In this document: piece after piece, positions 1 to 64,000 of the stretch | Layout of the letters: each line of letters begins with the position of its first letter | Position numbering within the stretch: the stretch's first letter is position 1 | From: Azolla caroliniana | Taxonomy: Eukaryota > Plantae > Polypodiophyta | DNA: 64,000 nt | Reading direction: 5' to 3' | Assembly: GCA_043228905.1 (NCBI GenBank) | Contig: JBHGNT010000013.1 | Span: 13,144,001 to 13,208,000 of the forward strand | Program-made: the position numbers and the translations under genes | Notes under the pieces: generated by a model | What the model was told of the DNA's origin: nothing | Database searches by the model: none | What the model saw: only the letters and a program-made list of their open reading frames with translations

Positions 1-499
1 AAACATCATGTCAGTAAATTGGCTGACCCCAACATATGCCTGTAACAGAGAAGAGAGATTGGCTATTCTCCTTTTGAATTGTCATTCTGAAAATGATAGT
101 AGTCGTTCATATGCTAGCATTCACATTTTTGTAACAAACTATATCACTGGTGGTAAAATTCAATGTGAGGTAAAAATCCACAAAAAATGATTACGCCAAC
201 AGATGATGGGCACGTCATTGGATGTCTTCACAAACTAGAAACACTTAAAGGAGATGAAATACATATACCATTAGACTACCATTAATATATGCATCATGAT
301 TATGAAACCAATCTCACAGCCACTACTTTCTTTCAGTTTCATTCATTATACTAGCACACACATATACATAATCATCATTAATAAGAAACAGAATTAAAAG
401 TTGGGTTTCATTCATCTGACTAGCGTGCACACAAATTATCAAAATTATTAATATGAAACAGAACTCAACACATTTATTTAGCTTTGATTTAGATTTTAC

Positions 500-3400
500 A
501 TCTGCAATTTCTGTAGCCCGCTTCTTCGAAACCCCCATGTCAATAAGGTCCATAATTCGAAATGCAAGTTTCCTAGCTGGATAAACATCAAATGTGCTTG
601 GACTGCTCCAAATAAAAACATACAGTTTATTATGATTTAAGACACTACTAAAAAAACTTCAATAATCCAAAAGCAAAGGACATATTGAACCTACTCATAA
701 GCTTCATATTTCAACTCCGGATGGCGTTTGTATACTTCCTTAACAAATGGATCTTCTGGCAAAACAATCTCCACGGGATCTTTTTGTGGTGTGAAATCAG
801 CCAACGGTGGATGCCTGTAGATATTCATCTCTCTCCTCTCTCTCTAAAGAATATCACGAAAGTAAAAAATATGCCAAAATACCAATAAGAGAAAAACAGG
901 CTTGGAATATAGGATGCAAGGTACAAAATAACAATAAGAGAAAATTCCTCTCAAGTGATGACACTATGCAATGGTTTAAATGATGGGGAGTAAAATATCT
1001 ATTGGTGCTCTCAAGTGACGCTATGAAGTAGGTGATCATTGAGGATAAATTAATAGAGGCATAGTATGAACCATACGTACCATACATGCATTCGCATTCA
1101 AGAATGTTTCAATCATTTGAGTATGGTAAACAACCTCAAACTATGTTAAATACCATACTTCTGTATTCATCATTTATTATAAGGTAAATTTTTCTTTTAA
1201 GGTAAGAAAGTTAGGTAAAAAGTGTAAAAAGTTTTTATAACATACACATTCGTTTGCGTTCGTATGAAAAAGAATGTTTGCCAATGCATTCGAGTATATT
1301 ACATACTATGAATAGAGGCACTAAAGATGAGTGGAAAGATTATAAATGTCAAGATTGGAGTATTACATTGCAAACCCCCAACATTGGCCCCAATACAAGG
1401 TAAAAATGCCAGAATGTATCCAACCACATCTTACTACCCTCATGAGCCTTGCCTCTCAAAGAGCTTTAACACTTCTCCAAACTCGCTCACACAAGTTAGG
1501 TGTTTAGGTAACAACATGGCATCATTACCCTGGTAAGAAGCTTTGCAAGGTATGCAATGAAAACCTAGTGGAGGATAAATATCATTTACTTCTCACGTGC
1601 TCAGCATAGAAGGTCATTCACAAGAAGTATGATGACTTATTACACGGACATGATATTTAAGTGTCCCACTCAAATCCCCAATCAAGAAGGGTGAGCACAT
1701 ATGTGTGTGCATTATTTTCACATAGAGAGTTTTTCCTACAAAGTAGTAAATCCCCTTCTTAGGAAGGAGGCACATACAAGATGATATGTTTATTTGATCC
1801 CATGCGTCAAAACTTGCCTGCTCATGAAAATGAAAGTTTCTATTCTATCCTATTCGCAATGCTATGGTGGTCCAAGTGCTGCTTTATGGAGTGGAAGTGT
1901 GGGGTGGCGCTATCTCACTTAGTGTATAGAATGAAATAGATAAAATCCAAAAAATGTTCTTATGTAGAAAATTGGGGCTAAAATCCTCAACATCCTACCC
2001 TATCATGCTATTAAAAACAAATGCTCGGACCATAGAGATACTAACCACATAAAGAGTATACAAGTATATCATAAAAGTCAAGAATATGCCTGATCATAGA
2101 CTACCAAAACAAACTTGAAACATCTGATTCAAGGTTAAAAAAAACTAATAAGAGCAAAATCCTCTCATCTGGTAGAGTACTTGACACTATGAAATGGTTT
2201 AAGAGATGGGGAATAAAAGATCATTGGAGTTCTCAGGTGATACTATGAAGTATGTGATCATTGAGGATAGATTATTAGAGGCATGAACGAGGAAGTGGCA
2301 GGATGCTAAAATGCCAAATTTGGAACATTAGATTACAAATATTACCCCCCAACGATGGTCCAACACAAGGTAAAAATATTGAACTGCATCTCACTACCCC
2401 CATGACTCTTGGCTCTCAGGAAGCCTGAACACTTCTTGGAACTCGCTCACACAAGTTAGGTATTGAGAGCCACCACCAAATCTGAAGTGGAGGAAATTAA
2501 AGAGGTTTGCCATTTCAAATACCTTGGAATAGGCAGACCTAGTCAGCACTTGGAACAGGCATCTAACTAGAATAATGACATCCAGCACAGCCCAGTACTA
2601 TGAATTTAAGAATACATTCCATTTTCCCACAACTCAATGGGATTAGAGAATACTCTGATATATGGTAATAAGGTTTGGGATGGAAGTATGTCAGGAAGCT
2701 CATGGAATGAAATAGAGAGAATGCAAAACAAGTTACTACTATGCAATTCAAGGGTTAAGTGCCCAACCTCAATTTCCATAACGTTTCTAGAAACTAGTAG
2801 AAGGCCAATACTGGATTAAGCTCTTCAATGATTTTACAGGTAGATATTGAAATTTGATGGTGACCACGAAGTCAAATTTCTTTCATCCAATTGGTTCCAA
2901 CACACAGGGAATGGTTTGCAAGATGGCATATTAAAGAATGTATGGATGGGGAATAGAAGGACAGAAGACGACAGAAGACAAGGATCAATGTTTTACTTGT
3001 GTGAGCTACCACATGAAATGGAGAACAACCCAACGTATATGTAAGTTTGAGTCTTATTATAGCCAATTCAAATTGCAAAAATTACTGAGTGTGAGTAACC
3101 AAGCACCATCAAGAATGTATAGAACATTGTTTCAAAAAAGTAGCATATCATGCCATCTAAACATATTATAATCCATATGGAACTATCGAGACAACATTCC
3201 CAAGATCAAATGTGGATGTTCATGCCAAAGAGCACACAATATGCATTCACTGATGCAAATACACTCACACACATTGAAAATAGAAACTAGACCAATACTG
3301 TATCAAAGAACCAGAAGCAGAAAAAAGTGTCACTTTGGAATGCTTTGCTTACAAGGTACATTGTGCATGATTATCACGGATTCCTCGAAGGTTCAAGAAC

Positions 3401-4001
3401 TCCAAATGAGGATTAAACAATTTGCAACAACAACAGGTATGTTCTTTGGTCATCTACCAGAGCACATACTCATGGAAGATCAAAATATGTAAAACAAGCC
3501 TCCGGCCTTCTAATTAATAATTCATTTCTCCTCTTCTTGTATCTCTTACATCTGTTTACGTTCACCATGTGAGTGAAGAAAAAGGAAAGGGGAACTCAAA
3601 CAAAGCTATGTTTTCATTTTTATTCTTCTTCAGCCATACATACATGAGTCTAAATTGATCATTCTTAAACAAAAGCTCCAATATTTCTTCCATGGAAAAA
3701 CGATGAGAACGTCTAATCAAATGGCAAGAAATAACACATGAAAGGGAAAAACCTGAGCTTAGCAAAAAGCGAAGAGAAAGTAAGCAAATTTTTAAAAAAT
3801 TAAAAAGAAGAAGATACAGATACTGGAATTCGTAATCCTTCAAATCTACCTACGTCTGAAGAAAGAAAGGAAGGAAGAAGGGAAGGAAGGAATGAAGATT
3901 TACTTGACGAGGGGCTCGAACCACACAGGTTTCTTTGTCAGCATCTTGGCTTCCATCAATTTCTGAGTCATGTAAACAAGACGCACTCTCCTGTTGGACA
4001 T
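500..4001 (-). CDS. Mitochondrial small-subunit ribosomal protein mS23-like, 5' part; exons 4001-3904, 814-695, 602-500; downstream exons unresolved (candidate exon at 39-1)
   Basis: GT-AG joins give a continuous frame MSNRRVRLVYMTQKLMEAKMLTKKPVWFEPLVK-HPPLADFTPQKDPVEIVLPEDPFVKEVYKRHPELKYEAYD-PSTFDVYPARKLAFRIMDLIDMGVSKKRATEIAD. The PxW...PP, IxLPED and GxS..A motifs match mS23 as I recall the family. Confidence 0.78.
850..1540 (+). mobile_element. Degenerate RTEX-like LINE 3' fragment in mS23 intron 1, interrupted by a MITE
   Basis: Similar to 2070-2470 (aagagcaaaatcctctca...gacactatg..atggtttaa..gatgggga...aactcgctcacacaagttagg) and to the KILxSGWxxDxxKWF peptide at 31341. Confidence 0.6.
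1060..1310. mobile_element. hAT-type MITE (251 bp)
   Basis: Terminal inverted repeats CATAGTATG...CATACTATG; perfect 8-bp TSD AATAGAGG (1052-1059, 1311-1318); related copies at 21360-21831. Confidence 0.88.
1800..3430 (+). mobile_element. Two further degenerate RTEX-like LINE ORF2 C-terminal fragments (about 1800-2480 and 2580-3430)
   Basis: Residual peptides AMVVQVLLYGVEVWG, LIYGNKVWD...SWNEIERMQNK and HSHTLKIETR, typical of the post-RT region of non-LTR elements; many stops and frameshifts. Confidence 0.6.
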
Positions 4002-5088
4002 CGTGACAACCACTCTCCACTGGCGCCTTCTGCAACAACAGCCCAAAAAAAAAACAGAGACAGAGACAGAGACAGAGACAGACTGGAGAAGCGCTTCTTT
4101 GAGATCAGAGGATCGCCATGGCCATCTATCTCATCAACACCAAAATCGTGGCCCCTGCCCTGCCCTGCCCTGAGCAGCTGCGATCGAGCAGTGAAATCAA
4201 TTTAAAATTAACATGGATACCCCTCCTCTCCTCTCCTCTCCTCTCCTCTCTCCTGACTTTTCCTTTTATTTTCCTAAAATGCCCCTCTCCCCCCCCGGAG
4301 ACCTTTCTCTACTCAATTCTCCTCTGCCTTCCCACTCATTGGTGGCAATCTATTTTCAATCATTCTATGCCTATCCATCAGTTTTGTGATTCGAAGAAAA
4401 CTAATGATATCATGACTTATTCATGTGTTGGATGAAAATTTGTGCTTCAATAGGCCAGTTTGAAGGTGATAGCCAATCAATGCTTTGGCATTTCTTGAAC
4501 AAAATCGAAGAATGCATATATGTGATTATCATACATGAAATGATGTGAATGCCAAACAAACACACCTCATTTATTCATTGTTGAACACAATAGTAGGCCA
4601 CATAATGGATGTATGTATGCATGCATATGTGTGTGTGCGCTTGTTTTCCATTTGTTTTATCATATTTATGAATAGGAGAGCGTAGTATTTCATTATCGAT
4701 GATCTTCATATCCTCAATATACATAAGATGGAGGCAATTTCTCGAATGTAATTCACAAGTAGTTATAAAGATCGTTGGGGTACTCCACGTAGGATAAGTA
4801 ATGAAATGGCATTGGAAGGAAACGCGATGAGGCAGTCTAACAGAGCCATGTGAGGTTGGTGAAGCGAAAAAGATGATTATTAGATTGCTCATAGATGAAA
4901 ATTTTGTAAAATCTTTTACACAAAACAATGATATCTTTGTGAAAAATAATGATATCATGATTAAGAAGATAGTACAAAATAATGATATCATGATCCAGAA
5001 GATAATACAATGCAGCAACAAGTATTATTACTCATCTTTCAGACAAAGAGCAGCACATCAAACAAGGAATTTGTGACATATTTTTACA

Positions 5089-5741
5089 TCAGACAGGCCT
5101 CTTGCAGGGTTTAATTCTCCATATTTGCTCTGCATATTCGGAGACCACCTTGTCACTGCTAAACTTCCCAGAGTTGGCAGTGCTAAGAATGCTCATTTGA
5201 GTCCATTTCTTCTTATCCACAAATGCTTTATCAACAGCAGCCTAACAATAATACCCATCATAAATTTAGCTCAAAAAATATTCGTTGTTACATTGGATGT
5301 ATTATGTGCGCATGGAGTAAAGGTGCCACTTGATCCGAAAAATGTATAGAAAAATTACCACTTAATGTCAGATGAGAAATTCCTTATATGACGGTTGTTT
5401 ATTGCTTCAGAAAATCAAGTGATGGGAAAAACTCACAAATGCAGTAGAAATTCAGAGAAAGCAAGCTTTAGTCTGATGTTTAGAATTGATACAGACACAT
5501 ATAAAATCTATCATGCATGCCCTTGCAAGAAGTGGAAATAAACAAAAATAAAGAAACACGATGCAATGTTTCCGAGGAAATATCAAGAATATCGTGGAAT
5601 ACACAAAGAAAATGTGTTTGGAGACATTAATTAATGAGAAGGCCTCCCAATGGTGACCACTTATTTTCCATATATTATGATTGAACCATCTGTTATCAAT
5701 GATGTTGAAATATTACGAGAGAGAGAGAGAGAAAGAAAGAA

Positions 5742-5772
<31 letters not shown>

Positions 5773-8700
5773 CGTCTTTTAAGAGAGAGAGAGAGAGATA
5801 CCTGTGCTTCAAGATATGGTGCAAAATCATTTCCGAGAAGATAAAAGTCTCCTTCCTCTCCATCAATAGAATCACATAAAGACTTGAAATAATCTTCAAA
5901 CCCAAAATATCCATTTCGGATCATACTAAAGAAAACAACAAAAAGCTAATACTAAAGCTCTCAAACAATTAAGAATGACCAAAATCTTTTGAAATTAGAA
6001 GTTCTCCCTACCCTAAAACTCGTTGAAATTCACGAGGAGGCTGGAAATTGCGACGCTCTGCTCTAACACGAGGTACATCTTCCACCGTCATGCCAAATGT
6101 GAACTGCAAGCATAAACACAATGACTATTATGTAACCTAGATACGCTTTTAATTACTAATAATATACCTATATTAACACAACTATTCCATTGCGGAGAAA
6201 AACAATGTTACATTCACAGTAGATTCTAGCTTATTCTGTCTGACTGTATGCTGTTGCAAAATTTAGCCTACACAACCAAAGATAGAAACTATCTACGGTT
6301 AGACGTGAAAACAATACTGCAATGAGAGTAGGAACACATTGATTTTGTAATGCTTTTGTCAATCTAATTGTAGAGATAAGTAAATCAGATCAATGTTCAA
6401 CATCTCTAAGGAGCCAAAGAGGGCAATGAGACCCAATGTTGATTGGGGGTACATCTGAAAATACTGTCTGATGAGGAAGAACAACACAAAGGAAATGGAC
6501 AAGAACAATATAAGTTCTGTTTGCAATCGCCAACTTCCAAGAGCACATTGTCAATATGACATTTCGTTTTTCCAATCTTGTAAACTTGGCTATGTGCAGA
6601 TTAAAAATAGCAAAAAACTGTACATTCATGACAAAACAACACGTGTACATGGGTTAGATCTTTTACAAAAACCAACACATGGACATGTGTTAGATCTTTT
6701 TTACAAAAACCAAAACATGGACATGTGTTAGATCTTTTTTACAAAACCTGAATAGAAGGACTATTGAATAAAAAACACAAACCATGTTTTCATGTCCAAT
6801 TTCATCTCGTATTTCTGTGTTTGCACCATCTAGCGTGCCCAAGATCAGGCATCCATTCATCGCAAACTTCATGTTCCCAGTCCCTGATGCTTCATTTCCT
6901 GGTGTGCTGTACGTGAAATTGCACATGAATTAGAAATGAATCATTAATCATGCCTCGAGACTTCACACTAAAGTGAGCACAACTAAAACCTAGTTTCCAA
7001 GAGGAGAGACAATTTTATTATAGCTGTTGTTCCTCACATACAGTAATATAAAGTAGATACATTAACATCCTTGCGAGGTCAGACTCCAAAAATACCAACC
7101 AAATCATCTTTTCTCTTGAAGTTTCTTAGTTTATATGCAGGGACTTTAAAATTTATTAGAGTTTTGAATCTTGATAAATAAATATATCAGCTTCAACAGA
7201 CGCTGGTAAGAATTGCAAAAGGCTTTGTTTGGAGATATTCCTCTGTAAATTGTAACTGAGGGATTAATACATTGCTGGACAAACAATCTTTGTAACCCAC
7301 ACGGTATTCTCTATAACTAACCTAATATGTTGAGAGAGATCGCATGCAGGAATGATCAATTCTGCCACAGAAACATTGTAATCTGGAATAAACACCTGTA
7401 TTATCAGAAAGAGATTACCAACAATTCGAAATGGTATAAATTACAAAATGTACATCAAACTTTTTATGCAAAGTCACATAGTAATTTACTAACCACTTTG
7501 AGAAGATCTCCAACATCCGGATTATTATTTACTTTTTCTCCAACAGCATGAACAAGCTTAATTATCTGCTTTGCATATTCATATCCTGGTGCTGCCTTCC
7601 CTGCAAATATGTGTACACGTGGCACAACTTTCCTCCTTTCACTAGCTGGCATATTCTGAAAGAAAATGGAATTAAAATAATGAAGATATAACAATGTGAT
7701 TATGTTTTCATTAGAGAACTTTGATATTGCCTCTAGATGGTTTAAAATTCCACACCTTAATGCAGTCATATCGATGAATGATGCTAAGCAAGTTCAGAAA
7801 CTGTCTTTTGTATTCATGTATCCTCTTAACTTGGGCATCAAACATTGCATCCACACTAATCTGCATTTTTTTACTTGTAATAAGAACCTGTAAACTGCTC
7901 AGGAACTTCTACAAATTTATCTCCTTTCAAGGATTTCCTGTACAGAAATTCCTAAATATTGCACAGGAGGAGGTAGCTTCTTTTGTTTTCAGTAGAGCTG
8001 TGGTTTGAGTACCTTAACACCGCTTATTGTATTTATGTACTGAGCCAGTCTTCTCTTGTTTTCTCGGCGAGCCTGCACCCTCAAAATCATAAGAACAGAA
8101 AATAACAGATTTGTATTTTTGTATATTTCAGAAGGATACTAAAATAATGTTCGAAGAGAACGCAAACCTCATTCCATTCTTTCTGAAGTTCTGAATTGCT
8201 TGCATGTTGGCACAGTCCAGCCACAATATCCAGATCCTTTATCCATGCCTCTGTACCAAGCCATTTTGTTATTACATCCCTAAGTGCAGGGTTTCCAAAT
8301 GCGAGCCATCGGCGCTGGAAAAGGACATAAAACAGTTCATCAAAATGTTTTAGACTCAGACACCAGAATTTCAACCTTGATGGCAGCTATGTATGCCAAA
8401 TCAGATAAATTAAGACGTTAAGAAATAACTGTGAAATTAAATTACAGAATAGTGCATGCGGGCTACCTGAAAAGGTTACGATGCATAAATGTGAGAACCA
8501 TACAAAGTTTTTCAAATTAAGAATTTCAAGTTTTACACAAGAATGAGAACCATTCAGATTCTCTAAGAATTTCATCTATACTGCTCTTACAATTTATATT
8601 GAAATGTACAACTATAATTCCCAATGACTCACAGATATTTTTAATACATACTTTAGTAGCTGACAGCTAACCTGTGTGACACCATTTGTTTTGTTCTGAA

Positions 8701-11700
8701 ATTTGTGGGGCCAGATGCCATAGAAGTCCTGCAAATCATGAGACAAAGACAGTACTGGCTAACTATCTAGTTGAACCTTCAGAAATGAATGCACAATGGC
8801 AGCTACGAAGTTTACATGATTGTCTGTTACCTTCAGAAGTACAGATTTTACATATGCAGAATGCATTTGGGAAACGCCATTTACTGTGTGAGAAGCTACA
8901 ACAGCCAAATTTGCCATTCTGATCATCTGCATTGTGTGGACTAATCACCTTAGTATGGAAGAATTAATTCTAGAATACCATCCATAACAAAACTAACCTT
9001 TGTGGAGTCTTCCTCAACAATGGATAGTCGAGCCAAACGATCAAAATCAGATCCAACTTTTTTCTTAACTTCATCAATGAACATATCATTGATCTTGTAG
9101 ATTATCTACAGAATAGCAAAACAAAAAACATTTGAGCAATAGATGTCCGAAGTGAGAAAATGAATGACGATTTCAATTTCGATATGTTGCAGAAAACCAA
9201 GGAACATGGAGCAAAAAACTTCAACAATTAAATCATAATAGTTACGAAGGGCAATAGAAAACACAGGATCCCCACTACTTAACATGATACATGTACCTGT
9301 AGTATACTCATAAATATTGTATAACAAAATATCCCAGTTAAACCAGAATAACTTCTGCCATTTGCAGAACAAAACTTAATTAAATGCAGAAATAGAAATC
9401 TGTCATCTTCTTGAAAGTTGAGATAATCAAATAATGTGTTCGGTTCATTATTCAACATTATTTAGAAAGAAAGAACATCTCTAAATAGGACAAACTAACC
9501 TATTCAGACCCACAAGTGTTACAATCATGATACGATATCTCATCAAAGCTCTGTGAACTAGTAAGTAAATGTAGAAGTTACCCTGGAGTAGGCTCTGAAC
9601 AAAATTATCAAAGAGCTATGTGATACAACATCCAAGTCAGGAGTTTTCTAATGTGAGAACACTTTTAGGGTGTCTCACAATATAGTATCAAAGGCATTTC
9701 GGAAATCCAGAAAGCAGCAATAAATCCTCTTTGGACTCTGCCCTCCTAGATAAGGACTAAGATGGTCAATATGTGATCCAAAGTTGTGAACCCCTTTGGA
9801 AAGCCCGATTGTTCAGCTGAATATCAGTTGGTGTGTATATGGAGATGAGCATCACAGATGCATTGGTTAGCAAAACCTTATCTTAACACTAAGGTACAAC
9901 TTTCATACAAAAATTAATGGAATTAAACTCTCTAAAAGACTACAATGGCCTATGAGATCTGACAAAATACTACAGGTGTTTAGAGTGCAGGAGACAGAGG
10001 TTTGGCAGCCATAATCATGTTGGGCCAATAATAAAAAATATTTCAGTCGCGCACCCAAAGATAATATTTACTCACGAAAAACTTGAGATGCTGTATTGAG
10101 CCTAAATAAAGTTTGTCTCAACTCAAGAAATTCCTTTTTAGAAAATCCATTAACAACCTCTCATTTCAGCGTTATTACTACTACATACAGAGGTAACAAA
10201 AATCGTCAAACTATTATCATAATTAGAAACCCATTTGTGATGATAGCTGATCTGAAATCTCATACCCTAGGCATGTTTAAACCTGTATGCAATCTTGTCA
10301 GCAATAGCATCATTTGATTAAAAGTGCAAGCAAAACTTTTGATAACCATATAGACCAATATTTTCAAGGCCAACCACTTCATGGAAGCTTCACTAAAATA
10401 AACAAGATGGAAATAAAATAATGTATTGACACATGCTTACTTGAAGGTGGCGAGGCAATAGACTTCCCATCAGCTCCACTGGCCATTTCTCTAGTCCATC
10501 TGGTGCGATAGCATGATTTGTGTATGAGAAAACTCTGGTCACAATGTTCCAAGCATTTTGCCAAACCAAATTCTCTTCATCGATAAGCATTCGCATCAGC
10601 TCTACTACTGCAATGGATGGATGAGTGTCATTCAAATGTAATGCAATCTGTAACAGGAAAAAGCACCAAGATGAATTTAATCAATAATGATGAGGTATCA
10701 CCCAAAGTATAATACTCAAGTAGAAGACTAGTCAAATTAGATACCTTATCTGGAAATTCCTCGAAATCAGAATGATAGTCCTTGAACCGTCTTATAATAT
10801 CTTGGAGAGAGGCCGAAACAAAGAAATACTGTTGCTTCAATCGCAGCTCCTTCCCCTTTAATGATCAAAGCTAGCAAACTTTAGTATTGTAGTACAAAAT
10901 AGCAAGCTGCAACATTATTATACAGACATTGCAACTTATGATGTTGAGTCTAGAACCAAGCTAAGAGATTTGGAGAAATGACTTGCAATGAACGAGCAAT
11001 AAAAAGATGGTGACTATGGTGAATGGTCTATATCAACTTCAATGATTGAGTTCCATCTGTTGTTTTTCTATGATTTAGTGATCTCATCAAAGTACAAAAA
11101 GCTCCTTTTGATGCCAGTGGTTCAGTCAATGTTCTATGTTGAGTGGATGTGTTCTTTCTTACAATTCTTGTCTTAAAGGTCATGAAATGGTTTGGGTATG
11201 TTTGGAATCATTGCCTTGAGTTCTTCTCCTCAGCTTTCTTCTTCTTAGTCCAGTCTATACATTCCCTATCCCTCTATCAAGGCACAAGAGGATGTGGAGG
11301 TTACTGTTCTATCTCTGCCGGATCTTTAGACTTTCTCTAGTATGAACGCAGAGGGCCTACTATTTCCTATTTACGGGAAAATGCTTTTGAGCAGTTTTTG
11401 TGGGCACACCTTGTATATTGTTGCAAATGTTAAATAATGCATTGGCATTTTCATGCATAGCATACAATTTCAAATCAGTTTTAGTTTTATGTTGGATCTT
11501 TGGATACAATTAATCAGCTTCTTTGTGTCTGAGTCAATTGCCACACAGTTGATTGACTATGAGGACAGATATTACATGTTATGGGCCTTATGATCCATGT
11601 TAGAGCTTAATCCTAATGTAACCATGAAATAAAGAAATATAATGTAAGCATGTTAGAGAAAGAGAGAGAAAGAAGGGTGCCGATCCACCCAACCACCCTC

Positions 11701-14700
11701 GAGTGAAGGGATCAAGACTGACTCGAGACTTGATCGGCGTCCATACCACAGCCATGGCATCGAATCGTACCTGGTATTGGCGCACTTGCTACAAGAGTTT
11801 GTTCACCACACGATCACAGTCTCAACGTAGTCAAAATGATGTGCCTCATGGGGGTAGCTAGGCCTCATATTTATAGCCAGACCTAAGGCCCCCAGGCAAG
11901 TTCACACTTGACCATTATGGGTTGTCTCAATTCCTAGGATTAAAAGTAAACATCCCTTCTTTACTCTCTCAATTAACCCTCACACTTTATCCTCGTGTAT
12001 AGAATACTACGGTACAACTTACAACGGGATGAATTATGATCATGCCCATAACAATCCAGGATGGGCATTGACTAGGATATTTTGCTTCTAAGAAAAAGTG
12101 GAATAGCTTCTTCTTTTGTCCAAACTTGAACTGGTTACTGCATTATGTATTGACAATTAGTTTAGAGATCCTCAAAGAAATTTTATGGATGCATCTACAA
12201 CATTCCGCGGACGAATTCCATATTCTGTTTTGCTTCGCCCAAGCAGCTTTAGAGCTTATATATTAGCTATACTTCCAACAGCGTGTCCCCATGCATCATC
12301 CCCTGTTACAGCCTGGTGCTGAAGCATGTGGAAGTGAAAGTTTATCATAACCTTCAGATATAAGTATGTGTGCATGATTGTATGGGCACAAAAATTTTCT
12401 AGCCCATCATAATATGATATGATACTGCCAGAAATCCAACAATTCTTAGCGGACAGACAAATCGTTAGTATTCATTCAGTGTTTAAGCCATTAAAGAGGG
12501 TTTATGTAGGATTTCCAACCCAGATCTATTTCAGGCAAAGATCTATGTGGCAGCAGTAGGAATAAGTTGGCTTAAGAGATTCTATGTGAGAACCATGATA
12601 GTCCTGATGCAGGAATATGAATGCAAAGTGCATTATGGTTACATCAACTCCTGAGCACATGTATGGGAGAGTGTATGGGTCAATCTATTGTTTGTGTGGT
12701 GCTACATGTGTGTAGAGTTTATTATGGGTGCCAATGTGTGGGCACATGCATGGATACATAGCTACATGTGGGCATGGTGACCACCATATTGACAGAGGCC
12801 TCATACTCTACTTTGCATTAAACCGGGAGTTCCAATAGAGAACCTTTGATAAAACCTGAGTGTGGTCTCTCATATAAGGTATTGAATCATATCTCATAAA
12901 ATGGTTTGTGAGGTTACTTGTCACAACACTACATGCATCTCTTTTTTCTTGTAGGGTTATATACCTCATGTGTGAGAGATACTTCACAATTTTTCCAACC
13001 ATTTTTAAACATGTTAGTTGAGATATCCACCAGATCGATAATTCTGTAGTGACATGTTGAGCATTGCAATCACGTGGATATATTAAATACAAAAGCAATA
13101 AAGTTTTTTATTTTATTTCAAAAAGCAGATTAAAGTTGTATAATTTTCCAACTGTGCATTAGCATTACCTGATATGTGCGATCATCAGGGTAAAGAATGC
13201 TACTGATTGCTTCCACCCTCTGCTTGCTAAGGATAGCATTTACATAATCTCCAGTATTGAATGCTTCCTATACAGAAATCAATATGCAAATCATGGATTT
13301 TGGAAGACGATTAGCATGTGGATATGTTCAAGTGCACACATTCTAAAGCGAAATCAAAAAGAATACTAATAGCATTCTATGCAGGAATACCAGATCAAAT
13401 CCGCTGCTTGGCTTTGCTGACCATAACCGAAGATTGATAGTGTTATTTGTATCATAACCAGGTATTGGATTATCATATGCAACCGCTTCAACCTACAGCA
13501 GTACCACTCATAAGTTATCATCTATTCTTCTTTGTTACCTTTACGACAATAGAATCCATTTAATATCATTCGAGAAAAAATAAGAAGAAGACTTCTCAAT
13601 CTAATGTCCAAACCATCTCATCAGGTATCCAATTATAGTGTTTCTTTCCATTCCTTGTCTCCTCCTCCACTTTTCCATAGAACTGCCAACCCAACATATT
13701 GCCCAATTGGTTAGATAATGCAAAAGAACATGAATCTAACTCTATTCTAGTTCACTGCCTGGTTTTTTAAATTAGAAATTTGGATGACAGAACAAAAAAA
13801 GTTATACCAACCTAAACCTTACCCCAGCCTAAGAAATTCCAAGAATCCAAGGGTTAAAAATGGAATAATGTGAAGCAAAAGGAGGGGGAGAGATAAGAAA
13901 TGTATTCCTCTGTCTTTGCTTGGAAAAAAATGTGACAATCATAAACATGTGATATGGAGTTAAAAGAGATTTTCATTTAGCAGTTTGGGGATTCTAGGCA
14001 GCTCGTCACAAAACCCAGGTATTCAGTTGCATTGGAAAAATAGTTTCAGTGACATTTATAAATCCATAAACCCAGATGAAAGCCCTATGCTATATTTCAC
14101 AAAATAGCTGACATCCTGTACAACTTTTAGGTTTGCTATTCTTCACACATTTTCCCACGACATATTCATAGAAATAAACAAAATGGACATCATTGGCACT
14201 ATTGCAACGAGGAATGTTAACCCTCACACATTAACGTTTATGTTTTAATGCATCTTAAAGATCATAATTTAATAGAAACTTTGCAAAGAAATATGACATC
14301 AACATTCCAAAATATAATTTTTTTGTGGCCTTTAATTAAGATATGTATAAATAAAGGGGAGGGAATTCAATTGATATAATTCATGCTATTTCTCTTCAAA
14401 AGACTATTACTGTCATACCTGAACAGGATATGACACATGCACACGTTGAATCTCCCAAGGATTCCCAAAATTTAACCGGAAATCAGGCTGCTCATGTTGA
14501 AAACCATCTTTAATTTTCTGGCGGAATAATCCATATTGATAGCGCAAGCCATACCTGATAAAAGTATACAAGAACAGAGTTTATGTTATAAATCTGAACT
14601 TGGAAATATGTCATACTACAAGAAATAGAATTATTGACCCATGTACCCCCAAGCAGGCAAGTCTTGTGTGGCAAATGAATCTAGAAAGCACGCAGCCAAT

Positions 14701-17143
14701 CGTCCAAGGCCCCCATTCCCAAGTGCCGCATCAATCTCCTACCCAACTCAAGCACAAGTTGAGTTCAGAAAAAAGATACTTGAAAAACACTTTGCATAAA
14801 ATAAATTTGCAAGATGCCAAACAGAAAAACCTGCTCAGCTAGAACCTCCAAGTCAAAACCCAGTTGCTGCAATGCTTCAGAATATTGATCCTTGATGCCA
14901 AGATTATAGACACTATTCAATAAAGAACGACCTAGTAATCAAAGCAAGTTCAAAACAGGTTTAACTTCCCAAATCATGAACATTTTTCGACCATATAAGC
15001 TTGACTTCATCTATATCATTTATTAAAATATAATATTTTCAAAAGGATGAAATTCTGAAGGGGAAGTGGCCATTATTTCTAATTGAATGTCTAAGATTAT
15101 ACTAGAAAGGTACTCCTTTTGTGTTGTTCTATTTGCATACAAGACCCTGGGAGGCTAAATGAACTATTAGATGTTCAAAGGTGATCAAACGAAATCTTAT
15201 ACAGCAGAAAAGAGCAAAGTTGGGACATCACTAACCCATAAGGAACTCCATTGATAGGTAGAAGACTCGCTTTGGATCCTTGTCTTTGAAAAATTGTTGA
15301 GTATCATTCCAACTTTCTAAAAGGCGATCACGTGCACTGCGAGCTGTGGCCTGTACATGAAGATATACTAATTTAGCTCATTGGAAGTTTGTGTTGTCTC
15401 TGAAGGGGGAAAGATAACTGATGTCGCAAAAATGTGAAGATAACGAAAACAAAACGGTTCTCATTTCATTGTGCCCCGAATTCACGGCAGAACGTTTTGT
15501 CATAGTTGCAATGAATTATACAATTCATGGGAAATTATTGTTAGATCTCAAATGTTGCAGACATTCCAGAAAGACAAAACAAAATTGAAGGCAGCTGGAG
15601 ATACGGATGTCAATATTAATAAACATTTTACTGTCTTTTATATGCAGATTCAATGTGCAAACGTACAAGAAAGATAAAGTAAACTTAATGTCGCTACAAT
15701 AGAACTCAGAGAGCAAACAAAAAAACTTGCTGATGAAGATTTTACTAATCCATATATATAATCAGTATATGGGGACAGTGCCACTGCTGTATGTTGAATC
15801 TATCCATGGTCTGGCTGCTTCATAGAATTACTTTGGAACCAGTTAAAGTCACTCATCATCCAGAGGAATTTCAAGAATAGAAATTCCAAGCTAACAATTT
15901 CTGATTGAATGTCTGATAACATGACGGGAAACCCTATCGCCAAAACTAGGTGATGGCTCACATCATTAGAGATTTGCGGACTACTTCATTCTGCAAACAG
16001 AAATACAGACGGTGTACCAAAATAATCTGCATTGTCTAGTAATAGACCAAAGTCTCTGATGGTTTTGCACTACCTTGCCCAAGATAATGAAGTAATATTT
16101 TGAATGCCATGAAAGTAGATCAAACATATTACCACATATCATAGTTTTATGATCCTATGCTCAATCATGGGCACTCAGATACAGTTATTGTTTTGAGGTT
16201 TAAAAGAACATTGATCTTTTGTTTGATATTTGCTGATAGTTCTTGTGTCATTTGTTGTTTGCTCAATGTCAATTTCTTGATGGCTACCCGCAATCCTTCT
16301 TGCTATCAAGCATTGGCATGTCTGATTTCAACAAAGTGATATGATGGACGCTCATAATCCTTCTTACTGCCAATGATTAGGAGTCTGCTTTCAACTAACT
16401 AACATTTTTATTTTTCTTTATTTTTCCTTTTGGGAACTGGTCTTACAAATGCAGCATTGACAACAAGTTACCTGATAAGCTTCAAAGTCATCGAATCGAA
16501 ACCGAGACCTAGCAATGGTGTACTCAACATGGCCAATAATACTCTTTTGAATAGAGTAAACATCATTCTTAAGGTATTGATCCATGAGACCAAAGATAAG
16601 ATCGGTTCTCTTTTGGAATTCTGCCAATTCACTGGGCAAAAGCTCTTGTTTGGTATACAATTTAGAAGGCAATCTCTTGGCCGGTTTTTCCAGAACAGGA
16701 GACTGTTGCATTATTGCATTTAGAAGCACTTTTTGCAAGTTTTTTATGTCTTTCAAATCTTGAATTCGCTCATCGACCCAGAATTTCTGAATAAGTGAGC
16801 CATTCTCATAATCTACTGTAGCTTTAGCCACGTCAAGACCAAGGTCCTTCATTGCACTGACAACAAGCTGAAGGAGGCCGGGTTTTCCAGGGGCAGTAAT
16901 GTGAATTATAGTGTGAGATTCATCTGAATCATTATCAAACACTACCGCAAATGGAGAATCCGTGGGGGTTTTTTCTATGCTGTTGGCCATTTTTGGGGAC
17001 ACTTGGCATTGGATTTGCAATTGGGTTTTTCTCCATTGAAATGGGTTGTGATTGGATTTGGAGAAAGATGAGTTTGTAGAGCGCAAGGAACAGAGCAATG
17101 AAGCAGAGGTAGCAACAGAGCTATGGCAGAATTGGCTCAACAT
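5089..17143 (-). CDS. Alpha-1,4-glucan (starch) phosphorylase, GT35, with putative transit peptide and N-terminal ACT-like domain; 22 exons, about 1001 aa
   Basis: Exons: 17143-16472, 15350-15236, 14931-14831, 14738-14647, 14554-14419, 13682-13614, 13492-13391, 13267-13169, 10855-10745, 10647-10441, 9105-8998, 8926-8831, 8728-8672, 8314-8168, 8072-8013, 7860-7756, 7655-7494, 7395-7322, 6906-6783, 6103-6012, 5925-5802, 5241-5089. All introns are GT-AG and the total is 3006 nt in frame. Motifs: [57 protein letters not shown] and the PLP site [10 protein letters not shown]. Confidence 0.95.
6640..6750. repeat. Three tandem ~38-bp units in a phosphorylase intron
   Basis: acatgtgttagatctttt(t)tacaaaa(a)cc... 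repeated three times. Confidence 0.8.
9480..9900 (-). mobile_element. Degenerate LINE reverse-transcriptase fragment in a phosphorylase intron
   Basis: Minus-strand peptide [18 protein letters not shown]...[15 protein letters not shown] matches the non-LTR RT QxGFR...DFxKAFD motif. Confidence 0.7.
11598..12053. mobile_element. Solo LTR (456 bp) in phosphorylase intron 8
   Basis: TGTTA...TAACA termini with 5-bp TSD ATCCA (11593-11597, 12054-12058); internal segment 11785-11910 is homologous to 58900-59028. Confidence 0.88.
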
Positions 17144-20089
17144 GCCTCCCCCTCCACCAATCTCTGACCTCTCTCTGTGTCTCTGTCTCTGTCTCTGTCT
17201 CTCTCTAGCCTTGTGCCAAATGATGTCCTTTAAATCAAGCTAACTGAGGATATACATAATTTGTTACGCCTAAATAACATCATCAATAAACATGAATATG
17301 CTTTCACTAGATGCTTTTTTTGTTTGCTTTTCGCTTTTTGCTTTTTGATTCTTCCTTGTTACGCACAAAAAATGGGTGGTATCTATCTATGTAAGTCATT
17401 GTGTTCTTCAAATAAATTTGGCTAGGATGCTCCTCCCATAACAAAATGTGGTTTTTTTTTTATGGGTCTTATCTTTTGATTACATACACTCCCAAATTCC
17501 AATGGATGTGTATGGGATTAACACATGTCTATGCTATGTTAATCTGATTCTCCGAACCGGATGCCTAAACCAAGTGAATAGCTCCTCCCAATCTTCTACT
17601 ACAATGTTTGTGTGTGAGAAATTGGACCCAGCTTGTGCTGATAGTGATAACATCAGCCACGTGCTCTCTATGTGTACACGTGCAAGGATCTACGACGAGC
17701 TATATCTTCCACAAGTGCTATGTGTGAGGAATCGGAACAAGCTTTGTGCTACACGTGTGCCCTGAAATTTATGTGCGCGAGAGTGCAGCAGGCTTGCAAT
17801 GAGTTTGTGGTACATGTTTGTGTTAAAAAGTTATATGTGTATGCACGTGTGGGGTACTAGGGCAAGCGCAAGTAGAAGACGACGGTGCTCACGTCAAGAT
17901 CATTCATTGTAATTGTCTATTGTCACAATGATAAAAGTGGAGACTTTTATCTATCATCCATGATTAACCTTTTTTTTCTCTAGTTGCCACTTGTGAGTTT
18001 TTGCAATTGAAAGCACATTGGAAGAGACTAGAACGCGTGCCTTTAATGTTTTAACGCTCGAGCTTCACCATAACGCAATTCGTTTTCAACCCTTTTTGTT
18101 GTGTAAAATGAATTTATGGATGCGGCAATGTACATTGTAAACAAACAAAAAGTAAAACTATCATCCAGTGACTAAAATTGCAAGCATAAGTAATATGTGC
18201 ATTCAAAATGTTCCAATGGAAATCGATGCAAATTGAACCTAAATTAAATCAAGCATTTTTGTTTGATTTATTGGAAACATTGGCTTGAAAAACATAAGAG
18301 TTTTTAGGTTAATTGGATTCTCCTACAAGCCAAAATAATATATATAATTCTCGATTTGAGTAGTGTCTATAAATTGATTGTGCAAGTAGTTGTTTGCAAT
18401 GTGTAAAGTTATGTAGTTATATTGAAAGACACTTTATTCATAGGAACATATAGTATGTCATATGTCAATCAAAGAAGAGAGTGTATACTATAAAAATGAA
18501 TATCACATGAAAAAGTGGCATCTCAATGCAACAATGATAATACAAACTTGCTCGAACATCTAGGAAATTTAATAAAAATGTTGCATCAATCACATCAAAT
18601 TGCAAGAATGCGACCAATCCCCTTGCATTTGGCAATTTTGTACTCATTGGTATGTAACAGGAAGGTGCATGAATCAAATGCCTTAACTGTGATTTATTTA
18701 AACCAATTAATTATGATCTAAATTGCCTAATTAAAATGACAAGCCTAACTAACAACATAGTAGCTCAATGGACCTAAGAATCTTGACTATTTTAACATGC
18801 AATTGAAGTTGTTGATGATTGAATTACTTTCTAGAGTACCATTTGAATGCAATTTTAGAATTATGACATGCTTGGTTATTAGAAATCTACTTAGTAATTT
18901 TGAATTTGATAGATCATGTCGTTCTCACTTCCAATTTATAGAGCAAATAGTTATAGATATATTGCAATTAGCACAACAAATATTCCAATAATTGTCGAGT
19001 AATCTAAAGTATAACTATGTGATTAGCCTTAAATTTCGTGCAACTAGGAGCATCAACTTTGACGAAGCATATTTACATGTAATTTTATATAAGCCATATA
19101 CCCAAATATGGAGAAAATGGGCACAAAATGGCCATGAAATTAATTGCCAAAAATAAACAGTAGAACGCGTTGTCGAGAGAGGGCATAAGAAACTTATTAA
19201 TGTCAAGCAATAAAGCAAAGGAGGAAATAAGGAATATAGGGCACTAGACCACTCGACCATTACCTAAAACTCTTTTTTCCTACACGAAGATAGTTGGCCT
19301 TGTTTCACATGCTAAAAACTAAGCCCTTGTTTATTCACACACTTACTAGTTTGTTAGAAGTGCCCAAAGTCAATGAAATACTCGAACGTTATGTCACATT
19401 GTAGGATTTAGAATAGCTCAATCCTTACCTTTTTTATTCCTCATGAACTACCCCACACCTACTAATCTTGAGGTTAGAGAACCTCGGTTAATTATGCTGT
19501 GCAGTTATGCTCATAACAGAAATGAGGAGAAGGAATCATCAAAAGTACCAAAGGAATTGCTCAACCAACACATATGTATATACTTAAGGACTGGCATGTC
19601 GTGGAAAAGACGAAAACATATAGGAGCGCTTTTGGGGAAATAAAGGAACTCAGGGGAGAAACAAAAGCAAGCTTGTTTCTTTCTGGATTTCTTATTTCGA
19701 ATCCGTTTCAAGACCTATTTTCCAGTAAATACACAAAGTTGTGTCTGCAATGTGCATTATTCATTTGTTATGTTCATGGATATTGTTTTCAACTAGCGAA
19801 GATAGGAATACATACTCCAATCCTCACATTGGGCCTACGGAACCGTATTATAGGTAACAAGAAACTTCAACGCGAGATACGATATGTGATGTCCGATTCA
19901 CCGGAACACGCGTTTGAGCCTCGTCTCGTCGTGGGGGCATCGTTTCCAAGCATCACAAACTGCCAAAGAGCAGCCTATTTACTACCTTTCAATAAGAGAA
20001 GAACCATCTCTCGCAAATTGCTCACAAAGTCGAGTGTATGTGTATGTGAGTACTTTTGTCCGGCCTCAGTGTGAAAGCGTTCGACTCCT

Positions 20090-20097
20090 TAGGGTTT
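20090..20097 (-). promoter_or_regulatory. Telo-box (AAACCCTA) near the RPS18 start; site II-like TGGGCC at about 19830
   Basis: TAGGGTTT about 110 bp upstream of the RPS18 ATG; telo-box plus site II is the established signature of plant ribosomal-protein promoters. Confidence 0.6.
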
Positions 20098-20203
20098 TAG
20101 CTTCTTCTTCACTCTCCTGCATTCTCTTTTGCTCAATCTCCGTCTTCTTCTCCTGCTCCTGAGATTTTATCCGCGCGCCTTCTGCGTCGCTCTCTCTGCA
20201 ATC

Positions 20204-22825
<2,622 letters not shown>

Positions 22826-24829
22826 AATTTCAACTTTGCGGTCTTTGCAATTTCCATCGATGAGGACATTATATTCATGTCTCTGTAATAGTTCTTTTTG
22901 AAAAATTTGGTGGAATGTGTGCCTTGGCTCTTGACTTTCAGGTAGTGCATTTGTTTTTGTTTACTTTTTTTCGAGGCATTTTCCATTGTAATAGACAGTG
23001 ATATTTGTTGAGACATCTTCTTGGATGCCTATTCCTGCTCAAAATTAGTAACTGAATCATTGTGAATTGGTACATTTTGTATGGTTTGTTCAGTAGGAGG
23101 TGATAAAATGGTCATTATAGTTAGGTTTGAGTGCCACTGTGTTGCACTAACATCACAACCTGTGTTACCGGAGGAGTGGACTGAATATCTTACAGTTATA
23201 GGGAATTTGAAAAAGAACTCCATGCTTTGATTGATAGTATTTTCCAAAATTGGAGAATATTACTTTGTTATAGATGGAATGTGTTTGTGAAAATTGATCG
23301 TGTTCATGTCATAACCCATTATAGATGGAATGTATTTTAATTTTACATGTATAATTTGTCCCAAATTTCCTGGTAGTGTAGTTTTAATGAAAAGGATAAT
23401 TACATGAGAAGTAGTGAGCTTTAGTAAGCATTTTTCTTGTTTTGCTAGTTTCTTTTCAGGTCAAATATTAGACCTTGTTGGCATGTCCCAAGTTTTGTGC
23501 TAAAAAATGCTAAATAAGCTTAAGGAGAGATCTTTGCAGTAGATATGGGTCTTTTACACAGGAGGTAATGATGCGACAAGTAAATTAGCTTTGATCCGTC
23601 CTTTTTGGTTTTGAGCTATGTTTACCATGTTAGTAAGCTTTTAGTGTAGTTTCCTTCTGTCTATAGGGCTTCCATCTTCGGTTGCCCTTTGGTTTTCAAG
23701 TTTTAATGGTTACATGAGAGCCCTTCCAAATTGTGTACTAACTATATTTACCTGTATTGTATAATGTAATGATGTGCCTGATTGCACATCCTGGTTCTCT
23801 TAATTGTTGCCAATCTTTGGATCTTTTTTGTTTGGTGAATTGTACTCGATCCTAACTGGACATATATACCATTGCTTGGAGACCACCTCTCGAGCTATTT
23901 AGATAATTCAAATTTAGGACATTCTGAAATTTTTATTTGTATTCACACTTCCAATACAAATATTATGCGACACACAACAAGATGCAACTAACTTAGGGCC
24001 AAATGACTTAGTTGAAGATTACAAATAAGAAGATGGAGGGGCATTAAAAAGGTTTGACATAGTGAAGATATATAAAGAGTGATTTTGATAGGCTTAATTT
24101 GAGTAAAGGACAGTTGATTCCAATGAGTTATAAACTATCTTCTCAACAAGCATGCCATTTGATGATTATAAACAACAATCCATTACTATTCATATTCTAA
24201 AATAAATAAATAAATATATGGCAAGGAATAGTAAGATGTAGCATATTGTTTGGCACACTAGGTCTCACGATTACATTCCTCTTTTGCATTTGCCTTAAGA
24301 TTGCTCCAATCAAATGTTCTCTTCTTTTCCTGTCAAGCATATATTTGCGTTCTTTAGTGTGTGAGAACATACATGCAAATACTAGTGTAATGGCACACCT
24401 CTCCCTCTAGGATAAAAGAACTATGAATGTGGGATTGGGTTTGGCATGTACTAATGCTTGAGCTTTCCAGTACTTATAATGCCGCCCAAGTTTAGGATTT
24501 ATGTGATGGCAATAACACGTGAAGTTCATTCAACCTATGCTTTGACACATGTCTCATGCTCTTGCTATTCGACGGGCACGAATGGCGCATGATGCACGTG
24601 TTGACTCATCGATGATGTGAAAGCATGTGTGGAATACTGATCGAACCTACAATAATCGCATTTCACATGTGACCAGCATGGAGTTGGGCATGTGTGAAGG
24701 ACCCAAGAACTTCCAACCCTCGTAACACATATATGATATAAGAACAAATAATCAAATTAAATCGGCCGGAACCAAGAAGAAGAAAACTTCCTTCACCTAT
24801 ACTCCACCCTCATACATATATTGTTAGTG

Positions 24830-24950
24830 TTACATACACACACACACATATATACATGTGTATGTATGTATGTATGTATGTATGTGTGTGTATACATGTA
24901 TACATATATACATATACTACATATGTATATGTACATACATATATATGGTG
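24830..24950. repeat. Compound CA/TA/TATG microsatellite upstream of actin
   Basis: Visible (ca)n, (tatg)n and (tac/ata) runs. Confidence 0.85.
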
Positions 24951-26257
24951 ATGAATCGAGCTTGGGTTTTACGAGGGGAGAGGGAGAAGAACAGGCAGGA
25001 CAGTTTGAATCCATCGTCGCCATTTCGCCAAAACCTTCTTCCGCCATAGCCAGCGAAGCTTCATCGGCCTTCCACAGGATCGGATCTTCTTTTCCTTCTC
25101 TCTTTCTTAAAAGGTATGCCCCCCCCGCTCCCTCCTCCTCCTCCCCCCTATCTGTCTTTCTTTCTTTGGTCTCCAGCTTTGTCGATCTCCAACCGTCGCC
25201 GCTTTCTTTTAGTTTGGAACTTCTGCCTCCTTTATAATCGTTCTTGCCTTCCTTTCCCTGCGTCTCTTATGTGACCTCCAGGTTTTGTTCCGAACAGTGG
25301 AGAAAGGTTGATATTTTGATTCTTCCGTTTTATATTATCTTTCTCGTTGCCATTGATTTTTTTATAGTCTTGCTTGGCTACCTGCATTGGAACTTTGATA
25401 ACTGTAAGTGCATTTCGTCTCTTCTTTTTTTACGTGGAAAAGTTATTATTATTATTTAAGCCTTCTATTCCATCAGCAGACTCACAAATGGAGCCAGTTT
25501 CACATTAGGAAGCAGATATTTTGACCTGTTTTTTTTATTCTCCACACTATAAGAATTCCTTTTAATTTTTAATCAATAGATCATGTGATCATGATGGAAA
25601 AGAAGATGACAAAGAGACTTCCACGCAAATGAATACAACTGAAACCATTTGTCTATGTAAAAATAAAGAATCGAATCCTCATTCTCTTTGTGTTTCACAC
25701 GCAAAAGGCTAAATTAAATCCTTGAATTCTAGGTCTCATTTTGCTTAATATCCTGGATGGTAGTATAAGAAAATGGTTAGCATATATCACAAATTAGGCT
25801 GATGAAATATATTTTCTGTTTCTGAATCAAAGATGGCATCTTGTCTTTCCAAGATGGTGACAGACTCAAGACGTCCATATATAAATAATATTCATTCTGC
25901 CTGTTTCACATGCAGATGGTTTCCTGTAGTTCTTGAAAGTTAGATTTCCACAAACAATATCATGAAATGAGACAAATAAAATATCATGAAATGTACTCAC
26001 CAAGCAGGCTGATGATTGTAGCAATTACGACATGATGCACAGTGGAAGCAGATCTAGTTTAACTGGAAGATTTGCTGTTCTTTATGTATTTTTGATTACC
26101 GTTCCTGTGTAGTCAATGAAATTGGCTTATGAAGTATGTTTATGTATACACTTAGATAAAAAGAACTGGTAAAGGATTTGTCCGTGATTTATGTTATTTA
26201 TCGAAGTAAATTGGGTCTTCACTTCATCGACACTGCTTTCAATTTCAGGATTTAAGA

Positions 26258-27774
<1,517 letters not shown>

Positions 27775-28366
27775 AGGATTCCATACAGTGATTATCATAT
27801 AGTTTGTCAGATTTGATAGATACACAACATGGTTTTCTTACCACTTTTCTTACTTGAAGTGTCTATTTCATACAGTAGTACCCTTCCATGCAAGGGTACT
27901 CTATCTATAGGTTTTAGTCTGCAATGCTCTGCATAATTGTACTTGTAATAGCATGGATCCTTCATTTACATGTGGATACAGATAGTAAATTAGGCACCCG
28001 TAAGAGATTATGGTGTTTGTCCCTTGCTATACCATGAAATATATCTCAAGTTTCTATGTATGATGTTCAGTTTGTTCATGTGCAATGCTAATGTCATGGT
28101 GATTTTGCTCATTTACCTTCAGATTTGGAACTACAGTGTGTGTGATTGGTAAAGGTATTAACATAATTGACATGCATCATTTAAGCAAATAAATGATTTG
28201 TTGACTCTTCCATCTGTAGCAATGGGACCAATATGGAAGTTATGGCATATAGCATTTCTATTGAAAGTTTGAATGATGGCTATGGCATAAGCCAAGTAGA
28301 TTCAGAGTATAAATGATGATTTGGGAGAGATAGTTAAGGCAATTATGGTCATTCAAGGTTGGTTAA

Positions 28367-28908
28367 TGGCAATGGGCATGGTTCGGTTTCAAGGCAAAGA
28401 AACTAAATCGAACCGTTTATATAAAACAAAAACTAAACCAAACCGTTTATGAACTCTTTAAGTATTTAAACCAAACCATTTAAAAAAAGTAAACCAAACC
28501 ATTTAAACCAAAACCGAGTAAGGAAAAGTTAGAAACTAAACCAAACCATTTAATAAAATATTTAAACCTAAACATTTAAGTTAAACTAATTAAAAATTTA
28601 AATAAAAAAACATTAAATTGAATAAGTATTTAAGTTAAACTTATTAAATTAGTAAAAGAAACTTTAATTGAACCATTAAATTAAATAAATAAATAACCAT
28701 TAAATTAATAAACTATTAAGGGAAAAAAAAGTTAACCAAAAACCTATAAACCTTTAAAGTTGAGTTTTAGAACTGAATCGAACCGAATTGAAGTGTTTAT
28801 CGTAAATCCAAACCAAACCAAAGTATTAAATTTTTTTGGAATTAATAATCTGTTAAACCATGGCTTAATGGTTCGGTTCGATTTAAGCCGAAACTGTGCG
28901 CATTGCTA
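28367..28908. mobile_element. AT-rich hAT-type MITE with AACCR subterminal repeats (542 bp)
   Basis: Imperfect TIRs TGGCAATGGGCA / TGCGCATTGCTA; perfect 8-bp TSD TTGGTTAA (28359-28366, 28909-28916); a related end fragment lies at about 42500-42612. Confidence 0.85.
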
Positions 28909-29202
28909 TTGGTTAATATGACGAAGTATACAACCAGGTGCGTCAATTGGTGCATGAAAAGGGATGAACCAAACTAAATATAAGGAGACAAGTGTGGGGA
29001 TCCTATAAAGCTGTGGTTGCCAACTTGAAAATCCAATGTTTGGACCACCTAGTTACATTTGACCACTAACCATTTGAGTGAGTTGTTGTTCTTTTTGAGT
29101 TTTGCATGGAATGTCGTCATCGTCATAGGTTTTGTAATCCAAAACTTTGTGCCCTTGAATGATGTGCTTGTTGGAGAAGCCATGTGTTGTACTGATGGAT
29201 TA

Positions 29203-30090
29203 TGTTGTCGCAGAAATCCGCGGCTTGCGGGTCGTCTTGGGTGGGACCATTGGGGTCTCGGACCAAGGACCCTAAGAATGAGTGGTTACTAAGCTTGCGG
29301 TGACCTAACTGGCTTGATTGCCGGAGTACCTTACTGAGCACACAGGCTCGTAGAACAGTATCCGATTCGGCCCCGTTGCCGGATTCTGGAAGATGAGCTC
29401 ACGGGCTCACAGACTCGGGTAGGTAAGCGCAAAACACAGGAGGGAAGAGACAACACCTTCCCGGACATAGAAGACAGAGAGAATTGTGAACGCAACCGGA
29501 TAGACCAGAACAAACTCTCACACACACAGTACATCGGACACAACAATACCTAGTAATCGATTAAATACTATGAAAGAATATAAGGTTGGCCTCGGGCCTT
29601 AAATAGAGTTTCGAGCTAAGCAAACACTCTGACCGGTGAGCCTCTGGTTGGGAGCACACGTGCTTCCTTCTTGAGCAAAGGCCACACACCCACTAATCGG
29701 CTGAGCAGAACAAGAAACTTGCAATCCTCGACCCCACAAACCGACATCAACTTCCCCTCCTAAAACGATTGATACCTGCAATAGACACTTTCCATCCCTT
29801 TTTTAGCTCCAAAGCGCAGTAGGGTCGATCTTACATCAGGTTCTTATTACAGTCACTTCCATTAGAGATTCGCCCACGATTCTCTGCCATCACATGCTAT
29901 CACTCCCCTTTTTTGTTGGGATCATAAAGTACCTATTAAACACTCCCACTTTGTACTTATTAATACTTTGATATTTACATTTGTTTGTACATTAGACCGA
30001 GTTCATGTGCACACATGCACACCCCGTGTTCACACGCACCCGGCGGACCTTTCACCTAGTGGACGGAATCCTCCACGACAACGTTCACAT
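29203..30090 (-). mobile_element. Probable LTR-derived sequence
   Basis: Begins TGTTGTCGC; its first ~60 bp resemble the reverse complement of 35590-35650; no TSD found and the right boundary is uncertain. Confidence 0.4.
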
Positions 30091-30895
30091 ATTTGACTGA
30101 GATCACCCTTTACATGATCAAGTAAAGTGGTCAGGAATCGGCTTTGAGTTTTCCCCTTTTCTCAAATTGCTTGTACATTCTTTCAACAAATTTACCTTCA
30201 TGTGAAACGCTCAAGTAATGGATTTAGGTATCCCCGAAAATATAAGCTTAGATGCATGTTAAAGAAATGAATAAAATTCTAGTAAAAATTGACGTGAAAA
30301 AAACAAAAAACATCAAATGAATAAAAAACTAATGATCAGCTAATGGTGGTTATTAAAAAAAGTAACTAGTGAAAAAGATTAAGAAATACAAAAAAAATCA
30401 AAACAACACAACAAAACCAAACGCTCTACATTGGGAGGCCTAAACACGTTCATGATAGACATGACAACCCCATCATCACCCATGTATGGGACATGTAGTC
30501 AATTGGGAGCCCATTGGTCTAGGGCCCCAGCCTACCAATATGTCTTAGAGGCACCTTCCCACCCATGGTAACTACATCAACACCAACATAGTTGGAGAAG
30601 AATCCTTGCCAGAGCCTTCTGCACGATGAAGACCACCATATCTCCTGTCACCGTTTAGCCTAACGTTGCTCAGCCTGCCACTGCCACCTAGCTTGTCACA
30701 ACCCAACCTACTGTAGCCGATGGTTGTTCAAATCATCTAGTGGGATCTTAGCCGGTCTTTAGTCCCCAAACTAAACCGGCAACCAAAGATCTTTAACCAC
30801 CAGCATATCCCTCATCTTCGACTTCCACACTGAGTAGTTGGAGCAAGTGAGCTTGAACATGCCGCCGGACGATTCTTCCATTTTCTATGTTGTTC

Positions 30896-31162
30896 GCTTT
30901 GATACCAGTTTGTGAGGAATAGCGCGGAATATCGCTCGGCCACAACCGAGTCTTGGATCGCAGAAATGGAAAAGAACGAGAGAGTATAAAGAAATGACAC
31001 ATGATGTTTACGTGGAAAACCCTAATAGGGAAAAACCACGGGAGCCCATAGACTCCAACTATCACTATATGAGAGGAAATACAAAGTGGAGGCATAGAGG
31101 TAACGACCTCGTGCTTGCGATCTTTGCTAGACGACGGTTACAATAGAGACTGCTCGTAGCTA

Positions 31163-31206
<44 letters not shown>

Positions 31207-32253
31207 CTGTACAATTACAACAGTATGACAACTACAACCTTCACATAAAGTGATTGCCCTAAGTCATATTTATATTTGTTGAGAATCAAGCTCAACATAG
31301 CACAACGTGTGAACACACCTCTCTCTCTCTCTCTCTCTCTAAGCAAAATTTTGTGTTCCGGTTGGATGCAAGATATAGAAAAATGGTTTGGTAGATAGGA
31401 TGCGAGACACTTGCTTCATGATGCATCATTAGATTCCTCTGTAAATGAGGCATTTTTGCAACGCCAATGTATCATGACATGGGACAAATGTGGAGGCTCA
31501 CGCTTCACACATTATACTACACATGTTGCACCTAACTACAAAACCATATTCTTTGCGGAACGGGGAAATCGTACACATCCATACATGTTAGAGCCCATAC
31601 CGTTATCTTCCATTCGAACCATTGCTTCCATGCGACTTAGCTCACATGCATTGCGATGTGAAACAGGGCGTTGGGGTACAAGTGATGAGAGTGGTCGGCT
31701 ATGCACACTTTGCCCTAAACAAGTTCGCGAATCTGAGTATCACACTTTGATACAATGCTCTACCTTTGATCATATTCGACCATGCTTTCCACATCTCTTC
31801 GATCGAGCCCAATCTTTGCATGAATTCCTCTCACAACCACAATGTGCACTCTCGATTGCAACATTCATTGGTAAAGTTCTTGAACATCGAGAGTCACTAC
31901 TCACTTTCACACATATCACGTGAAATGTAATATTTTGGTCTCATAGGTCATATTTGACCTCCGAAGACGATAATATAATCTATCTATCTATCTATCTCTC
32001 GCTCTCTGTACAGTTACAATAGTATGAAAACTACAACCTTCACATAAAGTGATTGCCCTAAGTCATATTTATACTTGTTGAGAATCAAGCTCAACATAGC
32101 ACAACGTGTGAACACACCTTTTGAGAATCTATGATTTACTCAAAGGTCAAGTTCACACCACTACTCTCTACACATTAACTATGTGTCATAGCATCATATT
32201 CTATGACACATAACTAATGAGTTACATATTCCCCATGACTATGAGTCTTCACA
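30896..32253 (-). mobile_element. 5' LTR (30911-32253, interrupted by a LINE) plus tRNA-iMet PBS of a truncated LTR retrotransposon
   Basis: gctttgatacca (30896-30907) is the reverse complement of TGGTATCAAAGC; termini TGTGAGG...CTTCACA. Confidence 0.7.
31341..31998 (+). mobile_element. 5'-truncated RTEX-like LINE with C-terminal zinc finger and (ATCT)n tail
   Basis: ORF 31411-31923 contains RLSSHALRCETGRW...CTLC...ESEYHTLIQC...HIR; short 3'UTR ending in (tcta)n. Confidence 0.8.
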
Positions 32254-32277
32254 TTCCCCAAGCGAGAGAGTGGTTTT

Positions 32278-33660
32278 TGTAAAGTTAATGAAGAGAGAGG
32301 GTGACTCTATATAAACCACCCTCCTCATACTTCATACTAAGTCGGTTGTGACTCTTTGTAATGCTACATTTTCATTTATCATATTCTCCTTGTTAATATA
32401 CATCTCCTTCTTCTTGAGTACTTCATTTTGTCTCTTATCCATCTTGTGTTTCTCTCCTCTCCTCTTTCCTCTCACACATACATATAACACATCTCTTCTC
32501 CTACACAAGAATCACCATTGATTCTTTACATGGTATCAGAGCGATTTGGTAGCTCAATCTAGCCCACTCGCCTCATCGTGATCGTGTGTTGTGCTCTACG
32601 CCGACGTTCAAGAAGAACTAGCTCATAACTATCGTAGTGCGACTACATAGCTCGTGTTCGAGAGAGAAGGAAAAGAAAAAGAAGGAAGAAATCTACATCG
32701 ACAATGAATATTCAAATGGGGAGCGCTCTCCCTAGCGAGAAGTTGGATCACAACTTTGCATCTTGGGAGTACAAGATGCACCAATACCTCGTTGGCCAAG
32801 GCTATTGGAGCTACATCAAAGGCGCACAAGAAAATTGGCCCAACCCGGAAGACGCCGACTATGCAACGTGGGAGCAAGCGGCAAGCCGAGTGATGTATTG
32901 CTAGGCGACATATGTTCATGACCACATGATCGGGTACATTTGAGAAGCCGAGACGCCGAAGGAAGTGTGGGAGAATCTACGAAAGATTTTCGCCGCCAAC
33001 ACTACCGCAAGAAAGCTTCAAACCCACCAATAGTTGAACAACATCAAATAAAGGGATATGTCCATCACAAGCTACACCTTGAAGATCAAGGAGCTTTGCG
33101 ACTCGCTTGGCTCGATAAGCGTCAATGTGGACGATGACGAGATGGTGCAAATATGCCTCAGTGGCCTTGCACCACGATTCAGCGCGATGCGGACCGCCAT
33201 ACTAGCACGAGAGAATCCACCCTCCTTCTTCGATCTTCAATCTATGTTGTTGGTCGAAGAAAACCATGATCGAACGAGGAGCAACACCTCGGAAGGCCAC
33301 ATGCTCTACACGCATTCGGACGGAGGAAGAGGACGCGACCGTGCAAGAAGAGGCTGATTCGGCCAAGGACGAGGCCTGACTTACGAAAACAACTTGCAAT
33401 TTCAGCATCAAGATGGAGGCCATCGGGGAACCTTCGGAAGAAGGGGGAGCCACCATTCCGGTCCAAGCCGACAAACCTCAATCGAATGCGGATATTGCGG
33501 GGAAGTCGGCCACCGCGAAGAAGAGTGCCGAAAGAAGATGCGTGAGTTGGCGTCCACAAGCCAACAACTCACGAATTACGCCACCAACTCTGAGTACGAC
33601 GATTACGACAGACTATTCGTGATGAGACATAGAGCAAACTCTATGTCGGCTTCTACATCA
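32278..33660 (+). mobile_element. Truncated Ty1/copia element: 5' LTR 32278-32530, PBS 32531-32542, disrupted gag
   Basis: LTR termini TGTAAAG...CTTTACA; PBS TGGTATCAGAGC; gag motifs NFASWEYKM and YTLKIKELCDSLGSI; zinc knuckle CGYCGEVGHREEEC; internal stops; no protease, integrase or RT follows. Confidence 0.85.
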
Positions 33661-34330
33661 ACTAGGCGGCGAGGAAGTAGGGTTAAAGCCAATGTGTGCA
33701 ACAACGAAGTAAAGCAAAGCAAAATGATGAAAGTCCATGCGTGCGACAAAGAGGTCAAGCAAAGCGCGAAGACAAAAGCTAATGTGTGCGACAAAGAGAC
33801 CAAGCAAACCTCGAAAAGCAAAGATATGGGCCAAGTGGGCCAAGCGGATATGAAAGATGTGATCACAAAATCTAACAAGGATAATACTAGTGAAGAAGTC
33901 ATAGTCAACTCAAAGACGAGAGTATACCACAAAAGTGGACAAAGTGGGAAGCATGCGATGTGGTCACTTAAGGACCTAGAGGAGAGCATGCCGCTAAAGA
34001 ACGAATTGCTAAGAGTACTCAAGAATAGTATTTCGATAAGGCTTTTGAAAGACATGCATGGAACAAGAAAGAATGATAAGAGAAAATTAGATGACCAAGG
34101 AGATGGCCAAGATGAAGGTGGCGCATGCATAAGGAGTGAAACATTATGCTCTAGAGGAGCAAAGAGAGCCATGACAATCGGTCATGGAAATGCACAAATT
34201 GAGCGAAGAATATGGTGGATCGGATGGCAATGGCGATTCGGGTACATCAACAAAAAATTAAAGTAAACAAAAATGAATCCTCACCAAAATTGGCACATAC
34301 CGGTGGATGTGCAGGTTTGGTGGGGGCGAA

Positions 34331-35650
34331 TGTCGTGTGAATCTTCACACTATGTAAAAAAATAATGAAATAATGATTATAGATTAGATTAGTAGCTTAC
34401 TATAGAAAGATGGATATACTCAAGAGCTTCAAAATGTATTTTACTATATACAAAATGGAGAAATACATATTAAGTTATGTGAAAATAAAGTTTGAGAAGA
34501 TAGAGAAATTAGAACTATCCCACATAGATAGGAAACTTAAGGCCCTGGCTATATAAGCACCTTGAGCTCCCTCATTTTTCATTTGTTCTAAGAGCACTTT
34601 TGCCACTTTGTCTTGATGGATAATAGTGGCCAAATTCCCTAAATCTGGAAACCGGCCGGTAAACAAATCCGGAAACCGGCTGGTAAGCAAATCTGGTAAA
34701 TGGGTCCGGTAAGCAAATCCGGAAACCGGCCGGTATGCAAACCGGAAACTGGCCGGTATGCAAAATCGGAACCGGAACCGGCAAGCAAAACCGGAACCGG
34801 AACCGGCAAGCAAACCGAAACCGGTTGGCAAGCAAAACCGGAACTGACCGGTAAGCAAAACTGGAACCGAAACCGGCCGACAAGCAAAACCGGAACCGGC
34901 CGGTGAGGGATTCGACGATCGGGCGGAACCGGTGATCGTACGAGGTTGGACGCAAATCGAACGGATAAAAGGATCATGTGGCTATTTAAAGAAAGGTAAA
35001 AGAGACTAAAGTAAAGGTCAAGTGGACAGTCGCATGCAACTAAAGAAAAAGCCATGCAACTAAAAATAGATTGAACGAAAAGAAAAGCTATGCAACTAAA
35101 AGTAGAGGCCATGCAACAAAAAGTGGAGGCATATGATTAACGAGGAACTCCATATATAATTCCATTTCTTTTCCTATACTCAGAAGCTCTGTCCATATGA
35201 TATATTTCTTTTTCTTTTCCTTCTCAACTCCCTTATCTTAGGGAAGTAATATCTCTCATAAACCCTAATTTCCTTACGAAATCCCAAAAAACACTAATCT
35301 TCCCTACGGAAGCCATAACACTCAAAAACGTTAATCTTCCCTACGGAAGCCATAATACTCATATAACCATAATCTCTTATCAAAGCCAAGAACCCTAAAT
35401 CTCTATGGAATCCATATCTTAGTTTATTTTAATCTATTATTCTAGCAATCTCCTTACGATAAAACTTTTGTAATCTCAATCTTGAGATTGATTGTAATCT
35501 TTCTTTTTTCCGTTATTAATGAAATTTGTGAATCTTTATCATTTTGTATTAATTGTTTAATATAATCATACGAATCTGATATCTTCCGATTGGAGGCCCC
35601 GGGGTCCTGCCTCAAAGTTCACGTATCCTCGTCGTATTTTCGCGACAACG
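34331..35650 (+). mobile_element. Long LTR-like sequence (about 1.3 kb)
   Basis: Preceded by purine-rich GGGGGCGAA; termini TGTCGTG...CGCGACA; contains a tandem array and a TATA-like motif; no matching TSD. Confidence 0.5.
34645..34935. repeat. Imperfect tandem array of AACCGG / GCAAAACCGG units
   Basis: Directly visible; it generates the low-complexity ORFs at 34475-35112. Confidence 0.9.
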
Positions 35651-36208
35651 ATGGGCTGAAACTGTTGCCATCCCCGACGTCACTACGCCAACAATTGCCT
35701 CCCAACTCTTGCAAAAGGTAATATTTTAACATGGTTACCCTATCCAAATCTTATCTGATCAGGGCCGCCAGTTCCATGGGGATGTCCTCAATGCTATGGC
35801 TGTCATGAACACATGACCATTATGGCGTCACCCGGACTTGAACCTCGAACCTTGTAATTCATACTTGAAAACCTCAACCATTAAGATAGCTTATTGTTAT
35901 ATGAAACAATAAAAGCTACTTCTTGTATTACATTGATTATTGTAAAAACTCTAGATTATTCTAGAATGTCCTAGAGAATTCTAGGTCTAGAACATTCTAG
36001 AACATTCTAGAAATCTCTAAGCTATTCTATAGGAACCTATAAATAAGCGCATACATGTATTCTCAAATCAATTCGAATCAACACCAGTCTTTAGCTCTCA
36101 TTACATATCTTGTATCCATTCTCTTTCTTTCTCTATCTTATACATCCATTCTTCTCTGTCCTTCTTCCATCACTCTATCTTTTATCCTTGGTTCTGACAG
36201 TTTGATTC

Positions 36209-36255
<47 letters not shown>

Positions 36256-36279
36256 CTCCTTTGTAACCATCCTGAAACC

Positions 36280-37443
36280 ATGGCTGCCATTAACTCAGAA
36301 GAATATCTCACCCTTGTTGCAGAAATGGAGAACCTTAAATTCAAGTTCGCATCTCTTGAAGTAGAGAATCAACGTCTACTTGGGGATGTACAAAAGGTTA
36401 CTATAGAGAAGCAACAACAACAAGAGGAGTTCACGCGACGAGTGCAACAGTTAGAGTCGACAATCGTCATGTTACAACAACAAAGGGTTGAAGGTCATGG
36501 ACTTATCAAGGAGCCCAAAATTAGCCTCCAAGCTAAATTTGATGGGTCGAGGGCACATTTCCGAGGTTTTTTGAATCAAGTACGGTTGGTGATTCAAATG
36601 CATCCCGCACGTTATCCAACAGATGCATCACGAGTCGGGCTAGTGGGCACTTTATTGACTGGCATAGCGTTGTCGTGGTTTGCTCCATTGCTAGAGACCA
36701 ATTCTCCTCTACTGAATAATTTCGAGGAATTTATCAAGGAATTTAAGGCTTGTTTTGGAGATACTGATGGGGCGAGAACAGCTATCAACAAGATTCGTAC
36801 ACTTCGTCAAGGTGATCAACCAGCTTCAACATATGCTGCCAATTTCCGTCTCATCGCAAGCAATATTCCTTGGGATGAACAAGCCCTAATGGAGCAATTC
36901 CGTTCAGGCCTTCGTAGTGATGTCAAAGACTTACTTCTTACCTTCCCCGAGGATCCAAGGTCACTTACAGAAGCTATTAGTCGAGCAATACGGTGTGATA
37001 ATCGCCTTTTTGAGCGTCGATGTGAGCGACAACAACAAATAACAAGATCTAGATTCACACCAACTTATGCATCAGTAACGGCGCAATCATCCCCAAGGCA
37101 AATGTATAGCCCTGCTCCAACTCCAAGGCAAACACGTAGTCCAGTCCCAATGGATAGTCCTACACCCATGGAGATCGATATGACTCAACGACGAGGACCG
37201 TTGTCAGACGAAGAGAAGCAACGTCGTCGAGCAAACCATCTGTGCTTATATTGTGGAGGTCCAGGACATATAGCCATTCATTGCTCCCGTAGGCCGAGAC
37301 GTCAGGTAAATCAAATTCACTATGACAATAAAAATGAGTCCAACATTTTAGAAGTAGTTAGTGAATCTAATATTATGAATAATCCACCCTTTTCCAATAA
37401 ATTTGAAGTCCTAAGCCAATTAGAAGAGGAGTCAAACGAATAA
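36280..37443 (+). CDS. Chromovirus Gag (capsid plus CCHC zinc knuckle)
   Basis: MAAINSEE...KFDGSR...LRQG...FRSGL...PMEID...CLYCGGPGHIAIHC; intact frame. Confidence 0.9.
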   Translation: MAAINSEEYLTLVAEMENLKFKFASLEVENQRLLGDVQKVTIEKQQQQEEFTRRVQQLESTIVMLQQQRVEGHGLIKEPKISLQAKFDGSRAHFRGFLNQVRLVIQMHPARYPTDASRVGLVGTLLTGIALSWFAPLLETNSPLLNNFEEFIKEFKACFGDTDGARTAINKIRTLRQGDQPASTYAANFRLIASNIPWDEQALMEQFRSGLRSDVKDLLLTFPEDPRSLTEAISRAIRCDNRLFERRCERQQQITRSRFTPTYASVTAQSSPRQMYSPAPTPRQTRSPVPMDSPTPMEIDMTQRRGPLSDEEKQRRRANHLCLYCGGPGHIAIHCSRRPRRQVNQIHYDNKNESNILEVVSESNIMNNPPFSNKFEVLSQLEEESNE

Positions 37444-40400
37444 GTCCGGCCAAAATAGGAGCCATTTGGTTGGACAACCCTAGATATGTACAACCTAGTG
37501 TGGGTTCCATTTCTTCCAAGCATGTTAGTAGAGTCTTCTCAGCCCTAGTACAAGTTAGGACACCCAATTGTCAACTTCAAGTCCAAGCCCTCTTAGATAC
37601 TGGAGCCAATTCTTGTTTCATGGATAGAGATTTTGCCCAAAAACACCAAATATCCTTGCATACACTTCCTTGTCCAGTTTCCGTAGTAGTGATTGATGGA
37701 CGCCCCATAGCTTCCGGGAAGATATTTGAAGAGTCTGAGCCAATACACATACTCTTGGGTGATTTAGGATGTGTAGTTTCCTTTAACATAATCCGTAGTC
37801 CTGAGCATCCAATTGTCCTCGGTTTGCCATGGTTCGAGCTACATAACCCTAGAATCGATTGGAGGAAGCGAGAAATTAGGTGCCCTTTAGCAGAAAATAT
37901 CATTCTCAAGGATCGAACTCGGGATTATCCTCCCAAAGTATATAGTTCTACCGATGCACCATATCCTTCTCATCAAATTTCAGCCATCACATTGCATCAA
38001 TTGCACCAAGTGGGAGGCAAGGAGGACCTTTTCTTATTTGCAGTATCAGTGACACCTTCTAGTGTCACTCAAGGGAATTCAGACATCCAAATTCCCAAAA
38101 AATATCAAGACTATGCTGATGTTTTCGACAAAGTCAAAGCTAGTGTTCTTCCAAAGCATCGGCCGTACGCCTGTCCTATTGATCTCCAACCAGGAAAAGA
38201 GCCTCCGTGGGGTCCGATTTACAATTTATCACCCACTGAGCTTGAGGTTCTTCGAGAATACATCGAGGAAAATCTTGCACATGGGTTTATTCGACATTCA
38301 AAGTCTCCAGCTGGTGCTCCTATCTTTTTTGTGAAGAAAAAGGACGGCTCCCTTCGTTTGGTCGTGGACTATCGAGGCTTAAATAAAGTCACCATAAGGA
38401 ATAGGTATGCTTTACCTTTAATCTCCAATCTCTTAGAACGCATTGGTGGGGCAAAGCATTTTACCAAAATTGATCTAAGGGGTGCATATAATCTTGTTCG
38501 AATTCGGCCGGGAGATGAGTGGAAAACAGCGTTTCGTACTCGGTATGGTCATTTCGAGTATACAGTCATGCCTTTCGGGCTCACAAATGCACCTGCCGTA
38601 TTCCAACATATGGCAAATGACATCTTCCGAGATTTCTTGGATATTTTTCTAATCATCTACCTAGATGATCTATTGATTTACTCTAAAACACAGGGGGAGC
38701 ATGATATACATGTGCGGCAAGTACTTGAACGCCTAAGGAAGTATGGTCTTTACGCCAAACTTGAGAAATGCAGTTTTGATTGCAAACAAGTTGAATTTTT
38801 GGGATACACTATTTCATCCCAGGGTGTTTTCATGGACCCGGCAAAAGTCCAAACAATATTGGAATGGAAACCCCCATGCTCAGTTCGGGATGTCCAGTGT
38901 TTCCTCGGATTTGCGAACTTCTATCGCAAATTCATACATAATTATTCAAGCATTGTGTTGCCCCTTACTCAACTCACCAAGAAAAATCAAGCATTTTTTT
39001 GGAGTATCGAAGCGGACAAGGCTTTTACGCAGCTGAAAGAGGCATTCACATCAGCACCCATCCTAGCACATATTGATCCTGAAAAGCCATTTACTATTGA
39101 GGCGGATGCATCAGACTTTGCATTGGGGAGTATCCTATCGCAACCAGGCGAGGACGGGCAGATACATCCAGTCGCGTTTCACTCGAGAAAGTTTACTGTT
39201 TCGGAGATAAACTATGAGGTGCATGACAAAGAGTTACTAGCTTTGGTCGACTCATTCGAGCAATGGCGTCATTTTCTAGAAGGATCACCTCATCAGATTA
39301 TCATTTATAGTGATCACAAAAATCTCACATATTTTCAAACAGCTCGAGTATTAATTAGACGACAAGCTCGGTGGGCCCAATTTCTAACGCGTTTCGATTT
39401 CAAGATCATTTTTCGCCCCAGAAAACAACAAGGGAAAGCAGATGCTCTGTCTCGGCGTTCGTATCTAGCCCTTCGACCTGGAGATCTGGCCTTTGACAAT
39501 CAAAAGCAAACTCTCCTCGGGCCATCAAAGCTATAGGTAACAACAATTTATGCCACACCACTTGATTCTACCCTTCTTGACACTATTCGGCAACAACTTC
39601 ATTCGAATGATTTTGCTAAGGATGTATTAGCCCACTGTGGTTCAAGTCGTCCATCTTGCTCCACATTGCCAGGGTCATCTCAACATTATCAGGACTTCAA
39701 GTGGCAAGATGGTTTACTCTTCTACAAGAATCTCCTTTACGTCCCCGACGGATCACCCCGACTTCAAGTGTTGGAACATTGTCATGATGCCCCCATGGCT
39801 GGACATTTTGGTATTTCCAAGACCATTGAGCTGGTGAAACGTTCATTTTGGTGGCCTCACTTGCAAAAATTTGTCGAAGATTATGTTCGCACTTGTGACA
39901 CCTGCTGTCGCGCCAAAATACCCCGGCATCACCCTTATGGCTTACTACAACCATTACCCCCTCCCAACAAGCCATGACAGTCTATTTCTATGGATTTCAT
40001 TACGGATCTGCCACCTTCCAAAGGCTTTGATACTATTTTAACAGTAGTGGATCGGTTCACCAAGATGGCACATTTTGTACCATGTGTAAAGACCATCAAT
40101 AGTGAAGAAATTGCAGATCTCATTATGCGTGAAGTGTTTTGCCATCATGGTCTCCCGAATGATATTATTAGCGATCAAGGTCCTCAATTTATCTCACACT
40201 TTTGGAAGCACCTATGGGCAGGCCTCAAAATCTCTTGCAAACTCTCTTCGGCTTATCATCCACAAACTGACGGACAAACAGAGCGCACAAATCAAACGCT
40301 CGAGCAATATCTTCGATGTTTCATTAGTTATCAACAAGATGATTGGAGTAAAATTTTACATCTTGCCGAGTTTGCATACAACAACACGGTCCACTCTTCT

Positions 40401-41099
40401 ACCAAAGTTACATCTTTCTTTGCCTACACCGGCAACCACCCTCGATGGTGTATACTGGATCTTCCCGAGGTGTCACGAAACCCTAGTGCGGCGCATCACC
40501 TCCACCGACTACAACAAATCCAGTTCGAGTTATCGTCACATCTTCAGAAAGCGCAAGCACACCATAAGACCAATGCCGATCGACATCGTCTTAAGTCTCC
40601 GTTTAAGGTTGGTGACCGTGTATGGTTGCTTCGTCGTCACATCAAGACTACCCGACCGTGTGCTAAGCTTGACTATCAACGCTTAGGTCCTTTTGTCATC
40701 ACGGCGCAGATTAATGATGCAACATTTCGTCTTAACCTTCCTGCACATATGCGGCTTCACCCTGTCTTTCATAGCTCTCTTTTGGAACCTTGCCACACCT
40801 CTTTAATTCCAAATCGTGTCGTGCCACCACCGCCTTCTATACAACTTGTGGACGGCCCCGAATACGAGGTAGCTGCTATTCTCGATTCTAAGATTGTGCG
40901 CAATAAGCTTTATTATCTAGTTGATTGGCTTGGTTATCCTCCGAGTGATCGCACTTGGGAACCCATCGATAACGTTTGTAATGCTGAAGCTCTGGTCAAC
41001 GACTTCCATCGTCACTATCCAAACAAGCCCGGCCCAACAATGTTAACGCCGACTTCCACTCGGCGTTCTCGAAGGAGGGATAGTGTCATGAACACATGA
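37431..41099 (+). pseudogene. Chromovirus Pol (-1 frame relative to gag), with two premature stops
   Basis: LLDTGA protease, YLDD RT, EADAS RNase H, HHCC and DDE integrase, GPF motif and chromodomain EYEVAAIL...YLVDWLGY...TWEP. ORFs 37470, 39666 and 39990 share one frame, broken by TAG 39534-39536 and TGA 39975-39977. Confidence 0.92.
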
Positions 41100-42759
41100 C
41101 CATTATGGCGTCACCCGAACTTGAACCTCGAACCTTGTAATTCATACTTGAAAACCTCAACCATTAAGATAGCTTATTGTTATATGAAACAATAAAAGCT
41201 ACTTCTTGTATTACATTGATTATTGTAAAAACTCTAGATTATTCTAGAATGTCCTAGAGCATTCTAGGTCTAGAACATTCTAGAACATTCTAGAAATCTC
41301 TAAGCTATTCTATAGGAACCTATAAATAAGCGCATACATGTATTCTCAAATCAATTCGAATCAACACCAGTCTTTAGCTCTCATTACATATCTTGTATCC
41401 ATTCTCTTTCTTTCTCTATCTTATACATCCATTCTTCTCTGTCCTTCTTCCATCACTCTATCTTTTATCCTTGGTTCTGACAATGGCAACTCAACTAGGT
41501 GTCCAACAAGTGTTTACATCCCCTTACCATCCTCAAACAAATGGCCTCACTGAACGCCTCAACAAGACCCTCAAGCAAGAAATTGCCGCTTACATTGATC
41601 CATGCCACAAAACATAGGATCAAATCTTGCCTTTTGTCACCCATGCCTACAATACATCCGTACAAGCGTCGACACGGATCAGCCCTTTTCGAGCACTCTA
41701 TGGACGCGACCCGCGGCTCCCACCAGAAACGTCCATTGACATCTGTTCTAAACCTGCCAACATGGATAGTGCTACTTGGGGGCTTTATCTCCAACAAATG
41801 CTCCCCCTCCTTCGACAAGCCAACTCTCGAAATCTACAAGTCACACAACAACGTCAAAAAGCGACACTACGACATGGGTTGAATCACCCCGACGTATGCT
41901 GATGGAACTAAAGTCCTTGTTTACTTCCCGATCCAACGGCGTGGTCTCAGTGAATCCCTCATGCACCGGTGGATCGGCCCATTCACCGTAATTCGTGCTA
42001 TCAAGTCCACGACTTACTTACTCCGGCGCGATTCCAACGGTCGATTCACCTCAGCCCATGTTGCCCGTATCAAGCCATATGCTACCCCAAGCATAACTTC
42101 TAGCACCCCTCCTTCTCTCATAGCGTAACACTCCTTGTTTTTTTGAGGGGGGAAATGTGGTGTCCCTTTCATGCAAGAGCATGCATTTGAACACTCCACT
42201 CTTTTAGCCACTCCCGTTTAGCACATCACCCATTTTAGCCCACCCTTTTAGCCCACCATTTTGGGACACGTGTAGCTAGGCCGTCCCAAAATGGGTTCTT
42301 TGTATCTTCTATATATTGAATGATAAGTATGAAGCTAGCTAGGCTGGTTTGGTTTCCTTTTATGTGCATTTCACAATATTTTTCAATATTTCAAAGTAAA
42401 GTTTTTCAAAGAATTAAATATTTTTCTTCAAAATGTAGGAATTAGGCTTGAAATGAAAAGCTTATCCCAAAAAATATATAAAAAAATAATCAAGTGGCAA
42501 CCTTAAACTGTCTAACTGTTTAAACTTAACAGAACCAAACCAAACCGTTTAAGCCGTTAAGTCGTGGTTTCGTAATTTGGTTTATTTCAAACCAAACCGT
42601 TGTTGATTGCTACTTGTGATAAGATCTTTGCTATTGTAGTGGGAACAACAAGGCTTTTAGCATTCTCATATTGTTTTACTATCTATACTACTTTTACTTA
42701 AAACAGAAGAAGAGAGAAATTGCCTTGATTTCAAAGACTTTTTTACTTCTTTAGAATGT

Positions 42760-45520
42760 TTTATTTTTATTTTTATAAAAAGATACTTCTCATTAGTTAG
42801 GTAGAGTGTCTTTACACTCCAATATGTACAACAAAAATGTCATCATAAACATTCAACCACATTACCCTAGTGTGTGTTTATCATCTTGTAGTATGTAAAA
42901 TTACTGAAAAATACCATGTACCTTCCTGGTTGGGTTGCCAAGGTGGAAATAACTATTTTGACGTGGTGTAGCACCACTTTGGCACACCATCTACATAATC
43001 CACCAAAGGCGAATCTAACCATGATTGTTGAAAGGAAAGTCTCATTGCTTCCATCATGTTTGAAGTTCCTTCCAATTCTTCATATTGAGCTCGTATATTC
43101 GTAATCAGATCATACCATAGAGCAATGATTGTCTCCTTAGGTTGACTTTCTTCTTCCACGAGACCTACATTGCATCTAGATTTCCAAATGTTCCATAGCG
43201 TGATAGAGGCTATCGTGGGCCAGATGTCACTCAACCTATTCGAATACCAAATTTGCAATTCCCTGACTGGTTACATACAATGCATTTATAATTCTTTGCA
43301 TAGAAAAAGCCTTAGCCTACCCAGGTCTCATGATATCCAAGATTTCTTCTCCAATCTCCACATAATGCAAATCCCAAAGATATGGAGCCTTCTAGTCTGC
43401 TCTTCATTAGTATTCTCATCACTTTCGACCAAATGTCCTATCCATGAGAGCATTCCCATAAGCAATGCTCTAGGGATTCTCGTCATGAAGAGCACAACCT
43501 GCAGTTCCCATCAATTCCCCTTTTCTAATGCCAAGTGCCTATCGGAAGAGATTTGTAGCTACATAGCCATAAGAAAACTTTTATTTTTTCGGCTATCTTA
43601 GTGGCCCATAGTTGTTTCCAATATTGTTTTAGGAAATCATATCCAAGTCTTCCCTGATCCACTTGCTAGAAAGGCCCTCTGCTCCAAGTTTTGGCGTTGT
43701 AGAATACTACGGTCAAGCTTAGACGAATAATGGAAAAACTAAATATTACCTTTCGGATTTTTCCATCCTAGTTCCACCGGATCCCACGTCAAGTTCTTCA
43801 CACATGTATCCTCCAAGATCTAGATTTTAGAAGCTGCATCATTTTTGCATCTGTCTAGGTCTACTTCCCATTGTTTTTTTGGATCTAGTAAGCACTCTAA
43901 TTTGCATCCATTCTTGAAATTCTATCAGTGTAATGGAGCTCTTAGCACCTACATTAACTTTAATGTCCTGAATCACCCCTCTGGCATTGAAGCGTCCCAA
44001 CCATTTACATCCCTCAAAGACATGTTTTGCCACATGAGTTTCCCAAGGATACATCTACATAGAATTTCTTATGAGTGTAGTCATTTTCTTCCATTTTTTA
44101 TTGCCACTTTCCATTATGTTATTGTTGGTGTTCCCACCACTTAGCCACTGTGGACTGCCATTGCTTTTCTAAATCGACCCAAGGAAGTACCACATCCATT
44201 CCCTGCATTCTACCTCTAATATCTATAATGTTGGGATTCCATCAAAGAGATTGGCAATCCCACTCCATGGGAGAGGATGACTGTCTCCAATGTATTTCCT
44301 CCCTAAGCATCTTCCAAGCAATCATGATGGAGGGCATCAAACGGTCTTCGGGCACTTTGGAAGATTTGAGCTTCATTTCTTGTACAAAAAGCTATCCGTT
44401 TATCGACAACCATTTGCCTCCCGTTCTAGGAGACCATGTATCAAAATTTACGCCTCATCAACACTTTCCAAACTTCCTTGCCAGGGAGGAGACTCCTTAC
44501 TACTAATTTGCCCAATAATGCTTTGCTCTTGAGTTTCTGGATCAATGAGTCCAAGTCATGCCTCTTTCTTGCATCGTGTTGTTTTCTTCCTTGCAACTTT
44601 GGTTGCCACTTTACCCTCCGATTGCTTGCCCATAGAAATTTGCAAATATCAGATTTTATACCAGTTATACCTTTCTTGTCAAAAGATCCAACATGACAGT
44701 GTATGCCACATGGTTGGAAGCAATATCTGATTTGCTATGAATACTCTTCTCGCTAGTGAGAGCTGAGCAGAATTCCACTCCGGTTGTTGGCCTCCAATCG
44801 ACCCAGCCCTTGGACTTGTGCCAATTTATCTCAGCCCCTGAAACTCTGCAAAAATTGTTAATAAGATTTTCACATTTGCCACGGTTTTCTTACATCCCAT
44901 TGACAAACAACATCGTGTCATCAATGAAGGCTCATATAATCAACTCTTTATCATGCCCTGGAATCTACAGACCTTTAATCCTTGGTCAACAGCTCATAAA
45001 CTCGCCGAAAAAGACTCCGCATATAAAATGAATAAGTACGAGCCAAGTGGGCATCCTTGCCTTATCGAACGAGTTATTTCAAAACCTTGTCCCATATTTC
45101 CTGCAATTAGTACATAGCTCCTTGTAGATTTATACAGTGCCCACGTCCCTCGGATCCACCTATCCGGGAGTTCCATTGTTTTCAATATTTAGTCTAAGAA
45201 CGTCCAATTGACCCTATCAAAGGCATTTTCAAAATCTAACATAAGTATCGACGTTTCCTAGAGAGTTTGTTTAGGAATTTCACATGCTTCCCAATAGGTG
45301 AGAACATTGTCTAATATGCATCTCTCTTCCACAAAACCCGATTGGCCATTATGTATTAATTCAAACAAGTGTGGCTTAAGTCTACACACTAGGATTTTTG
45401 CATAGATTTTGTAGATCGTATTCAAGATAGTTAAGGGCTTCCATTTTTTTATGTATGTATTGGCAACGACGTCGTCTGATTGTGAAATCAAATAGATGAT
45501 CCCTTTGGCATCCATCTAGA
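42760..45520 (-). mobile_element. Degenerate 5'-truncated L1-clade LINE (RT plus C-terminus)
   Basis: WKPLTILNTIYKIYAKIL, GQSGFVEERCILDNV, DFENAFDRVNW, RSIRQGCPL, FIDDT and TLWNIWKSRC; many stops. Confidence 0.88.
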
Positions 45521-48500
45521 GTTTGACTTCTTTGGAATTCGCAACCCTTTAAATGGAGATGAACAATATAGATGATATCCATTCAATAGGCCTCATGGCC
45601 ATTTAAATCTAGGTGATCGACCATTCAAACACCATATCATAAATAAGAACCTTGTAAGAAAATTCTCATAGCCATTATTGAATTAATTTTGAAGGGAGAG
45701 ATGATGGCGATATATGAACGTCCACAAATGACATACAATTATTACAAAAACTACTCTACCTAGTTGTGCATAGGAGGGGGGATTTAGAATAGTAGGAAAA
45801 AAAACAAAAGTAGCTTTACAATGAAATATTAACCTTGTTTTTTAATTTCACTATTTGGATCTTCCATGAGTTTGGTTCTTTGTTCCATTAAAAGAGCGAA
45901 AAGATCCTCCCGATATCTTGTATCTAATGGAGAGAGCGAGTGAGAGATTTGCTAATGTTTATGGGGCGAGTAAATCTTGTTCTGAATCAATCAATTGCTA
46001 AAAAGGAAGACAATCAAAGAGCAAAACTTTGTATAGAAAGGACTCAAATTAAGATGTTTGTTAGGAATAAGTTATTTCTTATGTCAAGAAATCTATGGTT
46101 GTTAATCTCCTAGTAAATGTGCTATTGGATAATTTTGTATGAATTGTTTCCATAGGCCTTTTGAAACTTGATTTATGGACTTCTGATGTAATATAAAATT
46201 ATTTGATTGGGATCTGAAGTCCACATAGTTGCTAATCAATCAATCATGGACCACTAAGTGGGAATGCTTTCATGGTTAAAAAAAGATTGTTGGCATGATG
46301 CCAAGCCTCAATCATTCATTTTTCTAACATAAATTTGGTGACCATGTTAATAGAATAAATAAATGAAGTACATTATGTGATAGTGACATAGAGATGAGAT
46401 TATTGGACTTGATTAAAAAATGCGGAAGAGATAGAATCTAAAGAACTCGATGCTAACATGAAAGGTCAAGATGCATAGTAATGATAAATAATGGACATTC
46501 ACTTTAGAATGACCTTTGGAGTTAAGATTCCCAAGTCTAATCAAGAGTTGAATTGATATTTCAGACTTCCTTAATTACAACTCCTATGTCCACGTGCTTA
46601 ATGGTATTTTAACATTAAAGGTTGTATGAAGATTCTCTCCTCCATTTAGTTTTTCTCCTTAATGGAGTCGTTTTCCTCTTCTTAATTGGTAACTTCTTTG
46701 TTCAAGTAGAAGATTTTTCTTCTTTTCTTTATTGAAACATATTTCTTCTCCTTTTAAGCAAGCCTACTTGGTCTAAGTAAGTCTCTTCTTTTTGTTGACC
46801 ATCATTAAAGCACCATAAGAATGTTGGATCCTGAATAAAAGCACATGTCCAAATCTTGCGCTCTATTAGGTGAATAAGTTTACAAATAATGATAGAACAT
46901 GGTCCATAGAAAGCTTTAAAACAAACTTCTTTGGTTTTCCTAATTGCATAACAAATTATCTTTCACTTGAGGTTGACTGCATATTTGTAGGAAATAAGTT
47001 TTGCTAAAGCAAAAACCAATTACGTCTATCATAAGTTAATTTTCAAGCGCGAGTGGATGACAAAAGGCTATGACTTATGAGAGAATGGGTAATAACATGG
47101 TGGCATGGTGTGTTTTAGTCTCCACGTAGAATTCTTTCAATTTTCCATCATGGGGATCAAACAATACCTAAACCCTTCTACTCATTATCTTACAACACCA
47201 GATGGTTTCACTAACATAAATAAACATTGCAAAGGGTTGTTATGTTTCAAATGCATGGTTATGATGTTGGCCTAATGGTCTACTATTCTTCAATATATAA
47301 GTAGGGTGGGTGTTGATCATACATTAAGATGATTATGCCTCATATAGTACACAAACCATTGTCCATACCTTGCTCAAGTGGCACATTCTATGACTTGATG
47401 ATTATACATTAAGATATGGTGATTATGTTCAAGGGACCTAAAATCAATAATGACTCACTCTATATGATACATTGTTAATCTATATTAGTCTTTTGCCAAA
47501 AAAAAGGAAGTACAAATGGAATGGAAGTGGTCCATGTCCATAAGATTGGTCTTCACACTAGATTGGGAGTTGGTCAAAATGGAACAATAGTGAACTTTCA
47601 TGTATGTTGGTAGTTCACACATCAAGATCTATGAGTCCAACTCATCTATGGTCATTTAGTAAACCCTTCAAATGGTACCATTTTGTTTCACGGACCTAAA
47701 AGTGCTCTTGTTCTAAACCTAGCCTCGAATCCAAGTATGATCATTTTATGTGTTTGCTTCCCAACCTTATTAAGAAAAATTCTCTAATATTATTATAATT
47801 CCAATTGAGAAAGAGAGATTTTTTTTATATGTCAAGAGTGAGAAACCACCCAAAGTATGTATTGAAAATTTGATCCTTACATCTAGATGTAAATATTGAT
47901 TTAAGTAATACAAAAAGGCACATAATCACTTACAACTTACTTCATGCCATTGTGATCTCAACTTACAAAAGAATTGTCATGTGTAGAAGTTATAGATGTG
48001 ATAGCAAAGAGTTCACGCTAAAGCGTTCAATTAAATCCTCATGTAGCCTCGTGCTCAATATTTATGTATTCTCAATACTTTATAATGAGGCTATTGAGAT
48101 TATAGATGCATAGCATGACACTAGCTTCAAAACCATCAAAACCCACTTTTAATTCTTGTATAAGCAAATCCTCGCAGGATTCGAGATCTAGATTTAATGC
48201 ACAAAAATGAAATGGGAATCAATTTGAAAATTCAAAGCACAAGAAAACAAGTCCGAGAGCTTCAAGTGCTGACATCTTACCATAACAAGAAACTAGAAAC
48301 TAACATTACACAGTTCCATTGGTAAATGTAATGGCTATTTTCTTAGTATTAACATATAGTCATTCATCTTTAAGAATCAAGATCAACCCAAATACAAGGT
48401 TCAAAGCACAAGGAAATAAGTACAGAGTTCAAGATCAGGCATCAAAATTTTTAATTCTCATGGTTGCAACTGGCTAAGGAAATTAGTACAGAGTTCAAGA

Positions 48501-49504
48501 CCAGGCATCAAAATTTTTAATTCACAAGGTTGCCACTAGCCAGTTGAGATAAGATTGAATAAAAAATGTATTTCTTGAAGTTGCATATTGCGACGAAGTT
48601 GCTAGATGGCAGAAGTACACAACCTTGGTTTTACCATACATTGAATAATTACTGAACTTCCACCTTTGCATTTGCATATATATACATGGAAGCGAAACGT
48701 AGCTATATTTCACTCCTCACGTGCTATTAAAATGGTTAAAATTCTTAACAACACAGTTAATCTCGTCCTTGTAATGATAATGGAGTAAAATTTTAAAGGC
48801 TGAATCTTGTTCAGTGACCATTTATACGAGGACCAGTCACAACACACGTGATATACCAGGAAAAAGCTGGCCAGCCTTTTTTATTGAAATGCATTCATTG
48901 AAAGGAGAAGGTTAATTGCGAAAACATTTATCATCTAATAAAATCCCACCCCTTAGCATGCCTTTATTCAATTACAGAGCCAGTGAAAAACTTTTTGACC
49001 CTTGCATGTATATCTCTTTTTTTTCTTTTTTTTCTATCTTTCTTTCATTTTCATCTGACCCCCTTTTTCATGTAGTGAGAGATACAAATTACAATGGCAT
49101 TAATAAAGAAACATTACGGCCTGCAAAAGTGCAAGGCAAACAATTATTCGATGCAAACTATGCAAGAAGAGGAGGATCCTCGACCAGAAGGAATAGTGGG
49201 GTAGACAAGGAAGAGAAACTAAATCTTCCTCTTGCATCTTTCATCTTCTTCTTCTTCTTCTTTCAGTGAACATTTTAACGCGTGGATTGTTTCATCTGTA
49301 GTATTTTACTCTCTGGCAGCCCACTTAGTAATAGTAGCAATCAATCTTAGGAATGGCACATGGAGAGCAAAACACAACAGACATGTTGATACATCATCAT
49401 AAGGAGCGGAAACCTTTTACCTTCAAATCCCCCTCTTCTCCCAATTTAGGATTCATCTTCTTCTTCTACGTCTATTTTGCCACTTAATAAAGTAAGCCCC
49501 AAGA

Positions 49505-52500
49505 TCAAAATGTTGAAGAGGCAGACCTAGGTATACTAGCGGTTCTTGTTTTACGATCATCTTCAATGGATATCATTCCGAGATGAGATGGATCCTCAAG
49601 CAACATCTTAGCTACAAGGTATCCAGCAATAGACCACGTTTGAAATTTACGAGCTTGTTTCCCTATGTATCTACCTGTTGTGCCATCATAATACTCAGGC
49701 CAATGATCCTTTGAAAGACGGCTTTCCAAAAGCTCAATCGCTCGGCGAGCCATGTGGGGTCTACCTGTCTTTATACACGCGGCAGTGAACAGCCAAATAA
49801 GCACTGCATTACACAACCACACAAAGGTGTCAAAAGAGCCTTGCAAAATCACAATAAGTCTTGAGACAACAATATTGCACTATTGATTCCACACTGATGC
49901 ACATGATCAGGACATAACATTATGAGTTCTGTAAGCAAATTCACAAGAAGTCTTGGACATTTTCCCATTGTGATTCCTGCATTGATTTCAAAAGTTATGA
50001 GTTTATGTAGGACCTTACATTAATTCTCATGGTGAATCAGTGGTAGATCATATGACGTCCAGATTTTCCACTTCATGATTCATCACTTTATAATGTAGAT
50101 TAGGACCTAACAATATGATGCTCTGCAGGTGAATCACTACTATTGCAGAACTTCTTCCACTACCATTACCTCTTTTAATGCGGATTAGAACCTCACCATA
50201 CGAGCTTGTGCAGGCTAGGCAACGTATAATTAGCAAGGTTCCCATATGGGGAAAAGTCTACAACTGAACTTCAATTGATCAACAAAAGGTTGACAAAAAG
50301 ACAACGAGTTGAATCCCATGCATAGATTTCTCAATCCAACATCAAAAGTCAATGTAAAACAAAGAGTCGACACTGAAGCAAGATGTTTCACAACAGTGGT
50401 TACACAAAAAATAACAAGATAGGAGAGAACCAAGCCAAGATTTCTCAGATAGATTGTTCCATTACCTGGCCAAGAACCTCCATTGTGGTAGCTCCACCTA
50501 GTGTTCTTGGGATCACATCCAGTCACGATCTTCCATTCGTGACCCTCTAAAGCAGGATAAACTATCTTGAGAGGCATCTCCCCTATCAGATCCTGCCATC
50601 TCTCCTCCAACAGATCCATGATTCCTTCTTCCTGCTCTGGGGTAGCCAGTGATGAAAGAATTGCAATACAATTGCCTAAGCAAAACCACCTAAAATCCAT
50701 CCTCGCAGGGCTTACATTCCCTATAAAGTAGCCACCTTTCATCGGCATGAAATCAAACACCCAATCCGGGATCGAATCGGGAATCACGTTGAATTTGTTC
50801 ACAGCAGTGTGCGAATATTCCTCAGTTTTGTACCGATAAACATTATTTAGCTGCTCGAAATCTAACCAGAAATACGATCTTATGTGAAAATTTAAAGCAT
50901 GTAGCCGTTTATCGATCCTCTCTGACAATTCCTTGCCATCACCCTCAGCTTTGAGCATCTTTTTGGCACATCTTAGGGCCATGTAGAAGAGAGCTTGAAT
51001 TTCTATAGGATAGCCATATATTCCCTTCAAAATACATGAGTAGAGATGGAGATGAAGTGGCCGTCACATGGAATTCCAGAAAAGATATGCACCAAGCAGA
51101 TACACGATGGTGAAACCCATCAAAGTTAGCACATAGCATAGACTGAACATAAAAAAGATAGGCATCAAGCAGAGACAAGATGATGAAACCCATCAAAAGT
51201 AGCACATGATCATGTGGAATGAACACCAAAGAGATAAGCCTAGATGAGATAAAATAAGATGAGATGAGATAAGATGGAATGAGCAACAAAACAAATTATG
51301 CATCAACCAGAGTTGCAATGAAGGTCATTACCAAGAACACAGATTTGTCACATGGAATTGAACAACAAAAGGAGATGAAATCCAGTTCTATATAATCTCA
51401 CCATACGGCGATCGATCATGCAGCATCCATCAGCGCAAAGCAGGGTTGGGAAAGTATCAAAACCCTCAGAAAGGCACAAGCTCAACACAAGCCGAATGCC
51501 TCTCTGACAATCAGCAGTTTCTGCAAGGCTCTGGTCTCCAGTAGACTTAGTGTATGCCCTGAGAAGAATAATCCACCAGAACCCAGAATCTACAGGAGCA
51601 ACTCTACCAATTGCACTCTCTCCAAAGTCAGCCATAATGCTATCATTGTTCTTCACAGGATCATGAAGGACTTTGAAGCTTGCTGGCATCGCTCCTTTCC
51701 CCAGTGTGAAGTTGTCAATCCTCTTCTCCCAATTTGATTGTAGCCGTAGTGCCTTCAGCAAGAAATTCTTCACAATCTCTGGCTCTCCATTCATCAGGAA
51801 TGCGAGAGCACTAGGCACAAAATCTCGGACGAACACCTGCAGCAACAGGTTTGGTAGCTAGCTTCTTGAGTCTGAAATTTTATTTATCTTTGTTTGGCAG
51901 GACCAATAATTAGTGGTAAACATTGGGGAAAAGAAGATGGACATCTATGAATTGACTGCGCAACCGTAAACAGAAAGTGCAAGCCTATGAAACGCATGGG
52001 ACTAAAAATAGTCAGAGAAAAGCTCCAAATCTATGTAATGAAAATATAGTAATGAATAACCGTAAAGAATGTGAGGTATTTCCAACATAGCTACAAACAT
52101 ATATATACATGTCTCGTCATCTGAGCTTACTTATGCCACATTCTGACGTAAAAACACATGATATGAAGAGCAAAAGGAGGTCGGCAAAGTCCAAATGAAG
52201 ACCGTGACTTTTGAAATTTCTCTGCACAGTAAAATTCAAAAGGAACACTTGTTTTCCACCATAACAAATCTGAGGTCAAATTCATGGCCAAAACCTGACC
52301 TTAAATAGACTCTAAAAAGAAGAAGAAAGGAGGCCAGCAAAGGCAGCATTAATAAGAAAGGAGACGAAAGTATGGAGCTTTGTTATAGATTTCTACCGAC
52401 GGTAAAATGCATAAAATTCACTAGAGCTAGGCATTCATCTGAGATGAAGCCATGCATAAAATTCACTAGAGCTAGGCATTCATCTGAGATGAAGCCGCCA

Positions 52501-53290
52501 CCAACGGTCTACGCAGCACAATACTTTTTAGATTATGTTGACAGGTAAAACTCGGAAAATGCGGCATAGAGGAGGAGACTGGAGTAAGCTCACTCTCAGA
52601 TTATCTCCACGATTAAAATCTAGCATTAAAACCCAAATGAGGACATGATAAGGAAGCTTCATATATTCCTCTAATGTTTAGTTTCTAAGAAAAAAGCAGG
52701 AAGCTAAAACAATTGAAGGGGGAGGAACTTATCATCACCTGATCATAGTTGAGAGCTTCTTCAGAATGATCACTGGCAGCGATGGTGCCGACAGGTTTGT
52801 TACGATAATAGACCAGAGATTTGCGCAGAGCATCCCATGCCTCGTGGTAAAGAGGATGAGGTTCAAAGCCATAACGGTCAGATCGCGGCGTATCGAGACC
52901 AGATCTCATACTGGGGGAAGTGAGAAGAGCTTCCAAGCATTCGGAGCTCCTCACAGTCTCTAGAGTTCTGCAAGGTCGAGGGGAGGGAGCGAAATCAGTG
53001 AGGGGGCGGTCGTCGGACTCAGATCTGGACGCTGCCGCGTCTTCTGATCTGGCTGGGGCAGAGAAGCTGTCGAAGACAGAAGATTTCCTTGGAGGGGGCC
53101 CATTCCTGGCCGGGCTCTGCTGTTGCTGTTGGTATGGGTATGGGTATGGGTATGGGTATTGTTGGTGCTCTGATGCATCAGAATCCTTGGCAATTGGGGG
53201 TTGGAGGATGATGGAGTCGGGTGAGGAGGGCTCAGGGAGAAGATCGATGGACAGGGGAGTCACACTAAACATGTCTGTGGCAGCTTGCAT
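49505..53290 (-). CDS. CINV: Alkaline/neutral invertase (GH100), cytosolic type, about 614 aa; exons 53290-52739, 51836-51402, 51024-50466, 49803-49505
   Basis: [61 protein letters not shown] and WPEYYDG motifs; the four-exon structure is typical of the cytosolic group; 1845 nt in frame. Confidence 0.95.
52406..52497. repeat. Perfect ~45-bp tandem duplication in invertase intron 1
   Basis: atgcataaaattcactagagctaggcattcatctgagatgaagcc occurs twice. Confidence 0.9.
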
Positions 53291-53294
53291 GGTG

Positions 53295-53614
53295 CCTATG
53301 TATGTATATATGTATGTATGTATGTATATGTAGATGGATATGGATATGGATATGGTGTGTATGTAAAAAGATGGCGGTGGCGAATGGTATATGGGAAGCA
53401 GAAGAAGAAGAAGAAGAAGAAGAAGAAAGAAGAAGAAGTGGTGCTTCACTTAGTTTAGTTGCTTATATACATTTCATACATATAGACTATAGTAGTAGTA
53501 GTAGTAACCACGAGATTTGTTTGGGTGAGGAAATGGAGGATTAAGCGACACAGACAAGACAAGACAGACAGACAGACAGACAGACAGACAGGGGAGAGAG
53601 AGAGAGAGAGAGAG

Positions 53615-53661
<47 letters not shown>

Positions 53662-53901
53662 GAGAGAGAGACTCAAGAGCGCTGGCTATGGCGAGGACGA
53701 CTCCTCGCGAGAGAGAGAGAGAGAGAGAGAGAGAAGGAAGAGAGAGACGGTGGTGGCGGAGGGGCTTTTTAAAATAAAAAGAAAAGTAAAAAAAACAAAA
53801 GGAAAGGAAAGGAAGGGGAGCAGCGGCAGCCCTCCTGGGGTGTGACGACGACGGGCGTCTGACGTCATCCTGACGGCGTGCTGACGTCGTCCTCCGGCAT
53901 C

Positions 53902-53937
<36 letters not shown>

Positions 53938-54210
53938 CTTTTTTTTTTTTTATCTCTCCATTTTTATTTTTACTCCTTTTTTATTCTCTCTTTTTGACAT
54001 CTTCTCTGCGATCCATATACATATGTATGTATGTATGTACATACATATTATACATATTATATGGATCGCATGTATGTATGTACATACATATTATACATAT
54101 TATGTAATGTTATGTTATGTACACACTCTCACTCACACGTGTGTCCCCACCACCCAACTCAATCCATATACATAACGAATGAATACACACACACACACAC
54201 ACACACAAGC
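53295..54210. repeat. Dense microsatellite field in the invertase 5' region
   Basis: (tatg)n, (gaa)n, (agt)n, (agac)n, (ga)n, (gt)n, (ct)n and (ca)n runs. Confidence 0.92.
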
Positions 54211-57200
54211 TTCATGCCTTTTGGGTTGGGTGGCTGAATTGGCATGGCCGCCAGATTTGACCGCACTCACCCAACAACAGATAGATAGAGAAGGTAGAGA
54301 GCGAGATAGGGAGGATCAAAAAGAAAGGATCTTCACCACCAACTACATATATCCACGAATGTTCCACACGCACTCACCCCTCACCCAACAAAACCAAACA
54401 AAAAAACCAAAGCCAATATCTCTCTTCTCAATCCACATGTACTCAACAACTTTGGCCTCCTCTCATGACTCGGAAAACAAAACCTTCAGTCGTTCCATTT
54501 GGCGTTCGCATATGCGGATCGTCTACCACCCCCCCCCCCCCCCCCCCTCCAAATAAAAAATAAAAAATAAAACGCTGCTCTTGTTTCCCATTTTTCTTCG
54601 ATCTGCCACCCAAGCTCATGCCGATCATAGCCCCCGAGAATGAATGCCCACATGATCCAGCCCAAAGAAATCTCATTGTTCCCCTTCGGAGAACTAAACA
54701 ATCTTTCACCAAGTGCCACTCTCATTTACCATAATTCTTCCATTTGCCCACTAGGGGTCCACATCATCGATAGCCCTATCCTTGAATGCGTCGCCAATGT
54801 ATTAAAACCTAATCCTTTTTATTTTACTCATCTTCTTTCACCCGTAATTTGATGAACTTGTACTTAAGTAAACTCAACTTGCTTTTGTTTGATTTGTTGT
54901 GGTATGGCATCTGCGATTATGCATTGTAAAACCTATCAACATTCCATTACTTCTAAACTAATGTGGTTGAGAAGTACTATTATTGGGATATTTTTTGCTC
55001 TAAAATGATAATCATCAAACTTGCTCTCTAGCCTCATAGAAAGATAACGAATTAAGTTGAGAGTGAAGTCTAAACTTAGGACTTTCAATGCAAGAGAACA
55101 TCAATTGTGTTAGTTAGGTACAAGCGTTCAAACTTTCAAGTTCAGCAAATAACGACCAAATAGGCACACACAAGTAATACAATAAATATTACTAGCATTG
55201 CATGCATAGATTCTCAATTTAATTGCAATGTTTTGCAACTTCGAAGATATATACCTAGAAGGCAAATTTAATGGGAGATATGATTAATTAGACATTTCGG
55301 GAGGGACTCAAATTGGCTCCACAAAGGAATCATACTTGCCCCATTTCATATTCAAACCTTGCCCCCTTGATCTTACTATGAGCCAATTTGAATTTAAAAG
55401 GGGGTCTTCTCTCTTTAATTCACAAATTCATCGTGAGTTGGTTTCTTGCCCATGCAATTATTCTAATTTCATGGCAAAGGTCTCAATGCAAGGATGCCTT
55501 CAATTCTTAAGCATCGTTCCTTCGAATGGAAATACATCCAAAAGCAACAAGATCCATGTGGGTTCTCGTTGTGTAAAAGTTCATATGCTTTATACATACA
55601 TACGGTGTGATAGTCACATCTACCAAACCATCTTTCATCGAGAACTAGAGCCCACTGAAGTAAAGACGTTGTTGATGTCATGGTCTCCTTACATAGATTA
55701 CGTTGTGAATTTGAAACTTAAGAGGGGTGTCTTCTTCAAGTATACATACTATAATAAAGGAAGAATCTTCAATCACTGATAATCTTGTGATTATATTTAG
55801 GTCTTCATTTATGGACAAGTGTTGACTATGTATTTTTTTTGTTCATTGAACCTGCATAAATTAACATTGTTTGTTCCTTATGATAGAGATAAATGAATTA
55901 GTATAGTATTACTAGCTCACTCATTTATAATAATGTGTGAAATAATGCAGCATAAGTGCATTTGATACATTATATTTGTTTATAGCATAGAGGAGATGTG
56001 TGTGTGTTTTTAAACATTATACTCTCTCAGTTTATCTTTTCATGACCTACACTCCCCAAGCGAAATAAGTGTGGCATTGATCAATTACACATGTTGCACT
56101 ACTTTTCTTTTGATTATATTAAAACAAGAGAACTTTATAGAAGTCCAAGGGAGGGGGCCTTGGAAGGAGATGTAGTATTACGTTTAGGTGGTGTTGGTCT
56201 AGGATGAGATAAGGACGCTCCTTGAATAATGTGTATGTAGTGGAGATAGTAGACACATTTCCGAAGGTCATTTTCTGTGTTAGGAAGCGCATCAATACCG
56301 TTGTTCTCACATGTAACGTTTTTATATGAATTAGAAAACTTTGTGTGGAATGGGAGTTTTCTTTATATGGGTATGTATTTCACCTTGGCCAACACGCAAA
56401 GCTTAAATGTTCTAATATTAGAACAACTAACACAAAATCATTGCGTCGCTACAAGTTGTGACAATGCTTTGCAACACTTTAGGGATGCCCTTGCTTATGA
56501 TCCTCTACCTCGATAACATACAATGTTCCTTTAGCGATGTGATACCTCACAAGTTTTCACCCTTACACCTCTCATAAGGACCACCGAATGTTCGTGTAAT
56601 AATGAGAAGCACACCCTATTAACATCTCCATGAGTATGTCCTTTGCTTATGTGGACGACTTATAACTCATATCCCATGGACCCTTTTGTTAAGAGAAAGA
56701 CTAACGCAAACCAAATGATATCTAGCGGAAAGCACACCCATTAACTATCTCCACAATTCCTATTGTCATCAACAAATAAAACATTTAGTTGCTTCAACCT
56801 ATAAACATTTGCATGGGAATGCCCTTTGCTTATGTGCAAGACTAGTGCTCCCATATTCCACATGCCCTTTACTTGAGTGGAAGACCAAACGAAACCATAT
56901 CCTATCCTTTGGCAAGTACACCCAATAAGTATATCCATAGTTCCCACTTTCATCATGATAAAGTCATTTGATTGCGCATTTCACAAATATAGGTAACGTT
57001 CGGTCCCATTTAGTTATCTGCAAGTATGATGATCTTCACATAAGTTTAGATACTTTTTAAAATAGACGCATTTTGTCTATAATAATATATTCTAAGACTT
57101 GTAAAGACAATGTTGGTTGCCACTCTTCAAAAAACATATGGCCTTTCTTTCACCTTAAAATACATATACACACACATATACATATATGCATATAATTATA

Positions 57201-58873
57201 TACAATTGGATTGAGACACCTTGGATCAAAGTCCATTCATATGAAGGTTTGTGACTCTTCAATTAGCTATGATATTTCATAGCTATGTGAATGATAAGAG
57301 ATTCTTCAAACAATCATGACTTGTCATCATTAATACATGTATGATTCTTCAAGTGCTTGCATGCGTTTTTGCGTATAAACTCATGAAATTGTCATTTGTG
57401 TTTATTTATTTATCACTTGGAGACATGCCCTTCTTTTACTACTCTAGCACCATAGACACATGAAGGGAATTTCCCTATAATTCTCGAGGACTATGTATAT
57501 GCATTCACAATGGTAAAGTAGCTACGTCGGTGTAAAACACAAATCTATGACTGAACTATGTCGGTAGATCTATTATCCAAATTAATATCATTGTTTTATA
57601 ATTAATGTCATGCCCAATTCAATCTTAACACCAAATTAAAAAATCTAACACGACAAAAACTTTTGAGAGACGTCTTCAATATGTATAATTTTTTAAGGAG
57701 GACGATTTTATAAGAAAATATACTAAGAAGATAAGTACGTGATTATAAAGGTTTAGAAACCAATTCACGACCCTTATAAAAAGACGATCTTTAATGCTAG
57801 AAACGAGATAAAGGGTGTGAGTATCATGAAGCCAAAGTTCAATGTACAATCAACTTGATTTATTGTGATGGTCATAAAGAGGTCCATGTAATTCACTAAG
57901 AATCCCACGGACACCACACCTACGCAACGTGTGATTTAAACTTTCAAGCATTTAAAGAATGAGAAAGGCAACACCATACACGTTTTAACCGATAGTAAAA
58001 CTCCCACGTGTTTGGTCATATGCCCTAACTTTCATATACATATATAAACTATTTACAATAATCACATAGCTACTATCACGGCCATAAAGGAGCTTACATC
58101 AATTGCCCATAACAAAGAAAAGGAATGCCATTTTATTTTTCAAGTACTTCGCGTGTTGCCTTTATTTTTGGAAAAACAAGTTTGAGAGGCTAGATGGCAT
58201 ACATAAAATCAAGGTTTCTTTCACTAAAATTCCTCTACTACTAAGTATTATGTACATTGGGGCAACTTCTCTTTTACTTTATTGGGTGAAAATTGGCTGA
58301 GCTTCTTTTGTGTGATGTTTTTTTCTTTATTGAAATGAATCAGTATCTATGGTCAAATGTCAAGGTTCACTTATATTCATCACCCTTCATCTTTATAATC
58401 TCTATGTGAGTCTCATGATAGGTATCTTAATATACAAAACAATCATATTATTAGTGATGGCTATATATGATTACTTAACAGTATATATATACGATTTTTT
58501 TTGTTAGTATGAAGTACCGTATGAATAATAACTACATTATCGAGGAAAATCCAACGTGATTGGGAAAATGTCCTTAACCTATGTCTTCCGTCACTACTTT
58601 AAGCCACACTAATTGCATCCCATTTGAGAGAGTTGTGGTATGTCATGATTAAAAATCCCAAAACTAATTGATGTATGATGAGAAAAAGTTCATTTTCATA
58701 TGCTTCAAAATAAATTTTATTGAGACCACTATGAGGGGTAAGGTGACACTCAAGAAGATTTGTGAACAAACAAATAAAGTATTATGGGGAGCAAGTAAAG
58801 AGTCAAGAAACTGACAAAATTGAAAAAACTATGAATATATGATGAAAACTCTCACAAATTTCACCTATTGCAG

Positions 58874-59028
58874 TGTTAGAGATTACTTGGTACTGGCGTG
58901 CTCTTGCTACAAGAGTTTGTTCACCACAACATCACAATCTCAACGTAGTCGAATAATGTGACTAATGAGGGTAGCTAGGCCTCATATTTATAGCTAGACT
59001 AAAGGTCCCCATGCAAGTTCACACTTGG
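58874..59028. mobile_element. LTR fragment of the same family as the solo LTR at 11598-12053, interrupted by the second gypsy element
   Basis: Starts TGTTAGAG; shares cttgctacaagagtttgttcaccac...gctaggcctcatatttatagc...caagttcacacttg. Confidence 0.8.
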
Positions 59029-62000
59029 TGTCATGAACATCGACTCGAATTTGAGCCTTAGGTCTTTGTATATATATATATTTCTCAATAAAAACTTTAG
59101 ACTTTAAACCTTTGTATAAAGAATGGTATGTAAGACTTGGCATGAGCTTGCTTATCATGCATCACTACATGTATAAAAAGGGTTGATCTCCCTTGTTAAC
59201 ATCAAGGAGATCAACACTAGTCATGGAATAGATATTCTTACTCATTGTTATCAATTTCTCCATCTCTTTATCTCATCAAACTTCCCCATCTCTTTATCTT
59301 CCAATTGTTCATCCATGACAGATTGATCTCCTTCCTTCTTTTTCTTCTTTCTCAATACACTATCATGTTAGAATCGTCTAGCAACATTGAGCAAATTTTG
59401 GCGGTCTTGCAACAACTCCAACATGAGAATGCGAACTTGCAAAACTCTGTTCAAGAACTTCAGGCAGGCACAATGGTTATGCCTCACTCGATTGTTGACC
59501 CTTTTGTTGTAGAACTAGATTTCTAGACAAATTTGATGGAACAAGGTCACGGTCAAGAGGCTTCATCAACCAAATCCGCCTTATTATTCGTCTTCAACCT
59601 CGACGATATTCTGATGGCTTTCGACAAGTTGGGCTCATCGGCACGTTGTTGACAGGACAAGCGCAAGCCTGGTTTGCCCCTTTGATGGAGACCTCTTCGC
59701 CTCTCTTGAATGACTTCCAAGCATTTCTTACCGAATTTGAGGCAACTTTCGGGGAGACCGACAAAGGACAAGCCGCACTCAACAAACTATATGTGTTACA
59801 ACAAGGAGAACGTGCGGCATCAATCTATGCATCTGAATTTCGTCAACTCGCATGTGATGTTGAATGGGACAGACAAGCCCTCCTCGATCAATTCTGTGGA
59901 GGATTACGAGGTGAGATAAAAAATCTTTTGCTTAACTTTCATGAGCCCACATCTTTGAACGATGCTATTTCCCAAGTTGTGCATTGTGATAACTGTCTCT
60001 TTGAGTTCTGGCAAGAGGAACGTCATCACCGGATCCATTCACCTTGGCCAGCTGCTACATGAAGTCACTTACCATGGTCGACGACCCCGCCTCCCATGTC
60101 ATCCTCCACTTCATCCTCAACTCTTGCCATGGATTCTAGCTCCCCAATGGAGATCGATCGAATTCGCTATTGACCATTGACTAACGCGCAACGAAAATAT
60201 CAATGGGCCAACAATTTATGTTTCTATTGTGGCGGCCCCGACCATTTGATTCGCTCTTGACCAAAAAAGGAACCTCGTCAAACACCACATCGTGTGGATG
60301 GGGTTGACATTTTCTGCCAACAGGAAAATTCCAACGTCCAATTGTAGTAGGGGTTGTGCATCTGGACCACAAGAGTCGACAATTGTGTTAAGGGCCCAAT
60401 CGACCAACTTCCTCGACAACAAGCTTCACGCTTCCGATCACTCTTCAGTTTGGCTCTACCACTTTGAAAATAAAAGCTTTGTTGGATTCTGGGACTACAT
60501 CGTGCTTTATTAACATCATGTTTGCACGGACACACAACATTCCAAGCAACAAAATAATTGTCCCGATTCCAGTTGAAGTGATCGATGGTCGAACACTCTT
60601 CTGGTGCAATTAGAGATACAACAATTCCCTTGAGTCTCCACATAGGAGCCCACCAGGAAGAAATCATTCTTAACCTCATCACATCACCTCGACATCCTAT
60701 CATGTTGGGGTTATTATGGCTCGACACTCACAATCCAATCGTGAATTGGAGATCTCGCTCCATCAACTTCACCTCGAATTCTCGCCCACAAGGGATTACT
60801 TCCACTCTTCTTCGAGCAAATGCTCTGCCATTTGTTTGGCCGCCTACTCTTGTGAGGACCGTGTCAATGGTTGATGCCACTTATGTTTCAGGGACAACTC
60901 ATGTTTCTGCTCCGGTGAGGACCGCGTCAATGGTTTCTCCCACTCATGTTTTGGGGGCAAGTCCCATTTCTGCTCCAATGAGAACCACATTAGCGGTCAC
61001 TCCCATTTCCTCTTCAGTAAGAACCATGTCAACGGTTGCTCCAATAAAAACAACATCGATAGTTACTCCCGCGTTGGCCTCGGAAACAATTTCCACTCTT
61101 GCTTGGGTAAGTGATACACTGTTGATTGCATCCATTTCTAATTCTAAGGACATGGAGGTCGTGTCCACTCTAGACACTACCCTATGTACTAGCTCTTTTC
61201 CATCAAAATACAATGATTTCTCTAATGTATTTGAGAAGAAAAATGTTGATCGCCTGCCTGAACATCGCCCATACGATTGTCCAATTGATTTGAAAGATGA
61301 TGTTTGTCCTCCTTTTGGCCCTATCTATGGGTTATCTAAACTTGAACTCAAGGCCCTCAAAATATACATTGAAGAGAATATCGCAAAGGGATTCATTCGC
61401 CACTCAAAATCTCTAGCTGGCTCACCTATTCTATCTGTCAAAAAGAAAGATGGAACATTACGCCTATGTATCGATTATCGCGGGCTCAATCGAGTCACCG
61501 TTCGAAATCGCTATCCACTACCTCTAATCCCCGAAGTTCTTGACCGACTTGGGCATTTTGAATACATGGTAATGCCATTTGGTCTCACAAATGCTCCTGC
61601 CATTTTTCAACATATGATGAATGACATCTTCCAAGAATATATGGACCAATTTGTGGTCATCTATCTCGACGACATACTTATCTTCTCACAAGACTACATA
61701 GAGCACACCAAGCATGTCCAACTTATCCTGTCCAAACTTCGGGAACATGGACTTTATGCAACACCCGAGAAGTGTGAGTTTGATCAACCCTTAGTGGAAT
61801 TCCTCAGGTATGTCATTTCATCTGATGGTCTCACTATGGACAAGAAGAAAGTCGCAATGGTTCAAGAGTGGGAAGTCCCCACCAAGGTCAAGGATGTGCA
61901 ATCATTTTTGGGTTTTGCCAACTTCTATCATCGATTCATTCAAGGATTCTCTACATTGGCGCGACCACTTATAACACTTAGTCGGAAGAATTCCCCTTTT

Positions 62001-64000
62001 TGATGGACTCCTACAACCCAACTAACATTCGAGACACTAAAGAAAGCTTTTACCTCGGCTCCAGTACTTCTACACCCAGACCTGACCAAACCATTTACGA
62101 TCGAAACTAATGCCTCTAACTTCGCCATCGGTGCCATTCTCTCTGAATCAGATAACAATGGGATTCTTCATCTTGTTGCCTTTTCTCAGAAGTTCACACC
62201 CCCCGAGATCAACTACCTAGTTTATGACAAAGAACTCTCTGCCATTATTGCTGCCTTTGAAGAATGGAGTCCTTATTGGCGAGCCCCCAACACCGTGTCC
62301 AGGTGGTGACTGATCACAAGAACCTCATCTACTTCACCACTACACGCATTTTGAACCGGAGGCAAGTGCGATGGTCGACCTTCCTAGCTGATTATGACTT
62401 TGAAATTGTTTTTTGTTCTTGTGCCCAACATGGTAAAGTCGATGCCCTATCTCGACGTTCGGAATTCGAAATCTGACCAGGAGATGCGACCTACAATCAA
62501 CAATCACGTTGTCTCCTACATCCACATCAGATTCAACTCTTTGCAGCTTATATGGGCGCAGATGAATCATTACTCAATGCAATAGCCATAGATACTACGA
62601 CCGACAAATTTGCAAAAGAGATTAAGGAGAATCGAGTCAACAACTCAACCATGAAGGAAATACAGAATATTCATGAACAATTTATGTTTCGGGATGGTTT
62701 TCTTTTCCGGAACAACGTAATGTATGTCCCAGATGGTCCTTGTCGTATCCGTATCGTGAAGGAATGCCATGATGATGCCCTAGATGGACATTTTGGCGTT
62801 GCAAAAATGTTGGAGTTAATCTCTAGAAGTTATTGGTGGCCGCAACCTTGGAAACTTGTTAAAGAATTCGTGAAAACATGTGCCTGCGCCAAAGCAGTAC
62901 ATCATCGTCCCTTTTGTCTACTTCAACCTCTACCAATTCCAAGTAGGCCATGGGCCTCCATCTCGACGGATTTTATTAGCGACCTTCCCGACATTGAGGG
63001 ATTCAGTTTAGTATTGGTGGTGGTTGACATATTCACAAAGATGGCGCATTTTATTCCATGTTCTAAAGCAATTTCAAGGATGGAAACAACATATCTATTG
63101 TTAACAAATATTGTGGACCTTCACGATTTACCGGATGACATTATCTCTGATCGCGGTCCCCAATTTATGTCTCATTTCTGGAAATGCCTCTTCTAGACTC
63201 TTAGAATTTCCACAAAATTTCTGACAACCTTTCATCCTGAGACAGACGACCAAACAGAACGAGTAAATCAGATCCTAGAGCAATATCTCCGATGTATGAT
63301 AAGTTATCACCAAGATGATTGGATCAAATTTCTTCCAATGGCCGAGTTCGCCTACAATGTTAGTCTCCACACATCAACTAGCGTAACACCATTTCTCGCA
63401 AATTATGGGTTCCACCCACGCTTTAGCATAGCTATCACTACTGGTTCTATGAATCCATCTGCTGAAGAACGAGCTCGTCTGATGAAAGAAGTGCATCATG
63501 AACTATCCCTAGAACGAGCTCTTCTAGACTCTTGGAACTTCCACAAAATTTCTGACAACCTTTCATCCTGAGACAGACGGCCAAACAGAACGAGTAAATC
63601 AGATCCTAGAGCAATATCTCCGATGTATGATAAGTTATCACCAAGATGACTGGATCAAATTTCTTCCAATGGCCGAGTTCGCCTACAACAATACTCTCCA
63701 CACATCAACTAGCGTAACACCATTTCTCGCAAATTATGGGTTCCACCCACGCTTTAGCATAGCTATCACTACTGGTTCTATGAATCCAGCTGCTGAAGAA
63801 CGAGCTCGTCTGATGAAAGAAGTGCATCATGAACTATCCCTAGAACTCTCCATTGTCCAGGAACGACACAAAGAGAAGGTTGATCGACATTGGCAGGCTG
63901 CACCTGGTTTTAAAGTTGGAGACATGGTCTTGCTATTATGTCAGCATATTCCGACAACTCGCCCATGCAACAAACTTGATTACAAAAAGTTGGGTTCATT
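59029..64000 (+). mobile_element. Second, degenerate Ty3/gypsy element related to the Tcn1-like chromovirus; 5' LTR 59029-59320; runs off the window
   Basis: LTR TGTCATG...CATGACA; gag homologous to the first element (VGLIGTLLTG.A.AWFAPL.ET.SPLLN); VDSG protease, YLDD RT, RNase H and integrase, with stops and frameshifts. No chromodomain is visible within the window. Confidence 0.93.
63188..63846 (+). repeat. ~331-bp tandem duplication inside the integrase region
   Basis: 63188-63515 is repeated at 63519-63846 with few substitutions. Confidence 0.92.

What the first reader, a model, noticed from the sequence alone, without database searches (positions are those of the whole stretch)
36038..36213. 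tRNA-independent self-priming signature in a plant chromovirus
Seen: after the 5' LTR (ends 36199) there is no tRNA-iMet PBS like the TGGTATCAGAGC at 32531. Instead TTGATTCGAATT (36202-36213) is the exact reverse complement of AATTCGAATCAA (36070-36081), which starts 32 nt after the first T of the LTR TATAAATA (36038), where the transcript should begin. Established: S. pombe Tf1 primes reverse transcription with the first 11 nt of its own mRNA annealed to the PBS and then cleaved. Inference: this near-intact plant element uses the same mechanism, which to my knowledge has been characterised biochemically in fungi rather than plants.
Basis: partly seen in the sequence, partly recalled or inferred. 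Interest (0 to 1): 0.8.

Follow-up and report, generated by a model that had tools for sequence, protein, structure and literature searches.

The report
Plant retrotransposon primes its own copying
A young jumping gene in a land plant has no tRNA primer site; instead the 12 bases after its left repeat pair exactly with the predicted start of its own RNA, and both halves change together across relatives, so it likely primes its own copying as yeast Tf1 does, a route already predicted in print for this group of elements.

Summary
Observation confirmed. A 5,682-bp Ty3/gypsy chromovirus (35801-41482; 399-bp LTRs, 2 differences; ATGGC target duplication) has no tRNA primer site. Two bases after the 5' LTR, 36202-36213 is the exact complement of 36070-36081, 32 nt after the TATA box; 6 of 20,000 shuffles do as well. 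Relatives make the case strong: of 29 scorable loci 23 pair 12/12, six of the 12 pairs change on both sides, and pairing stops at the same edges. A second, distant element in this window has its own 11-bp version at the same spacing. RT groups with fungal and vertebrate (Tf1/sushi-type) elements, and the chromodomain keeps its aromatic cage. Best reading: Tf1-type self-priming (0.9); RNA start and cleavage are untested. It is not new: Neumann et al. 2019 predicted self-priming for 83% of 1,500 plant Tcn1 elements, and this scan noted it twice before on other DNA. This copy's pol has two in-frame stops. Added value: covariation evidence, and a possible range extension if the host is a fern (unresolved).

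The parts
35796..35800 (+). left target-site duplication ATGGC
   Evidence: same 5-mer at 41483-41487
35801..36199 (+). 5' LTR, 399 bp, TG...CA
   Evidence: contigs of runs X1/X2 begin or end at these edges (table 8)
36038..36045 (+). TATA box TATAAATA
   Evidence: TATAWA conserved in all 24 aligned copies (where it was also the anchor)
36070..36081 (+). predicted RNA 5' end and self-primer, 12 nt; C at -1, A at +1
   Evidence: start site inferred, not mapped
36083..36089 (+). conserved motif just after the primer, predicted to pair with the LTR end and spacer (36196-36201) as a second short duplex
   Evidence: consensus fold, 96.7% of cells paired but little covariation; not favoured in this copy's own fold
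36200..36201 (+). 2-nt spacer GT between LTR and primer-binding site
36202..36213 (+). primer-binding site complementary to the element's own R start; no TGG start, so not a full-tRNA site
36280..37443 (+). gag, 387 aa, open, with CCHC knuckle
   Evidence: PF03732, PF19259
37407..41099 (+). pol frame overlapping the end of gag: protease, RT, RNase H, integrase, chromodomain; broken by in-frame stops at 39534 and 39975
40860..41030 (+). group I chromodomain with aromatic cage residues Y, W, Y
   Evidence: residue definition from PMC3350952 passages
41071..41080 (+). polypurine tract, 3 nt before the 3' LTR
41084..41482 (+). 3' LTR, 399 bp, 2 differences from the 5' LTR
59029..59333 (+). second, distant and decayed chromovirus: LTR 59029-59320, TATA 59172, 11-nt self-primer 59204-59214 (32 nt after TATA), spacer GA, complementary site 59323-59333
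   Evidence: LTR start backed by contig edges; Gag 45% and Pol about 50% identical to close relatives of the main element

Best explanation
This is a recently inserted Ty3/gypsy chromovirus of the Tf1/sushi (Tcn1-like) type whose primer-binding site is complementary to the predicted first 12 bases of its own RNA, so members of this family likely start reverse transcription without a tRNA. Shown: the 12-bp match, its fixed place 32-33 nt after the TATA box, its sharp edges and its compensatory changes across relatives. Inferred: Pol II starts at the A of 36070; the RNA 5' end folds back over a loop of 120 nt onto 36202-36213; by analogy with Tf1, the RNase H of the element's RT cuts after base 12 and frees a 3' end; RT extends it through the 2-nt spacer into U5 and R. 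Inferred further: the primer is copied back into the primer-binding site during plus-strand synthesis, which would explain why changes appear on both sides at once and why complementarity ends exactly at the predicted RNA start. This copy's pol is broken, so it could only be copied with proteins from intact sisters.
For: Exact 12-bp match, 6 of 20,000 shuffles; MFE fold of the leader holds it, z -3.28, 0 of 200 shuffles, mean pair probability 0.92. Found from the inverted repeat first, 24 of 67 loci gave a perfect 12-bp match; 22 of these had a TATA upstream, the nearest at 32-33 nt in 21, and the 22nd has another at 32. With the primer anchored without using the binding site, 23 of 29 relatives pair 12/12, 5 pair 11/12 (3 by G-U), 1 pairs 10/12; own pairs average 11.5 against 9.2 for swapped partners, 0 of 100,000 permutations. 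Primer positions 2, 3, 4, 5, 7, 8 change on both sides (41 two-sided cells, 0 of 500 shuffles; slid registers 0-7). On a Gag tree, all 9 changes at positions 2, 3, 7 and 8 are concerted. Flanking positions are unpaired in 29-30 of 30 copies; -1/+1 is pyrimidine-purine in 29 of 30, the plant start rule (PMC1832190 passages). A distant element in this window and locus L079 carry different 11-nt primers with the same layout. RT lies with fungal and vertebrate elements, apart from seed-plant and algal rows. Tf1 mechanism: PMC7175516 passages.
Against: No start-site or primer data: the runs offered were contigs only. Not every relative fits: L031 pairs 9/12, L066, L070, L048 and L055 10/12, and in 8 loci with a long upstream stretch no primer region was found; decay or contig joins at CT repeats are the likely cause but were not shown. 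Tf1 needs three duplexes (bioRxiv 10.1101/2022.12.06.519325 passages); the duplex 3' of the binding site was not found (2 of 30 at p<=0.05), and the second duplex has pair probability <=0.03 in this copy and weak covariation (32 of 500 shuffles). Host tRNAs could not be searched. Nearly all relatives come from one series of similarly named assemblies and may be collapsed repeats, so they are not independent hosts.
Confidence: 0.9

Rival explanations
1. The same 12-nt primer is used, but mostly in trans: it is cut from the 5' end of the second, co-packaged RNA (or from the R copy near the RNA 3' end) rather than by fold-back of the same molecule.
For: The three-duplex 'pretzel' of Tf1 is not fully recovered. 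The 12-mer is also present at 41353-41364. Covariation alone cannot tell cis from trans.
Against: The cis fold is the predicted minimum-energy structure; a conserved motif after the primer can pair with the LTR end in 96.7% of cells and forms a long stem in the second element; the 5' edge of complementarity sits at the predicted start site, which the internal 3' copy would not explain.
Confidence: 0.05
2. A host tRNA fragment or other small RNA primes at this site, and the match to the LTR is secondary.
For: Half-tRNA priming is known for some plant Ty1/copia lineages. The primer contains TTCGAATC, which resembles a tRNA T-loop (motif recalled, no call). Host tRNAs were not searchable.
Against: The site has no TGG start; it takes at least eight perfectly matched forms in the family, each tracked by that element's own LTR; no tRNA-like match in 35700-36500 among 13 weak Rfam hits, no tRNA gene in the window. 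The T-loop-like word is not kept in register among variants.
Confidence: 0.03
3. The pairing is a conserved RNA or DNA structure for another job (translation control, packaging, dimerisation), or a chance match, and priming happens some other way.
For: Function is untested here; leader hairpins with other roles exist in retroelements (own knowledge).
Against: Chance is excluded. The 3' arm lies exactly where a primer must bind, 2 nt after the LTR, and no other primer site exists there; fixed length and edges fit a primer better than a regulatory stem.
Confidence: 0.02

Closest known systems
Plant chromovirus|Tcn1 clade (REXdb; Neumann et al. 2019, PMC6317226, passages and Additional file 5 read; Novikova et al. 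2010, PMC2864245, passages and one section read)
   Same: Chromodomain with aromatic cage, 5-bp TSD, size 5.7 kb within 5,466-9,444, gag and pol in overlapping frames, no tRNA site, LTR-complementary stretch of 10 nt or more within 0-5 nt of the LTR (their test for self-priming; 83% of 1,500 elements), RT close to fungal/vertebrate elements.
   Different: No named Tcn1 or moss reference was in my tree, so clade membership is by features and neighbours. Those papers report the clade only from mosses and club-mosses; the host here is unresolved and may be a fern. In the passages read they give no covariation analysis and no start-site mapping.
Tf1/Tf2 of Schizosaccharomyces pombe, Tj1 and Tosmo elements (PMC7175516, PMC4600332, bioRxiv 10.1101/2022.12.06.519325; passages read)
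   Same: Primer-binding site complementary to the RNA 5' end; chromovirus; second duplex possible between sequence after the primer and the LTR end.
   Different: 12 nt (11 in a sister lineage) against 11 in Tf1; two overlapping ORFs against one; the third duplex of the 'pretzel' is not detected; no biochemistry here.
TAR lineage of plant Ty1/copia (Houba, Osr-1; PMC6317226 passages)
   Same: Plant LTR elements predicted to self-prime (89%).
   Different: Other superfamily and domain order; unrelated origin.

Membership tests
Ty3/gypsy LTR retrotransposon | LTR pair with TG...CA, TSD, PPT, domain order Gag-PR-RT-RH-IN | tested here: met
Chromovirus | chromodomain at the integrase C-terminus | tested here: met
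   PF00385 E 6e-14
Plant Tcn1 clade | group I chromodomain with aromatic cage | tested here: met
   Y, W, Y aligned with CDY/HP1-type domains; definition
Plant Tcn1 clade | RT groups with fungal/vertebrate Tf1/sushi elements, not with seed-plant chromoviruses | tested here: met
   43-row quick tree: split of support 100 from Tanacetum, Centaurea, Chara, Closterium rows; nearest named rows Cunninghamella and Ustilago. Midpoint root; only 2 seed-plant rows, of unknown clade
Plant Tcn1 clade | one clade with Cryptococcus Tcn1 and the Physcomitrium/Selaginella elements | not testable with these tools
   no named reference among hits; REXdb sequence files too large to read
Plant Tcn1 clade | 5-bp TSD, gag and pol in overlapping frames, 5.5-9.4 kb | tested here: met
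   against the table
Plant Tcn1 clade | host is a moss or club-moss | tested here: inconclusive
   land-plant genes in the window; named relatives of the invertase did not resolve the lineage; earlier notes on this genome infer a fern (unchecked)
Tf1-type self-priming | no tRNA-complementary site; site complementary to an LTR segment | tested here: met
   host tRNA set itself not searched
Tf1-type self-priming | the complementary segment is the RNA 5' end | tested here: inconclusive
   TATA spacing 32-33 and YR at the edge fit; no raw RNA reads
Tf1-type self-priming | three-duplex 'pretzel' leader structure | tested here: inconclusive
   central duplex met; duplex 5' of the site conserved but weakly covarying; duplex 3' of the site not found by a simple duplex test
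Tf1-type self-priming | RNase H cleavage frees the primer | not testable with these tools
   needs biochemistry; RNase H domain present

The most novel reading that the evidence does not exclude
The host is a fern, and this is an abundant, recently active Tf1/sushi-type lineage that self-primes in a plant group where Tcn1 elements were looked for and not found; its 11-12-nt primer evolves freely because each round of reverse transcription copies the RNA 5' end into the primer-binding site, and it works with a reduced two-duplex leader instead of the full Tf1 pretzel.
Probability: 0.3. Interest if true: 0.4.

Novelty: new member of a known kind. Interest (0 to 1): 0.22.

Why it matters
Self-priming in plant chromoviruses has been a prediction from one short complementarity per element. 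The compensatory changes seen here across a family (Gag identity down to about 54%, and 45% for the second element) are evolutionary evidence that the pairing is used, and they mark the RNA start to the base, which makes a plant test simple. If the host is a fern, the known range of the clade, and the horizontal-transfer story attached to it, would need widening. The mechanism itself is not new.

Tried and rejected
Whole genome: none held, so no sister copies or tRNA genes from this host. Sequencing runs: no RNA holder listed; X1-X3 are contigs, show the family is present in X1 and X2 with LTR edges as called, and cannot show a start site. Viral contigs: no relative. Third duplex 3' of the binding site: 2 of 30 at p<=0.05, as chance would give. 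A further 3-bp stem (alignment columns 57-59 with 325-327), picked by eye: best of 62 registers but only 74% paired; not claimed. Independent check of LTR ends in relatives by an exact second copy in the same contig: 0 of 29, so their LTR ends rest on likeness to the window's. Rfam: 13 weak hits, none near its gathering score, most on the TCTAGA palindromes of U3. Lin and Levin 1998 (PMC109269) not held; Levin's primary papers were seen only through citing passages. Sequence look-up in earlier findings and 'near' look-up were blank. The careful Gag tree did not finish; quick trees were used.

Full report
Observation. The finding sits at the 5' end of a complete LTR element, 35801-41482. The two LTRs are 399 bp, start TG and end CA, differ at 2 positions and are flanked by ATGGC. 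After the 5' LTR come GT and then TTGATTCGAATT (36202-36213), the exact reverse complement of 36070-36081, which starts 32 nt after the first T of TATAAATA at 36038. The match is beyond chance: 6 of 20,000 dinucleotide shuffles of the LTR reach 12 or more, and 0 of 4,720 internal positions exceed 10. The neighbouring element with the tRNA-Met site at 32531 gives only 4 in the same test. The leader from 36070 folds with the 12-bp helix, z -3.28, 0 of 200 shuffles as stable.

Anatomy. gag (36280-37443) is open; pol overlaps it in another frame and holds protease, RT, RNase H, integrase and a chromodomain. Against a close 1,208-aa relative (P0247, 90% identical over 1,193 aa) the frame is continuous but has two in-frame stops, at 39534 and 39975, so this copy is not autonomous. 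A 10-purine tract lies 3 nt before the 3' LTR. The chromodomain keeps the three cage residues (definition in PMC3350952, passages). The element sits inside the integrase of another, decayed LTR element, whose frame runs on across the insertion. Two LTR differences give about 0.2-0.5 million years under three recalled rates. The window has actin and a spliced alkaline/neutral invertase gene, so the host is a land plant; I could not resolve its lineage. Earlier AI notes on this genome infer a fern (unchecked).

Relatives. A Gag alignment fetched 79 loci, the best 80 of 185 confirmed stretches. I left out 12 whose match began at the contig edge or lacked the Gag start, leaving 67. Searching first for inverted repeats, 24 of 67 gave a perfect 12-bp match; 22 of them had a TATA upstream, the nearest at 32-33 nt in 21, and the last has a second TATA at 32. 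To avoid circularity I then fixed the primer by TATA spacing and a downstream motif, and the binding site by the LTR end: 29 loci were scorable, 13 had too little upstream DNA, 12 had no LTR-end anchor, 13 had no TATA anchor. Of the 29, 23 pair 12/12, 5 pair 11/12 (3 through G-U) and 1 pairs 10/12. Among 12 distinct primer/site combinations, own partners pair 11.5 bases on average and swapped partners 9.2; 0 of 100,000 permutations reach the observed sum. On an alignment of 24 of these 30 regions (near-duplicates left out), six of the 12 pairs change on both sides; 41 two-sided cells against 13.9 in shuffles (0 of 500) and 0-7 in slid registers. Because relatives share changes by descent, I counted on a Gag tree of the 30 rows: primer 17 changes, site 16, joint state 20, and all 9 changes at positions 2, 3, 7, 8 are concerted (quick tree, 8 open forks). 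The positions flanking the helix are unpaired in 29-30 of 30 copies and the 5' edge is pyrimidine-purine in 29 of 30, the rule that holds for 77% of Arabidopsis start sites, with TATA boxes at -50 to -20 (PMC1832190, passages). Against this: of the 13 loci without TATA anchor, L031 pairs 9/12 and L048, L066, L070 10/12, L079 has a perfect 11-mer, and 8 show no primer region. Nearly all loci come from one series of similarly named assemblies and may be collapsed repeats.

A second case in the window. A decayed chromovirus starting at 59029 (Gag 45%, Pol about 50% identical to close relatives of the main element) has TATA at 59172, an 11-mer at 59204-59214 and its exact complement at 59323-59333, 2 nt after the LTR end: a different word at the same 32-nt spacing. 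It groups with L079 on the Gag tree.

Further structure. Tf1 needs three duplexes (bioRxiv 10.1101/2022.12.06.519325, passages). The consensus fold adds 5 pairs between a conserved motif after the primer and the LTR end plus spacer; 96.7% of cells pair, with an A-U/G-U switch in 11 of 24, but only one two-sided change (32 of 500 shuffles), and the LTR side is also the integrase end. In this copy those pairs have probability 0.03 or less, while in the second element they form a long stem. A duplex 3' of the binding site was not found.

Mechanism. Shown: complementarity, position, edges, covariation. Inferred: transcription starts at 36070, the 5' end folds onto the site, RNase H cuts after base 12 and RT extends from there, as for Tf1, where the first 11 bases pair and are cut between 11 and 12 (PMC7175516, passages; PMC4600332, passages). 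Inferred too, from the general scheme of LTR reverse transcription (own knowledge): plus-strand synthesis copies the primer into the binding site, which would give concerted changes on short branches (L002, L007) and edges that match the primer's ends. Rivals (priming in trans, a tRNA fragment, a non-priming structure) are given low weight for the reasons listed with them.

Comparison with what is known. In a 43-row RT-RNase H tree the element lies with fungal and vertebrate rows, nearest named Cunninghamella (61%) and Ustilago, split with support 100 from Tanacetum, Centaurea, Chara and Closterium rows (quick tree, midpoint root, no Tcn1 reference). That, the cage, the TSD, size and overlapping frames match the Tcn1 clade. 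Neumann et al. 2019 state that most Tcn1 elements lack tRNA sites and were predicted to self-prime, using a test that this element passes (PMC6317226, passages); their Additional file 5 gives 83% of 1,500. Their Additional files 1 and 3 could not be read and may list primers or close relatives. Novikova et al. 2010 found Tcn1-like RT clones only in Selaginella among 26 ferns and horsetails and 10 lycophytes, and no self-priming signal in SM-Tcn1 (PMC2864245, passages and section 7). My searches (listings, with passages of PMC7466625, PMC8282616 and PMC13469084) showed no biochemical test of self-priming in a plant and no report of Tcn1 in ferns; the library lacks most subscription papers, so this is not proof of absence. 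The scan has reported the same kind of finding twice on other genomes.

Verdict. Real, well supported, and a new member of a kind already predicted in print.

Noticed in passing
window 59029-64000: Second, decayed Tcn1-like chromovirus with its own 11-nt self-primer layout; runs off the window end and has a 328-bp tandem duplication in integrase (63188-63846).
   Followed up: partly
window 59181-59215: Between the TATA box and the predicted start of the second element lies another near-complement of its primer, forming an inverted repeat across the start site; upstream of the RNA, so DNA-level or a relic.
   Followed up: no
window 35943-36019: [quoted passage not shown] Likely promoter elements.
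   Followed up: no
window 36214-36254: (CT)n microsatellite directly after the primer-binding site; CT-rich tracts also fill U5 in many relatives, which would keep the leader free of competing structure.
   Followed up: no
window 32531-42000: The element is nested in the integrase of a decayed LTR element, probably the one with the tRNA-Met site at 32531; a contig of run X1 appears to show the empty site.
   Followed up: partly
window 37407-37443: gag and pol overlap in frames that need a -1 shift; no shift signal was examined.
   Followed up: no
window 49500-53290 (- strand) and 26967-27734: Host genes: spliced alkaline/neutral invertase with a (YP)n stretch in its N-terminus, and actin.
   Followed up: partly
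P0277: A Pol relative at 74% identity carries a dUTPase domain (PF00692), as described for some fungal elements.
   Followed up: no
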